Below, in pieces: positions 1-64,000 of a stretch of 64,000 bases of DNA. The translations under genes and the position numbers were made by a program. Each line of letters begins with the position of its first letter. The stretch's first letter is position 1. Below the pieces are notes generated by a model. The model had not been told where the DNA came from. It worked only from the letters and a program-made list of their open reading frames with translations, and did no database searches. The stretch is taken from the sequence record OV032902.1; one strand, 5' to 3'.

Positions 1-442
1 CCAGCCCAGAAATCATTACCAGCAAGTCTTTGCGTGCATTAGGAGACATCTCCGTAAATGCTAACTTACCGGTTAAAAGTTTATGATGGAAAGCAGTATA
101 GCCTAAATGACTTTCTGTTAACTGCTTTTGAACAGCGGATGTTCCGCCAGGGTTTAGGTTCTCGCCATCTACCCAGAACTCATGATGTGGTGCACCACCT
201 TTATAGTGGCTGACTAGACGATATTGTTTTTCATGGAATGTCGCTTCTAGTTCACGCACGCCGCCTTTCATGAAGTCACTTTTGTCAAGAGGTGCTAACG
301 ATAATGCTCGAAGCAATGATGATTTGCCTGAACCGTTTGTACCTATAATAATTTGTAGCAATGCTTTAGGAGTATAGGTTACTTGCATGGTTCCACAAAA
401 CGTTAGTGGAATGTAACCATACAGATAAAGTTTACTAATCAT
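1..442 (-). CDS. sbcC: SbcC/Rad50-like SMC ATPase, N-terminal part (runs off the window edge; not in ORF track)
   Basis: Manual translation MISKLYLYGYIPLTFCGTMQVTYTPKALLQIIIGTNGSGKSSLLRAL... has a Walker A motif (GTNGSGKS). AAGGGA RBS upstream. Position next to the spike gene matches recalled phiKZ gp165. Confidence 0.85.
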   Translation of the reverse strand, partial: MISKLYLYGYIPLTFCGTMQVTYTPKALLQIIIGTNGSGKSSLLRALSLAPLDKSDFMKGGVRELEATFHEKQYRLVSHYKGGAPHHEFWVDGENLNPGGTSAVQKQLTESHLGYTAFHHKLLTGKLAFTEMSPNARKDLLVMISGL

Positions 443-506
443 TGTCTTAATCCCTTTAAATTCTCTATACGAATTATGTAGGTTATTAAAATAGAAGGAT
501 ATTCCA

Positions 507-1328
507 ATGGGACCTGTAGTCCGAAGGATTTCTCGTGGAGTGGTAGCCGTCAACAAAGAACGTGATAGCGATATCATTTCTGCTTGGCCTATTGACCTCC
601 TACCTGAAATAGATGACGACTTGACCGATGCTCAAGAAGTTGTCGAAATCAAAACAATAGATGACATGGGCAAGCCCGTGTATTACAAATCTAAACGTAG
701 TGCCGTGATGAAGAATCTTAAATGGGGTGGCGAAACAAACCGTGACACTTCTCCTGATGTTCGTCGTGGTGAACGTATTGAGATTTACCAAATCGGTGAT
801 GATGACAGATACTACTGGACTAGTGCTGGTTTAGATGATCACCTACGTCGCCTAGAAACGATTGTGCGCACTTGTAATGCTAACCCTAGCAATGATATCC
901 CTAATGACGATACAAACGTTTATCGTGAAGAATGGAGCGGCCACGACGGACACATTACTCTAGTGACCACACAGGCCAATGGCGAAGCTGCCGCATGGAC
1001 ACGTCAGTACAACTGTACCGACGGTATCTATATCGTAGAAGATGAGAAAGGTAATATCATCTATGTAGATAGTGTGAATACCGACATCATGATTCGCAAT
1101 GCGGAAGGCACATACATCCAAGCCGTAAAAGACACAATCAACATGAAATGTGTTAACTGGAATGTGGATGCCGAAAACATTAAGATTAATTCCAAGCAAA
1201 CTTCGTGGAGCAATAGCGATGGTTGGACTCTCAACACTGGTACGTTTACAGCATCTGCTGGTCAAAGCGCTACCCTCAAAGCTGGCGGAACTGTTACTAT
1301 CAATGGTTCTTCTGTTGCAATTAACTAA
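507..1328 (+). CDS. Baseplate central spike protein (gp5/gp138/VgrG-like)
   Basis: N-terminal OB-like region, then short beta-strand repeats ending VTINGSSVAIN. Upstream of a PAAR gene. Confidence 0.75.
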   Translation: MGPVVRRISRGVVAVNKERDSDIISAWPIDLLPEIDDDLTDAQEVVEIKTIDDMGKPVYYKSKRSAVMKNLKWGGETNRDTSPDVRRGERIEIYQIGDDDRYYWTSAGLDDHLRRLETIVRTCNANPSNDIPNDDTNVYREEWSGHDGHITLVTTQANGEAAAWTRQYNCTDGIYIVEDEKGNIIYVDSVNTDIMIRNAEGTYIQAVKDTINMKCVNWNVDAENIKINSKQTSWSNSDGWTLNTGTFTASAGQSATLKAGGTVTINGSSVAIN

Positions 1329-1337
1329 GGACGAGTC

Positions 1338-1940
1338 ATGGCATTACCAGGAACCGTCACAGCGTCAAGTAACCCATTTATAATCTCTGGTTCTCCCGTC
1401 GAGAATCCTCTCCTATTCCAACTAGCGGAGACTTCTGTAATAGACGACCAATATATCGTCTTTACTGTAGAAGAAGACGCAGGGACCGGAGGAGGGCCTC
1501 CTATGGCAAGATCAGGTGACGGAGACGATGGGGGAGGAGAAACTGGACCACCTGAGTTTCAGTTTACTCCCAAGAGCGTTAAGGTTACTACGAATGTTCC
1601 TACCGGACTAACTATAGAAGAAGACGGCGAGGCTATATTGTCGGGCAAGTATTCTAATGGTTTGTTCGGGGGAGCTACATTACAGTATCTAACCAACGAT
1701 TTAGAAATAGTTACTATTAACTCATGGGACGATTTACCAGAGAGCTATTTCTCTTTACTCAGATTCCAAGATACTTCTGTTCGAAGTGTTATGGCTGAGT
1801 TCACTGTTACCGCTATCATAGAACAGGATGACTTAGGTGAGATTACCGAGATAGTCATGACTGAGACTTGGACACAGGAAGTAACCAATAACTGGGACGC
1901 TGGTAACCAAGCACTAAAGGAGGCTACCGGAAATGGGTAA
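1338..1940 (+). CDS. Acidic hypothetical protein, probably virion/baseplate associated
   Basis: 200 aa with AAGGA RBS and a Gly/Asp-rich linker. Coupled between spike and PAAR genes. Confidence 0.5.
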   Translation: MALPGTVTASSNPFIISGSPVENPLLFQLAETSVIDDQYIVFTVEEDAGTGGGPPMARSGDGDDGGGETGPPEFQFTPKSVKVTTNVPTGLTIEEDGEAILSGKYSNGLFGGATLQYLTNDLEIVTINSWDDLPESYFSLLRFQDTSVRSVMAEFTVTAIIEQDDLGEITEIVMTETWTQEVTNNWDAGNQALKEATGNG

Positions 1941-2235
1941 ACCTGCTGCTATGGGAACACAACCTACCACGGGTCATGGTTGTTATCCTCCAACGACTGT
2001 TACAGGTACGGCTAGTACTGTAAAGATAAACGGTCAATCTGCTATGACACAAGGCGACCCTATGGCTGCTCACTGTAAGGTGTGCGGTAAGTCTCGTCCA
2101 TGTCATGCTTCTTCTGTATCTGCTGGAAGTGGTTCAGTAACTATAGAAGGAAAACCTGCTGCACGTATCGGCGATTCTATTGGCTGTGGTTGTGCTGTTG
2201 CTGGAGCATCATCTAATGTCTTTATAGGCGGATAA
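1933..2235 (+). CDS. PAAR-domain spike tip protein
   Basis: KPAAMG and KPAARIGD repeats, His/Cys metal ligands, C-terminal SSNVFIGG. Confidence 0.9.
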   Translation: MGKPAAMGTQPTTGHGCYPPTTVTGTASTVKINGQSAMTQGDPMAAHCKVCGKSRPCHASSVSAGSGSVTIEGKPAARIGDSIGCGCAVAGASSNVFIGG

Positions 2236-2239
2236 ATAA

Positions 2240-2275
2240 CCCCCTCTCCCGAAAGGGAGAGGAGGTATTATTTTT
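2240..2275. terminator. Intrinsic terminator between convergent genes
   Basis: CCTCTCCC-GAAA-GGGAGAGG hairpin followed by a T-rich tract. Confidence 0.75.
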
Positions 2276-2885
2276 AGCTTAACAAATCTTTCAGACGAAC
2301 AATCTCACCTTCGTACAAATTAATACGTTCACTAAGACGTGCGTTCTTTTCTACTTCTTCGATGTAACGTTGTTCAAAAGAAGGAGTAATATCTAAAGCG
2401 GCCAAGCGAGCTGCTTCGATTTGGTCGTGCTCTGCAAGAGTAACTGTCTGTGTAACAGGATGTACAACAGGACGGATATCAGGAGTAACACCTAAACGCG
2501 CCTTAACGATATCTTTGATTGCAGCTTCTAACTCAACCATAGATGTAGTGGCAGGCAATAATCCTATCTTAACTCCCAGGAAGAATTGACGATAGTCGAC
2601 AATATCCGCACCAGGGGCTTCAAGGATATAAGTAGTAGGGACAAAGACTGTGTCATATCCCTCTGCCATTAACGTAACAATATCAATATTGTTTAGTTTG
2701 TCATTCAGGTAGGTTGATTCATCTAAGCCTACTGGTAAGTAGTAACGTTCGTAAACGTTGACGCCTTGTGCTTCTAAAGAGTTAAAACCATTGATGGCTT
2801 CACAACGATAGACTGCACTTTCATCGATAGTGTACGGAGCTTCTAGACGCCATACACCAGTAGCGTCGATTTCTGGACGAATCAT
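2274..2885 (-). CDS. Hypothetical protein (phiKZ-like conserved, likely virion)
   Basis: 203 aa ORF with AAGGTG RBS and a C-terminal coiled coil. Confidence 0.55.
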   Translation of the reverse strand: MIRPEIDATGVWRLEAPYTIDESAVYRCEAINGFNSLEAQGVNVYERYYLPVGLDESTYLNDKLNNIDIVTLMAEGYDTVFVPTTYILEAPGADIVDYRQFFLGVKIGLLPATTSMVELEAAIKDIVKARLGVTPDIRPVVHPVTQTVTLAEHDQIEAARLAALDITPSFEQRYIEEVEKNARLSERINLYEGEIVRLKDLLS

Positions 2886-2893
2886 AAATCACC

Positions 2894-4174
2894 TTATGGA
2901 CGTACGTAGTCTGCACGGATAAGCATCTTAAACAACATGCCGTCTACTGCCGTCTCCAAGAAGATCTTGTTGTTGATCATGTTCTCGGTTACGTTACCAG
3001 GCAGTACAGTTGCACCAGAGAAGTTCTCAGCTAAAGCCGCTAGAGTTTCAAGTGCCTGAATCGCAGTAATAGTAGTTGCAGAGATGTCGCCCGCTACAGG
3101 GTCATTGATATTAAACAATGCATAGTCAGGATACATTGTTGAGAATAGACGCTCTTCATTAGAGTTACCTAGACCAGCAATAGTCAGCATAGGTAGAGAC
3201 TTATAAAGAAGAACAACTAGTTCGCCTTGCTCTTCCCATTCTGTTTGAGAACGAGTAGAGAAGTTTTCATTACCGATGGCACCTGAGCTACCCAATGCAA
3301 TCATTGGACGGTAGTATGCATCTATAGAAGGACCTGCGCTTACTGCTACTTGGTCCCATAGAGGAATGAACGTAAAGTTGTCCTCTACTTGGATGTCCGG
3401 AAGATATGTCTTCCAGCTATCGATGCTGTTTCCCGAGTTAGTAATCAGGTATTGACGAATCGCTTCTAGGATCACGTCGGTACGCATGGACTCGATACCC
3501 CAACCTAGGACAACCCAGTTTGTGTTGATGGTATTATCGTCCGCATCTTTCCAGCGCAATGTGTAGATACGACGGTGAGACGAAGGAGTTCCATCTAACG
3601 CAGCTTCTTCCATTTGTGCTGTGTCTGCCGCAGATACAGTGTTAAGGATAGAAAGAACGTTATTGTATGAATCACGCAGTGCGGTAACTGGCATGATAGG
3701 TGGAACGATTTCGATTTCGTACTCGTCATAGTTGGCTTCAAAGTAAGCCGTTGCCATGTACAATTTAAGTAGGTAAGTAACACCACCGATTTCAAAGTTA
3801 CACTCAACCTTTTCGATTAGAGTTCTACCAGAAATAGGAACATCACTTTCTACAGTTACGCCAGTCAAATCAGGGAAAGTCGTTTCTAGGAAGTTACGAC
3901 CTGTTGATGAGCCACCGTAATTTTCTGAGATTTGGTGAGCAATGTTTAGAGCACGGTCAACACCAGCAACCGGAACGGCTACTTCTGCATTGTTCTGCTT
4001 ACAGCTGAAAACATTAATAGTTGTGCCAGGATACAGACCAGGGTCAGTATAGACACGAAGATCGCGAGTGTAAGCTTTAGCCCTTGGGGATAGCTCACCA
4101 GCCGGCGATACAGTTCGGCTATTGTTGCTGATCAAATCATTGATTTCAGCAAAAGCGTTGATGATATAAACCAC
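2894..4174 (-). CDS. Putative virion structural protein
   Basis: 426 aa ORF with GGAG RBS, in a structural-gene neighbourhood. Confidence 0.55.
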   Translation of the reverse strand: MVYIINAFAEINDLISNNSRTVSPAGELSPRAKAYTRDLRVYTDPGLYPGTTINVFSCKQNNAEVAVPVAGVDRALNIAHQISENYGGSSTGRNFLETTFPDLTGVTVESDVPISGRTLIEKVECNFEIGGVTYLLKLYMATAYFEANYDEYEIEIVPPIMPVTALRDSYNNVLSILNTVSAADTAQMEEAALDGTPSSHRRIYTLRWKDADDNTINTNWVVLGWGIESMRTDVILEAIRQYLITNSGNSIDSWKTYLPDIQVEDNFTFIPLWDQVAVSAGPSIDAYYRPMIALGSSGAIGNENFSTRSQTEWEEQGELVVLLYKSLPMLTIAGLGNSNEERLFSTMYPDYALFNINDPVAGDISATTITAIQALETLAALAENFSGATVLPGNVTENMINNKIFLETAVDGMLFKMLIRADYVRP

Positions 4175-4271
4175 GACGATATCTCCATGGGTTAGTTAAA
4201 TCTTCTATTTAATTTGACTTCATCATATAAAACAATCCTAGTAAATCCGATAGATTCAAAGGAGAACCCTC

Positions 4272-4706
4272 ATGAAAAAATATTTAACACTAGGTGGGAA
4301 GCTATTTAAATTCTTCAACGCCTTTTATCCATATCGCTTATCACTAGCACTTACTATTTTCTTTACTGGCTTATTTGGCGTCATGACTGCCATGGTAGGC
4401 GAGTACACATTCGGCGAACCTCAAGTACAAAACTCGGAATATGTTTTCACTCTAGAGCAATGTGAGAAACTCATCGAAGAGCAAGTACACGTAGTTCGAC
4501 TAGAAGAACAACAAGCTCAGAAGTATGCACATGACAAAGAAATAGAAGCAAAACAATTGTCAGACGAACTTGAGTCCGCCCAAAAGTTTATTATCGAACA
4601 GCAAGAAATAATTGCCGAGCAAAAACGACAGATTGACTTGCTGATAAAAGAAATAGAGAAAACCAAATCGTCCAACGATGACTTCTGGACACAACTAGGG
4701 AGATGA
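4272..4706 (+). CDS. Inner-membrane spanin (Rz-like)
   Basis: One TM segment (LSLALTIFFTGLFGVMTAMVG) followed by a long coiled coil. Directly upstream of a lipoprotein. Confidence 0.7.
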   Translation: MKKYLTLGGKLFKFFNAFYPYRLSLALTIFFTGLFGVMTAMVGEYTFGEPQVQNSEYVFTLEQCEKLIEEQVHVVRLEEQQAQKYAHDKEIEAKQLSDELESAQKFIIEQQEIIAEQKRQIDLLIKEIEKTKSSNDDFWTQLGR

Positions 4707-4710
4707 CCTC

Positions 4711-5034
4711 ATGAAAGCTTTATTGGTTTTAGCAGCTACGGCTGCACTTGCAGGATGCACTATTAATGTGACGTATCCAGAAGCACCGGTTGCAGAGCAA
4801 CCAATCATTGTAAATGTACCTGACACTACTCCGCAGGTAATCGAAAAAGAAGTCTATAAGACATGCGACAATCGAGCACTAGACAAACTAGTATCGATGC
4901 AGCGTCCAGACGTACGTCCATTCATGGCAGCAAATGATGCAGTTGGTTATACTAACGCACTAGACAAATTTGCTGACGAAGTTACTGAACTTGCATTAGA
5001 AGCCAAGTTCGAACAATTATCTTGCGGAAAGTAA
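4711..5034 (+). CDS. Outer-membrane lipoprotein spanin (Rz1-like)
   Basis: Signal peptide with lipobox LAG|C, a Pro-rich segment and extra Cys residues. Confidence 0.75.
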   Translation: MKALLVLAATAALAGCTINVTYPEAPVAEQPIIVNVPDTTPQVIEKEVYKTCDNRALDKLVSMQRPDVRPFMAANDAVGYTNALDKFADEVTELALEAKFEQLSCGK

Positions 5035-5035
5035 A

Positions 5036-6400
5036 ATGAAACATGCATTAATCTATACCGATGGTGGCGCTACGCGTGACGAAGAAGTTGGTTATTATTC
5101 TGGTTGGGGTATGTGGGGAAAAGCTGACAATAGCGAAGAAGAAGTTCTTATCTATGCGGCTTGTCCTCATGGCGACTCTAACAACCGTGCAGAGATGCGC
5201 GCTTACATTCGTGCACTCAAGTGGATTATGGAAGAAGAGTTTACTTCTGCTCACTTGATTCTCGATAGTAAATATGTTCTTGACCATAAAGACCACGTTC
5301 TTCAATCGTGGAAAGCAAACGGTTGGTTTACCTCTAAAGGTTTGGCGGTTAAGAACAAAGACCTGTGGATGGCTATTGATACCTATCAGGAAATGTGCCG
5401 TGAGAAAGACATCAAACTAACAGACGACTGGGTTAAAGGCCACAGTGATGTTTACGGTAACGAACAAGCTGATGATGGTGCTACCATGGGTACAGCTCTT
5501 GCAAGAAACTCTGATTTCGAAGAACGCAAGATTAACCCTAAAACAAAAGCTGCTATTGAAGCTGCTGAGAAAGAGAAGCGCAAGAAGACTAAAGCACAAG
5601 ACCCGTTTGCATTGTTATGTGGTCGTCGCATTTTCGAAATGATTAATGCTGAACGAATCACTATCAATGACGAGCGTGCTTACATGACTACATCGTTTGA
5701 CGACACAGACCCAATCAAAGGTCGTGGCTTAGGTGTTATGGCAGGTGAGCGATTTGAAGGTCTTGTTGTTCCGTCTGAACCTATCGCTGCTCTTGATGAC
5801 ATCATTGATTACCAAGAAGAGATTCTTACTGATGCGACTATCCGTCCTGTCTTGTTCTATTGGGATAAGATTAAGTCTGCCCAGACGTGGAAGCAGATTG
5901 CTTTAGATGGACGTGGTTGTTTCCTTAAGAAGCGTAACGACTTAGTGTTCCATGATGGCGCTACACCTATTTCGCAATACCTTGATCCACCTCGTCAAGC
6001 TAGACGTTGTGCCGAGCAGATGGCCAAGCGTAAGGAAATCATCGAGAATCTTATTAAGGACCCTGACACTTATAAGCGTCTTGATGTAACTAACTTGTTC
6101 TTCGAAGAAAACAAGAAAGGCAAGTTAACAATCCGTGAAGACATTGCTAAAGTAAAAGCTGTTCAACATAACTGGGATGTTGACGGACGAGTAGCTAAGA
6201 TTATTATGTCTTTCGATTATGAAATCCCTAATCGCAACGCGTTGGCTAAAGCGTTAAAACAAGGTAAAGATATCAAGTGTGAGTTAATCATCACAGAGCA
6301 GACAGAAAATACTTTCCGTTGGCATCTGTTCGTTGGTACTCCGGTTGGCTATGGTTTGTTTGACAATCCAGCAACTAACTTGTACGTCTTACCACATTAA
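5036..6400 (+). CDS. rnhA: Ribonuclease HI with long C-terminal extension
   Basis: IYTDGG, SNNRAEM, LILDSKYV, KNKDLW and WVKGHSDVYGNEQAD motifs. Confidence 0.9.
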   Translation: MKHALIYTDGGATRDEEVGYYSGWGMWGKADNSEEEVLIYAACPHGDSNNRAEMRAYIRALKWIMEEEFTSAHLILDSKYVLDHKDHVLQSWKANGWFTSKGLAVKNKDLWMAIDTYQEMCREKDIKLTDDWVKGHSDVYGNEQADDGATMGTALARNSDFEERKINPKTKAAIEAAEKEKRKKTKAQDPFALLCGRRIFEMINAERITINDERAYMTTSFDDTDPIKGRGLGVMAGERFEGLVVPSEPIAALDDIIDYQEEILTDATIRPVLFYWDKIKSAQTWKQIALDGRGCFLKKRNDLVFHDGATPISQYLDPPRQARRCAEQMAKRKEIIENLIKDPDTYKRLDVTNLFFEENKKGKLTIREDIAKVKAVQHNWDVDGRVAKIIMSFDYEIPNRNALAKALKQGKDIKCELIITEQTENTFRWHLFVGTPVGYGLFDNPATNLYVLPH

Positions 6401-6413
6401 AAAGAAAAGGATA

Positions 6414-6437
6414 CTCTCTGGCCTTCGGGCCAGAGAG
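6414..6437. terminator. Terminator hairpin between convergent genes
   Basis: CTCTCTGGCC-TTCG-GGCCAGAGAG. Confidence 0.75.
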
Positions 6438-6443
6438 ATATTC

Positions 6444-7283
6444 TTATGGTTCAATTTTTCTTAGCTTAACTGCTGTATCATTCCAAGCTGCAATAGTTTG
6501 GTTTGAGTAGAATAGAAGCATAGCAAGGTATTCAGTTTCCTCGGCAATGTTCATCATAGTAACAGCTAATTGTTTCTTAGCGGCAGGAGTAAGATCTTCT
6601 TTCTCGTCTGCTTCGATACGGTCAAGTAGAGTGTCTACTTCTTTAAGAATGAGAACTTCACGTTTCTTGAGGCTATCCAAGTTAACCGTAGCCAATGTTT
6701 CATGAATATGGAAAACTAGCTTTTCAACATCTTGAAGTTGACGGATACTACGGAAAGTCTTTTGGAACTTTACCGTAGCTTGTGCTGCTTCGAGTTCTTC
6801 GATTTTGTCTTCGTTCACATTAACACGCTCAAACTGTTTGCGTGCCTTGACTGCATCAATATGAACAAACTTACGATCAGTGATTGGTTTGTTATGATAA
6901 CCTTCCAATGCAACTGCTCTTTCTAGATACTCTTGGAATGGAGCATATAGACGGAACTCTAAGTTTGAGAATTGTGTGGTTTGCTCTAGCAGCACTTTGC
7001 TATAGCTAATCCAATCGGTCTTAGCAAATGGCGGTTTGTAAACGTTTACGTCGGCCAAAGCAGAAAAGCCCATCTTCTCTAATGTTTTCATATGAGAAGC
7101 AAGTGAAATAGGGTCAGCCATTTCGGCTGTCGTGTGGTTGTTTGTAATCCAGTCAAGAGTTTTCTTGATTGCACCACCCACGCTAATAAAGTATGACTCG
7201 AAACTTGCGTAGCTTTCAGAATCTAGTACGTCTACTAGTTCTTTATGAGCTTTTACGTCGTCGAGTAAAAATTCTAGTGACAT
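6444..7283 (-). CDS. Hypothetical protein, possible head protein
   Basis: 279 aa helical ORF with N-terminal S-x-E motifs (SLE, SFE). Confidence 0.5.
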   Translation of the reverse strand: MSLEFLLDDVKAHKELVDVLDSESYASFESYFISVGGAIKKTLDWITNNHTTAEMADPISLASHMKTLEKMGFSALADVNVYKPPFAKTDWISYSKVLLEQTTQFSNLEFRLYAPFQEYLERAVALEGYHNKPITDRKFVHIDAVKARKQFERVNVNEDKIEELEAAQATVKFQKTFRSIRQLQDVEKLVFHIHETLATVNLDSLKKREVLILKEVDTLLDRIEADEKEDLTPAAKKQLAVTMMNIAEETEYLAMLLFYSNQTIAAWNDTAVKLRKIEP

Positions 7284-7316
7284 GATAATCTCCGGATAAA
7301 ATCATTAGTCATTTAA

Positions 7317-7339
7317 AACACAGTTGTGTAATTTGTTAG
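7317..7339 (+). promoter_or_regulatory. Candidate phage promoter AAC-N10-AATTTGTTAG upstream of uvsX
   Basis: Same AC-N10-AAT spacing as the motifs before the DNA polymerase and the ncRNA cassettes. Confidence 0.45.
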
Positions 7340-7376
7340 TGAAACTACATAATTTGACACAACGAGGAAACATTCA

Positions 7377-8906
7377 ATGTTTACTGCTAAACTTAAAGCA
7401 ATACCAGCTGCAATGTCGCACAAGGTTGCTTATCCAATTCGTGCGCTACGTGATATTCCGACTGGCGAGTTTGTTAAGACTCCGCGTGGCAACTTCGTTA
7501 TGATGGGTGGCTATCATCCAACTAACTCAACCACTGGTCCAGGTAACTGTCACAAGACAGACGAAATCTTCTATGGTCCGATGAAAGTACTGAGTCATAT
7601 CCAAGCCTCTCAGGTTCTTGCTTATGATACAGAAAGCTCTCTAGGCTACCGTCGCTTTGAAGACCGTAAAGGCATGTTCTATGGCCTTGAAGAATTTGAT
7701 TTCTCTATGCAGCAATACCTAGATAACCCACGCTTCATGCTTTGGCAACGTGGTCAAATCGAAGGTGATGAATTCTTCGAAGCTATTAAAGAATATGGAC
7801 GTGAGCGTTCTAAAGATAAGAAGAACATGATTACTCTTCCTATCTGTGACCCTGCGGGCAACCCTATCCGTATCCTTGCTCCATCAATTGTTGTAATCGA
7901 TTCTCTATCTGCGATGTCTGCATCATCTATCCAAGAAAAGATTGTTGACAAGAACGCAGTAGGTGACTCTGGTCAGAACACAGTCTTCATGAAAGACGGT
8001 GCAATGAAAACTCAGCTTATCACACAGCTTCCTGTTTGTACAGCTAAGTACGGCATGCACTTCGCTATGACTGCACACATTGGTGACCATATCCAAATGG
8101 ACCAATATGCACCTAAGCCACTTTCTCTACAGTTCTCTAAGAACGGTACTAAGCAGAAAGGTGTTCCACAGAAGTTCCAGTTCATTAACGACTTCGTTGG
8201 TGAAATCTACAACGCTAAGCCACTTGTACACCCTGTTGACAAGTCGCCTAAGTACCCTTACTCAGAAGCTGACCGTGAGAAAGGTAATGACCTTATCCAA
8301 ATCACAGAAGTTAGCTCACGTAACAAGAACGGCCAGTCCGGTGTTGTTCGTCCTATCATCGTTTCACAGCGTGATGGTATTCTACCGGGCATGACTGAAT
8401 TTGATTACATCAAAGAAACTTGTAAGAAGTGGGGTATCTCTGGTAACAACACTACTTTCCACATGGACCTACGTCCTGATGTTAACATCGGTCGTACTAC
8501 AGTTCAGAAGAAGATTCGTGATGATTGGCGTCTAGATACAGCGATGCGTATCACTGCGGAAATGAACCAGATGCGTCTTCTATGGAAAGACATGGAAGAT
8601 ATTCTTTGTACTCCTGAAGAGCTGTACAACGACATCAAGAACATGGGCTACGATTGGGACATTCTTCTATTCACTCGCTACTGGTGGGTTCCAACAGAAG
8701 AAGAAAAGAACCAAGACTTCAACGAGCTTACTACTTATGACTTGCTAATGATGCGTAAAGGTCTTTACCATCCTTACTGGTTAGAAGATGACAAAGTTAC
8801 TGTTAAGAAAGCATGGCTAACTAATCTTCACAAAGAGAAAGAAAAGTTGGATGACATTGCAGAAGCTGCACCGCATCGTGCTAAGCTACTAGCTCAACTG
8901 AAATAA
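7377..8906 (+). CDS. uvsX: UvsX/RecA-like recombinase
   Basis: P-loop GPGNCHKT, YDTESS, Walker B IVVIDSLS. Next to RNase H, as in phiKZ. Confidence 0.85.
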   Translation: MFTAKLKAIPAAMSHKVAYPIRALRDIPTGEFVKTPRGNFVMMGGYHPTNSTTGPGNCHKTDEIFYGPMKVLSHIQASQVLAYDTESSLGYRRFEDRKGMFYGLEEFDFSMQQYLDNPRFMLWQRGQIEGDEFFEAIKEYGRERSKDKKNMITLPICDPAGNPIRILAPSIVVIDSLSAMSASSIQEKIVDKNAVGDSGQNTVFMKDGAMKTQLITQLPVCTAKYGMHFAMTAHIGDHIQMDQYAPKPLSLQFSKNGTKQKGVPQKFQFINDFVGEIYNAKPLVHPVDKSPKYPYSEADREKGNDLIQITEVSSRNKNGQSGVVRPIIVSQRDGILPGMTEFDYIKETCKKWGISGNNTTFHMDLRPDVNIGRTTVQKKIRDDWRLDTAMRITAEMNQMRLLWKDMEDILCTPEELYNDIKNMGYDWDILLFTRYWWVPTEEEKNQDFNELTTYDLLMMRKGLYHPYWLEDDKVTVKKAWLTNLHKEKEKLDDIAEAAPHRAKLLAQLK

Positions 8907-8942
8907 TATGAGGGCTTCGGCCCTCCTGTCAAGGACATCATT

Positions 8943-9239
8943 ATGAACCTTATCGACGAAACTTCAGTCTGGCTTCAAACTCACATAGATGGCGAAAACA
9001 ACTCTCGCTTTCTGCAAACCACAGCACCATTTAAAGAAGCAGTATGTGCAATGACTATTGATCAACAAAAAGTTTGGTTAGTAGGTTATTGGACTACTCA
9101 GCTTGCTACTGCCGGTGTAGCTAATTCTGCACAAACTGAGCATTACTTACAAGCGGTCTTCTTATCCAATGGTCTTGATGCGTTTATGCGTTTGTTGAAG
9201 AACCAGATTGAGATTCACAATATACCGAGAATCGCATGA
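8943..9239 (+). CDS. Hypothetical protein
   Basis: 98 aa with AAGGA RBS, in an operon. Confidence 0.55.
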   Translation: MNLIDETSVWLQTHIDGENNSRFLQTTAPFKEAVCAMTIDQQKVWLVGYWTTQLATAGVANSAQTEHYLQAVFLSNGLDAFMRLLKNQIEIHNIPRIA

Positions 9240-9919
9240 AGCTATATATGAAAGAAGCAGCAAAACGTTTGTTGCAGCATGTCAAGAACATGCCTAATCC
9301 ACAAGTGAACGTTCCTCTTTATGAGGAACTTCTATCTCGCTGGGGTGAAAAGGAATGGATGCGTTTCTATGAGCGTTGGAAAGACGGTCTAGAATACTTC
9401 CCTATTATCGTAGATAACATGGGCGAAGAACGTATCGATGAACACAAGGTTATGGCTTACGGCAAGAGCATTGGCGTAGAGTACTTCCAACACTGTGTTC
9501 TTACTGACCCTGAAACTGGCGAAGAATACACGACTCCTATCAAGTACCTTGTACTAGACATTCCAGGTCGTCGTCTAATCCAACATATCTCGGACAAGAT
9601 GTCCACTGCTGAACACGATCGCACTGTTGACCATCTAGCTGGCCAGGCTACTGGTGCTTCTAAAGCTGCTTCTGTATCTGCTCCTGAACTTAACGTTATC
9701 CTAGGTAAAAACCTAAAGACACCTGGTGTTGAATTCGTTAAGGTACGTGGCGGTGATGATGCTGCTTATCAAGCTGCACTTCAGCAGATTGAAGAGACGG
9801 GCACTTTCTCTATGGAAGCTGTTACTGCTCTTAACACTCGACCTAAAGCAGTTGATACATTGCACGAACTATTACTTGGTTGTGGTATCGACTCTAACCT
9901 AAAAGGACGTTATGAATAA
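9236..9919 (+). CDS. Virion RNA polymerase beta subunit, C-terminal piece (phiKZ gp149-like)
   Basis: LIQHISDKMST...DHLAGQATGASKA...ELNVIL...EFVKVRGGD resembles the C-terminal beta conserved segments. Synteny with uvsX. Confidence 0.75.
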   Translation: MKLYMKEAAKRLLQHVKNMPNPQVNVPLYEELLSRWGEKEWMRFYERWKDGLEYFPIIVDNMGEERIDEHKVMAYGKSIGVEYFQHCVLTDPETGEEYTTPIKYLVLDIPGRRLIQHISDKMSTAEHDRTVDHLAGQATGASKAASVSAPELNVILGKNLKTPGVEFVKVRGGDDAAYQAALQQIEETGTFSMEAVTALNTRPKAVDTLHELLLGCGIDSNLKGRYE

Positions 9920-10326
9920 TGTTTGGTAAAACAACTGCCAAACCGGAAGAAGTTACTTATCTTGTCATCTTGGGGCGATTAACTCGCCTTGAGATCGACA
10001 AGCTTCTTAAGGAAACTGCTCCGGTTACATGGCGCAATGATTTCAGTAAGCGAACTATGAAGGACCCAGTAAACAAACTGGTGGCTACTAACAAACACAA
10101 AGACTTGATTAACGATATCACAACAAACAAGTTGGACATTCGTTTTCGCAAGCTTCTTTCTACTGTGTTTGGACGCGTCATTCAAAACGAAGAAGAGTAC
10201 ACGCTCTTGCTTACTGGTTTAACATCGGACTCTGCTTTGTTTGGAGGCGATAATCAGGAAAAGGTTATTGAGCGTTATCGCGCATACCCTGAATTAATCG
10301 TTCTAAGGCTCCTGGAGCTATTCTAA
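9919..10326 (+). CDS. Hypothetical protein
   Basis: 135 aa, translationally coupled. Confidence 0.55.
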   Translation: MFGKTTAKPEEVTYLVILGRLTRLEIDKLLKETAPVTWRNDFSKRTMKDPVNKLVATNKHKDLINDITTNKLDIRFRKLLSTVFGRVIQNEEEYTLLLTGLTSDSALFGGDNQEKVIERYRAYPELIVLRLLELF

Positions 10327-11006
10327 TGAATAAGACATACATTGACTTCGAAAGCTTGTTTGATACGCGCATAGCACTGCTACAGCACTTAGACAAGAAA
10401 GTCGTCAAACAGATTGTCAAAAAGGATTACTTCCGCAGACTGGATGATAACTTCTCCAAGATGGATAATCGAATCACTAAAATGAAGTGGGACGACATCT
10501 GGAATAAAAGAAGTGAGATTCTTGATTTGCGGTTGCTTACTTGTACGGGTGTTTATCTTGAGCTTAAGAAAGAGCGCACAGAAAACCTCATGATGCAAGC
10601 GTCAGGGATTGACGTAGAAAGGCATAGCATTGTTTTCAATACTTGGCCTTATACTCTAGAAGAGCAAGACAGAAAAGAATTAGCGGAAATACTAATAGAG
10701 ATTAATGGGGCACAAAAGGTACAGTTCATCTCACTGGCACCTGACTTGCTAACTATTGATTTCTTTCACAATGGCTTTGATAAGATTATCATGTACGAGT
10801 TTAACACTTGGCTTGATAAGCACTTCACTAATCTAGCAAAAGACCCTTTAATAAATACGACGGTTATTACACCGCTAATGTTTAAGGGAAATGCTACTCC
10901 TGACATGGAGTTGGGTGATCTTATTGAAACTGCTCGTGATCAATTAAAGCCTTATTTCAAGTACTGTCCTATGCCTGTAGAGACCTTCTGTTTCATGACG
11001 CCGTAA
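10326..11006 (+). CDS. Conserved hypothetical protein
   Basis: 226 aa, coupled, followed by a hairpin at about 11032-11057. Confidence 0.55.
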   Translation: MNKTYIDFESLFDTRIALLQHLDKKVVKQIVKKDYFRRLDDNFSKMDNRITKMKWDDIWNKRSEILDLRLLTCTGVYLELKKERTENLMMQASGIDVERHSIVFNTWPYTLEEQDRKELAEILIEINGAQKVQFISLAPDLLTIDFFHNGFDKIIMYEFNTWLDKHFTNLAKDPLINTTVITPLMFKGNATPDMELGDLIETARDQLKPYFKYCPMPVETFCFMTP

Positions 11007-11087
11007 GATAACCAGTAGCCTCCAACGAGGCTACTGGAAACTTGCGCATTGTCTTAAACATATTAAGAAATATATTATAGCTTTGAA

Positions 11088-11495
11088 TTACTCTTCGTCA
11101 TCTTCATCACCACCCATTACATCATCGTAAGAGGGTGAACCTAGAGTCGTAGACATGTTTTCATCGTTAACAGTCAAGTCAGACAAACGGCCTTCCGCTT
11201 TAGGTGGCTCGCGTTCTGCAATAGGTTCTGGTGTTTGGAAAGGATTAGAGTTACTGACTTTAAGCATGTTGGCAAGAGCCATAACTTGTTCACGGTCAGC
11301 AGTAGCATTTTCTTGGTCTTGGTTAAGACGCATCTTCTTAAGTTCTACGTCCGTAACGATCTTCATTGCGGCATTCATTTCTTTGTCGATGCCTTTACCA
11401 TCTAAGACGGCCAAGTATGCTTTTTGTTGTACAGCAGTAAGAAGCTCTTCGCCCGAAGGCATGATTGGTGCTGCTTCATCTTTTTCAGTTGACAT
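11088..11495 (-). CDS. Hypothetical protein with acidic tail
   Basis: 135 aa with GGAG RBS, ending GGDEDDEE. Confidence 0.6.
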   Translation of the reverse strand: MSTEKDEAAPIMPSGEELLTAVQQKAYLAVLDGKGIDKEMNAAMKIVTDVELKKMRLNQDQENATADREQVMALANMLKVSNSNPFQTPEPIAEREPPKAEGRLSDLTVNDENMSTTLGSPSYDDVMGGDEDDEE

Positions 11496-11531
11496 TGTAA
11501 ACTCCGGAACTATTTCAATGTATTTTGATAT

Positions 11532-11540
11532 CTATATTAC
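11532..11540 (+). promoter_or_regulatory. Early promoter motif CTATATTAC
   Basis: Identical copies at 46760, 51067 and 58041, all intergenic and on the + strand. Matches the TATATTAC early promoter known from phiKZ. Confidence 0.7.
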
Positions 11541-11577
11541 TCTCATGGAAAGAATCTTATAAACAAAGGAGATAATC

Positions 11578-12051
11578 ATGTTCACTAAATTCTTGCCGTT
11601 CAGACGGCTAGCGTTAAAGTTCAGATTATGGGACATTCAAACAGAATGCCCTATCGATGCTTTTCCATTTGAGACAACTAAGTATCTTATCAAAATAGGA
11701 GAACTGTTCGAAACATTAGAACGATCAGACTTCAATGAAGATACTTGTTTGAAAACTGAAATAAACCTTTCCTGTGATTGGAAAGAATTTATTATTAATC
11801 TTGAGACAGCAAAAGTTGCCATCGTTAATGACCGCAAAACTCATTTGCCTCACTCCAAGATTCCAAGTCCATATTCTGCCTATGAACTTATTCATCGTCA
11901 CGACCAAAGCTTCGACGAACTCAAACGTGAGTTAGTTGCCCTGGGCAAGACGGTAGAAAACAAAGGTGAATTGAAACGCTCAGATGAGCGCACACTTAAA
12001 CCTATCTGTGAAGATATAAACCGTATCGTTAGTTTGTTATTGGAAAATTAA
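11578..12051 (+). CDS. Hypothetical (early) protein
   Basis: 157 aa with AAGGAG RBS, after an early promoter. Confidence 0.6.
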   Translation: MFTKFLPFRRLALKFRLWDIQTECPIDAFPFETTKYLIKIGELFETLERSDFNEDTCLKTEINLSCDWKEFIINLETAKVAIVNDRKTHLPHSKIPSPYSAYELIHRHDQSFDELKRELVALGKTVENKGELKRSDERTLKPICEDINRIVSLLLEN

Positions 12052-12053
12052 AA

Positions 12054-12719
12054 ATGCAAGTTCATATCTATGACTTAATGAAAGAAGACCTACAAGTTGT
12101 AATTAGTGCAAACACCGTACTAGGAAGACTGTGGCGTTACTTCTTATATGAGATGCAGGTTAGACCTAGCAACTGGGATATCCTATTAACTAACTACACT
12201 GCGAAAGCTCGTGCAGTCTTAGGAGAAAAAGAAGCTACTAACTTAAAGGGGAATCTTCCAAAGCGCCTTGCGTGTGAGGACATTACCTTTAAGAACCTTT
12301 GTCGTGGCATTAGTGTTTTTGACTTTCCGAGAGTTGTTCTCAGATTGACACTCACTAAAGATGGCATCACAAAGGACATAGAGATAGACATCCCTCCGAC
12401 ATACGGAGAGGAAGGCGGCAAGTATCTGAAGGTTTTATGGAACACAATGATTAAGGAATTCCCTTATTGTGTTGAAAACTGGAAGGAACATGTAAAGGCC
12501 TATGCAGAGTACTGCAAAAAGGTCGAAGGCGCAGAGGTAGACAAAGTGTCTAATTTGCCTCGCGCCCTCGACGCGGACGCTTTAACATGGAACAGCTTTT
12601 ATAAGGGTTTCATGATTCACAATTTTGATGGTGCTGAAATCTCCCTAGATCTCTATAAGCGATCTTCGGCGAAACAGGCACGTTCTATCAGATTAGTAGT
12701 AAAGTCTTGTGACAAGTAA
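12054..12719 (+). CDS. Hypothetical protein with internal duplication
   Basis: Two similar halves: LWRYF...NW...NLPKRL...ITF and LWNTM...NW...NLPRAL...LTW. Confidence 0.6.
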   Translation: MQVHIYDLMKEDLQVVISANTVLGRLWRYFLYEMQVRPSNWDILLTNYTAKARAVLGEKEATNLKGNLPKRLACEDITFKNLCRGISVFDFPRVVLRLTLTKDGITKDIEIDIPPTYGEEGGKYLKVLWNTMIKEFPYCVENWKEHVKAYAEYCKKVEGAEVDKVSNLPRALDADALTWNSFYKGFMIHNFDGAEISLDLYKRSSAKQARSIRLVVKSCDK

Positions 12720-12810
12720 ACAGAGAGCCCCTCGTGGGCTCTCTTGTTATCTTCTCTTTTTTATTTTTTTTTTGTTCAATCATATAGTCTATTTAAAGAG
12801 GATAACCATT

Positions 12811-13890
12811 ATGGGTATGGCAGACTTAAGTAGAACCACTTTTACGAACAAGCCTGACGTCTCTAAGATTGTACCTGATGTATATGATGAACAGGCCGTA
12901 AGTGACTTCCTTAAATCGAAAGTAACTGACAGTGTTACATCTTTACAGAAGTTGTTTCCTGACATTCCAACTGACGCTCTTACTTTGGGCCCATCTAAAG
13001 ATCTATTAGGTTTAGGTGAATCTACAGTAGAAGACGTATTAAGTTCTATCGGTTCTGCGGACGGACTGATTGATATGTTCCGTGTGGTGCGTTCTAATAA
13101 ACCACCACTAGTTAAAATAGAAGACCTTTTATCTTCGTGGGGTCTACCAACATTAAGCGAAGGTTTTAAAGCAGCGCGTGAGTTTCTTAGCCCTGCTAAA
13201 TGGAAAGCGATAACCGCAGAATACATGGATGGTGTTTTCAAGAACTATCAGGAGATGGCTAAGCTGATAGGTATTGATTGTGGATTCTGTGGGAGTTACT
13301 GTGGCATGACCGGTAACCAGTATGGCGGCGAGTATTCAGAGAATGAACTTTGGAATTCTGCATTCATGCTAGAAGAGCTTCGTGATCTATTTGAATGTTT
13401 CTTGTTTGATCAAGCTATCGCACTAGTCGACAATTTCTCTGGCGGACTAGTTAGTGATGGCACACTCCAGAAAGTAATGTCATTGGGTAGCAGATATGCG
13501 GCTAAGCTACAGAAGATTGACATCGTTAAAGACTGGATTGAACGTGCGGGCGATTCATTCAGAGAAGAAGACCGTCGTCAAGTTACTATGGCCATGATTG
13601 AAGGTTACAAGATAGACCCTAGTCTAAAAGTGAGCGAATATGAATCAGAGTCTATTCGTATCGCAAGCGACTTGTCTTCTATTAGCCCTGATTGGTATTA
13701 CTCTAGCATCGAGAACAATAGAGTACTTACCAGTAAATATCTTGATCAAGTTAGTTCTGATTTCGTTAAGATAATGTCTTTCCATCCAGAGTATTGGGCA
13801 CTAGGTATCGTAGAGGAAACCTTTGACCCTGTAACCATCCCTTGGAAAGAAGCAGCTTTGGAAGATTTTCCTACCTTGCGTTTTTTATAA
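12811..13890 (+). CDS. Putative virion protein (start moved to MGMADL)
   Basis: AAGAGG RBS before ATG 12811. The longer ORF start runs through a terminator and T-tract. Confidence 0.55.
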   Translation: MGMADLSRTTFTNKPDVSKIVPDVYDEQAVSDFLKSKVTDSVTSLQKLFPDIPTDALTLGPSKDLLGLGESTVEDVLSSIGSADGLIDMFRVVRSNKPPLVKIEDLLSSWGLPTLSEGFKAAREFLSPAKWKAITAEYMDGVFKNYQEMAKLIGIDCGFCGSYCGMTGNQYGGEYSENELWNSAFMLEELRDLFECFLFDQAIALVDNFSGGLVSDGTLQKVMSLGSRYAAKLQKIDIVKDWIERAGDSFREEDRRQVTMAMIEGYKIDPSLKVSEYESESIRIASDLSSISPDWYYSSIENNRVLTSKYLDQVSSDFVKIMSFHPEYWALGIVEETFDPVTIPWKEAALEDFPTLRFL

Positions 13891-13897
13891 AGGATAA

Positions 13898-13921
13898 CCC
13901 CTCTCCCTTTCGGGAGAGGGG
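13898..13921. terminator. Terminator hairpin between convergent genes
   Basis: CCCCTCTCCC-TTTC-GGGAGAGGGG. Confidence 0.7.
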
Positions 13922-13925
13922 AGTC

Positions 13926-15974
13926 CTAAAGATCGCCGTACTTCATGATTGAGCTTAATGTCTTACCAGGCATTGTCCCCGCAAACCATTGAGAGAAGTA
14001 AGCAGGAGAATAGATAGTATTCCAGGTTGCTAGCGATTTACGCCAAGCACGTTTTAAACGTTTACCCATGAAGTACTGGTTAGTTAGGTCAAGACCAGAA
14101 AGCGAAGTCAAGAAATCACTAAAGGTTGTATCTTCGTCGAACGCTGAGAAAGTTAGAGCTTCTTTAGCTACAGAATCAGAAAGAGGCATAGAGATGTCTT
14201 TATCTAGATTCTCAACTGTGAAGGTTACTTTGATTGCTGTCGGTAGACCGTCAACAGAGCGACCAATGTTTGAAGAACCGATTTCAAGATTCAGGTTACT
14301 GATGATACCAAGCTTGATTTCCTCAAAGCCCTGAGAGTGTAGACGCACAAGGAAAGGAGAGTCGTAAGAGTTCTTACCTGTTTGACGAGGAAGAACACCA
14401 GCTAGTAAACAACATAGTGGAAGATAAACACGAGTAAGGATAGAGTAGCGGTTACCGTAAGGAGTTGCAAGAGTCAGCGAGTACTGCGTACCATTAAGCT
14501 CAGCAGAGCTATCATCGTATACGTCCGTCATTGACATCTTAGCACCAGCAGCTAGACCAGTTGTTAAGCCAGTAATACCTACTTGGTCAACCACACCTGT
14601 TAGAAGATTCTTAACGCCACTTACAGCAGACTCGATCGCATCTAATGCAATGTTGTCGCCGATGTTACCACCAAAGAAAGTATAGTTAAGGTTCTTAGCA
14701 GCATCAGCCGCACCATTAACTGTTTCCTTCATTGGCGCTTCTTTAGTAGAGTTAGTAAACGAGTGAGAGATAGGACCAGTCTTATCCACTTCAAACGTTA
14801 CGAACGCAGAACCTTCCTGTAGGTCGGCACGAGCATACTTAGCAAAGTCCTCGAACTTACTAAAGATACTACGGTCTTCCTCACCTGTCGGGTTTTCTTG
14901 GTTAGGTACACTAGAGGCTACAGGTTGTCCAGTATCTCCTTCTTCGCGCAATAGATCGTTTTGCACGGCTTCTTCACCTTTACCCATTGTAGAGTTAGAG
15001 TAGAAATCGTCAATATATTTACGACCACCGAAACGAGGAGCTGGTTCAACTAGACTTTGGTTACGTGCCACTTCTTGAAGAGCAGACTGAATATTAAAGA
15101 TACCTTCTTCTCTTGAAGAGTTTGCTTCTCTTTCCTCTAGACTAGTTACGTACTCATTGAACTCGTTAGCCATACGCTGAGAACGAGATGCAATAGACTT
15201 AACATCTAGATGATAACCATCAGAGAATCCTGAACGCAATACGTCAGGGATAAGCTGAGAGATACGTTCCATGAAACCACTATCCAGTAGATTGCCAGAT
15301 AGCTCTACATCACCAACGTTTTCTTTACCGTTAGTATCATAGCCTGTGTATGAATCGGTTAAACCCATGTCAACCATAATCTTGTTAAAGATCATTGACA
15401 CCGAGTTCCAGTACAACGGCATTGCAGGATTCAGGTAGTAGTACTTAGAGTACGGGTTACCCGACATTGTCGATGCGATGCGATTGTATAAATAGTTAAT
15501 ACCGTAAAACGTTTGCAGCGGCAAAGTAAATAGTGCGCCTATTGTTCGACCAAGTTTGTATAAAACTGGCGAGGCTGTACCGTACTTAACCAAAGCACCC
15601 ATATCGGCATCGTAATAGTTAGCCAGAAAAGCTGTCATTGAGTTATGCTTGGGAATACCAAACTGCAAAGAGATACGCTGGGCGTTATCGTCTACTGCTT
15701 CTTTATAACCCATACCCATAGACTTACATGTTTTAGAAACAGTATTTATCTTAGGGTCAGAAAAACGACAGAACTGTGGCTTGGGGTTGATGGAACGGTT
15801 TCCACCTAGAGTTGTATCATAGAAGTTTAAAGTCTGACTCATGTCAGTACTATTCGAGCCCGCACCACCAATGTAAAATTTACGTTTTACTTGGTCAGCA
15901 GACGGACGTCTAAAGAACGCCTGTTTAACCCAACGGCTATCAGTCGTCTTTGTACTTTCAGTTACGTACATCAT
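13926..15974 (-). CDS. Virion structural protein (phiKZ gp182-like, baseplate/tail)
   Basis: 682 aa, directly downstream of the giant tail protein, as in recalled phiKZ synteny. Confidence 0.6.
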   Translation of the reverse strand: MMYVTESTKTTDSRWVKQAFFRRPSADQVKRKFYIGGAGSNSTDMSQTLNFYDTTLGGNRSINPKPQFCRFSDPKINTVSKTCKSMGMGYKEAVDDNAQRISLQFGIPKHNSMTAFLANYYDADMGALVKYGTASPVLYKLGRTIGALFTLPLQTFYGINYLYNRIASTMSGNPYSKYYYLNPAMPLYWNSVSMIFNKIMVDMGLTDSYTGYDTNGKENVGDVELSGNLLDSGFMERISQLIPDVLRSGFSDGYHLDVKSIASRSQRMANEFNEYVTSLEEREANSSREEGIFNIQSALQEVARNQSLVEPAPRFGGRKYIDDFYSNSTMGKGEEAVQNDLLREEGDTGQPVASSVPNQENPTGEEDRSIFSKFEDFAKYARADLQEGSAFVTFEVDKTGPISHSFTNSTKEAPMKETVNGAADAAKNLNYTFFGGNIGDNIALDAIESAVSGVKNLLTGVVDQVGITGLTTGLAAGAKMSMTDVYDDSSAELNGTQYSLTLATPYGNRYSILTRVYLPLCCLLAGVLPRQTGKNSYDSPFLVRLHSQGFEEIKLGIISNLNLEIGSSNIGRSVDGLPTAIKVTFTVENLDKDISMPLSDSVAKEALTFSAFDEDTTFSDFLTSLSGLDLTNQYFMGKRLKRAWRKSLATWNTIYSPAYFSQWFAGTMPGKTLSSIMKYGDL

Positions 15975-16011
15975 TACTCCAAAAAGATGAGGGGACCGAA
16001 GTCCCCTTGTC

Positions 16012-19000
16012 TTATGTTCTGCCTAGATCGATGACAGGACTTGCATTTACGTTAGTCGGACTCGGTGTCTGTCTAACGGTCCCAGTTGAAGTAGGTTGTT
16101 CCGCAGGCTGGCCGATAGTGACAGGGTCTTTATCAACCAGTAGTTCCAGTAACTCAACCATACGTGCTTGTGACTTAGCAATAGAAGTAAGAGCTTTGGT
16201 TTGTTTGCCTAGCTCTGTGTTCTGGGCTGTACCCACTTTACTAATTTCACCAAGGGTGTCGTTAGTAGCATTGCGTTGTCCGATTTCGATGGCCTTATCG
16301 TTAACAGGAGGTTTAGACGGAGACTTAGAAGTATCAACATCCATAGCACCCACATCTCCACCAGCATTGGTGATGATTGTGTTCACTCCTTCAATTGTAT
16401 CTCCCATAGATTCCTTCTTCTCCTTGCGGATTGCATTCTCTTCGTCCTTGGCTTCTTTAGCCTCTTTCGTGCCATTGACGATGTACTTGAGCGGGTCATA
16501 CGTCTTGTACGCATTGGTAGCTCCTCCACGGATTTCAAAGTGCAGATGCACTCCTCGTGATTTGCCAGTGTTACCCATAGTACCGATCATGGTGCCTTGC
16601 GATATCTTGTCACCAACCTTAAGGTCAGCAAGAGTATGCATGTGGGCATAACGTGTATACCAGCCATTCTCATGTTCTATGTAAGTAACCTTACCATAAC
16701 TATCACTCCAGCCATGTCGACGGACAATACCGTCTGCCGCTGCAACAATAGGGGAACCTTCATAATCCGCCCAGTCAACACCACGGTGGAAAGTGAGCTT
16801 ACCCTTCACACGACGATTACCGTATGGAGAAGTCAATCTACCTTTACATGGTTTGATAATGCGGAATCCAGCGCCAGCACCGGAGGTTCTATTAGATAAG
16901 TCAGAAAGATCTGTCTTAGCTTGTTGCGACATGGTACGTGAAGGCTGCGGTACAGGCTTCGTTGCTACATCTCGATTCATCTTTGCCTGAGCCATAGCAG
17001 TGTATGCATCAGACGTTGTCATTGGCTTAGAAATTTCACCAGCCGCTTCTTTCATTGCCTTCTCAATATAGCCATCAGAAACCATTCGGTCTTCTTCAGT
17101 AGAAGGAACGTTCTGGTACTTCGATAAAAGACCAGTCAAGTAAACGTCTGCTTCTTCCTTACTTATGAGGCGAGTGATCATAGGATAAACCGGGACCATA
17201 AAGCCCATAGGGTTCTTTCTAGGATACGTCTTAACAAAGTTAAGGAAGCGTGGGAACTGAGACTCATCCATTTCATCATCGATGTCTAGGAGATCTACGT
17301 TCTTGTCAATCTGGTAAGCCGCACCATAGTGACGAGTGAATACCGGGATGACACGAATATTGAACCACTGGATAAGAGTGTCTTTGTCTGCTTGACTAGA
17401 AGGGTCAACGCCCCATAGTTCTGCAAACTCTTCAACAATCTTACTATTCTCCATTCGCAGCTCTACGCCTTTACGGGTAGCTCTAACATGGTCCATTAAT
17501 ACGTCTTCTGTTTGACGGATAGCTGCAAGATGGTCGTTGCTTTCGCTGTCAATACCATATTGCATGTAACGTAGTTTCTCTAATGGCTCTGCATCCAAAC
17601 GGTCTGCAATGTAGTTACCTAGTTCCCAGATGGTCCAAGCTGTACCCGCCGCAGCGATTACAGGAGCAGCAATAGTACCTGCTGCCAAAGCACCAGCGGC
17701 CATCACGCCACCTTTCTTAAGAACTTGTTTACCTACACCACTAGCGACTACGCTGCCTAATCCACGAGTAGCAGCCGAACGAGCAACGTTAGCTCCTGCT
17801 TTAGGAATCTTAGGTCCACGACGTCCACCGCGCTTACCACGCTTGCGTCGTTCTCCGTCACCAGCATCTATTCCATCTCCGCCCAAACCATCTACAACAG
17901 CAGTAGCTTTATTAAGAGCAAACATGCCACCTAGGGTTGCAGCGATTCCAGGAATGAATCCACCGATAGTCGTAAGTGTTCCAGCAATACCGGCAATGAT
18001 TGTCATTAGTAGACTATCTTTACCGTCGCCTTCTTCTTTTGACTTACGATCAATTTCACCTTGGTCTCCAGGTCGTTCCTGATTAGTACCTCGTCTAGCT
18101 ATAATGTCAGCTAGAGAGTTGTCGCGATCGCCATCGCCATCAGCATCGCCAGCAGGGCCGCCTGCACCATTGAGGGCCTCCAATTGAGCCAGTTGTTGCT
18201 GTAATAGATCTTGATTGATTACTGCGCCTTCTAGAGGCCAACGTGCAACCATGAAGTTTAGGATGTTCTGTAGAACTGTACCGTCAGACATAGCTGCTAC
18301 TTCATCTGGGCTAGGTTCTGAACCAGAACCACCGCGCATAGCACGGAATTTATCTAGACCCATGCCCGCTAACTTAATAGGAGCAGTAAAACCAAACTTG
18401 GTTACATCCCAGGCTAACTTGGCAGTTCCGCCTACAAGACCTAGAGTTTTCTTGGCCAGCATAACAGCGGCATTAGCATCTACTGCATTACCGTGTACGT
18501 CAACTAGTCCTTCTAGAATCTGTGCGTTACTTAGAACAATGTTACCTGCTGCATCTCGTACTGGGCCATCGATATCAGAAGGACGTCTTACAGGCTTACC
18601 TGAGACTTCTGAGAAGTATCCACCATTCTTCATCAGCATAGCTGAAAGAACAGGCATAGTCTCACCCTTAACATAGATATCTTTCGGACCATCAAACATT
18701 CGGTTGATAAGTGTGAATGGAGCAGTAACTACTTTCTTCACTACGTTCAATGCGAACTTGGTCTGTGCCATCCATACGCCGCCTAAAGCATCTAACCCGC
18801 CTCCAATCATAGAAGTTAATCCTTGTAAAGGAGTACCTTCTTTATCGAAGACACCAAGGTCCCAGTCAGAGGCCTTGATAATTTGGTTACCTTCAACATC
18901 GACTACTGGACCAGTAATGTCTTTAAGGCGACGAACTGGTTTACCAGTATTCAAGTCAGTGAAGACTCCAGCTTTAAGGTCAGCTACGGTAATAACAGGT

Positions 19001-21732
19001 TCAGGGTTACCGGCAACATAGATATCTCGCTTACCATGTCCAGACATAAAGCCGAACGCAGAACCAAGAACATTGCCACCTGCATTAATAGTAGAGCTAG
19101 CTATATTAGCTGCACCGCCAATCAATGAGTTACCCATTCCAAACACACCGCGTGTGTAAGCTGCCAGGAAGTTAAGTCCTGCCGAACCGATACCTTCGCC
19201 TGATTGAATCAAGCTACGAATGAATCCAGGCTGAGGTTCGATATTAACTTCAAGATCTTTTTGATATAGAAGGTCAAGTAATTCAGCAGTAGTTGTAAAA
19301 CCACGCTCTACTAGACCATGCATTTGTTCCATTGCACCTAACATTGGATTAGGACCAGTCATGTCAGCTTCGACATCTTTACCGAAGAAGTCCGTCATGA
19401 TATGCACAGGTACTCCCTGTAATCCATCACGTTCAATACTAAATGCATTCCAGAAGTCATTACTGTCTGCTGACACAGAAGGACCCACAGGGCCGCCTAC
19501 GGCCGCATTGGTTCTTTGTTGGAAGCCAGAACGATCATCATCCATATTCAGGTCAAAGTCACGAGTGATATTTTGGTCAATCTCGTTAACTCCGCGTGAA
19601 CTGAAGTTTGTCAGCCCCATGCGATCAAGTAGGTCTTTTTGACCAGCCGCATAGAAACGGTTTATAGACTCTTGGAAGCTGCCGATAGTATCGCCTACGT
19701 CGCGACCTAGTCGCGCAATGATAGTGTCTACTTGACGAGGCTGAAGTTCAGTGTCATTAAACATGGCAACGATTTCATTAATCGCATTCGCAGACACATC
19801 TTTCTTGGCCAAGTCATCGGCAACGTTTTCTTTCTTAGGACGTAATCCCAAGATGCCGTAATCTGTTACCCAGTTCTCTAAAGCAAGTTGAGCTTCAGGA
19901 GACAAACGCTTACCGCCAGTCAAACGACGTACTGCGTCTTTAACTAGCATCTGCTTCTTAAGGTCAGCATCTTCGTTAGAAGCTATCTGTCCTAGAGCAC
20001 GTTCTAGCATCATGCCTTCTTTGCCTGACTTGGTTATCAGAGCCTGGATACGTTGCGAGCTATCGTCGCTTCTTCCGAGCAGGTCATTCTCGATACCTTC
20101 AGCAGATAAATCTACACCGCGATTACGAGCGTCTTGTAGATACTCGATAAATTCATCAGTGCGGCTCTCATCCATGAATCGTCCTTTATTAAACAACTTA
20201 GAAACTTCTTTAGCGTTCTGCTCACGAAGCATAGCCGAAGAGTTTGTAATGCTATTCAATGCATTCTGAGCGGCTTGTCGTTCAGTAGTGAAAGATTCAC
20301 TATTGATATCAAACACGATGCGCTCAGCTTCAGGACCAAAGTTCTGAATAGTCATCTGCTCCAAGATACGTGATAAGTAACCCGGAATAATTTCGATAAT
20401 AGAACGTCGAGTAATCTCATCGAAGTTCTGGATATCTGTTGCGCCAGTACCAGCTAGGTTCTGGTTAATGCCAACACGCAGTTCTTGCATGCGTGGAACC
20501 AAGCCACGTAGTTCATCTGCCAGGAAGGTAGATTGAACTCGCTCTAGGAATGGGAAACGTTCGATGGCTTTCTGGTTAAAGAATTGCCCGTCCCATGTAT
20601 CCAATGCGTCTACAAGCTCTGTTGGATAGTTCTCAGCATAGAAAGCTAAGTCTGCACCAACTTCTGCAATGCGTGGGTTCTTGGCGATAAACTTCTTCAA
20701 GTAACCACCAATCCTTTCAGCTGCCCACTCGGCACCCAATGAACCAGCAAGAGAACCAGCTAGTTCTTCGTTGCGAATATCATCAGCCATACCTAAAGCC
20801 GAAGTGATTTCCTGGCCCGCTTCTAATGCCTCGGTTAAATCGCCAACAGCACTCATTACACGACTCCTGACATTCTCCATTAGGTTTCCACCAAAGTTAG
20901 AGAAGTAGTCGCTGGCTGTTTCGATTGTCTTACCGAATAAACGTTCTTGGACTTGTTGACCATACGCTTCTGTTAAGCTGTCCTTTACGATATCCGGTAA
21001 CGAGGTATTCTTAGCGATTGCTTCCAGGCCACCTTTCGTATCAGTAGCAAAGGCTTTCATGATCGCAAGTGATTCGCGGTTAACAAAGTAATCGCGTTGT
21101 TGTAGCTCTAGCGTCTTACGCATCCAATCAATCTGAATGGTGTCTTGGAAAGACGTTAGTCGACGTAACTCAGACAAAGAAGAGCCATCCGCTTTAGCCT
21201 GTCGTGTAGACTCAGCTTGTGCGATAGCATTACTTTCTGCTGCCTCGGTACGTTCAAAAATAGAATTAAGTGTTGCTTGGATAGCAACGTCATCTTGACT
21301 CATTGAAGTAGCGTTTGACTTAGGGTCGTCATCTTCTGTCTTCAACATGTCGCGGATTTTATCCACATCCATCCCAAGGATAGACTTTTCTTCGACGTTC
21401 TTTAGAGCGTCTGCCAAATCCTTCTTGATGGAGTTAATCGGTCCTTTTATTGCTTTTCGGGCGTCATCATATAGTGAACGACCGGAGTCAATTGCAGAAC
21501 CCAATCGACCTGCTGCTAATGTGTATCCATCTGGCAAAGCATTCTGTGCTAAAATCTTAGCAATGGCTGCTTGGTTAGTGGTGTCTTTAAGAGAGTCAAT
21601 CGCGCCCTCACCGAAAGCTTCGATAGGGGTACGAGAATCTTCATCGACATCCATGGATTCAAAATCATCATCAAACAGATCATCAAAGTCATCAAGGTTC
21701 AGATCTTCATCTTCGAAATCGTAATCACTCAC
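16012..21732 (-). CDS. Tape-measure-like / lytic tail protein with M23 metallopeptidase domain (phiKZ gp181-like)
   Basis: About 1906 aa from a GTG with AAGGGG RBS. M23 motifs HRGVD, YTRYAHM and GNTGKSRGVHLHFEIR. Divergent from the RNAP genes. Confidence 0.8.
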   Translation of the reverse strand: MSDYDFEDEDLNLDDFDDLFDDDFESMDVDEDSRTPIEAFGEGAIDSLKDTTNQAAIAKILAQNALPDGYTLAAGRLGSAIDSGRSLYDDARKAIKGPINSIKKDLADALKNVEEKSILGMDVDKIRDMLKTEDDDPKSNATSMSQDDVAIQATLNSIFERTEAAESNAIAQAESTRQAKADGSSLSELRRLTSFQDTIQIDWMRKTLELQQRDYFVNRESLAIMKAFATDTKGGLEAIAKNTSLPDIVKDSLTEAYGQQVQERLFGKTIETASDYFSNFGGNLMENVRSRVMSAVGDLTEALEAGQEITSALGMADDIRNEELAGSLAGSLGAEWAAERIGGYLKKFIAKNPRIAEVGADLAFYAENYPTELVDALDTWDGQFFNQKAIERFPFLERVQSTFLADELRGLVPRMQELRVGINQNLAGTGATDIQNFDEITRRSIIEIIPGYLSRILEQMTIQNFGPEAERIVFDINSESFTTERQAAQNALNSITNSSAMLREQNAKEVSKLFNKGRFMDESRTDEFIEYLQDARNRGVDLSAEGIENDLLGRSDDSSQRIQALITKSGKEGMMLERALGQIASNEDADLKKQMLVKDAVRRLTGGKRLSPEAQLALENWVTDYGILGLRPKKENVADDLAKKDVSANAINEIVAMFNDTELQPRQVDTIIARLGRDVGDTIGSFQESINRFYAAGQKDLLDRMGLTNFSSRGVNEIDQNITRDFDLNMDDDRSGFQQRTNAAVGGPVGPSVSADSNDFWNAFSIERDGLQGVPVHIMTDFFGKDVEADMTGPNPMLGAMEQMHGLVERGFTTTAELLDLLYQKDLEVNIEPQPGFIRSLIQSGEGIGSAGLNFLAAYTRGVFGMGNSLIGGAANIASSTINAGGNVLGSAFGFMSGHGKRDIYVAGNPEPVITVADLKAGVFTDLNTGKPVRRLKDITGPVVDVEGNQIIKASDWDLGVFDKEGTPLQGLTSMIGGGLDALGGVWMAQTKFALNVVKKVVTAPFTLINRMFDGPKDIYVKGETMPVLSAMLMKNGGYFSEVSGKPVRRPSDIDGPVRDAAGNIVLSNAQILEGLVDVHGNAVDANAAVMLAKKTLGLVGGTAKLAWDVTKFGFTAPIKLAGMGLDKFRAMRGGSGSEPSPDEVAAMSDGTVLQNILNFMVARWPLEGAVINQDLLQQQLAQLEALNGAGGPAGDADGDGDRDNSLADIIARRGTNQERPGDQGEIDRKSKEEGDGKDSLLMTIIAGIAGTLTTIGGFIPGIAATLGGMFALNKATAVVDGLGGDGIDAGDGERRKRGKRGGRRGPKIPKAGANVARSAATRGLGSVVASGVGKQVLKKGGVMAAGALAAGTIAAPVIAAAGTAWTIWELGNYIADRLDAEPLEKLRYMQYGIDSESNDHLAAIRQTEDVLMDHVRATRKGVELRMENSKIVEEFAELWGVDPSSQADKDTLIQWFNIRVIPVFTRHYGAAYQIDKNVDLLDIDDEMDESQFPRFLNFVKTYPRKNPMGFMVPVYPMITRLISKEEADVYLTGLLSKYQNVPSTEEDRMVSDGYIEKAMKEAAGEISKPMTTSDAYTAMAQAKMNRDVATKPVPQPSRTMSQQAKTDLSDLSNRTSGAGAGFRIIKPCKGRLTSPYGNRRVKGKLTFHRGVDWADYEGSPIVAAADGIVRRHGWSDSYGKVTYIEHENGWYTRYAHMHTLADLKVGDKISQGTMIGTMGNTGKSRGVHLHFEIRGGATNAYKTYDPLKYIVNGTKEAKEAKDEENAIRKEKKESMGDTIEGVNTIITNAGGDVGAMDVDTSKSPSKPPVNDKAIEIGQRNATNDTLGEISKVGTAQNTELGKQTKALTSIAKSQARMVELLELLVDKDPVTIGQPAEQPTSTGTVRQTPSPTNVNASPVIDLGRT

Positions 21733-21799
21733 GACATTCCCCTTAAATTCAGTGTATGGTCTATTTGATTTGACCGCTTCCGAAACCAGGAGACATCCA

Positions 21800-23449
21800 A
21801 TGTCAAAACCCAAGTTAAAGTTAAGGAATGTTCCCTTTAACATTTCGCTGCTAACAAACAATCGTGCAGCAGCAACCAGTAACCTTCTTTCGGTGAAATC
21901 TCTAGCATTGATGGACCATCTTTCTTCAGACTTTCACCAGCATGGACTTTACTCAACAGTTATCTTTGGACAACAAGGCACAAAAGACCGTGACCGTCGT
22001 CGAAGCTACGTTGACTTGAAAGTTCCAGTATTTAACCCAGTATACTTTAAAGAACTGAAGCGACTCAAATCGCTATACGCTGACATCATCCTTGGTCGTG
22101 CCTATGCTAACTTTGACGAAAAAGAAAAAGACTTCGTTCGTTCTAAAGATGGCATCCTAGATGGCGAGACTGGTTTTGCATTCTTTGTTAAGCATTTTCC
22201 TAAGCTTGCATTCAAGCAAGGCGAATCGAAAGAACGTCAGTTACGTATCGAGGTTCTTGAAACGTATCGTAATGTTGCGCTTACAGATTTCATATTTGTA
22301 ATTCCTGCTGGTCTTCGTGACGTACAGTTCGATGAGAACGGTCGTCCAGTTGAAGAAGAGATTGGCCCGCTTTACCGTAAAGTTATCTCGGCTACGAATA
22401 CGATTCCTGACAACATGCCTGATAAAGAGAATCCTCTTTTAGATGGTCCACGTCGTTCTATTCAGATTGGCCTCAATGAGATCTATGAACACATCCTGAA
22501 TATCCTGTCTGGTAAGAAAGGCTTTATCTCAGGCAAGTTTGGTTCTCGTCGTGTATTCGGCACAACTCGTAACGTACTTACCTCGATGGAAACGTCATCT
22601 GCTGTTTTAGGTGATGCTAAGCAACCTGACTTAAGTACAACCATTAATGGTCTATTCCAGTTCATTAAAGGCGTTGAGCCTATCCTTGGTCTTTACGAAA
22701 TTAAACAATACTTCCTGCGTGAATTCTTTGAAGACATTGACACAGAAGTACAACTTATCAACCGCAAGACTTTGAAAGCCGAACCGGTTGTTATTTCCTC
22801 ACGTCAGCGTGACAAGTGGGGAACTAAAGAAGGCATTCAGAAACTGATTAACGGTTACAAGAATGTTAAGACTCGTCACAAACCTGTCTTTATTGACGGC
22901 TACTACCTGAAGCTTATTTATCAAGACGATAAGTACTTCCGCGTAATGAACAGCATTGACGAGTTACCTGCTGGTTGGGATAAAGCTAAAGTACGTCCTA
23001 TGACTTGGACGGAAATGTTCTATCTACATGCTGAGCGCATTATGCCTCGCACTCGTGTATTCAATACACGTTACCCAGTAACAGGTCTAGGTTCTACGTA
23101 TCCTTCTGAAGTATATCTGAAAACAACCATCACTGGTCTACGTCTAACGGAACTAGATGAGAACTGGAATCCAACTGAGAAAGAAGTACTTGAGTTTCCT
23201 CGTACTCTTGAGAAGATGGCTTTCCATGAATCAATGGTTGTTCATCCGTCGTTCCTTGGTCCACTAGGTGCCGACTTCGATGGCGATATGCTGTCTTGTA
23301 ACTACGTTTGGTCTAAAGACTCTGTGGCGGAAGTAGATGCCCTCCTAGGTAGCTGGGAAAACTATCTATCTCCATCAGGTGGTCTGACTTATGATTCTAT
23401 GAACGATGTAACCGAATGGGTTCTATCATTCATGACTGGCTTTGAGTAA
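21800..23449 (+). CDS. Virion RNA polymerase beta' subunit, catalytic piece (phiKZ gp180-like)
   Basis: Catalytic ADFDGD motif and KKGFISGKFGSRRV. AGGAG RBS before MSKPKL. Confidence 0.9.
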   Translation: MSKPKLKLRNVPFNISLLTNNRAAATSNLLSVKSLALMDHLSSDFHQHGLYSTVIFGQQGTKDRDRRRSYVDLKVPVFNPVYFKELKRLKSLYADIILGRAYANFDEKEKDFVRSKDGILDGETGFAFFVKHFPKLAFKQGESKERQLRIEVLETYRNVALTDFIFVIPAGLRDVQFDENGRPVEEEIGPLYRKVISATNTIPDNMPDKENPLLDGPRRSIQIGLNEIYEHILNILSGKKGFISGKFGSRRVFGTTRNVLTSMETSSAVLGDAKQPDLSTTINGLFQFIKGVEPILGLYEIKQYFLREFFEDIDTEVQLINRKTLKAEPVVISSRQRDKWGTKEGIQKLINGYKNVKTRHKPVFIDGYYLKLIYQDDKYFRVMNSIDELPAGWDKAKVRPMTWTEMFYLHAERIMPRTRVFNTRYPVTGLGSTYPSEVYLKTTITGLRLTELDENWNPTEKEVLEFPRTLEKMAFHESMVVHPSFLGPLGADFDGDMLSCNYVWSKDSVAEVDALLGSWENYLSPSGGLTYDSMNDVTEWVLSFMTGFE

Positions 23450-23460
23450 AAGGAAACACA

Positions 23461-26400
23461 ATGCTTACCTTAGACGCATTTCATACGAGATTCGTTCATC
23501 GCGAAAACACAACTCTTTCTTCGCCTCGTTTATTCGATGCGTTTGACGTAGCACTGCCACGCAACTCAACTATCCACTATATCAGTGACACACAAGCTGA
23601 CATTGGTATACGTGGTAGTCATCCATTACTACAACACACAGGCGGTCAAGCACGCATCGCCTTTGTAGTTGATGGTTACGGCAGCTACGGCAAATACACA
23701 AAACTTGCGACGAACCAAAGCTCTCTTATTCGAAACTATCGTGCTTCTCAGAAAGGCATGGATTACTTCTCCACGGTTGCAAAGGCAACTGCGCGTGAAG
23801 AACAATTGGCTGTAGTCGATTACAGTCTTTTGACTCGTATGTTCAAATACCGCCAGGCTATTACACGTTTGTATGATGAATGGCGAAACATCACTACGGC
23901 TGTTGTTAACCAGATCAATGACCCTGGCAACATCCGTAATAACTTTATCTACATTCAGCTTCCTCAAGCTTTACCTGAAGAAGCAGTATTAAAGAATGTA
24001 GTTGACGACCTGAAGAATACTTACCTAGACAAGATTGCAACTCCTGGTGCTTTCTGGATTCGCGAACTGCGTAACTACATGCTAGGTAAAGAAGAAGTAC
24101 TTAAGCTGGAAAATCCGGCTAAGACTTTCTTTGTAATCTCAGAAGGCCGTAAATCAGTTATCCTTCCTGCTGTCCAACTTAAAGAACGCGGTGAATCACA
24201 AGTAACTAAGTTCTACGACATGCTTGAGAAGTTGATTGCTGAACGTCCAGGTGCTGATAATGATGCTCTTGCTGATGAGAGCACTGAAGGCGCTAACGTT
24301 ACTGACGAAGACCAAATCGTTAAAGGCGTGCCAAACACAATGGTTCGTAAAGTTGTTGAACTAAACGAAGCAGGCAAGCTAACTCAGTCACAAGCTCGCG
24401 CAATGATTAACGTTGCTCAGCGACAACCTAACCTACAGTCACCTTTCAGTGACCGTAAAGTTGGGGAGGCTTCTAAAGTAACTGAAAAGATGAAGGAAGT
24501 TAACGAGGAACTTAAAACTCCTGTTAACAACAAAATGGTTAAACCTCACATGCGACGCGCTACGACAAACAGTCTATATCGCGACTATGTAAAGGAAGGC
24601 CTATACGAAGCTGACATGTTGAACATGATGCAGCACTTCACTAATGCCGGCGTTATGATTCAGGACTTAAAAGTATCTGACAAGATTGATGCATTGAACG
24701 ATGCACAAACAATCTCGATGAAACTACTTCCTGTGAACGGTAAAGCTAGCACAGTTAACTTTGATTTGTTCCACGTTAATGAAGACGGCTCTTTCATGGC
24801 AGACGGCGTTAAGTACGCAATGGATGCACAGAAAGTTGATATGCCTATTCGTAAGACACATGCATTCCGTGCGGCTTTGACATCTTACTTCGGTAAATTA
24901 TTCATCCAGCGTTCTCGTCTTGCGACAAGTGACATGTCTGGTTGGATTGTTAAGAAGCTATCTAATGCTGGTCTTAACTCAGATGACAAACGTGTTAACA
25001 ATATCCGATTCGGTGAAAACCCGATTCCTAAGACTCGTCTACCTCGTGCTTATACAGCGGTAATGACAGAGATTTCAGAATTCAAACATCCAGCTGGTGC
25101 GGTGTTCTATTTCGAATACCAACGAGCTAATGAAATCTTTGGCGAAGCTAATGTGAAGAAGTACAACCGTGACGGTAATGTTCTTGTTGCTAAGAAAGAC
25201 AAGCTTCTATTCATTATGAATGAGAAGAATGAAATCCACGAAGTGGGTGCTAAGAAAGTACCTCATGGCGATTTCATGGATTTGATTGGCGGCAAAGAAG
25301 GATGGGGTAAGAAGCCTCAAGAATTCACAGAGCTGGCAAACCTAAAAGGTAAGCGTGTGCCTATCGGCGTTCTGTTAGGTTACTACTTAGGCCTAGGTAA
25401 ACTTATTCGCTTACTTGGCGTTAAGTATCGCTTTGAACCAGCCAACGTTCGTTCGACCGCAAGAGAAGAAGAGTTTACTCTTACTTTCCAAGATCAACGA
25501 GCACACTTCACTTTCCCTGATAAGAAATCTGAACTTATCATTGCCGGCTTTAACGTAGTTGCTGAAGTACTGAAGGGCTACCAGGTAGGGGACTTGAATA
25601 AACGCGAAACTTACTTCCCAATCCTAGCGGGCTTAGGTTGTAAGAAATTCCACATGACTGAACTAGAACTCATTGATGAGCTTTTCGTTGACCCAATCAC
25701 GAAAGAAATTCTGATTGACATGAAAGAGCCTACTAACATCAGAGATCTATTTATTCGTTGTACTGAACTGGTAGTATCGGATGAACACCCAGATGAAACA
25801 GACCCTGAGTTTATGCGTGAGCGTCGACTAGAGCGTATTCCTGGATTCTTCTACTCTACGATGGTTAAGTCTATCCGCGAACAGCGTAACAAACCTAACC
25901 CATCGATTCATCCAGTTTATGTTGGTCCACGCGATGTTTGGTCTGCGGTTCTTGAAGATAGTACGACGCAGCTTGTTAAAGAGCTAAACCCTATTCATAC
26001 ATTGAAACAGTTAGAATCTGTATCTCTGTCTGGTGAAGGTGGTCGTGCAGCAGAAACACTAGTTAAGTCTTCTCGTGTTTTCCATGAGAAAGATGTAGGA
26101 CGTTATTCGATGGATACGCCTGACTCAGGCAAAGTAGGTATCCGTACGTTTGCTCCGCCTAATGCTCGTGTTAAGAACCAACGTGGTACTCATGGTGACT
26201 TTGACTTTGCTCGTGATGGTGCTACTTCTGTACTGTCTACTACTGGTCTAATTCTACCAGCAATGCACCACGACGATGGTAAGCGTCAGAACCTTGGCTC
26301 GGTACAGCAATCCGCTGTTACTCCTGCTGTTGGTTACGACATTGCTCCTTGTCGAACTGGTTACGAATCTATTGTAGGTTCACGTCTTGGTGATCTTTAC

Positions 26401-27408
26401 GTTAAGACTGCTGAAAAGGCAGGTAAGGTTACTGAGGTAAGTAAGGACTTCTTGAGTGTTGAATACTCGGATGGTTCGAAGAAGGGATGGGCTATCGGTA
26501 CTTTCCACGGAAAGGCTGAAGGTAAAGCTATTCCGCATATGTACGATACAGACATGTCAGTTGGTGATAAGTTTGAAGAAGGCGATATCCTAGCATGGAA
26601 CACTGGTTTCTTTGTTCGTGATATCTTTGCCCCTCGTAACGTCGTTATGAAAACGGGTGCTCTATTCCGTACCGTACTTATGGAAAACAACGATACACTA
26701 GAAGATGGTTCTCGTATTGGTCCTCGTGTTAAGTCTAAGCTTGCCACATGGACTTCTAAAGAGAAAGGTATTCTTATTAAAGCTGACCAAGTTGTTGAAG
26801 ACTTAGTTCAAGTCGGTCAAGAAGTAATGGATGACGATGTTCTTTGTCGTATCCTAGAAGCTGGTACAGAAGGTATTGCTAGTACAGATGCCTCACTAGC
26901 TGCTCTTAACCGCTTAACTGGTAACAACCCGCGCTCACCTAAACAAGGTAAGATTGGTCGCATTGAAGTTGTATACAACGGCAACCCTGAAGATTTCAGT
27001 CCTTCACTGCAAGCTATTATTGAGTCCGACAATAAACGTCGTGCTAAGCTTGCTCGTAAGACTGGTGGTCGCGTTGCAAAGACAGGTCAGATTTCTCGTG
27101 CTACTTTCGTAGCGGGTGAAAAGGTTCTACCTGGTACTTTGTGTATCGCAATCTACATCGACAGCCTACTTGACTTTAACCCTGGTGATAAGTTCTCTGT
27201 AGCTAACCAGCTTAAGTCAGTACCTGGTGGAACACTAGATGGAGTTAACGTAACTCTAGATGGTAAAGAGATCGATGTAATCTTTGGATACCGCTCTGTA
27301 AACGACCGTATCGTAGGTTCACCTATCAAACAGGGTTCTGTTAACACGACCATGATCTTCTGTACAGATGACGTTATGGACGTTTTAATCAACGGCCCGA
27401 AGAAGTAA
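23461..27408 (+). CDS. Virion RNA polymerase beta subunit, large piece (phiKZ gp178-like)
   Basis: DTPDSGKVG, HHDDGKRQNLGSVQQ, EDG and GDKFSVANQLKS motifs of RNAP beta. Confidence 0.88.
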   Translation: MLTLDAFHTRFVHRENTTLSSPRLFDAFDVALPRNSTIHYISDTQADIGIRGSHPLLQHTGGQARIAFVVDGYGSYGKYTKLATNQSSLIRNYRASQKGMDYFSTVAKATAREEQLAVVDYSLLTRMFKYRQAITRLYDEWRNITTAVVNQINDPGNIRNNFIYIQLPQALPEEAVLKNVVDDLKNTYLDKIATPGAFWIRELRNYMLGKEEVLKLENPAKTFFVISEGRKSVILPAVQLKERGESQVTKFYDMLEKLIAERPGADNDALADESTEGANVTDEDQIVKGVPNTMVRKVVELNEAGKLTQSQARAMINVAQRQPNLQSPFSDRKVGEASKVTEKMKEVNEELKTPVNNKMVKPHMRRATTNSLYRDYVKEGLYEADMLNMMQHFTNAGVMIQDLKVSDKIDALNDAQTISMKLLPVNGKASTVNFDLFHVNEDGSFMADGVKYAMDAQKVDMPIRKTHAFRAALTSYFGKLFIQRSRLATSDMSGWIVKKLSNAGLNSDDKRVNNIRFGENPIPKTRLPRAYTAVMTEISEFKHPAGAVFYFEYQRANEIFGEANVKKYNRDGNVLVAKKDKLLFIMNEKNEIHEVGAKKVPHGDFMDLIGGKEGWGKKPQEFTELANLKGKRVPIGVLLGYYLGLGKLIRLLGVKYRFEPANVRSTAREEEFTLTFQDQRAHFTFPDKKSELIIAGFNVVAEVLKGYQVGDLNKRETYFPILAGLGCKKFHMTELELIDELFVDPITKEILIDMKEPTNIRDLFIRCTELVVSDEHPDETDPEFMRERRLERIPGFFYSTMVKSIREQRNKPNPSIHPVYVGPRDVWSAVLEDSTTQLVKELNPIHTLKQLESVSLSGEGGRAAETLVKSSRVFHEKDVGRYSMDTPDSGKVGIRTFAPPNARVKNQRGTHGDFDFARDGATSVLSTTGLILPAMHHDDGKRQNLGSVQQSAVTPAVGYDIAPCRTGYESIVGSRLGDLYVKTAEKAGKVTEVSKDFLSVEYSDGSKKGWAIGTFHGKAEGKAIPHMYDTDMSVGDKFEEGDILAWNTGFFVRDIFAPRNVVMKTGALFRTVLMENNDTLEDGSRIGPRVKSKLATWTSKEKGILIKADQVVEDLVQVGQEVMDDDVLCRILEAGTEGIASTDASLAALNRLTGNNPRSPKQGKIGRIEVVYNGNPEDFSPSLQAIIESDNKRRAKLARKTGGRVAKTGQISRATFVAGEKVLPGTLCIAIYIDSLLDFNPGDKFSVANQLKSVPGGTLDGVNVTLDGKEIDVIFGYRSVNDRIVGSPIKQGSVNTTMIFCTDDVMDVLINGPKK

Positions 27409-27506
27409 AGGTAAAACAAATAAGATAGGGCGATCATCGCCCTTCTTAAATTAACCTCCCAGTCAAAATGCGCATTGACAAATCGGGAAAAAATTTGGAG
27501 TTGAAC

Positions 27507-27695
27507 ATGTTCACTAATTCCGTAAAACGACAAAACGCTACAGTTGCTACGGCTTCTGTTGATCTGATTGTTGCTGTCGTGAAAAGCATGGAAGGCAAGT
27601 ACTTTGGTCAAGTAGATGAAAATGCCATCGCTGACCTGGCTGCTCGCCAGTATTCAAACGAAATTATCAATCGGAGAGATCACGATGCTAAATAA
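27507..27695 (+). CDS. Small hypothetical protein
   Basis: 62 aa with GGAG RBS. Confidence 0.5.
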   Translation: MFTNSVKRQNATVATASVDLIVAVVKSMEGKYFGQVDENAIADLAARQYSNEIINRRDHDAK

Positions 27696-29136
27696 CACGG
27701 CAACTGCTCTAGGCTTAACTATTGGTAATAATGCTACATCACGTGGCATTCAGCTAGGCGCTATGCCGGGCACGCCACTTAAAGCACTTGTGACTACACT
27801 GGCTGCTGTTGGTGACAAAGAGTTCCAACAACGTGGTGGCGAAGCTCTATCGAAAGCTGCACAGAGCTCAAACCTTAATCCTCATAACCATGAAGACGAA
27901 AAAGCTGAATTGGTTAAGAACATCCGTGCTATCGTTGAAAACAAAACGCTACGCACAATCCAAGAAGATCTAAACCCTCTTATCCGTGACATCCGTACGG
28001 AAGTATCTCGTCAGCGTGTTTCTATCGCAGAAGAAAATGCTTTGGGTCTAGACATCGTTATGCACGAACTATCTCCTGTATACACTAGCTCTTACATTGA
28101 AACTTTGGTTACTACTGGTCTACGTGAACAGCGTACAACCACAATGAACCAAACTCTACGTCGTCGTATCCTGGCTGACCTATCTATCGAAAGCCTAGGT
28201 AAAGCTGTTGAAACTCCATCTGCGGAATTGAATGCACAAATCTTGGAGCTTATTCAAAAGCACGACGAGCGTTCTGTTGACGGTATTCTTACTGACCTTA
28301 TGTCTGGTCAAAAGTCTGGCGTTGTTAGTTTCTTTACTGATCACTCTGAGCTATTGTCTTACCTATTGCTTCGTGGCGTACAAGCAGACAAACACCCGTA
28401 CATCAAGCTAGATTCTCTAAGCACAGATGAGCGTGTTGAACTTGGCCGTGCTACTGCTACTTACCAGTACATCCTAAGTCGTCGTCTTGCTAACCATAAC
28501 CGTATCAATCAGAAAGCTACAACTTTCATTGCGGTAGAAGGTAAGAAGATGCACGTTGTTGCTAAGAACTACATGGCATGGACTGAGAAAGAAGAGAACA
28601 CTAAAGAAGCTGTCTTCGGTGCTATCCTTCGTCACGGTGCTCGTGCAACTGACGTTCTTCACAGCGACGCAAGTCGTAAAGAACTTGAGAAAGCTTACAC
28701 TAGCCATGCTGTTATCACTAACGGTAAAACTAAGGCTCTTGCTGATAGCAAAGTTGAAGAGATTACTCGCAACTTTATTATCCGTCACTTCAATGACGAA
28801 GCTGAATCTTCTAACGCTGCTAAAGAAAGCTTGTCTACAGATATCGCATCTGTTCGTGAGTTCTTCTCTATGTACAGCAAAGATGCTCTAGTATCTGACG
28901 AAGAGTTCATTACTCGTGCAGTTTGTAAAACTGTAGGTCGCGGAATCGACGCTGAAGTCGTTATCCTTGAAATGCAACGTTTCCTTGAGAAAGAAGGTAA
29001 CGAAGACATGGAACTACAAGTTGCTCTGCAATACGCTGTAACATGTCTACTGGCTCGTTACATGGCACGTCAAACTACTACAGAGAAAGTTGATCTTTCT
29101 ATGTTTGGTAATACCTCTGCCGTTGTTGGTAGCTAA
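27685..29136 (+). CDS. Conserved hypothetical protein (phiKZ gp177-like position)
   Basis: 483 aa from MLNNTAT, with GGAG RBS. Confidence 0.6.
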   Translation: MLNNTATALGLTIGNNATSRGIQLGAMPGTPLKALVTTLAAVGDKEFQQRGGEALSKAAQSSNLNPHNHEDEKAELVKNIRAIVENKTLRTIQEDLNPLIRDIRTEVSRQRVSIAEENALGLDIVMHELSPVYTSSYIETLVTTGLREQRTTTMNQTLRRRILADLSIESLGKAVETPSAELNAQILELIQKHDERSVDGILTDLMSGQKSGVVSFFTDHSELLSYLLLRGVQADKHPYIKLDSLSTDERVELGRATATYQYILSRRLANHNRINQKATTFIAVEGKKMHVVAKNYMAWTEKEENTKEAVFGAILRHGARATDVLHSDASRKELEKAYTSHAVITNGKTKALADSKVEEITRNFIIRHFNDEAESSNAAKESLSTDIASVREFFSMYSKDALVSDEEFITRAVCKTVGRGIDAEVVILEMQRFLEKEGNEDMELQVALQYAVTCLLARYMARQTTTEKVDLSMFGNTSAVVGS

Positions 29137-29196
29137 ATACACTTTAAAGGTCGGGGCTAAAATCCTGACCTTTATTTCTCGCTTTAAGGAAAGACG

Positions 29197-29925
29197 ATGG
29201 AATTCGATCCAGATAAACGCGACCGAGACAAAGTATTGTCTGCTATTCACGAGGAAACAAAATACCACAAGTGGATGGCAAAAGAAAACATTAAGATTGT
29301 TTTCCCTAAACGCTACATCAACGGTAAGCTAGGTAACCTAGACGAACGATTTAATACCGTTGCTATTTTCGCCGTTATCCTTGAAGACGGCACATGGGAA
29401 GTTTGTTCTATCTGTTCAATCATTCCTTTGACTCCATCTGGTTCTTCAATCATTAAGATCAATGGCGTCGACTACTACGAACTAACTTGGGAGAAAGGAC
29501 AAGTAATCTGTCCGAACCTAAACTTAGTACAACGCTCAAACCTAGCATTCGAGATTTACGATGAGTTCATCACTAAGAACCGTCTTCCTCCTTACATGGA
29601 CAATCTAGATTCATGTAAGATACTTGACAGTCTTAAAGAATTCTCAGGCGTAAACCTAGGTGCTAACTTCGCACTTCTTCGTATTTACAACGCGACAACA
29701 ACACGTTCATTAGAAGACCGTACAGTTCCAGCTCGCGAACAATACAAGACTCAGGCAGATTTCCATCGGATGGATGTTGACCGAATTGCACTGCGCTCTG
29801 TTGCTTACGTAGCCGATAACACGACTTCACGTCTAAACGGCTCATACCTAGCACAAGGCTTTAACTCTGCATTGGTTAACCCGTCTGAATCTATCGAAGA
29901 AGTAGAACAAGTCTACATCTCATAG
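29197..29925 (+). CDS. Conserved hypothetical protein (phiKZ gp176-like position)
   Basis: 242 aa with AAGGA RBS. Confidence 0.6.
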   Translation: MEFDPDKRDRDKVLSAIHEETKYHKWMAKENIKIVFPKRYINGKLGNLDERFNTVAIFAVILEDGTWEVCSICSIIPLTPSGSSIIKINGVDYYELTWEKGQVICPNLNLVQRSNLAFEIYDEFITKNRLPPYMDNLDSCKILDSLKEFSGVNLGANFALLRIYNATTTRSLEDRTVPAREQYKTQADFHRMDVDRIALRSVAYVADNTTSRLNGSYLAQGFNSALVNPSESIEEVEQVYIS

Positions 29926-29933
29926 AGGTCATC

Positions 29934-30767
29934 ATGTCAGATATCGCTATTCTGAGTAGTGACGTAATGAATGTTAAGGCAGCATCTAAACTCGACATGG
30001 ACAGCAATGGCTATCGCCTAGTTGTTCTTAGTGCCTTTAACTATGCGTCTCGTGGCGGCATTAAGCCGTACTACAAACATACTCAAGAACTTGACAATCT
30101 TTTTTCTGCTAACGGCAAACTAAACATTCGCGCTAAAGAACGCAACCTGTACGGCGAGTGGGGTCATCCTACTATCCAGCCAGGTGAAACTGTTCCTAAC
30201 TTCGTAAACCGTTTCCGTGAAGTTACAGAAAAACATATGTCTCATCACATCCGTAAGGTATTCCTACGTCCAGGTAAAGACGAGCACGGTAATCCTGTTG
30301 TTCTTGCTATGGGTTGGGTAAAACCATTTGGTCCGTATGCTAGCTGTCTAGAAGCAGCATTTACGAACGATGAGCAAAACTGTTCGTTCTCTATTCGTTC
30401 TGCATCACGTCGCTTCAACCGCGAAGGTCCTGATGGACAGATGCGTCTTGAGAAAGAAATCTATGAAGTATTCGCTTGGGACTATGTAAACCTACCTGGT
30501 CACGCATTAGCTACTAAGTACAATACTCCAGCGGAAGGTAAAGAACTAGACGCTGAAAGCATGATCGATATTCAAGAACCAGAAATGGCTGAACTTCTTG
30601 CAGAAGACTTTAGTCTATCAGACCTACAAACTGCGGAAGCTATTGCTGACCATCTTTGTTCGGTTGCTGGTATTGAAAACGGTAACGCTGTATCTACTAC
30701 CCGCATCAAGACAGCTCTTGGTTGGGAAAAGGTAGAAGTGCATACTATGCATGCAACTGATTGGTAA
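29934..30767 (+). CDS. Prohead (head maturation) serine protease (T4 gp21 / phiKZ gp175-like)
   Basis: LYGEWGHP, GWVKPFGP, FSIRS and WDYVNLPG motifs. Confidence 0.85.
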   Translation: MSDIAILSSDVMNVKAASKLDMDSNGYRLVVLSAFNYASRGGIKPYYKHTQELDNLFSANGKLNIRAKERNLYGEWGHPTIQPGETVPNFVNRFREVTEKHMSHHIRKVFLRPGKDEHGNPVVLAMGWVKPFGPYASCLEAAFTNDEQNCSFSIRSASRRFNREGPDGQMRLEKEIYEVFAWDYVNLPGHALATKYNTPAEGKELDAESMIDIQEPEMAELLAEDFSLSDLQTAEAIADHLCSVAGIENGNAVSTTRIKTALGWEKVEVHTMHATDW

Positions 30768-30930
30768 TACTTAAGCAGGGGGCTTGCGCCTCCTGCTTTT
30801 ACCATTATTTTTGTATTTGAAAAAATCTACACTTCTATATAACTTAGATGCTTATGTACATTAGTCTTTTATAACGCGTCGTTACAATGATGTGTAAAGA
30901 CTACCTAAACCAACAAAGAAGGATGACATC

Positions 30931-31365
30931 ATGTCTGAAAAATACGTAGCTATCAATACTCTAGCTGAAACTCTTGCTGAGAAAGCAACACTAAGCGGTA
31001 ACGCAATGACTGTATCTGCTGAAGTTGTAGAAGGCGTTCTTCCTAAAGGTCTGACTATGGCAGACATCGAAAAGGTTGAAGCATTCAAAACAGACTTGGG
31101 TGCTGCTACTGTAATTGCTGCTGGTCGTACTCTGGCTAGCGAAGCTCTAAAAGGTCATGATCAAATCGTAGCACACGTTGACCTGCCAATGGGTAACATC
31201 CAAGCAACAGTAGACCGTTCGGTTGAAATCGCTGGTGAAACTAAAGTTGGTTACTCTGTGCTAACCTTTAACCAAGTTGCGGAAGGTAAAGACAACGTTC
31301 TTGCTTACGCTGCTGAAACTGTATCTTCTCTAAACTACTCTGACGATCTTGAGTCAGACGACTAA
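30931..31365 (+). CDS. Hypothetical (early) protein
   Basis: 144 aa with AAGGA RBS. A variant early promoter CTATATAAC lies at 30835. Confidence 0.6.
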   Translation: MSEKYVAINTLAETLAEKATLSGNAMTVSAEVVEGVLPKGLTMADIEKVEAFKTDLGAATVIAAGRTLASEALKGHDQIVAHVDLPMGNIQATVDRSVEIAGETKVGYSVLTFNQVAEGKDNVLAYAAETVSSLNYSDDLESDD

Positions 31366-31374
31366 TAAGGAACT

Positions 31375-31740
31375 GTGTATATGTTGAATCGTGGAAAATT
31401 TTCTGAAAAGCGTGGCAATAAGCCTGGTTACAAAAAGCCGTACAACAAGAACGGCGGTGGTCGTAAGCGCTACGACAACTTTGATGATGTTCGCAAAGAA
31501 CGCGAACGTCCTAAGCTAGGCCTGGAACGTCCTGGGATTGACGTTACTAAAGTAAAACTTATGACGCAAGTTCTTACGCTGTGTGCACAGCTAAAAGCTA
31601 AGCGCTCTAAGTTCCCTCATATCCCTCGTGGTAAATTCCCGGCTAACGCTGGTGAAGTTACTGTCGTCTCGCTGCAAGGTCAAGTTGCTTGGCTAGAAGC
31701 GGAAATCAAAAACTTTAACGAGGCACTAGTAAATGTCTAA
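31375..31740 (+). CDS. Basic hypothetical protein
   Basis: K/R/G-rich N-terminus. Confidence 0.55.
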   Translation: MYMLNRGKFSEKRGNKPGYKKPYNKNGGGRKRYDNFDDVRKERERPKLGLERPGIDVTKVKLMTQVLTLCAQLKAKRSKFPHIPRGKFPANAGEVTVVSLQGQVAWLEAEIKNFNEALVNV

Positions 31741-31858
31741 TATTGATTTCCTGTGGGACGAAGACGAAAACGAATACGATGTCGACAGACATGCACGACC
31801 TGAAGAAGAGCAAGAAGAAGACTATGAAGATGGTCACTTCATGATGCTCACTCAGTAG
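31733..31858 (+). CDS. Acidic 41 aa microprotein (not in ORF track)
   Basis: MSNIDFLWDEDENEYDVDRHARPEEEQEEDYEDGHFMMLTQ. GAGG RBS; overlaps the previous stop. Confidence 0.55.
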   Translation: MSNIDFLWDEDENEYDVDRHARPEEEQEEDYEDGHFMMLTQ

Positions 31859-31891
31859 CATACTCAAGAGCACTTGTTCGAGTGCTCTTTA

Positions 31892-32059
31892 TGAATGCTA
31901 TTACGACAGGGGACTTGCACCTATTGGCTTTCTTAAGGGTTGCATCTTAAGATCTTTTTGGTAAAAGGACTGAGCAGGGGTCAAACTGATAAGTAGTAAT
32001 GCTTTGAAGAAAACATAATCCGTTCGGATGATGAGTATCATAGAACCCTGTCGCATTCA
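31892..32059 (+). ncRNA. Candidate ~168 nt structured non-coding RNA
   Basis: 5' TGAATG..CGACAGGG pairs with 3' CCCTGTCG-CATTCA (14 bp plus a bulge). Internal hairpins TCTTAAG/CTTAAGA and TCTTTT/AAAAGGA. No ORF. Confidence 0.5.
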
Positions 32060-32110
32060 AACTTAACTTTCTAAAGTCCGGAGAACCCGGCATAATGGAG
32101 AACCCATATC

Positions 32111-32989
32111 ATGATTAACTTAACTTCACACATCATCTCTTCTTTCTTTTCTATCGACCACAGCACAGCTCTTATCTTGGAATCTGTAGCTAAGTCTTCT
32201 AACGACTACAACAAGATGATGCTTCTTCTTTCTCGTCACAATGACTTTATGGCAACCACATACTTCGACCTATTCAGTGTCGTATGTACTCGCCGTCTAA
32301 AGAATCATCTGACGGTAGATACTTTCACTCTGAAGGATGACCGCATCATTAAGCAAACTCTTGAGTTAGACAACAGCATTACTTCACGTGAGCTCATCAA
32401 TGACGCTGTACTACGTAATGCTCGTCGTGTAGCATGTATCGAGGAATACCAAATCGGTACAACGGAAGTAAGCACAACTCAGTTTGGTTACAATGCCAAA
32501 AAGACGGCAGAGTTGTTCTGGTCAGGTTCACTTGAAAACCGTACTTACACAGAAAAGCGCTTTAACGAAGATGGTGAAGTAATCGTAGAAAAAATAACGT
32601 TACGCCGTGTACATGTACCTATCTTTGGTAAAGACATTAGCGATCCTAAGTATCGTGCAGCAGAAGTAGAAGCTCATGATCACTACACGACAATGCGAAT
32701 GACTTTCCGTGAAGAAGAATACATCCGTATCGGCGAGAACGAAGAATCTGCTGTTATCAATCCTGAGAACATGATGCCTGTGCTCATGTCTTCTAATGGT
32801 TGGATGACTACAGTATCTTACGATGAACAAGGTCGAGTAAAACAAATCGATACTCGTTCCGTAAACACCATCAATGGCACCACTATCGCCGTTGAATACA
32901 TTGACGATGGTTTTGAAACTCACTTAACCTCGTTCAACTACAAGGACGGTGAAGCATCTGGCTCTGGTCATACTACTTCGTTCTTGTAA
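32111..32989 (+). CDS. Hypothetical beta-rich protein
   Basis: 292 aa with GGAG RBS. Confidence 0.6.
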   Translation: MINLTSHIISSFFSIDHSTALILESVAKSSNDYNKMMLLLSRHNDFMATTYFDLFSVVCTRRLKNHLTVDTFTLKDDRIIKQTLELDNSITSRELINDAVLRNARRVACIEEYQIGTTEVSTTQFGYNAKKTAELFWSGSLENRTYTEKRFNEDGEVIVEKITLRRVHVPIFGKDISDPKYRAAEVEAHDHYTTMRMTFREEEYIRIGENEESAVINPENMMPVLMSSNGWMTTVSYDEQGRVKQIDTRSVNTINGTTIAVEYIDDGFETHLTSFNYKDGEASGSGHTTSFL

Positions 32990-33055
32990 TACTCACGCCC
33001 TCTTCGGAGGGCTTTTATTTTTTTGCCTTGACGGGCACTAATGGAGATGACTCTC

Positions 33056-33913
33056 ATGAAATACCTAAAACTAAACTCTGCTTTTTCTCTTTCTAAATTC
33101 CTAGGCCTGCCAGCTCACATTGGCACTATATGTAACAACTACTTCCTTAAAGGTCTGATCACCACAGATCAAATCCTTAAGGTCATCCGTTCGGCTAATC
33201 TTCGCAAGTGTGCCTGGGACGATAAAAGTTCTGCTTTGGTAGTTAGAGATGGCGCTAGAAATACGACTGTGTTTTATATCCCGCAACCGGGACAGATTGT
33301 CGCAGAAACATTTCTATGTGAGTTTGGCAAATACACTTACCTCACACATCTACGTCAACACTGTAAGACAGTAGGCAGAAAGCGCTATTCTTTGTATACT
33401 GGTACGATTGTGGCTGACGATCAATTCACTGTGCAACTTAGCGATAACATGTATCGCGTCCTTGACGGGAGAAACGCACACAATGAAGCAATTGAAACTT
33501 GGTTGACTAATCCAGTTGACCTTCCATACACAGGAAAGAAAAAACGTGTTCAAGCCATGAAAGGAACAGTGACCCTGTCCGATCCAGATGGATTGGTGGC
33601 ATATGAACTAACCGAGCGACTTGCGACCGGCCTACTAGGTCTAAAGAATCTCAATGGTACTTATCTTTCAATCTGTGCTGACAAAGACGGTCAGTTGCTA
33701 CATAACATCCATGGCGATGTCTTCACAGATTACTGGCATGATACTGACAACTTCATGTTCCGTATCCATGTCCGTGATCTAAACGGTACGGCGATCAATG
33801 ATCTAACCGTACACAACACACGCTCGTATGACGATAAAGCTATAGAGACCATCGTCAAAGACGGCGAAGCTGTCTTGTTCCGCCTTAACTGGACGGAGCT
33901 AGACCAACTTTAA
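33056..33913 (+). CDS. Hypothetical beta-rich protein
   Basis: About 285 aa; GGAG RBS before MKYLKL. Confidence 0.6.
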   Translation: MKYLKLNSAFSLSKFLGLPAHIGTICNNYFLKGLITTDQILKVIRSANLRKCAWDDKSSALVVRDGARNTTVFYIPQPGQIVAETFLCEFGKYTYLTHLRQHCKTVGRKRYSLYTGTIVADDQFTVQLSDNMYRVLDGRNAHNEAIETWLTNPVDLPYTGKKKRVQAMKGTVTLSDPDGLVAYELTERLATGLLGLKNLNGTYLSICADKDGQLLHNIHGDVFTDYWHDTDNFMFRIHVRDLNGTAINDLTVHNTRSYDDKAIETIVKDGEAVLFRLNWTELDQL

Positions 33914-33953
33914 ATGGCCGGCAACCCCGGCCTTCTATATAGGAAACCCTATC

Positions 33954-34808
33954 ATGAAATACTTCACACATGTACGCGAAAACACAATCGCAAATATCTT
34001 CACTCTTCCAATGACTCTTACTATGGTTTACTCTAGTCTTCTTGACGAGGAGCAAATCACAATGGAGCAAATGCTAAAGTCTCTTGTTGATGTTTACAAT
34101 CAAGAGAAGTACTTTGAAGCTACCTGGAACGAAGAGCTTAATCGCTTGGAACTTCTGCGTTTCCGTCAAAGCAAGCATTCTCCTGTCCTAGTTAAGATCG
34201 TTACTTGGGAAATGAAAGGCGATGAACTTTGCATGGTCTACTGGAGAACTACCGGTGATGACCATTTTGCAGAGCGCACCAGCGAAGTAACTTACGATAC
34301 ACGCACGTGGATTAAGACACACCACGAAGAGTTTATCGAGCCTCGTCTTCACGTTATCACCAATAAGGACAAACAATACAGCGAAGAGATTGACGGTCAT
34401 TCTATCAATCTTTATTGTTGTGAGTCTTTTCCTGAAATGGGTACAGTCGAACGAACTCATATCGCACTGATTCGAGAAGAAGGCATTCATAACTACTGTG
34501 TCGAAAAGCATCCATTTGGATACAAGATTTACGGCGGCGATGAAAGAGTTGTCTATACTCGTGACCGTGATGACAAGATTGAAGCAATCTCTCAGCCAGA
34601 CTTTACAATAGTCTGCGAGTATAATGAGTACAAGCTCGTTAACTTGATTAGCTGTATTAATACGAAACCTAGTGACAAGGTTAAACGTATTCGCGTCAAT
34701 ACTGTCAACTATGCTTGGGATGATGAAACTCAAAAGGTTTCTGGATTCGTATTAACGTACGATACTGCTAAAGGCAATCCAGAAGTTCGCGTATGTGAAT
34801 TTAAATAA
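33954..34808 (+). CDS. Hypothetical beta-rich protein
   Basis: 284 aa with AGGA RBS. Confidence 0.6.
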   Translation: MKYFTHVRENTIANIFTLPMTLTMVYSSLLDEEQITMEQMLKSLVDVYNQEKYFEATWNEELNRLELLRFRQSKHSPVLVKIVTWEMKGDELCMVYWRTTGDDHFAERTSEVTYDTRTWIKTHHEEFIEPRLHVITNKDKQYSEEIDGHSINLYCCESFPEMGTVERTHIALIREEGIHNYCVEKHPFGYKIYGGDERVVYTRDRDDKIEAISQPDFTIVCEYNEYKLVNLISCINTKPSDKVKRIRVNTVNYAWDDETQKVSGFVLTYDTAKGNPEVRVCEFK

Positions 34809-34814
34809 AAGTAA

Positions 34815-34838
34815 CCTCCTACCCTTGCGGGTAGGAGG
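34815..34838. terminator. Terminator between convergent units
   Basis: CCTCCTACCC-TTGC-GGGTAGGAGG followed by a long T tract. Confidence 0.75.
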
Positions 34839-34905
34839 ATTACCTTTTGCTTTATTTTTTTTTTCTTACTGACGTTGCTAGTTTCCTAGACGCCAGAAAG
34901 AAGGA

Positions 34906-35772
34906 TTATAGTTGAGACGCAACGCGGTCAACACCACCCTTGTAACCGATACCAGCTGCCGTATCAGAAAGAAGCTCAGATGAGATCTTGTCTGCAAACG
35001 GTAGTAGTGCCGATGGAGCGTAACCCTTCTTGTTAAGACTATCCAAGTATGCCTTAGCTAGGTCAGCTACCGCTTCTACTTCATCACTTACAAGAGTGAT
35101 AGCCGTGAAGTCTACTGCGTGTTCTACAGGAGTACGTGCAGTTGCGAATTCAAGAGCAGATTCGTTAGCTAGTGACACTGGCTTCATGTTAGCACACAGA
35201 TATGCGTAGTCAACACCAGTAAGGTTATGGTTCGCCTGAATGAACAATACGATCATTGAAGTGTAGTGGTCAAGCAGCTCAGGGTAGCCAGCTTGCGCAT
35301 ACGAATCGTATTTCAAACAGCCAGGATGACCCGTCATTGGGCTCTCCAAAAGATCAATCATCCAGCGGCTCAGATCTTTGTAGATCGGCATACCACGGTA
35401 TTCGTTCCAAACGAAATTCGGATTTGAACGTTCACGGTTCATCTTAGTTAGTGTTTGGTGAACTTCACCAGACTTGCTAACTGCGATTTCTTCATACTCA
35501 GCGGTAAGCGTTGAGTTTAGACCGGTGATTGATTTAGCCTTTTCTTCGATCAAGGCTTTTAAGCGACGACGCATGCCTTCGCCATCAGGCAGAAACTTGA
35601 AGCCCTTAGGAGCTTGCATAAGAATCGGCATGACTTGCGGTCGCATGTAGAATGCTGCGCTGGTCCAGTTTACTGGATCAGACATAGCACCTAATTGTGA
35701 ACCCACAGAAATGTCCATCACACGTGTGTATTTAGCATTTGGGTTCTCTGAGTTAAGTAGCGCTTCAGCCAT
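34906..35772 (-). CDS. Tail tube protein (phiKZ gp30-like)
   Basis: 288 aa, directly downstream of the sheath gene. Confidence 0.7.
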   Translation of the reverse strand: MAEALLNSENPNAKYTRVMDISVGSQLGAMSDPVNWTSAAFYMRPQVMPILMQAPKGFKFLPDGEGMRRRLKALIEEKAKSITGLNSTLTAEYEEIAVSKSGEVHQTLTKMNRERSNPNFVWNEYRGMPIYKDLSRWMIDLLESPMTGHPGCLKYDSYAQAGYPELLDHYTSMIVLFIQANHNLTGVDYAYLCANMKPVSLANESALEFATARTPVEHAVDFTAITLVSDEVEAVADLAKAYLDSLNKKGYAPSALLPFADKISSELLSDTAAGIGYKGGVDRVASQL

Positions 35773-35826
35773 TTTGAATTACCTCAAAATTATGGAAACT
35801 AGTGGGGGACTTTCATCCCCCGCCGA

Positions 35827-37857
35827 TTATGAACTCAAACGAGCCACAGTGATGTTGTACTGACCAACCGTACGCATAGGGTCAGCTGCACAGTTAACAT
35901 CCAGAGCCCAGCTAAAGCCACGCTGTGAATCATCAGGTGTGATAACTGTTTCACCAGTTACTACCATCTTACCTGCGAACTTACCTTCGATCAGTTCAGC
36001 CCAATCGTCGTTAGATTGATCAACGAACTCTGCTTCAGGAAGTGTAGAACCAGTATTGATCGACCAATGGTACTTAGCTAGACGCTTAATGAACGTTACG
36101 ATCTTAACGTATAGCGTCGAGTTCAACACAGAAGTGTCGTCTTCGTACGCAGTCTGGTATGCTGGCCAGAATACTTCTGAAGTAGTACGCAATTGTGGAT
36201 AGTTGATACCAGTCTTCCAGTACAGGTCTTGAACTGTGTTTGACTTGTATGTGTGAGTCAAGTGAATAACACGAGATAGTGCGTTGTTGTCACGATCAGT
36301 GTAGTCATCTTCAATAGATAGTACACCAGAACCCGCACCTGCGAATGCTGCGTATTTAACAGCAACGTCTAGGAACGAAGTACAACGACGCTTGAAGATA
36401 GAACCTGCGTCCTGACCTTCAGAACCCCAGATATTGAAACGACATTGTTGTGTGCCGTGTACAACTGATTCTGGAGTCAATAGACCGCGAGCTTGCAATG
36501 CAAGACCGATGTTTAGCTCGGTAGCGATTGAATGAGGCGGTTGAGAAGCGATAAACGTACAAACATCAACAGTGATGTCGTCACGCTTAGCCATGGTATC
36601 CAGCATTGCGTACTTGGTATCAAGTTCGAAGCCAGAATCATGGAAGCCAGAGAATGGGTATTGTGCCCAAGAGTTCAATGGCTCATCTGGGTTATCCCAG
36701 TCGCTTTCTAGGTGAGCACGTACTAGGCTATCTAGCTCTGCTTCAGAAACAGTACCATCAGCACCACCCATTAGGTAGTTTACTGTAGCGCCGTCAGCAG
36801 ATAGAGAGTTAGCAACTAGTGGACCTTGTTGGATTGCTTTGTAAGCACGACCCATGTAGTCAAGTTCACCGAATAGGTTCATTTCTTCAGGAGCAGTTAC
36901 AAAAGAACCAGCTACCGCAGACTCTGCATCAAACAGTAGTTGTTGAACTGCTGCGATGTTAGCGCTGTAGAAATGAATGTCGTCAATAGGACCATGACGA
37001 GGAACGAAACCTGGAGTAACGTCTTCGTACGCAGACTTGATCGCACGGTAGTCGTAAGTTTCGTTTGTCTTAGTGTTAACAACACCATCTTTGAAAGAGA
37101 AGTCAACTGACTCAGCTTGAAGAAGGGTATTGATCACTACTGGAGTTGCACCTGGCTTGCTGCGCTCCAACCACGCAAAGCGGTATAGGATAGCTGCGTT
37201 ATCAGTCTGTGCGAATTCGCTAGATGGCTGTGCACGATTAGCGTTTTCTTGAGATAGACGGAAGCCTAGGTTGTTACCGTATTCACCGATGTCTGCAATC
37301 ATGCCGACCAGTGGGTAGATTTTCGATACTTGACCAGTGTTACCTGTCCAAGTGCCATCCATTACAACTTGTTGGTTCCAGTTGTACATGTCTACGCCTT
37401 CAACGTAAACGAAACGCACTAGGTAACCAAGCTGAGTAGCACCAGTATCAACGCGGTTGCCGTTGATGTCTACCTTGTATTCGCCGTTAGGCATTACTTC
37501 GTAAACTGGGTTCTCGTTCTCTACGATTTCAATCGCAAGTACAAGTACAGGAGCTTCAGCGTCGTCAGCTACTAAGCGACGACATGCAATCAAGTTACCT
37601 TGACCAGCTGTAGCCATAGCCATAGCTGTCTGGTGAGAATAGAACTTACTAGTCTCTTGGAAAGTTTCAGAACCGTAGTGAAGAGCCGCCATACCACCAG
37701 TCATGAACTGAGTAGTAGTTTTACCTTTCTTCGCCATAAACATGTATTTCGGACAGTTCTGAGGGATGGCTTCCGGAGTTACCGGAATAGTGCTACCTGA
37801 AACGTCTTTAATACCGTCAAGGTAAGGACGTGGAGTAGCTAATGTGATATTTGCCAT
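35827..37857 (-). CDS. Tail sheath protein (phiKZ gp29-like)
   Basis: 676 aa from MANITLATP with GAGG RBS. Size, YPFSGFHDSGF segment and synteny fit. Confidence 0.8.
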   Translation of the reverse strand: MANITLATPRPYLDGIKDVSGSTIPVTPEAIPQNCPKYMFMAKKGKTTTQFMTGGMAALHYGSETFQETSKFYSHQTAMAMATAGQGNLIACRRLVADDAEAPVLVLAIEIVENENPVYEVMPNGEYKVDINGNRVDTGATQLGYLVRFVYVEGVDMYNWNQQVVMDGTWTGNTGQVSKIYPLVGMIADIGEYGNNLGFRLSQENANRAQPSSEFAQTDNAAILYRFAWLERSKPGATPVVINTLLQAESVDFSFKDGVVNTKTNETYDYRAIKSAYEDVTPGFVPRHGPIDDIHFYSANIAAVQQLLFDAESAVAGSFVTAPEEMNLFGELDYMGRAYKAIQQGPLVANSLSADGATVNYLMGGADGTVSEAELDSLVRAHLESDWDNPDEPLNSWAQYPFSGFHDSGFELDTKYAMLDTMAKRDDITVDVCTFIASQPPHSIATELNIGLALQARGLLTPESVVHGTQQCRFNIWGSEGQDAGSIFKRRCTSFLDVAVKYAAFAGAGSGVLSIEDDYTDRDNNALSRVIHLTHTYKSNTVQDLYWKTGINYPQLRTTSEVFWPAYQTAYEDDTSVLNSTLYVKIVTFIKRLAKYHWSINTGSTLPEAEFVDQSNDDWAELIEGKFAGKMVVTGETVITPDDSQRGFSWALDVNCAADPMRTVGQYNITVARLSS

Positions 37858-38078
37858 TTTGGTTTCCTCTAGAATTCTAAAGAGTAGTTTAAATTTAAAC
37901 CTCTGCATTCAGCAGAATCGAAACGCTTAGGACGAATCGAATAGGGTGTCCCAGTTCCCGAAGCCTAAGCTGAAACGGGGACATAGACCTATACAATTGG
38001 ATGGATATAGGTACTAAAATGACACGCCGAACAAATAAGCTTATTTAAATATTTTACGTAAAATCCAGGAGAACAAAA

Positions 38079-39008
38079 ATGAATGTTCTTGAAACTCGCG
38101 TTCTTAGTATCTTTGAGACTCAAGCTGAGACTATTAAAGACATCGCTAAAGAAGCGTTCGCATTAGAAAATGAAGTGTTCATCCCAGTAGAGGGAAGAGA
38201 ACGAATCTACAAAGTACGTCCGGACGTAGCTACTTCGGAAGTACCAATGTGGAACTTTACAATTATGTTCCGTGAGAATCGTGGCGACAAGTGGAAATAC
38301 TTAGTTGACCTACGTCCTTACGAAAACGTTAACCGTGTAACACAACCTATTGAGTACATGCAAGCAATCATGCGCGCAAACGCCGTACGTAAATGGGAAG
38401 AAGATCGCACTATCTATCAAGGTATTGCTGGTCCATTAGTTGCAGTATACGCTGACTGGATGACTGGTCTTATTCGTAACAGCACTGGCCTTTCTAACAT
38501 CCAGCTAGCGATGTATGAAGTTATGTTTGGTCTTTACATGTATGCTGGTATCAATGCACATGCTGATCCACATATGGACGCTGTAGAGATTCGCGAAGGC
38601 TTTAAGTTATTTGCTAAGTCTAAGCTGCGTATTTCTCCACCTATTCTACAGGCGGTACTTGAAGGCGACAACGGCATGATCGTTACTGATGCACTTCGAG
38701 AAGCATTTGATAACGGCCTAAGTGGCGGTTCTTTGAACATGCTTCTTGCTGGTGCTAACCGCGTTGTTAATTCTCCATCTGCTCACTTTGATATGCCTGC
38801 AATGGTTACTCTAGCTGAGAAAAGCTGGATGGGTTCAGGTGGTGCTGTATTAGCTATGGCTGCGGTACAACATCCTGCACTACTTGCATCGCTAGTATCT
38901 GTTGCTGCGGCAAACCCTATCTATCGTCGTTCACGTATCGGTCAAGCTGTTGACGGACTACGTCGTAAAGGCCTAGATGCTAAAGCAGTATTTAAGGCTA
39001 TTCAATAA
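38079..39008 (+). CDS. Virion structural protein (phiKZ gp28-like position)
   Basis: 309 aa with AGGAG RBS; N-terminal ALE motif. Confidence 0.55.
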   Translation: MNVLETRVLSIFETQAETIKDIAKEAFALENEVFIPVEGRERIYKVRPDVATSEVPMWNFTIMFRENRGDKWKYLVDLRPYENVNRVTQPIEYMQAIMRANAVRKWEEDRTIYQGIAGPLVAVYADWMTGLIRNSTGLSNIQLAMYEVMFGLYMYAGINAHADPHMDAVEIREGFKLFAKSKLRISPPILQAVLEGDNGMIVTDALREAFDNGLSGGSLNMLLAGANRVVNSPSAHFDMPAMVTLAEKSWMGSGGAVLAMAAVQHPALLASLVSVAAANPIYRRSRIGQAVDGLRRKGLDAKAVFKAIQ

Positions 39009-41548
39009 TGGCGATTAACCAGCTCGTTCAAACAGCCGTACGAAATGCTGCTGTCGATTTGATGTGGGCAAACACACGAGAGGACCGTCATGCGGTCCTT
39101 AAGTTAACTCGACTATCACCAGTGCGTGGTACAAGAGATGCGTTGAAGTTGGATTACATCTTCATCCCTAAGCCTGTGGCTAACAAACAGTTCATCTATT
39201 ATGCATTGGGTGTTACTTGGCCAAAACGTCTTGGTATCGAACACAGCAGCTTTAAATCATGGACGCGAGTAAGCGACCTAGTCCAGGGTGAAGACCTATT
39301 GGCTTTCCCTTATATCGATCACAAGGTATTCCCGAACTCTAAGGTTTGGATGCGCCGTACTGAAGAAGGTAATACTTTCTTTGCAGTAGAGATCGATAAC
39401 CTCAAGACAAAGTTTGATTTCAGCAAAGACTTTGTTATGCGTTTCTATTCTAATGCCTGGCTAATGACTGAGGAAGGACAGAAGCGTGAGAGACTAGAGC
39501 AGTTGACTGGTATTGTCGGTGACGACTTAACTGGTCCACAGTTCATGACTAAGCTGAATGAATTAAAGAACAAAACAAACGGTGATGTAATCGTCTTTAA
39601 GAATGGTTACTACACTACCGAACCTAATATCCCAGTCATCACGACAGGCGATTGCCTGGCTGTTTATTATGACAGTACGATTCGTGAAATCTGGGACATG
39701 CCTTTGACGGGTGCTCACTATTACTTCTCTGAACGTGACCCAGGTGTCCGTAAGATGCTAGTGCCTATCCCTGAAGAGCTACGTCGAGGCATACAATGGA
39801 ATGACGACATCGAATTCTTTGTTAGTGAAACTCAGACTGGAGACACTCCGTTTGAACTTGGCGTCTATATGCCTAAGCACGAACAACAACAGATTCGTAA
39901 CGTAACGACGAACGACTACGCTATTGAAGAGGACTATCTACAGGACTCTATCAACGCACATCCTTTCGTGGATGACTTTGCTAATACAAAGATTCGTTTG
40001 ATCATGCGTGAAGCTGATCGTCCAGAATTCCTATTTAAAGATGGCCTTAACTTACATGACTTCTTTATTATCCCTCATGATAGACGCTTGCGTGTACTTA
40101 AGGGACTAGAGGACGACAAGGCCCAGTGGACAGCTGCTGCGTTAGAGAACTCTAACTTTATGAAGTTTGCGTTTACTGCTGACCCGTGGAACTATCCACT
40201 CAAGAAGATCTTTAACTTTTATGGTAACCAATACTACTCTAACCAGCCATGGAAAATCTATCGCGGTATTTTCCGTATCCCGCCATCAATGCGCGAAGGT
40301 GGATTGATTCTTGAATTCAATGCGGCTGGTGAACTAATCAATATCGTTGATTGGGTAGAGTGGCACATTCAGTTACGTTATTATCCAGATGTCGCAGTTG
40401 ATAAGATTCGATGTGTACCGGGCAAGAAGATTACTTCTGGTCGTGACCTTGACTTGTTCTCTGACTACATCGATGACGAAGTAACGGACTGGTATGAAGA
40501 GCGTTACTATAAATCACCAAACAACAATACTTGGTCACTTGCTAACATCAATGAAGATTTTACACTAGTAGATGACAAGGTTCAGTGGAAATCAGCATAC
40601 TTGAATTACGAGCGTCGTAAGCGTATTGCTAACCACTATGTTCGACTTGAGAAGACTATCGACTCAGAAGAACTAGGCATGCCTATCGATATCTTTGAAG
40701 ACTATTCTACAACCTACACGGGTTTGGACTTTGGTCACTATTATATCTTCCTTAATAACCGTCTATTGGTTTATGGGGTGGATTACGAGATTCGATTCCC
40801 TCAGATCTACATCAATGCTTTGGAGTACGCTAACAAAGGCCCAGGTAACGAGCTGATTATTATTGCTCACGGTTGCCCTAACTTTAACGCTGACCCAGAA
40901 GTAGGTTTTGTGGAATTAGGCAAGCTAACAACTAAGCAAGGTTTCCGTCCATTGCTTCACCGTAATCGCGACTTCGTTATTGATGGTCGCCTACAGGACG
41001 AGAATACCGTAGTCTTTGACTCAGGATACAAACTAGCACATAACTTTAACGAAACCCTATCTGGTGTTCGTGAGGGTGCTCTGTTTGGCATCGATGATCA
41101 CACTAACCATTTAGGTCTAGCAGATATCGAAGCAATTACTGAGACTCAACAAGAAGCTCTAAATACTGACGAGTATGCACGAGTGACACTTGATGAGTTC
41201 TATCCTGTGCCAGACTATAGCCAACGTCTACCTATCGTTATCCCAGTTAAGCACACAGTCGTCAGTATTGTTTTGCGTAAACTGATCGATGACATCAAGT
41301 CCGGTCGTCTAGTTATCCCTGAAGCGGGATTATCTGACCTGGCTGTTTCGGTAGCAATGGCACCATACCGTCAATTACTAGAAAGCGACATCTCATTGAA
41401 AGACCTAGAACATACATATATCGAAGTGGCAGCACATGGTGCGAAAGACCGATACGATATCACTGTAGCAGAACATCAGTTCTTGCACCTGGTTAATGAG
41501 AACTTCTTGAAAGGTCGCTGTGTTCTTCCACAATACTTTGACATTTAA
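39008..41548 (+). CDS. Virion structural protein (phiKZ gp27-like position)
   Basis: 846 aa, coupled, between sheath and terminase. Confidence 0.6.
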   Translation: MAINQLVQTAVRNAAVDLMWANTREDRHAVLKLTRLSPVRGTRDALKLDYIFIPKPVANKQFIYYALGVTWPKRLGIEHSSFKSWTRVSDLVQGEDLLAFPYIDHKVFPNSKVWMRRTEEGNTFFAVEIDNLKTKFDFSKDFVMRFYSNAWLMTEEGQKRERLEQLTGIVGDDLTGPQFMTKLNELKNKTNGDVIVFKNGYYTTEPNIPVITTGDCLAVYYDSTIREIWDMPLTGAHYYFSERDPGVRKMLVPIPEELRRGIQWNDDIEFFVSETQTGDTPFELGVYMPKHEQQQIRNVTTNDYAIEEDYLQDSINAHPFVDDFANTKIRLIMREADRPEFLFKDGLNLHDFFIIPHDRRLRVLKGLEDDKAQWTAAALENSNFMKFAFTADPWNYPLKKIFNFYGNQYYSNQPWKIYRGIFRIPPSMREGGLILEFNAAGELINIVDWVEWHIQLRYYPDVAVDKIRCVPGKKITSGRDLDLFSDYIDDEVTDWYEERYYKSPNNNTWSLANINEDFTLVDDKVQWKSAYLNYERRKRIANHYVRLEKTIDSEELGMPIDIFEDYSTTYTGLDFGHYYIFLNNRLLVYGVDYEIRFPQIYINALEYANKGPGNELIIIAHGCPNFNADPEVGFVELGKLTTKQGFRPLLHRNRDFVIDGRLQDENTVVFDSGYKLAHNFNETLSGVREGALFGIDDHTNHLGLADIEAITETQQEALNTDEYARVTLDEFYPVPDYSQRLPIVIPVKHTVVSIVLRKLIDDIKSGRLVIPEAGLSDLAVSVAMAPYRQLLESDISLKDLEHTYIEVAAHGAKDRYDITVAEHQFLHLVNENFLKGRCVLPQYFDI

Positions 41549-41559
41549 AGGAAAGCTAG

Positions 41560-43227
41560 ATGGCTCTTTTAAGACCAGAAGACCAACGGTTCCGATTTTG
41601 GGACATCAGCCAGATGTGGTTTGGTGGTCCTGAGACAGGTAAACAAGTTTGGCCTAGTGTAGGTGACATGGTTGTTGACTTAGAAGTCGGTCTTTATACC
41701 GTACTTGAAGTTGACACTGAAGGTAAACCTAAACTAGAACTTCTTCTACGCTTCCAGCGTGACCCTAGTCTTGACCCGACTAACGATTCTATCTTGACGG
41801 CTTTGAGTGAGTATCAGCCATCGCTAGCTACTCCGGCTTTCTATGATACTTCTAAGAATCCGCGTGAGATTATCATCGACCCTTCGTATCCAATCATGAA
41901 TGAAGATGCGGACAAGATGATCTTCTTTAAAGGCACTGATGTAAGTCCGACTGGTATTGCTATCAGTCAAACTTTCTCTGGTGGCACAGTGGTAAACAAT
42001 GACGTAGCTTTGGATACCGTTTATCCGGGCAACTCTGTTGTCAAGCGTCCTCGTCGTTTTACTACTAACGTGGTTCTAGAAAACCAAGCTCTTATTACGG
42101 GTGTTGTTTACGATGCTGCTGGTATTCCTATCGGTAAGCGTTCATTTGTACTTCAGCACTCTGCTGCTATTCGTTCTGGCGCAACAACTGACGTGGCAGT
42201 AAGCTCAGTATCTCTTAAGTCTGACCTAGTTGACCCGATTGACCCAACGTTAATCAATAACGACTTGAACATTCCTTTTGTGTCGTCTTTGACTAAAGCT
42301 ATCTTGCATTACACTGACGGAACAACCAAGGAAATCAACATCGACGGCAACAAATGTCAGCTTCGTGGATTACAGGATATTAACTGGTCACAGCCAGTTA
42401 AACCGTATCAGTTTGCTCTGATGTATTTCCCAGATTCTACTGAACCTTACATAAATGCTGTAGGTGACAACAGCGCAAGGCTGGTTACCAATTACCGCCT
42501 CAAGAACACGTATCGTCCTAACGATTACGGTCTGAAGATTTACATCATCCCTGAGTGGATTGATGTGGACAACGGTTACAAACTACACTACCGCCTAACT
42601 AACGTTGAGCGTGACGTGGACCTAGATGTAACTGACAGCGTTATCGTTCGTAAGGTTGGCGGAGTAACATTCGAACCAACTAACTACGATGCGGAACAAA
42701 TTCTTGATGTGACATTGGAGCTGGATAAAGTTGCACCTGGCCTGTACCCGGACTTCATCTTTACCGAACGTGTTATCATGATGGTTAATATCCCTGGCAT
42801 CATGGATAAAGACCCGTGGTCAATTGACTACAACACTGACGGTAATAACAAGTTCGGTCTTAACATGCAAGCATCTATTGGTCCTGGTGTTGGTGAACCT
42901 GTACGTGGTAACATTCGTATTCACTTTGGTAATGGCCGTGGTTCGGTTACGAACTGGCTACATCAACTGTACAATACGATCGAACCTATTTACGACACAG
43001 GCTCTCTATTGGCACCTGTTACCCCAACCCACTTTAAGTTCCGTTACGAGGGCATTGATTCGCCTATCTATAGTGTTGCAGAATGGAATGATGAACTTCC
43101 TCTATTGGGAGGTATCGCTGCGTATGAACCGAACAAGACGGCAACGATTGTTTGGCTGTTCCAGGAAGGAGCTGGCTATGGTGTCCTAGGACACAGTCCG
43201 TTAATGACTGTAGCAGACTTAGCATAA
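41560..43227 (+). CDS. Virion structural protein (phiKZ gp26-like position)
   Basis: 555 aa with AAGGA RBS. Confidence 0.6.
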   Translation: MALLRPEDQRFRFWDISQMWFGGPETGKQVWPSVGDMVVDLEVGLYTVLEVDTEGKPKLELLLRFQRDPSLDPTNDSILTALSEYQPSLATPAFYDTSKNPREIIIDPSYPIMNEDADKMIFFKGTDVSPTGIAISQTFSGGTVVNNDVALDTVYPGNSVVKRPRRFTTNVVLENQALITGVVYDAAGIPIGKRSFVLQHSAAIRSGATTDVAVSSVSLKSDLVDPIDPTLINNDLNIPFVSSLTKAILHYTDGTTKEINIDGNKCQLRGLQDINWSQPVKPYQFALMYFPDSTEPYINAVGDNSARLVTNYRLKNTYRPNDYGLKIYIIPEWIDVDNGYKLHYRLTNVERDVDLDVTDSVIVRKVGGVTFEPTNYDAEQILDVTLELDKVAPGLYPDFIFTERVIMMVNIPGIMDKDPWSIDYNTDGNNKFGLNMQASIGPGVGEPVRGNIRIHFGNGRGSVTNWLHQLYNTIEPIYDTGSLLAPVTPTHFKFRYEGIDSPIYSVAEWNDELPLLGGIAAYEPNKTATIVWLFQEGAGYGVLGHSPLMTVADLA

Positions 43228-43233
43228 TAATAA

Positions 43234-43255
43234 CCTCCTGCCTACGGGCAGGAGG
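43234..43255 (+). repeat. 22 bp hairpin CCTCCTGCC-T(A/T)CG-GGCAGGAGG, also at 55312, 55545 and 56171
   Basis: Four copies identical except one loop base. Confidence 0.85.
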
Positions 43256-43273
43256 ATTATCCTGGAGAACAAC

Positions 43274-45439
43274 ATGATTCTTTATTTATCAGATTGGAAG
43301 AAGTATCCAACTGCGATCGTGGATTACGAGACCAAGAATACTTCATTCATTGATCTGGCAGAGACTTATCGAAAGATGGGCATCGTGAACTGTATGTTTC
43401 CTCTGGCACTTATTCAGCCAGAACTACAAGGCGTCGACCCTTTCTCTCCTGATCTTACGCTTCATCAAAAAGTAATGATTGCCAACGAGGCTAAATATAA
43501 CCCGTGGTATTATCTTCGTGAAATTGCTCGTGTTCCTGTATCGGGCTCGCCAGAACCAACTATGTATCTAGCTAACCGTGCAAACGTAGCAATGATGTGG
43601 TGTTTCCTGAATGGTTTCGACTACGCTAACATCATGCCTCGTCAGTGCGGTAAGTCAGTAGGTGCGGACGTTTTGAACAACTGGTTGATTCACATCGCTG
43701 GTAACAACACAGTTATCCAGCTGTTTACTCACTCGAACAAACTACGTAATGCGAACGTTAAGCGTCTAAAAGAAATCCGTGACCTATTACCGGAATACCT
43801 TAACTTCTTTGTTCCTGGTGTTGACCCAGATAACCAAGAACGTATTGCGTGTAAAGCATTGGGTACTGAATACCTCACATCTGTAGCACAGAAAGATAAA
43901 GATGCTGCACATAACGCGGGCCGTGGATTGACGTCTCCGTGTATCCAGGTGGATGAGGGTCCATTCTGTCCTAACATTCATATCAGTCTTCCGGTAGCAC
44001 TTGGTTCAACCGGCGCAGCACGAGACTGGGCAAAAGAACGTGGCACATTCATGGGGAACATCTTTACTACAACCGCTGGTAAGCGAGATAGTGAAGAGGG
44101 TGGTTACATGTACGACCTAATCCATGATGGCATGTACTGGAATGAACGCATTCTGGATTGTCACGGCAAAGAAGCTGCTGAGGCCTTCGTAAGAACTAAC
44201 TCGAAGAACAAAGACCTATTGATGGTCAATGGTACTTTCTCGGCACTGCAAATCGGTAAGACACTTGCTTGGCTACGTGAGAAGATTGCAAACGCCCGTG
44301 GTTCTCGTGAAGATGCGGAACGAGATTATTTGAACATCTGGACATCTGGTACAGATAGTTCTCCTCTAGAAACTTATCTATTGGAAATCATCCGTCAGTC
44401 TGAGAAGGACCCACTGCATACCGAAGTATCTAAAGAAGGATACATGCTTAAGTGGTTTATTCCTCAAGATGAAATTCCACGCCGTATGAACTCTACTCGT
44501 TTAGTTATGACCATCGACTCGGCAAACATGATCGGTAAAGATGGTAACGCGATGACTATCATGGACTTAAAGACTATGGAAGTTGTTGCGACATCAAACA
44601 TTAACGAGGGTTCACTATATCGTTACAACGACTGGATATTCCGATTACTGGCTACCTATGACCGCATGACATTGATCATGGAAAACAAATCATCTGCACA
44701 AGGTATCTTTGATGCTGTTGCTGCTAAGATGATGGCTATGGGTATGAATCCATTCCGTCGTATGTTTAACCGCATTGTTAACGATCGTGCTTCTAATGAG
44801 AAAGCATATACTGAACTTCTTAACCGTGAGCGTCAAGGCATTATTACTGATGACTTCTATGAACGCTACAAGAAGAAGTTTGGTTTCATGACTACTGGTC
44901 TATCTCGTCATACTCTATACGGCGAAGTATTCCAACGTGCTGCTAAGACAACAGGTCACCTAATCTCTTCTGAGGAACTAAGTCGACAAATCCGTGGACT
45001 TGTTATGAAGAATGGTCGAGTAGACCACGAGAAAGGCAAGCATGACGATATGGTAATCTCTTGGCTAATGGGTCATTGGTTTGCTACGTCTGCTGTTAAC
45101 TTGGCATTCTACGGAATCGAACCTGGACTTGTTCAGTCACTTGTATCTGAGGCTGGTGCTACAGTATCGAAAGAAGAACTGGCACACCGCAAAGAACAAG
45201 AAGCTATCATGCAGCAAATCGCGTTCCTTAAAGATCAACTGGCTGAGACTGGTAATGATCTAATGAAACGAGCTGCTGAACTTCGTATTGCTAAACTTGC
45301 CGCTAAACTAGATGACAGCGACCAAGATAAAGTAATGGAAGAACTACTTAACCGTACTCGTGAACAACAGGCAGAGAATCAATCTCTAGCAGATGCTGTT
45401 CGCAAACGTAAACAGCAGAAAGCTGTTGGTTGGTATTAA
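43274..45439 (+). CDS. terL: Terminase large subunit
   Basis: NPWYYLRE, Walker A MPRQCGKS, Walker B IQVDE, C-terminal GKHDDMVIS nuclease motif. Confidence 0.92.
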   Translation: MILYLSDWKKYPTAIVDYETKNTSFIDLAETYRKMGIVNCMFPLALIQPELQGVDPFSPDLTLHQKVMIANEAKYNPWYYLREIARVPVSGSPEPTMYLANRANVAMMWCFLNGFDYANIMPRQCGKSVGADVLNNWLIHIAGNNTVIQLFTHSNKLRNANVKRLKEIRDLLPEYLNFFVPGVDPDNQERIACKALGTEYLTSVAQKDKDAAHNAGRGLTSPCIQVDEGPFCPNIHISLPVALGSTGAARDWAKERGTFMGNIFTTTAGKRDSEEGGYMYDLIHDGMYWNERILDCHGKEAAEAFVRTNSKNKDLLMVNGTFSALQIGKTLAWLREKIANARGSREDAERDYLNIWTSGTDSSPLETYLLEIIRQSEKDPLHTEVSKEGYMLKWFIPQDEIPRRMNSTRLVMTIDSANMIGKDGNAMTIMDLKTMEVVATSNINEGSLYRYNDWIFRLLATYDRMTLIMENKSSAQGIFDAVAAKMMAMGMNPFRRMFNRIVNDRASNEKAYTELLNRERQGIITDDFYERYKKKFGFMTTGLSRHTLYGEVFQRAAKTTGHLISSEELSRQIRGLVMKNGRVDHEKGKHDDMVISWLMGHWFATSAVNLAFYGIEPGLVQSLVSEAGATVSKEELAHRKEQEAIMQQIAFLKDQLAETGNDLMKRAAELRIAKLAAKLDDSDQDKVMEELLNRTREQQAENQSLADAVRKRKQQKAVGWY

Positions 45440-45449
45440 AAAGATAAAG

Positions 45450-45475
45450 CTCTACTGGCCCGAAGGCCAGTAGAG
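45450..45475. terminator. Terminator between convergent genes
   Basis: CTCTACTGGCC-CGAA-GGCCAGTAGAG. Confidence 0.75.
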
Positions 45476-45479
45476 TTTC

Positions 45480-46697
45480 TTATCTGTATGCATTTAGTGT
45501 TAGCATTCGAATAGCAACATAAATCATAGCTGCGATACGACAGGCAGTCTTAATAGACTCACGAGCAGTAGGGATAGATTCCTCTACTAGTTCAGTATAG
45601 TGTTCTTTCAAGTCCAAAGCATCTTTCTTCTTAATGCGGTTTGCACGGAAGATATTGCGAAGACGAGAAATGATCTCAGGAGCATTATTTAGATCTAGAC
45701 GGCCTTGACGTGCTTCACTGATGACGAATACTACTACTTTGCGAATACTCTCTTGGATGTATTCTTGTGAACCCACGTTGTCCGTCATATATTCCAGTAC
45801 CTTGCGAAGATGTGTTTCTTCAGCGGTTGAAATAACATCAACTGTAATGTCAATGATTTCTGGACGGATAAAGTTACGAGGGTCACGGGCCATTACTAGC
45901 ATCTCTTTTACAAGGGCGCGTTCACGGTTAACATATTCAGCGAGAACTTTCTCACCTTCGATGTTAGTTAATGCAGAGTTAAGAACCAGACGATCAGAGT
46001 TGTTCTTGATGTCGTGGTACTTTTCAGTCAACAAGTTTATTTGGCCCGCTAAGCGGTCCTGAATGTCGTTAACCATATAGACGACCTGTTTATCGTCTTT
46101 CATGTCTTGCCATACTCTACGACGCGTGTGGATGCCTTCTTTTGGATCTAGCATCGTTAGAGAAATAGCTCGAATCATATTCAACCAGTTACCATGTCTT
46201 TTTAACAGGGACTTGTTATCTAGTGATTCATAAAGTTGCTGTGCGATGATTTCATCACTTGGAAACTTGAAACGGTGTGACAATAACGAACACATATGTT
46301 TTGCGATGTTCATTACTAGAGTCATAACCAAAGCTTCATCTTTAATGCGTTGATCAAGCTTAGCCTGATTAATGCGGTACAAAAGATAAACGAATGACAG
46401 GTTGACGATATCACTACTTACTCGGAAGTCTTTATTGATGTCTGGCAAGTTAACTAGTTCTTGCTGACACTCACGAATCTCTTCGATGTTCATTACGTCT
46501 TCTAGCCAGGCACGTGCATCGGCTGGAATGTATCGTACGGGACGAACACCTACTAAGTTACCACCGAAGTGGGCAGTGTGTACATCGTTCTTGTTAATGA
46601 AACCGTAGACATAGAATTGAAGCTTCGTAAGAAAGTTCTTATCGACGTTAAGTTTAGTGTATGCGTCAAACACGTCACGGACGGATTTATAAGCCAT
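45480..46697 (-). CDS. Conserved virion-associated protein (phiKZ-like)
   Basis: 405 aa with GAGGGAG RBS; FGGNLVGV motif. Confidence 0.55.
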   Translation of the reverse strand: MAYKSVRDVFDAYTKLNVDKNFLTKLQFYVYGFINKNDVHTAHFGGNLVGVRPVRYIPADARAWLEDVMNIEEIRECQQELVNLPDINKDFRVSSDIVNLSFVYLLYRINQAKLDQRIKDEALVMTLVMNIAKHMCSLLSHRFKFPSDEIIAQQLYESLDNKSLLKRHGNWLNMIRAISLTMLDPKEGIHTRRRVWQDMKDDKQVVYMVNDIQDRLAGQINLLTEKYHDIKNNSDRLVLNSALTNIEGEKVLAEYVNRERALVKEMLVMARDPRNFIRPEIIDITVDVISTAEETHLRKVLEYMTDNVGSQEYIQESIRKVVVFVISEARQGRLDLNNAPEIISRLRNIFRANRIKKKDALDLKEHYTELVEESIPTARESIKTACRIAAMIYVAIRMLTLNAYR

Positions 46698-46759
46698 GAT
46701 GTCTCCCTCGGTGGCTGTGTTTTTACTATACTATTTAACGATTGAATGATTCCCTATCT

Positions 46760-46768
46760 CTATATTAC
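46760..46768 (+). promoter_or_regulatory. Early promoter motif CTATATTAC
   Basis: See the copy at 11532. Confidence 0.7.
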
Positions 46769-46851
46769 CAATATGGATGTCCAGTGATAAACTCATATAT
46801 GCTTGCGAGTATATATCATGATTATCATTTTACTAAACTAAGGAAACTATC

Positions 46852-47559
46852 ATGAACTACGAACACTACGTGCATCAGCACATTATAGAAATGATTGAAA
46901 GCGGTAAAGCTAAAGGTCATACTCTAATTATTGACCCGGCACTTTATGGTGCTCTTAATCATACCATTCCAAACCACGACGGTGACATTATCTTTGTCGG
47001 CTTTGATAAGATATCACCACTAGAGATCATAGAACGCTCTGATACGCCCCTGAAGGTAACGGGAAGTATTTGGGCATATGAATGTGTGGTTGCAGAAATA
47101 CAAAACGATATGAGCTCTGTGGGCGGCTTAAGATTAATCCACTCGGACTTGATTCCTAAGTATCGTATGAACTACTTACCTTTTCCGATTTATATGGATG
47201 AGGAAAGCTTTGAGTTTTATCGTGATCAGCGTAAACGAGGAAACAAGAACTTTAACAACAATACAGTTATTCTACAAGACAATGAAAAAGTCTCAAAGGA
47301 ACTGGATGCGCTGTTAGAGCGTGCGTTAAAGATAGATGTTATCTCATACTTGATTTCAACGGAACCTACAATAACGTTAAAAGAAACAGAAGCGGGAATT
47401 CAGATAGAAGGAATTAACATTAATTTATCTGGTCCCCAAATCTATGACTTCACTGGCGTTTCAAATATTAAAGGTGACGTTGTCATGTATAACGATTTAG
47501 CACAAAAATTCGGCAACGTAAAAGTGGAGGGTCAGATAGCAGTCGTCAATAGGTATTAA
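46852..47559 (+). CDS. Hypothetical protein
   Basis: 235 aa with AAGGA RBS. Confidence 0.6.
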   Translation: MNYEHYVHQHIIEMIESGKAKGHTLIIDPALYGALNHTIPNHDGDIIFVGFDKISPLEIIERSDTPLKVTGSIWAYECVVAEIQNDMSSVGGLRLIHSDLIPKYRMNYLPFPIYMDEESFEFYRDQRKRGNKNFNNNTVILQDNEKVSKELDALLERALKIDVISYLISTEPTITLKETEAGIQIEGININLSGPQIYDFTGVSNIKGDVVMYNDLAQKFGNVKVEGQIAVVNRY

Positions 47560-47560
47560 G

Positions 47561-47878
47561 ATGATCTATACTGAGCTTAAAAAACACAAACTTGTAATAG
47601 TCGGTCAACACTTCTTTTGGAGAGGCGCTTTTCACCAACGCATAGGTGCGAACGTCTTCTCTAATGTTGATGAGATCGAAGCATTGTTTATCCAAAACGG
47701 ACAGATGCACGAAGATTACAATATTCTTCAAAACCACGAAGATCCAGTTGTGCGTAAGTTAGTAGCAATGAACTTGGAAAGCCTTCCTTATTTAGTTAAG
47801 GATTGTGATCCAGCTGTTGCTCTACTTGCGCGTGACTATCTTGCTTGCCGGCCTCGTGCTGGCGTTGTTGTACTCTAA
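47561..47878 (+). CDS. Hypothetical protein
   Basis: 105 aa, coupled. Confidence 0.55.
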   Translation: MIYTELKKHKLVIVGQHFFWRGAFHQRIGANVFSNVDEIEALFIQNGQMHEDYNILQNHEDPVVRKLVAMNLESLPYLVKDCDPAVALLARDYLACRPRAGVVVL

Positions 47879-48026
47879 CTTTTCTTTTTTGTTTGAAGGG
47901 AGGCTTCGGCCTTCCTTCTTATATTCTTTTCTTAAAGAACAAACGACAAATATTATGTGAGAAAAGCATTGAAGCGTATATGACACATCTGCGCTTTTTA
48001 AGATTACATCAAAAGGAGAACCCATT

Positions 48027-49061
48027 ATGTCTTGGGGAAATCAACGTCGTGGAGGCGGCGGTCGCCGTGGTGGTGGTAACTTTACACCTAAGCCTCGTCC
48101 ACAACTACCAAAAGAACACGAACTTCATCCACTAGCGGAAATCGCATGTAAGCACGAAAACAAAGCTCTGTTACGTGACTACGGTACACGCGGTGAAGAA
48201 GTATCTAAAGAAACTGTTATCTTGGATGGTGACTCTCAACGTCGTCCTATTCCTGTTCCAGTTGCTGCAATGTTCAACACAATGCAATTTGGCGTTCCAA
48301 TGAATCACCCTGAGTTTCCTTCTATCCAGAAGTTCAATACTCTAGGCGAATCAAACGCTTACTATGCTCGTTACCAATCTCCTATCATGTGGATTCATAA
48401 CGACGAAAACAATGACTTCCGTCATATCCCTGGTTTTACTCGTTACGTTGTCGATAAGCATCGTCGCATTCTAAATGCACACAACGGTATGAAAGTAGAG
48501 CCTATGTCTAAGTACATGATCGAACTTGTTCCAGATGGTCCGACTAACAAACTAGTTAAGACTTCTATTGATCAAGTAATGAACTTGGCATACACTGCAC
48601 TACCTGAAGACTTTATTGACTTCGGTTTCCGTACTTACTCACACGACTTCGGTTTGAATCTAGAAGGCGGTCAAGTAGGTTGGGTAGCTAAAGGTAAAGT
48701 AAAAGTTAAGAACAATGACGTTGGCATGGTTGCTGAATACAGTAACTTACCTATGTTCATGAAAACTTCTATTGCACCTAAGGACTTCCAAATCATGCAA
48801 GATATCAACCAACAAGCTTGGAAAGGCTTTAATGGTGGTGTTATCAATGCTGGTCCTTATTCTATCCGTGAATCACTTCCATTTGTTCAACCACCTGAGT
48901 TACCTCGCGTCGGCCAAACAGAAAGTGCACCACAACAAGATTCTTTTGATACAGCTCCACAAGAGCAACCTCAACAGCAATCACAACCACAGCAACAACA
49001 GCAGCAACAAGCGGCTCCTCAACAAACTGAAGACATTAGCTTCGACGATATTGAGTTTTAA
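48027..49061 (+). CDS. Putative nucleic-acid-binding protein: RG-rich N-terminus, NUMOD4-like segment, Q-rich linker, SSB-like acidic tail
   Basis: MSWGNQRRGGGGRRGGG; FRHIPGFTRYVVDKHRRI; QQQQQQQAAPQQTEDISFDDIEF. AAGGAG RBS. Confidence 0.6.
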   Translation: MSWGNQRRGGGGRRGGGNFTPKPRPQLPKEHELHPLAEIACKHENKALLRDYGTRGEEVSKETVILDGDSQRRPIPVPVAAMFNTMQFGVPMNHPEFPSIQKFNTLGESNAYYARYQSPIMWIHNDENNDFRHIPGFTRYVVDKHRRILNAHNGMKVEPMSKYMIELVPDGPTNKLVKTSIDQVMNLAYTALPEDFIDFGFRTYSHDFGLNLEGGQVGWVAKGKVKVKNNDVGMVAEYSNLPMFMKTSIAPKDFQIMQDINQQAWKGFNGGVINAGPYSIRESLPFVQPPELPRVGQTESAPQQDSFDTAPQEQPQQQSQPQQQQQQQAAPQQTEDISFDDIEF

Positions 49062-49225
49062 TATAATACCTGTCTCCTTCGGGAGGCAGGTAGTTCTTCT
49101 TATTTTTTTTTTTTGCCAAAAAAAAAAAGCTTCCCGACCCGAAGGCCAGGAAGAAAGATTTTAACCACTGGGAGAACAACAATAGTTTCCTATTGCCTCA
49201 TGTTCAACGACTAATAAAAGTCATA

Positions 49226-50776
49226 CTATTTGGTTGCAAGAAGGAAAGTTTCTATAGCGAACAGATCTTCTGGGTTTGCACCATAGACCGTCATAATGTT
49301 ACCGTGACGCGGTTCAGCTAATAGCGCACCCTTCTCTTCAAAGATATCGTTGTTTAGAACATGATGGATTATACGCACCTTAGGTGACTTACCAGTAACA
49401 TAAGCATCAAGTGCATTTAAGAATGCCTCATGTTGACGTACAGTAAAATCACGTTCCGCCACATATACTTTCTTGAATTGTACCTGAGATGCATTTAGAA
49501 TATGGAACATACCGGTACTCTGCATCAACTGCATACCTTTGGTGAAAGTAGGAAGATGATACAATAGATCATCAATGTGTACAGGTTTAACATCTAATGG
49601 GAAAAGACCTTCGCCACAGATTGCTAGATTCCCGCCTAAACGATATGCTTTGTCATAAGCATGGATGACAGGTATTTCGTTATCGCTTTCGTGTTTAAGG
49701 AAAACAAGAGATGCAGTATCTTCTTCTCTTTCAACTGGAAGAGAATAGTAAAGATTTGACATTTCATCAACGAGAGTATCGAACCCACCTTTCTTTCTAA
49801 GCATCTGACGAATAACCAGTAGATCGACCGGATGCATCTGTTGACGTTCAATCCAACCTTTCATCAAGAAAACAATTCGATCTGCATGTGCGTCTGACAA
49901 GAAGTCTGTTAGACCAACTTGAAAACGAACGCGCCATTCTTCATATGACATAGAGCCACTAAAGAACATGTGTTCCATGAACTTAGCATTTTGCTGTAGT
50001 TCTTTACAGTATACCTTAGAAGGGAATGTAACGCCTTTGGAGTAATTGATTGCTACATGGATACTACCTGCCGCATTCCAATCGAGCTGATTGATCTCGT
50101 TAAGTATACGGAACATCATTGGAACTTCATTAGGTTCACCACGGTAGCCTTTCACAATACGCAGACATGCGTCTTGTACATCATCACTGCCACGCAAATG
50201 CAAGCGACGTACAAGATTACGGTGGCTAAATGTAATGCTTTCTTTTTTAAGTGAATTTTCACGAAACGTCACCGTTACCTTTCTATTGATAAGAACATGC
50301 TCAACCATCTTACGAGGGTCCATCTGTAAATACCACTCACCAAGGATTCGTTTAACACTTCGTCCAAAGCCACGGTAGTACGAGATCAAAGCCGCAAAGG
50401 TTAAGATGTCTTTGCCGTTCATAGAGATAGCGACACCAGTATTCATTGCATAAGAGGTCAGCTTTTTATCTTCCGCTTTGGAAAGCTTAGCTAGTACATG
50501 CAGAGCATGATTAGTATATGCCCCTGCTTCAGAATAGATATGAGGGAGTTCGTTAATCATCTTGACGATATCCCAACCATCATTTTCTATTGCTTCATGA
50601 AAACCATTAAAGGCTCCATCATCGAAAACGCCATCCAGGTCAGCACGAAGAGGTAAGTTGCTGCCGGATACAATATAACGAAGGACGAGTTCTTTCGCGA
50701 TGATTCGATTTCTTTGCTCCAGCATTGACTTAAAAGTTGCCCAGCAAAAATCTTTTTGTTCTTTTGAAATTTCCAT
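49226..50776 (-). CDS. rsr: Divergent Ro60/Rsr (TROVE + vWA) RNA-binding protein
   Basis: 516 aa with colinear matches to recalled Ro60: LRYIVSGS, GFGRSVKRILGEWY, FSHRNLVRRLH, ALDAY..KVRII..LAEPRHGNIMTVYG. MIDAS DxSxS is not evident. Confidence 0.75.
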   Translation of the reverse strand: MEISKEQKDFCWATFKSMLEQRNRIIAKELVLRYIVSGSNLPLRADLDGVFDDGAFNGFHEAIENDGWDIVKMINELPHIYSEAGAYTNHALHVLAKLSKAEDKKLTSYAMNTGVAISMNGKDILTFAALISYYRGFGRSVKRILGEWYLQMDPRKMVEHVLINRKVTVTFRENSLKKESITFSHRNLVRRLHLRGSDDVQDACLRIVKGYRGEPNEVPMMFRILNEINQLDWNAAGSIHVAINYSKGVTFPSKVYCKELQQNAKFMEHMFFSGSMSYEEWRVRFQVGLTDFLSDAHADRIVFLMKGWIERQQMHPVDLLVIRQMLRKKGGFDTLVDEMSNLYYSLPVEREEDTASLVFLKHESDNEIPVIHAYDKAYRLGGNLAICGEGLFPLDVKPVHIDDLLYHLPTFTKGMQLMQSTGMFHILNASQVQFKKVYVAERDFTVRQHEAFLNALDAYVTGKSPKVRIIHHVLNNDIFEEKGALLAEPRHGNIMTVYGANPEDLFAIETFLLATK

Positions 50777-50806
50777 GGTTTGTCTCCTTAGGAAAAAATA
50801 ATAAGC

Positions 50807-50826
50807 AGGACGACCGAAGCCGTCCT
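50807..50826 (-). terminator. UUCG hairpin with U-rich tract just upstream of the Ro60 RBS
   Basis: Minus strand AGGACGGC-TTCG-GTCGTCCT, then GCTTATTATTTTTT. Confidence 0.6.
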
Positions 50827-50840
50827 ATCTTACTATCCCC

Positions 50841-50949
50841 TGAGCTAGTGCGCGGATAATACCTACGCAGTACCCCAGAGTAAACGAGCGAGGTTTGAGA
50901 ATGAGGCCAATTCGCCACGCCGGTATATGGCCACACTCTCTTCAGCTCA
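50841..50949 (-). ncRNA. Candidate Y RNA-like (tRNA-like) RNA upstream of Ro60
   Basis: 7 bp terminal stem UGAGCUG/UAGCUCA; internal stem GAGAGUG..GGCC/GGCC..CAUUCUC; 3' hairpin UGCGU-A-GG/CC-GCGCA. G-U pairs favour the minus strand. Confidence 0.5.
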
Positions 50950-51066
50950 ATTGTTCGGGTGTCTTAGTGGTTGTACATCCAGTAAGACTTGTACTTATGA
51001 AATTTTTAATTTAGAGGTCTATCTAAATAATTGGCCATGCACATTATTTTGAATGCAATTAGATTT

Positions 51067-51075
51067 CTATATTAC
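51067..51075 (+). promoter_or_regulatory. Early promoter motif CTATATTAC
   Basis: See the copy at 11532. Confidence 0.7.
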
Positions 51076-51111
51076 CATATTGCCTATTCACCTATAACAA
51101 AGGAGGTCGTC

Positions 51112-51732
51112 ATGAAAGTTCCATTTGAATTACCGTTCGCTTGCACAAAGGGTGCACATATTTCACCCAGTGGAACTATTCAATACTTCGAACCTTACCG
51201 GGCTATACAGTTGGCTTACATGATCTATCGTCATCTGGCCGAGAATGTCAATGAACCAGAAGTTTATATTACAACGGTTCTATGCAATATGACTCCTCGC
51301 TACATTGTGTCGATTTGTAAACCGTCAAACCTCGGTGACTATGATTGCTTTATCATGGAAAAGGTTAAGTTATCAGAAAAATCTAACAAGCTAACTCAGG
51401 TCGTCCTTTTATGGGAAGAATCAAAAGAAGCTTGTGAGATGCCAGCAATTGCAGATCGATATTTTATCGCGTCTGATATCACGCTAGCTAATCTGATAGA
51501 TACTGTACGTGAACCAGAGTCTAAGATTTATCCTTGGCTAGATAAACGCATGTCGATTATCTTTGCTGGCTACTCGCTAGAAAACGTTTCTGCGACCGGT
51601 TATGCATCCGTAGCTAAGCCGTTCTTCGAAGACAAAATGGTTGTGGCAGTACCACTGACGCATGATGCGTCTTACTTCAAACACAAATGGGAGATCAGCA
51701 ATGTTCGGAATGCCGACAGCGAAGATGTATAA
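51112..51732 (+). CDS. Hypothetical early protein
   Basis: AAGGAGG RBS before MKVPFEL. Confidence 0.6.
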   Translation: MKVPFELPFACTKGAHISPSGTIQYFEPYRAIQLAYMIYRHLAENVNEPEVYITTVLCNMTPRYIVSICKPSNLGDYDCFIMEKVKLSEKSNKLTQVVLLWEESKEACEMPAIADRYFIASDITLANLIDTVREPESKIYPWLDKRMSIIFAGYSLENVSATGYASVAKPFFEDKMVVAVPLTHDASYFKHKWEISNVRNADSEDV

Positions 51733-51883
51733 AATCATCGTCGATGAACGCAAATGTCCTAACTGCGAAAGTAAATTAGACTACGGTCTAGACGCAGGTG
51801 ATAATCGAGAGGTTATGGCTTGCGGTACTTGTGCGACTTGTTGGACAGTTGATCATGGGAGCAAGACTGTTACACGGGGGTAA
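51701..51883 (+). CDS. Small zinc-ribbon protein
   Basis: CPNC...CGTCATC; GGAG RBS. Confidence 0.55.
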   Translation: MFGMPTAKMYKIIVDERKCPNCESKLDYGLDAGDNREVMACGTCATCWTVDHGSKTVTRG

Positions 51884-51884
51884 C

Positions 51885-52256
51885 ATGATCTGCGATAAAC
51901 TGGGAATCACCATCAAAATGGTTGGTGGCATTTGTCCGATTGAATTATTCATTATCTTTTCTCCAGTCGTTATCGGAGTTACAGCGGGATTCTTTATCTC
52001 TCGCTATATGGAAGGCGACGTACTGAAGAAAGCAGAATTGAATGTCAAGATGGCTACAACAATGACAAAAGACGTGAAGCGTGTCTTCATGGAAACACTT
52101 GTCGAAACCGGGGATAAAGAAAAAGCTAACGAGGCCTCTCATGTCGTATGGCTTAGTTACGCTAATCAGCATCCCGAAAACAAACTCATACAGGATTACG
52201 TATATCAAGTCGATACATGTAAACTGTATATTCGCTATAAGGAAAGATGTAAATGA
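51885..52256 (+). CDS. Small membrane protein
   Basis: TM segment LFIIFSPVVIGVTAGFFI; GGGGG RBS. Confidence 0.55.
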   Translation: MICDKLGITIKMVGGICPIELFIIFSPVVIGVTAGFFISRYMEGDVLKKAELNVKMATTMTKDVKRVFMETLVETGDKEKANEASHVVWLSYANQHPENKLIQDYVYQVDTCKLYIRYKERCK

Positions 52257-52579
52257 TTGACTTACTTGTATTGCTTGTTATTGTCTCGTTCTTTTTATAC
52301 GACGGCATTGAAGCAAAAGTTTGTCAACGTCTTCTTAAGAAAGCTCGGTCCGATTGGGCCGAGCTCTTAATTGATGTTGATCAATTAGCAGAAACAGCAG
52401 CCATGACTTGGGAGTATGAAAAAGGTAAAATGCTTTCCATGAAGCTGGCAGCTCAGCGTCTAGATAAACACGCATTTGTAATGAAGCGCTTGCACGTAGG
52501 TACTCCAACGGAAATAGAGAACCGCTTCGCTTCTACTTATAAACTATCGTTAGGAAAACACAGAGAATGTTCGAACTAA
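52253..52579 (+). CDS. Small membrane-anchored protein
   Basis: N-terminal TM; AAGGA RBS. Confidence 0.55.
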   Translation: MIDLLVLLVIVSFFLYDGIEAKVCQRLLKKARSDWAELLIDVDQLAETAAMTWEYEKGKMLSMKLAAQRLDKHAFVMKRLHVGTPTEIENRFASTYKLSLGKHRECSN

Positions 52580-53034
52580 CTCTTATTTGCATTGTCATAG
52601 TTATTCTATGCCTTCCCCGCATTTACAACAAGTGGCGCCCACTTATTAAACCCTGCGACTTCGCAGCTGTTTACTATGCCACTAAACAAATCTACCATAC
52701 TGCTCATGCGATCAGTAAAGGTAGTCCACACCCACAGTCATACGATCGAGTAATGAACCAAGCATTCACGTCTGTGCTTCGTTTTAAGAGCGAAGAACGT
52801 ACAGAGGTATATGAGGCTTACTCACGTATAACAAAAGCATTCTGGAGATATCAAGATGTCTATTCTACAAAGTTTAAGTACCGCAACCCATCTCAGCGTT
52901 TTCGAGATCATCATGTTAGCGAGTGTCGTTGGTGCCGTATTGTTCTACGTCGCACTATCGGAGTGGCACGATCGTTACCAGGAACGTTCAAGAAAGCGCT
53001 TCTTCGATTGGCTGGATTCAAAGGTAAACGATAA
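52567..53034 (+). CDS. Small membrane-anchored protein
   Basis: N-terminal TM; AGGA RBS. 3' part overlaps the next gene. Confidence 0.5.
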   Translation: MFELTLICIVIVILCLPRIYNKWRPLIKPCDFAAVYYATKQIYHTAHAISKGSPHPQSYDRVMNQAFTSVLRFKSEERTEVYEAYSRITKAFWRYQDVYSTKFKYRNPSQRFRDHHVSECRWCRIVLRRTIGVARSLPGTFKKALLRLAGFKGKR

Positions 53035-53215
53035 CGTGATCGCTCTGTATCGCAATACAGACAACTTTAAGAAGTATCACGACTATGTCATTACCGAAGC
53101 CGGAAAAGCCGGTCTCTTCGACAACCAGATGTATTGTCGATGGATAGCTAATGACGGCATCAATCTCTTATGGAAGGATCTTCCATTCACTGCAAAACTT
53201 GTGTCTGAAAAGTAG
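52856..53215 (+). CDS. Small membrane protein
   Basis: TM segment IIMLASVVGAVLFYVAL; GGAG RBS; ends at a terminator. Confidence 0.55.
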   Translation: MSILQSLSTATHLSVFEIIMLASVVGAVLFYVALSEWHDRYQERSRKRFFDWLDSKVNDNVIALYRNTDNFKKYHDYVITEAGKAGLFDNQMYCRWIANDGINLLWKDLPFTAKLVSEK

Positions 53216-53261
53216 GGGCTTCGGCTCCTACTTATTTTTCACCCTAACCGAGGAAACTATA

Positions 53262-54056
53262 ATGGGTAAACGTCAACTATATGTAATCATTGACATGTTG
53301 CACAACCGCTTTAAAACGCACATGATTCCATATCATGCATGGGCGCTCATCCTTCCATTAGGTAGACAGCCTGCTGAATTCCTGGCAGCTGATTATATCC
53401 ACAATCGCTCCGACGATGCTAAGTCGTTTTTGGTTAGCATGACGTCTCTCTTTAACTCTGGTCCAGCAGAACCAAAAAAGATCGAGTTTAAAATCGAGCG
53501 CGATGGTAGCAACATCAACCTGTTTGCATCAATAGAAAACAAACGACTAGGCGCACTTACATTTAATCTTGAGCGTTCAATCATAGAGTTTGAATGTAAT
53601 GACCGTCATGTGGAGTTCATCATTGACGAGGACGAGTTGGTGGTCAGCGGCAATGTATCTGAGTTCGTAGAAGATAACCATCATAACTCTACGTTGAATC
53701 CGATTGGTAACTGGAAGAAGGACGGCTATCGACGTGGCGTTGGTGTAAACTCTTCCTGGAAGATCAAAACCACAGAGTGTTATTCTGATGTCGGTTCTTA
53801 CGCACAGGCTATTATTGCACACAGTGCTAATAATGAGCGTTTCGCTATCGTAGAACGTAATAGTCAGACTCATGCTCTGAAAGAGATCACTATCAACTAC
53901 GATGGTGGTTCATGGATGCTCTATGCACTAAACGAACAACACATGCAGGTTACGATCACTTCTTCAGAAGACACAGAGAATACTTCTTGTGTTCCTCTAG
54001 TGTTCGATATAAATCGTCAATACGTAGGCTATGGATATCCTGTACCTGAGCTCTAA
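53262..54056 (+). CDS. Hypothetical beta-rich protein
   Basis: GAGG RBS before MGKRQLY. Confidence 0.6.
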   Translation: MGKRQLYVIIDMLHNRFKTHMIPYHAWALILPLGRQPAEFLAADYIHNRSDDAKSFLVSMTSLFNSGPAEPKKIEFKIERDGSNINLFASIENKRLGALTFNLERSIIEFECNDRHVEFIIDEDELVVSGNVSEFVEDNHHNSTLNPIGNWKKDGYRRGVGVNSSWKIKTTECYSDVGSYAQAIIAHSANNERFAIVERNSQTHALKEITINYDGGSWMLYALNEQHMQVTITSSEDTENTSCVPLVFDINRQYVGYGYPVPEL

Positions 54057-54158
54057 TTAATCTTTTTTAACAGAGCAGATAACTAGATTAGGACAATTAA
54101 ACTCACCTAGAGGGGGGAGGTTAATTATGACCGTTAAACCAGTCAGAAAGGACAAAAG

Positions 54159-54665
54159 ATGTTTACACAATCTAAACAAGTAAAGTACTCACATGAAGAT
54201 GGGAAGATGCTATTCGGAAAGAGAATAGATCTAGCAGCTACTAGTCGATACCGTATCGAGGAAGATGCAAGACTAGCTCCACTCATCCAGCTAGTAGATG
54301 TTAACGTTAACTACGAGATCGGTGATCAAGAGTTTACCTTTAAGACAAACGCTACTGCTAGACGCAATGCAACGTTCCATACAGCTATGGGATCTTCAGG
54401 TAAGTTTCTAGAGATCGAATTCAAAGAACTCATCGACGACGAAGTCGCTCGTATGTTGTTTGATGAAGGCTTTAATCCTACCGAGATCTCTAAGCTACAT
54501 CTCTGCTTTACTATTAAGGCAGAAGTAGATGAGAACGGTATAGCTTTTGCTGAAGTTACTAAGCTACGTTTCATGGGTACAACTGATACAGTTAAGAAAG
54601 CTACTAATGCTCGTATTAAGTTACAAGACACTAGTTGGTATCATCTAAGTGCTACATTCATCTAA
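54159..54665 (+). CDS. Hypothetical protein
   Basis: 168 aa with AAGGA RBS, followed by a terminator. Confidence 0.55.
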   Translation: MFTQSKQVKYSHEDGKMLFGKRIDLAATSRYRIEEDARLAPLIQLVDVNVNYEIGDQEFTFKTNATARRNATFHTAMGSSGKFLEIEFKELIDDEVARMLFDEGFNPTEISKLHLCFTIKAEVDENGIAFAEVTKLRFMGTTDTVKKATNARIKLQDTSWYHLSATFI

Positions 54666-54889
54666 CTAACAGGGTAGTCTCTTCGGAGGCTATCCTTACC
54701 TCTTTCTTCTTAATCTTTTTTTTTTCATTTGGTTAAAAACATGACAGTCTAATTCTTTGGTTTGGGGGAACCTTCTAGGAGGGGGCAATTAGCGTTAATC
54801 TAAGCAAAGGTTAAGGGCCTACTAGAATAGTAGACTTAAGCTAGCTATAGATAGAAGCTAACTACCTACTAGAGAATACCTACTTGCCT

Positions 54890-55013
54890 AATTATGTAGG
54901 AGTAACTGGCTAACAAGTAAGACGACGACTTGATTAGCATGAAGAGCTTTTACTCCTTGTCTCCTTTGGGTAGCTCCTGGCCGAAAGGCTGGGAGTACTA
55001 TCTTTTATTTTTT
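54890..55013 (+). ncRNA. Array cassette 0: candidate sRNA (~115 nt)
   Basis: TAC-N10-AATTATGTAG; AGGAGTAA/TTACTCCT stem; unpaired TCTCCTTT; GAAA-loop terminator plus T tract. Confidence 0.6.
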
Positions 55014-55025
55014 ACGTCGTGGCGG

Positions 55026-55350
55026 AATATTATGAATCTCATGGAGTGACTCATCGAAAGAACTGTATAGCTCATACTCTACAGTCAGAGAAATTCCATT
55101 TTCGTATCATTTAACTAATAAGGGCATTGCTCTTTTTCGTTACTTGTATAGACTAACTGTAATTATCAGTCATTGGCTCTAGGGGACGGGAACATCCCTT
55201 AGACAAACCTTGCAGAAGATGAGTTTAATTTCGTAATAGTCCGAGCAGGACCATTGCAATTTAGCATCATTTAGATTAACCTCCATTCTTTTGCACAATA
55301 TATTGGGAAAGCCTCCTGCCTACGGGCAGGAGGTTATTCTCGATCTTTTT
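55026..55350 (+). ncRNA. Array cassette 1: candidate sRNA (~315 nt)
   Basis: TAC-N10-AATATTATG; stems ACTGTA/TACAGT and TCTAGGGGA/TCCCTTAGA; AACCTCCATT; TACG terminator. Confidence 0.6.
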
Positions 55351-55364
55351 ATACATGCAAGTAT

Positions 55365-55582
55365 AATAGTATGACAATCCTCCATCGTTTTGATTTTGTT
55401 AACTCAAAATTGGCATAGTTTGTCACTCTGAAAGTTGTTTATAGTTGTAATAGTAATCCAGCAAACTCACAAACATTTATTGTTCTGTAGTGTTGCTTCC
55501 TGTACCGCTGGATTATAGAGTAAGATGTAACGCTTCTCTATCTGCCTCCTGCCTTCGGGCAGGAGGTATTGTTCTTTTTTAT
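55365..55582 (+). ncRNA. Array cassette 2: candidate sRNA (~210 nt)
   Basis: TAC-N10-AATAGTATG; TGACAA/TTGTCA stem enclosing TCCTCC; TAATCCAGC/GCTGGATTA stem; TTCG terminator. Confidence 0.6.
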
Positions 55583-55592
55583 TGGGTCGTGT

Positions 55593-55785
55593 AATATTGT
55601 AGTAAACATTAGTCGTTTACTTTTACCTGAATTAAAGAATAATTAGTAGTCCCATAAAAGAAACAGATCTAGCCATTTGTCTTTCACCTGAACACACCAT
55701 GGGACTTTACACTCGCTAGTCAAGGCGATTGTGTCGAGCAACTGATATCTCTCTGGCCTTCGGGTCAGGGAGCTTATCAATTTTT
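55593..55785 (+). ncRNA. Array cassette 3: candidate sRNA (~185 nt)
   Basis: TAT-N10-AATATTGTAG; GTAAAC/GTTTAC and AGTCCCAT/ATGGGACT stems; TTCG terminator. Confidence 0.6.
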
Positions 55786-55798
55786 AACGCCTGCACCT

Positions 55799-56024
55799 AA
55801 TATTATAGTAAAGTCCTCCTGCATGATCAATTTATGTTGCTTTACGTTTGAACCTTCATGCTACCATAGCGGTTGTTTTGTTGTTTCTATTTTCATTATA
55901 AGTTCCTTAAGTTATTTGAGTACAACTCCTTCTGGTTGTTTGACTCGCGTTAGTACAGACGCGGTCAGAGTTAATGGGTGCTAACCTCCTGGCCTTCGGG
56001 TCAGGAGGATTAGTTTTATTTTTA
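55799..56024 (+). ncRNA. Array cassette 4: candidate sRNA (~220 nt)
   Basis: AAC-N10-AATATTATAG; GTAAAG/CTTTAC stem enclosing TCCTCCT; ACAAC/GTTGT stem with TCCTTCTG loop; TTCG terminator. Confidence 0.6.
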
Positions 56025-56035
56025 CTCATGTATCT

Positions 56036-56207
56036 AATATTATGAACTGCAATGGATCTCTTTCGATATCTTTCTGTTTTTCATTTATTAATTCTTGTTA
56101 TAAGTAAGTTGACTCCTGTGCGACTTATGGCTGAGGAAGTACAACCTCGTGCCTCGGGTTTAAGGTTACACCTCCTGCCTTCGGGCAGGAGGTGTAATTA
56201 TTTTTTA
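56036..56207 (+). ncRNA. Array cassette 5: candidate sRNA (~165 nt)
   Basis: TAC-N10-AATATTATG; TAAGTTG/CGACTTA stem with ACTCCTGTG loop; TTCG terminator. Confidence 0.6.
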
Positions 56208-56218
56208 CATCGTTGTGC

Positions 56219-56335
56219 AATAATGTAGTAAGGACCACAGCCATGATTCTTGCAAGTCTACGAGTACGACGTAGGCGATTCTCTTTGTCTTGGAAAGTCT
56301 CGGCCTTCGGGTCGGGACTAATCCTTTTATTTTTA
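56219..56335 (+). ncRNA. Array cassette 6: candidate sRNA (~110 nt)
   Basis: TAC-N10-AATAATGTAG; GTCTACG/CGTAGGC stem; TTCG terminator plus T tract. Confidence 0.55.
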
Positions 56336-56422
56336 CACCAAAATTAACGAAATAGTATGGAGTATATTTTATCACAGCGATAAGGTACTTCACATGTCTT
56401 TATCTAAAATAGGGTATAACTT

Positions 56423-56701
56423 ATGGGTTATGTACTACTAGCTGTCGTGTGTTTCGTTTATCTATGTTACCGCATAGAAAGACGAAGTATGAGAATCGAG
56501 CTAAACCAAGAAAAGACTGTGTTGTTCAGTAAGCTTAATACTATTCAAGAGGCACGTTCGTGGTCTCCTGAAAAGGCAACGCAGAAAATTCAAGGGATAT
56601 TAGCACAAGAGAATCGTACTGGCTTGACATCACGATTGACGACCTGCGTCACCGATGAAGAGATTCATCGTGTGTGTCATGGTAATAGTTGTAAAGTGTA
56701 A
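56423..56701 (+). CDS. Small membrane-anchored protein
   Basis: N-terminal TM, 92 aa. Confidence 0.5.
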   Translation: MGYVLLAVVCFVYLCYRIERRSMRIELNQEKTVLFSKLNTIQEARSWSPEKATQKIQGILAQENRTGLTSRLTTCVTDEEIHRVCHGNSCKV

Positions 56702-56743
56702 GGCTAAAAAGAAATTATAACCATTATAAAATATTAACGAGGT

Positions 56744-57139
56744 ATGGCTATGGGCAGTTATGGTTGGATAGGTCTCGCCTTTATTGTTCTACTTGCAGGT
56801 ATATTTGCGTATCGCTCATACAAGAGTAAACTTGCAGAAGTTATGGAAGAACATAAAGAGAAGATGGCCGAGATTAAGGAAGTCACAAAGGAGGTAGAGG
56901 TTGCCACGGAAGATACGGATGAGGCATCATTGTACATTGGATTGTTCGTTGTATATGCTAAAGATCACGTGGCGGCTACTGGAAAGAAAATTTCTAGTAA
57001 CCGATTGAGCGCGATCGAAGCTAAATTCCGTGAAGGTTACCAAACCTTTATGTCGCGTGAACTTCCAGAAATGGAACAACCGTACAAAAGAATTAAAGCA
57101 GCTCTTCGAGATGCTGGCCTTATGGTAGACAACAAATAA
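56744..57139 (+). CDS. Membrane-anchored coiled-coil protein
   Basis: N-terminal TM; GAGG RBS. Confidence 0.55.
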   Translation: MAMGSYGWIGLAFIVLLAGIFAYRSYKSKLAEVMEEHKEKMAEIKEVTKEVEVATEDTDEASLYIGLFVVYAKDHVAATGKKISSNRLSAIEAKFREGYQTFMSRELPEMEQPYKRIKAALRDAGLMVDNK

Positions 57140-57178
57140 TAAAGTCCCTCTCCCTTCTGGGGAGAGGGCTTTAATTGT

Positions 57179-57940
57179 TTAACGTGAAATTCCCCAACGA
57201 GCAATGCGGTTAGCCTGCTTGCGGTCATTGAGAAGCATCTTCTTAGGAATAGCATCAAGCAGTTCTTCGTAGATGTCTTTCTGGTCTGAGTAACTATCAA
57301 TAGTCGAACGAACGTAATCAGACGGCGCACCACCGAACGATTCACCATCACCTATCTTGTTAGCTAGCTTAACATGGATAAGGTGCTTAGCAGCTGCTGT
57401 GCAGAGCTTAGCGATGTCTCGTTGGAAACGTGGGTTGATATTCTGCAAGTTCTCGTCATGCTCTAGATTAACACGAATGAAAGAGTTCCATCCGATGGAG
57501 TGCTCATAGATAGCAATAGTATTCGGGGCTACAATCTCAGTACGTGCTGTACCAGTCGCTTGTGGGCCCATTGTCGCCTCGGCTAGAACTTGTGTCAAGG
57601 AAGCGTCACCCATACCGCCATCCGCATATCCGTGCTCTACAGAATGCACGGCCGTAATGCGTCGACCGTGAGTACGTGTTAGAGGGATGCGATATACATG
57701 AGCGTTATTGATCTGCTGGAATGGCAAATCATAAATCGGAATTCTTTCAGCCTGACCACTTACGAGGTTCAGGTCGGTCATAACGTAATCTCGGATAACT
57801 TCATTTTCAATGTAGTATTCCAAGTTATACGTATCGTAGGCGTGCCATTGATCACGTGGTCGAAACGCACGTTCTAGCAGATTAATATCAATGTCTGTCA
57901 TGACTCGTTTGATACAATAGCCAATGCAGCTATGGTCCAT
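57179..57940 (-). CDS. Conserved virion-associated protein (phiKZ-like)
   Basis: 253 aa with AAGGAG RBS. Confidence 0.55.
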   Translation of the reverse strand: MDHSCIGYCIKRVMTDIDINLLERAFRPRDQWHAYDTYNLEYYIENEVIRDYVMTDLNLVSGQAERIPIYDLPFQQINNAHVYRIPLTRTHGRRITAVHSVEHGYADGGMGDASLTQVLAEATMGPQATGTARTEIVAPNTIAIYEHSIGWNSFIRVNLEHDENLQNINPRFQRDIAKLCTAAAKHLIHVKLANKIGDGESFGGAPSDYVRSTIDSYSDQKDIYEELLDAIPKKMLLNDRKQANRIARWGISR

Positions 57941-58040
57941 GACTCACTCCTTATTTTCTCGTCATTTTCAACGGCGAGCCCTTATTATATGTAGGCTCAC
58001 ACTATTTGCCGTAATGTTGCAAATCATCGTATTTTGATTT

Positions 58041-58049
58041 CTATATTAC
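58041..58049 (+). promoter_or_regulatory. Early promoter motif CTATATTAC
   Basis: See the copy at 11532. Confidence 0.7.
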
Positions 58050-58080
58050 CAACTCGGTTATACTTTATTGGAGATAAGAT

Positions 58081-58401
58081 ATGAATGAATATGTCCTTCC
58101 TCTGGGTCAGGGTTTTCACGAAGACTTTGTTGACGCACTGAGGGATTTCGATACGGAGATTCCAACTTCGGAAGCTATCAAAGCTTTCTTTAAGGAAGTC
58201 TTTATTCAAAACTCGCACTTACTTACGGTAGTAGTGGAAGTCGACTCTTCCATCGATTATAAGGTTCTGCATTCTGTACTGTATGAATCTCTCGATGTAT
58301 ATGTTGGCGAACTACTCGCGATGGTCAATGACATCGAAGATGATGTTACGTACACACTTGACCTTCTGGATTATGAAACAATCATTATAAGAGAAATGTA
58401 A
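58081..58401 (+). CDS. Acidic hypothetical protein
   Basis: 106 aa with GGAG RBS. Confidence 0.6.
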   Translation: MNEYVLPLGQGFHEDFVDALRDFDTEIPTSEAIKAFFKEVFIQNSHLLTVVVEVDSSIDYKVLHSVLYESLDVYVGELLAMVNDIEDDVTYTLDLLDYETIIIREM

Positions 58402-58403
58402 CC

Positions 58404-59303
58404 ATGGCTGAAACAACATTAGTTTTAGATCTCTATGATCGTGCACAGCGACTACAAAGTGGCTTGCCCTTCAATGAGTCCGAACTCGAAATACTCAATC
58501 GTGTCAAGTGGGATATGAACTTCCTGGTTGACCTATGTCACGTTGCGTATGCAGATGCTTTTGTCCGCATGCTTAACCAAAACATTCCTGGTCTTAATGC
58601 GTATGAGGCAGTACCTGACTTTATTGATGAAGGTATTGCTAACTTACTTGACTACCTGGCAGAAGCACAAGCAGAGATGACTCCACTTGCTGCTAAGGAA
58701 TATAAGAAGCGCGTTCAACCTATCAAGCAATTGGCTTTGACTTGGTTTTACGAAACAGTGGATGACTTACAAAAAGAAGTCTACAAGTTAGTTGGTTCAA
58801 ATCGTACCTTTGACTTATGGACATGTAAGCGTACCGACCCTGACAATCCAAACTATGCAATCTGTCAAAACGAAGGTGACTTCCGTATCCTTGAATGGCA
58901 GCAACAGCACTTGGATGAAGATGGCGTTTATCAGAAAGATGTTGACAATAAGGAAGAAGAGCGTTTGATCTATCATGCGGTTCCTCAATTCCTCACTGCC
59001 AAATCATTAAAGAACGCTACGTTCTATGTTATGGGCTTCGACCAGTTCTACAAAGAACAGGGATACGAAGGTGAAGCTATTCCGAATATTCCGGCGCATA
59101 CTACAGCAGCTATCTGTGACTTGGTCCAGAAGTTAGGTGGTAAAGCTAAGACATCGCTAGGAACTGACATTGAATATGTTATCCGTCCTGATGACAATTG
59201 TATGACCGAAGAACTTTGGTTGCGTACAAATGAAGTCGTTCGATTCGTACCGAACGTGAAATGGGTAACAGAGAGTCAGTTCGTCCAATACCTGGAGAAC
59301 TAA
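58404..59303 (+). CDS. Hypothetical protein with C-terminal BRCT-like domain
   Basis: LKNATFYVMG...LVQKLGGKAKTSLGTDIEYVI...KWVTESQF follows the BRCT pattern. Confidence 0.6.
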   Translation: MAETTLVLDLYDRAQRLQSGLPFNESELEILNRVKWDMNFLVDLCHVAYADAFVRMLNQNIPGLNAYEAVPDFIDEGIANLLDYLAEAQAEMTPLAAKEYKKRVQPIKQLALTWFYETVDDLQKEVYKLVGSNRTFDLWTCKRTDPDNPNYAICQNEGDFRILEWQQQHLDEDGVYQKDVDNKEEERLIYHAVPQFLTAKSLKNATFYVMGFDQFYKEQGYEGEAIPNIPAHTTAAICDLVQKLGGKAKTSLGTDIEYVIRPDDNCMTEELWLRTNEVVRFVPNVKWVTESQFVQYLEN

Positions 59304-59304
59304 T

Positions 59305-59757
59305 ATGCAACAACCAAGACAAGAGCATATCGTCTACATCGGACAAATCGCCCACTATCTGCGTGGGCAAGTCGTACTCCTGACCGGTGATATAAAAGAA
59401 GAGGAAATCGATTATCTCGAAACACTTGAGATTATTCGTGACCTATTCGTAGCTTTCATTTATGGCGGCGAACAAAACATGATGATGATGAACAATCCCA
59501 TTCTTGATACGTGGGAGCATATGAAACTAACAGAAGAGCAGGCAAGTTGGCTGGCTAATTCAGTTCAGAGTATGTTTGGTTTCATCATTGCCAATACTAT
59601 CAAAGTTATTGACCCGAACGAATACGTTGAGATCAATTGGACTTCGGTAGATACTGGTATCATTTCGCAGACCACAAACAAAGCATATTACAACGAATCA
59701 ATCCGTCAGCACTCACAAGTGTTTACGGCGCAAGAACTTGAGCAGAGGTACATATAA
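59305..59757 (+). CDS. Hypothetical protein
   Basis: 150 aa with GGAG RBS. Confidence 0.55.
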   Translation: MQQPRQEHIVYIGQIAHYLRGQVVLLTGDIKEEEIDYLETLEIIRDLFVAFIYGGEQNMMMMNNPILDTWEHMKLTEEQASWLANSVQSMFGFIIANTIKVIDPNEYVEINWTSVDTGIISQTTNKAYYNESIRQHSQVFTAQELEQRYI

Positions 59758-60605
59758 TGTCCGTTATTCAAGCAAGTGCAGTTTTAGCACAACCTGGGAC
59801 AGTTGATCTATCCCAGGCTAAACTGGTTCCAGATGCAACCTTTAAGCCTCGTGGAATTACTACTCCACTAGCCACAATTGATTGTGCTGCTTTTGCACCG
59901 GCCACCATGCCTATTCAAATGCCAATGGAGCCACCTAAGTATCCTGAGATTATTATCAATACAGATGTACATATGGTTATGCGTATTGATGATGAACTTA
60001 CGATTCGTGCAGTGGTTGCGGTAATCAGTTGGGCATTGGCGAATGTGGCTACGTTCCCTCAGCATGGCAAACTAATCAATTGTACATTCAAACCTCGCTT
60101 TGATGATCAGCAGTTGATGAAGTTAGCGCAGGACCCGACTCTTCGTGTTATTGAAAGCGGCAAACTTTCTTTCACGGGAAATGGTCTACATGGTAACGTT
60201 AATCCACTTGTACAGGCCCGTGATCTACAGCAGGTTCAGTATCATGAACTTCCTGAAATGATTGCAGAAGAGTTCAAGCCGGATATGTGTACCGAAGAGT
60301 TCTTAGATATGTTTTGTGCATGTACTAAGAATCAATTGGCTACCGCATGTTACGTTTGTCAAGCAGCATATCAGAACCCGCCAGTCTACCTTGAAGCAAA
60401 TTGTTGCTGTCCTCCACAGAACAGACACATGCACAAGTGTAAGACGTGTGAAAGCGCAGATGGTATTATGGAACGTTACCGTGAAATCATCCTGCATGTT
60501 ATTGAACGTACTACATTCCCATTCGTTCAAATGCCACTAGGTTTGGTTGGCGGATGTGGAATCAACATCATAGGGCCTGATGCTATTCAGGTTAAGTTCG
60601 TATGA
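59757..60605 (+). CDS. Hypothetical protein with Cys-rich cluster
   Basis: CAC..CYVC..CCC..HMHKCKTC. Confidence 0.55.
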   Translation: MSVIQASAVLAQPGTVDLSQAKLVPDATFKPRGITTPLATIDCAAFAPATMPIQMPMEPPKYPEIIINTDVHMVMRIDDELTIRAVVAVISWALANVATFPQHGKLINCTFKPRFDDQQLMKLAQDPTLRVIESGKLSFTGNGLHGNVNPLVQARDLQQVQYHELPEMIAEEFKPDMCTEEFLDMFCACTKNQLATACYVCQAAYQNPPVYLEANCCCPPQNRHMHKCKTCESADGIMERYREIILHVIERTTFPFVQMPLGLVGGCGINIIGPDAIQVKFV

Positions 60606-61030
60606 CAACAGGCGCAACCGTAATCGTAAGAATAAAAGACGCCCATCAGTACTTCGCATCTGCCAATGATGAGATGGAACAGATGGTCGAAATAATCTTG
60701 CGTGGGTTTTGCGATGGAGTAAAAGACGACGACATATATGAGGCTTGTCATGTTATGGCTGAGCCTCTGTTCGGCGAAGACTACCATGAGTATGTAGATG
60801 AAGTAATTCAGATACTGCGTAAAGGTATCCATGTCAACGATATGGAAGCACTTTGTTTATGGTTTATGAATCTGGGTCAATCTGACCCGGATGTCGATAT
60901 TTCTTTTATGGTCATCGAACCTGACGCAATAGCAATCAATTTGGAGGCACATCATGGAACACGTGATGGACGCAGTAATGCGGTTCCCGAACCTATTAGA
61001 GCACATGCGACTGTCGGACCTACAGTCTGA
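60602..61030 (+). CDS. Acidic hypothetical protein
   Basis: 142 aa, coupled. Confidence 0.55.
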   Translation: MTTGATVIVRIKDAHQYFASANDEMEQMVEIILRGFCDGVKDDDIYEACHVMAEPLFGEDYHEYVDEVIQILRKGIHVNDMEALCLWFMNLGQSDPDVDISFMVIEPDAIAINLEAHHGTRDGRSNAVPEPIRAHATVGPTV

Positions 61031-61307
61031 TAAGTTCGGTGAGATCATAACTGAGCTCTTTGTCTCTGGTGGGGACTTACCGCATACCTTTAAATATCTC
61101 GAAGACATGGATATAGAAGATGAAGCTTTTGAGAATTTGGCAGATCTACTAACAGACATTCTAGCCAAACTCAATGAACTAGAGCCTGACTTCTGTATGC
61201 ACGTTTTCGGCAATCGGGACCTGAAGGTACAAGTCATCGCATTGGATGACGGACACATCAGGTTTAAGGTATATGAAAATGTCAAAACAGATGGAGTATG
61301 TGCTTAG
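60954..61307 (+). CDS. Acidic hypothetical protein
   Basis: 117 aa with GGAGG RBS. Confidence 0.6.
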   Translation: MEHVMDAVMRFPNLLEHMRLSDLQSDKFGEIITELFVSGGDLPHTFKYLEDMDIEDEAFENLADLLTDILAKLNELEPDFCMHVFGNRDLKVQVIALDDGHIRFKVYENVKTDGVCA

Positions 61308-61623
61308 CTATAACATGGGCTTACTAGAAGCCGTAAGAAGAGATTACGTTTCAAAAAATCTATTCAAGCGTATTACTATGGATGCCTATGTTAAACAAGT
61401 GTTAAGCTTTACAATCACACCTGCTGGTTTGCTTAATTACTCTAATCAGTATGGTGAGAACTCAATGGACGTTCAACGTGGTATTGACCGTGTTGTTGCT
61501 GGCGTACTCACTGGTATCCAAGGCTTTAGGTACATAGAGCTAGGATACACAAATGAAATGGTAGACATGCTTTATTTCCATGTCTACAGTGCAGAGTTTA
61601 TAGAGGGGTCACAATGGCAATAA
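61279..61623 (+). CDS. Hypothetical protein
   Basis: AAGGT RBS before MSKQMEY. Confidence 0.55.
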   Translation: MSKQMEYVLSYNMGLLEAVRRDYVSKNLFKRITMDAYVKQVLSFTITPAGLLNYSNQYGENSMDVQRGIDRVVAGVLTGIQGFRYIELGYTNEMVDMLYFHVYSAEFIEGSQWQ

Positions 61624-62087
61624 CTATTAACCAGGAAGTGAACTATATTGTTCATGGTCCAGAAGTAAGAGTTGAGTTCGACAATCTGTTGCGTAAATTT
61701 CATGGCGAGGATGTCGATATCGACAATCTTAATATGCCTATGGAGCTTCAGTCGACTAATGCCGTATTAGGTATGACCTTGCAAGAAGCTCTATCGGCTG
61801 AGCCTGACATGTCGGATGATATCACATTTGAGATGCAGGACGGTGAATTGGTTTATGACCACAAACCGGATGAACTGCCTCCTGTCCCTGAGACAGATGA
61901 GGAAGAGAACATAATGGCTGTTAGTCACTTTGGTGATTGGACGCAGAACATGGACTGGGATTTTATCGGTGACTTAATCGAGTTCGCAGTCAAGATGATC
62001 TCCATCCAACAAAAAGTAGATGTGACTCGCCTACCGGTAAAAGGCCTTATCTTCGTAGATCCAGATTCATTAAGAATAATCCTATAG
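61614..62087 (+). CDS. Acidic hypothetical protein
   Basis: 157 aa with GAGGGG RBS. Confidence 0.55.
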   Translation: MAITINQEVNYIVHGPEVRVEFDNLLRKFHGEDVDIDNLNMPMELQSTNAVLGMTLQEALSAEPDMSDDITFEMQDGELVYDHKPDELPPVPETDEEENIMAVSHFGDWTQNMDWDFIGDLIEFAVKMISIQQKVDVTRLPVKGLIFVDPDSLRIIL

Positions 62088-62104
62088 TCTAAAGGAGAGT
62101 TCTC

Positions 62105-62521
62105 ATGCTAATCGACGATATTACCGTAGGTAAGAAAATTCAATTCAATACTTATGGCAGCATGGGTGGACGTACATCTGTTATTGGTCAAGTAGTCGGT
62201 GAGAACATCGGCTCCATTGTACCAGAAGCTAACAAGATGCGCGCTTACCATGCTTCTATATACCAACAACTTCCAGAAGACATTAAGCAGGTAGTATCTC
62301 AGGATTACCGCCGCTTGAAGTTCTTCACAATTGTTACTCAAAAGCAAGAGGTAGTTTATGTAGCCGAACCATGGATAATGGAATCTACGCTACAGGAAGT
62401 ATCTCTGTCATCGGATGTTATCAACGTAACTAACTGGGACAAGTCTAAGATCACTGAGACTGACTTACGTCAGCTTCTTGGTCAGTTCGGCATTGTCGTA
62501 ACTAGTATCGTACAAGAATAA
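62105..62521 (+). CDS. Conserved hypothetical protein preceding DNA polymerase (phiKZ gp49-like position)
   Basis: 138 aa with AAGGAG RBS and an SH3-like beta pattern. Confidence 0.55.
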   Translation: MLIDDITVGKKIQFNTYGSMGGRTSVIGQVVGENIGSIVPEANKMRAYHASIYQQLPEDIKQVVSQDYRRLKFFTIVTQKQEVVYVAEPWIMESTLQEVSLSSDVINVTNWDKSKITETDLRQLLGQFGIVVTSIVQE

Positions 62522-62532
62522 CATGCCTATGT

Positions 62533-62663
62533 AATACTGTAGCCAAGAGTGCTGCTTTAGCTTCTTGAGTAGGAACATTTTGGGCGATGTTCCGTGGGGT
62601 GGATGATGATGGCGTACGGCGTTTGCCGTGCGCCGTTATCTTCTTTATTTTTTTTTTTTCTTT
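62533..62663 (+). ncRNA. Candidate small RNA or attenuator before the DNA polymerase gene
   Basis: AAC-N10-AATACTGTAG; hairpins CAAGA/TCTTG and GGAACATT/GATGTTCC; 13 bp terminator plus a long T tract. Confidence 0.4.
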
Positions 62664-62706
62664 ATCGACACGCCAAGTTAATCTGTTAGTTACAAGGAGA
62701 TTAATC

Positions 62707-64000
62707 ATGGCATTTAACAACCCATTCTTTTTGCCATTGGATATGTATCAGCGCGACCTGGATTTGGTCGAGAACTATAAAGATGCTCAGGCTAAGCATC
62801 TATCGCTTATGCGCAAGATTCCAATGGAAAAGGCAAGAGCTTTCGTAGATAAGCTCGAACTAAAACCTAAGTCACCAGAGATGAAGATGTTACGTCGTCA
62901 TCCACGTCAAGACCGACAGAAAGCAAAAGGTGATTTAGTATCTTACCTAGATTGGGTAAGTAAGAACGAAAACATCCTGGCCCCTAACTTAATCAGTTAT
63001 GCCAACCCAGATAAAGAACGAGCTTTTGTAGCTGAGTTCATCGACATGAACCTTAAGATGCGTTCTAAGGTAAAGAAAGATGGTCAGAGTGCAAAGCAGC
63101 GTGGTGATGATGCTTATTCTAAGTTCTGTAACCTACTGCAAGCAAACTACAAAATCCGTAACAACTCTATCTCAGGTGCAACGTCATCTCCTCATAACCC
63201 GCTATACTATGCGAGTGCACATACCACTCTAACATCAGTATGTCGTACCATCACGACAACAGCGAACTCTATTAATGAGAAGATGCTAGCTTCTAACCGT
63301 CATTACTTCAGCCCACTAGTAACTATTGAGAACATTATCTATATTGTACGCAATACTGATATGACTCAGATTTACGAAGCAATCATCAAGTATGGTCTAC
63401 AGATTCCTACTGTTGATGAAGCAATGGCTCTTACGCTTAAGTCTACCCGTAAGTACTGGAAAGACGAGAAAGAAGAAGCCAAGATTCGAGACATCCTCGA
63501 AGCGCTTGACCCTTACGAGTTATCAGCATACATGTTCTGTGGTGACGTTAAAGCATTAACGCAGTACAACGGCAACATGATGCGCGAGATGTACTCTCGT
63601 ATTCTTAAACCTGCTAAACATATCATGAACTACGACGAAGCTCTAGAGTTTATGGGTGATGTAGATGACGACCTAGTGGCACTAGCTGGTATGTTGTTGT
63701 CAGTCGATATGAAAGGCAAGGACCTTAAGAATGTTAAGGACGAAGAACCAGACCTGTACTGTAAGTTTGCATCTACGTTGAAACACGTATACGGCGAAAT
63801 GGAATACTACTTCGATTTCATCCGTGCATTCATTACAACTACAAATTACCCTGCACACCTGCATAGCTTCCCTAGCATGCTTCGTGAAGGCGTTGTAGCA
63901 TCAGATACTGACTCGTCTATCTTTACAACACAGAACCAAGTACAATGGTACTGTGACTCTTTGGTTAACACACCAGAGATGGTATCAGTAGCGGCAATCA
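62707..64000 (+). CDS. Family B DNA polymerase, polymerase subunit (phiKZ gp50-like; runs off the window; not in ORF track)
   Basis: Manual translation MAFNNPFFLP... shows motif B QANYKIRNNSISGA and motif C VVASDTDSSIF. AAGGAG RBS. Confidence 0.88.
   Translation, partial: MAFNNPFFLPLDMYQRDLDLVENYKDAQAKHLSLMRKIPMEKARAFVDKLELKPKSPEMKMLRRHPRQDRQKAKGDLVSYLDWVSKNENILAPNLISYANPDKERAFVAEFIDMNLKMRSKVKKDGQSAKQRGDDAYSKFCNLLQANYKIRNNSISGATSSPHNPLYYASAHTTLTSVCRTITTTANSINEKMLASNRHYFSPLVTIENIIYIVRNTDMTQIYEAIIKYGLQIPTVDEAMALTLKSTRKYWKDEKEEAKIRDILEALDPYELSAYMFCGDVKALTQYNGNMMREMYSRILKPAKHIMNYDEALEFMGDVDDDLVALAGMLLSVDMKGKDLKNVKDEEPDLYCKFASTLKHVYGEMEYYFDFIRAFITTTNYPAHLHSFPSMLREGVVASDTDSSIFTTQNQVQWYCDSLVNTPEMVSVAAI

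Follow-up and report, generated by a model that had tools for sequence, protein, structure and literature searches.

What is encoded by a gene-free stretch in the genome of a jumbo phage, and do the pyrimidine-rich motifs found along it serve to pair with ribosome binding sites? The question is raised by positions 54666–56422 of the window, the 64,000-nt stretch of record OV032902.1 analysed here (Vibrio phage vB_VpaM_sm033, 320 kb; window position = record position − 124000). The region is un-annotated and flanked by a gene for a 168-aa protein on the left and a gene for a 92-aa protein on the right. Among the annotated products of sm033 are a nuclear shell protein and several beta-like subunits of RNA polymerase, and the contigs of related phages encode chimallin and a divergent DNA polymerase; sm033 is therefore a jumbo phage that forms a nucleus and encodes multisubunit RNA polymerases of its own. 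The gap is predicted to contain about eight short RNAs on the plus strand. A first-pass annotation had suggested that these RNAs display anti-Shine–Dalgarno (anti-SD) motifs, often in loops, and that they may silence translation initiation on host mRNAs or time phage genes. The explanation favoured here, to which we would give somewhat less than an even chance, is that the locus is a battery of small RNAs in which one conserved member, R0b, carries an anti-SD seed, and that the motifs of the other RNAs are partly engaged in intramolecular pairing.

Anatomy and relatives of the array

The array contains eight intrinsic terminators, all of them on the plus strand. Its elements are listed below in window coordinates; the RNA start points are guesses, and the 5' ends of the cassettes are approximate.

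54671–54696, plus strand: terminator of the upstream 168-aa gene (hairpin and T-rich tail), left border of the array
54747–54885, plus strand: variant promoter-like box (54747–54760) followed by a conserved leader with a G-rich box (54764–54785), a second box (54789–54800) and CTAG-rich repeats up to about 54885, delimited by comparison with relatives
54887–54899, plus strand: promoter-like box ahead of R0b, of the same type as the other seven, with orthologous boxes in five relatives
54896–55013, plus strand: predicted small RNA R0b, conserved in six phages, with hairpin 1 (54908–54938, invariant loop 54918–54929), a predicted single-stranded seed (54957–54972) that includes TCTCCTTT (54960–67), and a terminator (54973–54996) with T-run
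55009–55349, plus strand: box (55009–55034) and predicted RNA R1 (about 55035–55349), with AACCTCCATT at 55278 and a terminator at 55312–55333
55346–55580, plus strand: box and predicted RNA R2 (about 55374–55580), with TCCTCC at 55378, GCTTCCTG at 55495 and a terminator at 55543–55568
55576–55786, plus strand: box and predicted RNA R3 (about 55602–55786), with a terminator at 55749–55772 and no anti-SD motif
55782–56024, plus strand: box and predicted RNA R4 (about 55808–56024), with TCCTCCT at 55814, TTCCTT at 55903, TCCTTCTG at 55927 and a terminator at 55985–56008
56019–56206, plus strand: box and predicted RNA R5 (about 56045–56206), with ACTCCTGTG at 56112 and a terminator at 56164–56199
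56202–56335, plus strand: box and predicted RNA R6 (about 56228–56335), with a terminator at 56296–56319 and no anti-SD motif
56330–56422, plus strand: last box and 5' leader of the 92-aa gene (56423–56701), right border of the array

The predicted products of R1 to R6 are about 315, 207, 185, 217, 162, and 108 nt long; downstream of them comes the mRNA for the 92-aa protein. In a 4-kb scan, 10 terminator-like sites were counted compared to 2.1 expected. The order of elements is the same at each terminator, with the T-run being followed by an AT-rich box whose last bases are TATG, TGTAG or TATAG. Seven of the boxes fit a tight pattern which, within the 64-kb window, occurs in the array only; the eighth (54887–54899) and the variant at 54747–54760 were recognised through the comparison with relatives. 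When the whole genome was scanned with a PWM trained on those same seven array boxes, strong matches were confined to the array, and weaker boxes of this type were located upstream of protein genes, structural ones included. Sigma-70-like sites showed no excess (9 vs. 9.0 expected). The early promoters of phiKZ-like phages consist of an AT-rich box of approximately 10 nt near −10 and a T-rich upstream part, and the late promoters carry a TATG motif (PMC7598289, PMC8244752). The AT-rich box and the T-rich upstream part are both present in the array boxes, as in phiKZ-type early promoters, and the TATG end is found in four of the seven boxes used for the PWM, so that early and late features are mixed.

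With eight terminators, eight boxes and no annotated or family-matched ORF, the locus has the layout of small RNA genes that would form transcription units of their own. We infer that the array gives rise to a series of short non-coding RNAs, each of them a separate transcript that a phage RNA polymerase probably starts at the preceding AT-rich box and that stops at the intrinsic terminator. A family search with the small ORFs of the gap returned no match. Rfam searches at permissive thresholds, covering the window and seven related loci, assigned no family to any array RNA; the best match, RsaF, reached 24.5 bits compared to a gathering threshold of 60, and nothing in the entire window attained a gathering score.

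The array locus is also present in five related chimallin-encoding phages. These are the published phages pir03 and C-ZP2022, in which it lies between the gene of a Ro60-like protein on one side and the genes of the 92-aa protein and a DUF7484 protein on the other, as well as L006, L007, and L008, which are derived from public read assemblies. All relatives were obtained via protein search and contig look-ups; searches of IMG/VR and the JGI metagenomes with the 92-aa protein, the DUF7484 protein, the alignment of the latter, and the G-rich leader pattern gave no relatives. The number of cassettes varies among the phages. The leader elements are retained in identical order in pir03, C-ZP2022, L008, and the more distant L011. 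Apart from the leader, L011 has a different non-coding sequence of approximately 900 nt, in which there is one terminator. The RNA bodies have changed far more quickly than the proteins encoded beside them: sm033 and L006 have DUF7484 proteins that are 87% identical, but in their RNA bodies and flanks only the boxes, the terminators, and a few pieces can be aligned.

Anti-SD motifs in the predicted RNAs

The eight motifs listed in the first-pass annotation are all located exactly where it had placed them, and its remark that cassettes 3 and 6, which we take to be R3 and R6, lack a clear CUCC proved correct, as neither RNA contains CCUC, CUCC or UCCU. The frequency of the motifs exceeds that of shuffled sequence in a strand-specific manner. 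In the RNA bodies, 21 overlapping anti-SD 4-mers were counted compared to 10.4 in dinucleotide shuffles (P = 0.002), whereas the SD-like complements on the same strand were not enriched (10 vs. 12.5 expected) and tended toward depletion in several arrays. Outside the terminators of sm033, there are seven distinct CCTCC/CTCCT sites compared to 1.4 expected (P < 0.002). Similar excesses were obtained for pir03 (9 vs. 2.9), C-ZP2022 (9 vs. 3.0), and L006 (3 vs. 0.8), while L008 was borderline (3 vs. 0.9) and L007 not significant (2 vs. 1.4). When five arrays were pooled, CTCCT ranked 5th and CCTCC 9th among the 1024 5-mers, and most other pyrimidine-only 5-mers were not enriched, which argues against a general polypyrimidine effect. 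On the transcribed strand, CCUCC/CUCCU is genuinely in excess, and since this excess is strand-specific and common to relatives, it fits a function exerted at the level of RNA. A protein sponge of the CsrB/RsmZ type would carry repeated GGA motifs in loops; in the arrays, SD-like and GGA-containing k-mers are not enriched and often depleted.

The further claim that the motifs often reside in loops was not supported. Under local folding, the mean unpaired probability of the motif 5-mers was 0.23 compared to a background of 0.17, and the median was 0.07 compared to 0.08 (Mann–Whitney P = 0.42). Individually, the motifs at 54961, 55378, 55498, and 55814 are predicted to be open. The proposed proximity of a CAT, the complement of a start codon, is marginal, with a spacing resembling that of a ribosome binding site at 7 of 34 sites compared to a background of 10% (P = 0.048). 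Outside R0b, most motifs have not kept their position, not even in the phages most closely related to each other. The R1 ortholog of L006 lacks the 55278 motif, and the conservation of motif positions between pir03 and C-ZP2022 is mixed. We conclude that the CCUCC/CUCCU motifs are a mixed group, of which the motif of R0b stands out.

The conserved RNA R0b and its predicted target

Orthologs of R0b were identified in all six phages examined, and it is the single cassette of which this can be said. It is composed of four parts, namely the promoter-like box, hairpin 1, a variable second hairpin, and an invariant UCUCCU. The loop of hairpin 1, GACGACG, is invariant, and the stems differ in four lineages with pairing retained, as in the exchange of a C-G pair in pir03 for U-A in C-ZP2022; the hairpin is therefore covarying. 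The complement of the loop occurs at four other sites of the phage genome compared to 2.4 sites expected in all, none of them in a start region. The UCUCCU element, which corresponds to the first motif of the first-pass annotation, is located 8–15 nt upstream of the terminator and is identical in the six phages. The predicted unpaired probability of the seed 5-mer is 0.33–0.55 in all six orthologs compared to a background mean of 0.17. UCUCCU is the exact complement of AGGAGA, the commonest extended SD sequence in sm033 (31 occurrences vs. 6 for AGGAGG; 291 ORFs). In L007, L008, pir03, and C-ZP2022, a CAU facing the AUG is present 5–7 nt upstream of UCUCCU. In the favoured explanation, the R0b motif is most likely a working anti-SD seed.

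Candidate targets were searched by comparing the predicted single-stranded part of R0b with the predicted start regions of each phage and ranking these by the longest contiguous helix. In sm033, the start region of SM033_00207 ranked first of 269 with 14 bp, the next best reaching 12. SM033_00207 encodes a 354-aa protein (phrog_3938) without known function; it is situated between the DNA polymerase and chimallin genes, approximately 9 kb downstream of the array and just beyond the end of the window. Its ortholog also ranked first in L007 (10 bp, 21 start regions), in L008 (12 bp, 21 start regions), and in the L006 sample (12 bp, 17 start regions). The sequences taking part in the helix vary from lineage to lineage, and it is extended upstream of the SD sequence in sm033 and L006 and downstream toward the AUG in L007 and L008. 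The two differences between sm033 and L006 are both pair-keeping, namely U-A to U-G on the mRNA side and G-U to A-U on the side of the small RNA. In pir03 and C-ZP2022, the pairing of R0b with the ortholog is weak and in two parts (SD and AUG; −12.5 and −13.1 kcal/mol), which would place it in the lower part of the ranking when compared to the energies listed for other pir03 start regions. Ranked by duplex energy, SM033_00207 is 6th rather than 1st in sm033.

With a shuffled R0b seed, a 14-bp helix with at least one start region is obtained in 29% of trials, so the case depends on the recurrence of one ortholog across phages. This ortholog was singled out post hoc, after inspection of the lists, and the roughly corrected P value is about 1e-3 to 1e-2; because sm033 is related to L006 and L007 to L008, at most three lineages are independent. 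The identification of SM033_00207 as the target of R0b is hence a good and testable prediction rather than a result. It is a concrete one, comprising one RNA, one seed, and one target leader, and a comparative signal is already visible. The Ro60-like gene was considered as a target as well and rejected; it has a 10-nt perfect match in sm033 and L006, and its energy ranks in the phages compared were 13/269, 2/15, 8/21, 22/27, and 14/14.

According to the favoured explanation, positions 54957–54972 of R0b would pair with the SD region of SM033_00207 and, in some relatives, with the AUG as well. The pairing would block ribosome entry and thereby set the timing or the amount of the 354-aa protein. 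The idea that the array RNAs silence translation initiation or time phage genes is thus plausible for R0b, given its invariant and predicted open seed, its complementarity to the SD sequence, and the ortholog that recurs among the phage start regions compared. These features favour timing of phage genes over host silencing for this RNA. For R1–R6, the motif excess is what speaks for such a role, and no start-region match rises above shuffles: scans of the whole bodies of R0b and of each of R1–R6 against the 269 phage start regions did not exceed shuffled sequence, and long antisense matches between the RNA bodies and the phage genome were limited to re-used terminators. The motifs at 55278, 55378, and 55814 are more likely to find their partner within the RNA that carries them, namely the terminator 3' arm with its GGAGG, and the remaining motifs may be seeds for other targets, for example host mRNAs.

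Alternative readings and known systems

Among the other explanations, the one that fares best, although we regard it as unlikely, takes the CU-rich stretches as protein-binding platforms. The RNAs would be Y-RNA-like tethers or sponges for the Ro60-like protein and for host partners (the KH/S1 domains of PNPase, Hfq), with GACGACG as the Ro60 contact and UCUCCU as a single-strand protein site. The Ro60-like gene (516 aa, 49226–50776, minus strand) lies 4 kb upstream of the array, its position relative to the array is constant in all relatives, and its pir03 ortholog is annotated as TROVE-containing. The 10 best PDB matches of a model of the 516-aa protein are all Ro60/TROVE proteins, a phage Ro60 among them (E 4e-8 to 3e-4), but the model is of low confidence (pLDDT 58; TM 0.25–0.29), and sequence searches of the protein against Pfam and PDB returned no TROVE match. 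Binding to host PNPase has been reported in vitro for a phage Ro60 that is accompanied by Y-like RNAs (PMC12135203). The R0b loop is one mismatch away from the contact motif GNCGAAN0-1G and contains neither this motif nor the second known one, CGAA, in full (PMC4201824, PMC12135203). The related phage BONAISHI carries two YrlA matches (E = 8e-12 and 5e-5) beside its Ro60-like gene, which served as a positive control, yet it lacks the array. In sm033, the YrlA covariance model gave no match within 45000–58000 at E up to 5, nor was there any other Rfam match at E up to 5 in the window. The array RNAs also lack a tRNA-like domain with T and D arms, as ARAGORN detected nothing in the window and no match to the tRNA clan of Rfam was obtained. 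The genes of Y RNAs share the strand of the Ro60 gene and lie no more than 4 kb from it (PMC4201824); here, the array occupies the plus strand, 3.9–5.6 kb from a Ro60-like gene on the minus strand. The adjacent same-strand position is taken in the sm033 clade by a different conserved RNA candidate, which has an array-type box and a terminator, is located directly upstream of the Ro60-like gene, and has no YrlA match. The Ro60-like gene and this Y-like candidate thus make a protein platform conceivable, yet the canonical position of a Y RNA is already occupied. Together, they may constitute a second RNA-centred module within 7 kb.

Pairing of the motifs inside the RNA that carries them, with the terminator 3' arm that contains GGAGG and with the bases following it, appears improbable as a general explanation. 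Such pairing would act as a clamp between the 5' and 3' ends or as an alternative to the terminator hairpin, thereby affecting termination or RNA stability. Positions 55273–55284 are 92% complementary to 55329–55340 next to the R1 terminator, and in the MFE fold the 5' end of R2 pairs with bases just past its terminator. Across 21 cassettes, the duplex energy of the body with its own 3' arm was below that of shuffled bodies (mean z = −0.62, P = 0.03). Four cases were strong, namely R4 (z = −2.5, involving the 55814 motif) and R5 (z = −3.2) of sm033, one cassette of L007, and one of pir03. However, the effect is small, with nothing to be seen in 17 of the 21 cassettes. In R0b, no pairing between the conserved motif and the terminator arm is seen (z = −0.2), and the invariance of UCUCCU is left unexplained, given that the terminator sequences differ among the phages.

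We attach an equally low probability to the view that the motifs are functionless, reflecting both the remnants of terminator 5' arms that had been duplicated and a selection that disfavours SD-like sequence in RNAs that are not to be translated. Throughout the genome, terminator stems are built from CCTCCTG...CAGGAGG, identical copies of which recur elsewhere; one body motif resembles a terminator 5' arm, and both the depletion of SD-like 4-mers and the fast turnover of the RNA bodies would be in accordance with this view. Decayed hairpins should, however, leave both arms behind, but the excess is found on the CU-rich side only, and the UCUCCU of R0b is invariant although the neighbouring RNA has diverged almost beyond alignment.

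A more far-reaching version of the favoured explanation is likewise improbable. It holds that the array is a fast-evolving battery, maintained in a clade of nucleus-forming jumbo phages, whose exposed CU-rich anti-SD mimics would reprogram translation, with R0b gating the gene beside chimallin and lineage-specific RNAs hitting host start regions for shut-off or counter-defence, their turnover reflecting an arms race. Finally, it is very improbable that the reverse complements resembling ribosome binding sites are real and serve tiny minus-strand proteins, or, in a variant, that leaderless peptides are encoded on the plus strand: the minus strand at 55284–55268 does read GGAGG, 9 nt, and ATG, opening a 23-codon frame, and a frame on the plus strand stays in phase despite a 3-nt indel between pir03 and C-ZP2022, but all terminators and boxes are on the plus strand, the frames of the minus strand are short, missing from the closest relative and, like all small ORFs of the locus, without family match, for which reasons they were rejected, while the plus-strand frames lack an SD sequence in a T-rich context that yields hydrophobic frames in any phase, and the stretch in pir03 and C-ZP2022 also shows hairpin-preserving changes.

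Returning to R0b as a carrier of an anti-SD seed, its closest known counterparts include RNAIII and the Rsa RNAs of Staphylococcus aureus, in which C/U-rich seeds pair with SD regions. Like these, R0b is predicted to be transcribed by itself, to end at an intrinsic terminator, and to expose a pyrimidine-rich complement of the SD sequence. There is no relation in sequence or structure, though, and R0b differs in that it is encoded by a phage of a Gram-negative host, has a phage gene as its predicted target, and bears its seed in a linker beside the terminator instead of a hairpin loop.

The bacterial and phage modules of Ro60 and YrlA resemble the locus in that a Ro60-like gene is near small structured RNAs and the R0b loop contains CGA (PMC4201824, PMC12135203). 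They differ in that the array RNAs fail the YrlA model, are devoid of the tRNA-like domain, are encoded on the strand opposite to the Ro60-like gene, and are closed off by terminators instead of a stem that joins the 5' and 3' ends. The small RNAs of the phiKZ-like phages 201phi2-1 and phiKZ, which belong to the virus family of sm033, are short units as well, in which a phage promoter with an AT-rich −10 box and a T-rich upstream part is closely followed by a terminator (PMC11512511, PMC8244752). In contrast to the array, these small RNAs are scattered and mostly derived from 5' UTRs, and neither a multi-gene array nor an SD-complementary seed has been reported for them (PMC11512511, PMC8244752).

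With respect to the proposed action, R0b also resembles phage-encoded RNAs such as c4 of P1 and P7, whose sequence complements a ribosome binding site in a phage mRNA, and VpdS of VP882, a phage small RNA in Vibrio acting on phage and host mRNAs (PMC12197685). R0b shares with both its origin in a phage genome and would share with c4 a phage mRNA as the pairing partner. Whereas c4 and VpdS are single genes of temperate phages, sm033 is a jumbo phage of the strictly lytic type with about eight predicted RNA genes in tandem; the review covering c4 and VpdS mentions neither jumbo phages nor tandem RNA genes (PMC12197685). No mention of tandem small RNA batteries in jumbo phages was found in the literature searched. 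To our knowledge, hardly any work has been done on small RNAs in jumbo phages and strictly lytic phages. In nucleus-forming phages, mRNAs must exit the phage nucleus in order to be translated. If R0b does mask the ribosome binding site of SM033_00207, it would be a first example of RNA-based translational timing in phages of this kind.

Recurrent words and terminators in the array

Beside the anti-SD 5-mers CCTCC/CTCCT, the word CATCG was strongly in excess (13 versus 2.4) in the pooled arrays of predicted sRNA genes from five phages, in which GCTAG/AGCTA were also strongly over-represented. The sequence CATCGTTTTG was found in R2 of sm033 (55384), one of the array RNAs, and in one RNA of pir03. 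Terminator hairpins of the array have exact copies in terminator-like hairpins at window 43234-43255 and at other sites of the sm033 record, which suggests that a small repertoire of terminator sequences is used repeatedly in this genome.

Leaders and RNA-like elements in sm033 and its relatives

The following elements were recorded at the array, in related phages and at the 354-aa gene (SM033_00207), the predicted target of R0b.

Window 54764-54885: conserved leader 5' of the array (G-rich box, second conserved 12-mer, then CTAG/ATAG-rich repeats)
L011 about 4449-5300, reverse strand; also L010: GC-richer non-coding sequence of roughly 900 nt in the array's place
L003 3870-3960; also L004, L007 and L008: conserved RNA-like element (hairpin, conserved GGATAACTCTGGAT, T-run)
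L015 2983-3025; L021 2960-3000; L007 2200-2238; L008 2280-2318: leader of the 354-aa gene

The array leader is common to sm033, pir03, C-ZP2022 and L008 and also occurs in the more distant relative L011; it is conceivable that it serves as a protein-binding or origin-like site. The non-coding sequence of L011 contains one terminator only and gave no match in an Rfam search; it may represent a large structured RNA. Four relatives keep the RNA-like element; it was not seen in the sm033 and L006 arrays. For the 354-aa gene, conservation is far stronger in the leader than in the encoded protein: between sm033 and L021 there are 4 differences over 40 nt of leader, against 69% protein identity. This hints at a regulatory role of this leader.

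Further sites in the sm033 record

L017 18434-32195 (record 305433-319196): 13.7 kb lacking annotated genes
L013 19620-22950 (record 69620-72950): nrdA, annotated as two separate parts that flank an HNH endonuclease gene

Inspection of the 13.7 kb revealed neither annotated genes nor tandem repeats, and no ORF there exceeds 169 aa; either this is a long non-coding region or the assembly is rich in errors here. The split of nrdA around the HNH gene is the pattern expected of an intron or intein-type insertion.

The Ro60-like gene and its neighboring RNA candidate

Window 49226-50776, minus strand: 516-aa protein, Ro60-like by predicted structure
Window 50808-50986, minus strand: conserved non-coding RNA candidate immediately upstream of the Ro60-like gene
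Window 50905-50932, minus strand: CGAA-containing hairpin of the candidate
Window 50808-50825, minus strand: terminator of the candidate
L018 2836-2947 and 3030-3149, both minus strand: YrlA-like RNAs of Vibrio phage BONAISHI

Sequence searches of the 516-aa protein against Pfam, PHROG and PDB gave no match; all ten best PDB matches to its low-confidence predicted structure were Ro60/TROVE proteins. Judged by identity, the protein is fast-evolving, since the sm033 and L006 versions are 39% identical, compared with 87% for a protein encoded nearby. In BONAISHI, one RNA matches YrlA at E=8e-12 and the other at 5e-5, neither reaching the gathering score. The pair lies immediately upstream of ORF49c ('RNA binding protein'), and the record's annotation table has no feature over either. 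The RNA candidate beside the Ro60-like gene carries a box of the array type and was found in all six phages; the YrlA model did not match it, and it is possibly a divergent Y RNA.
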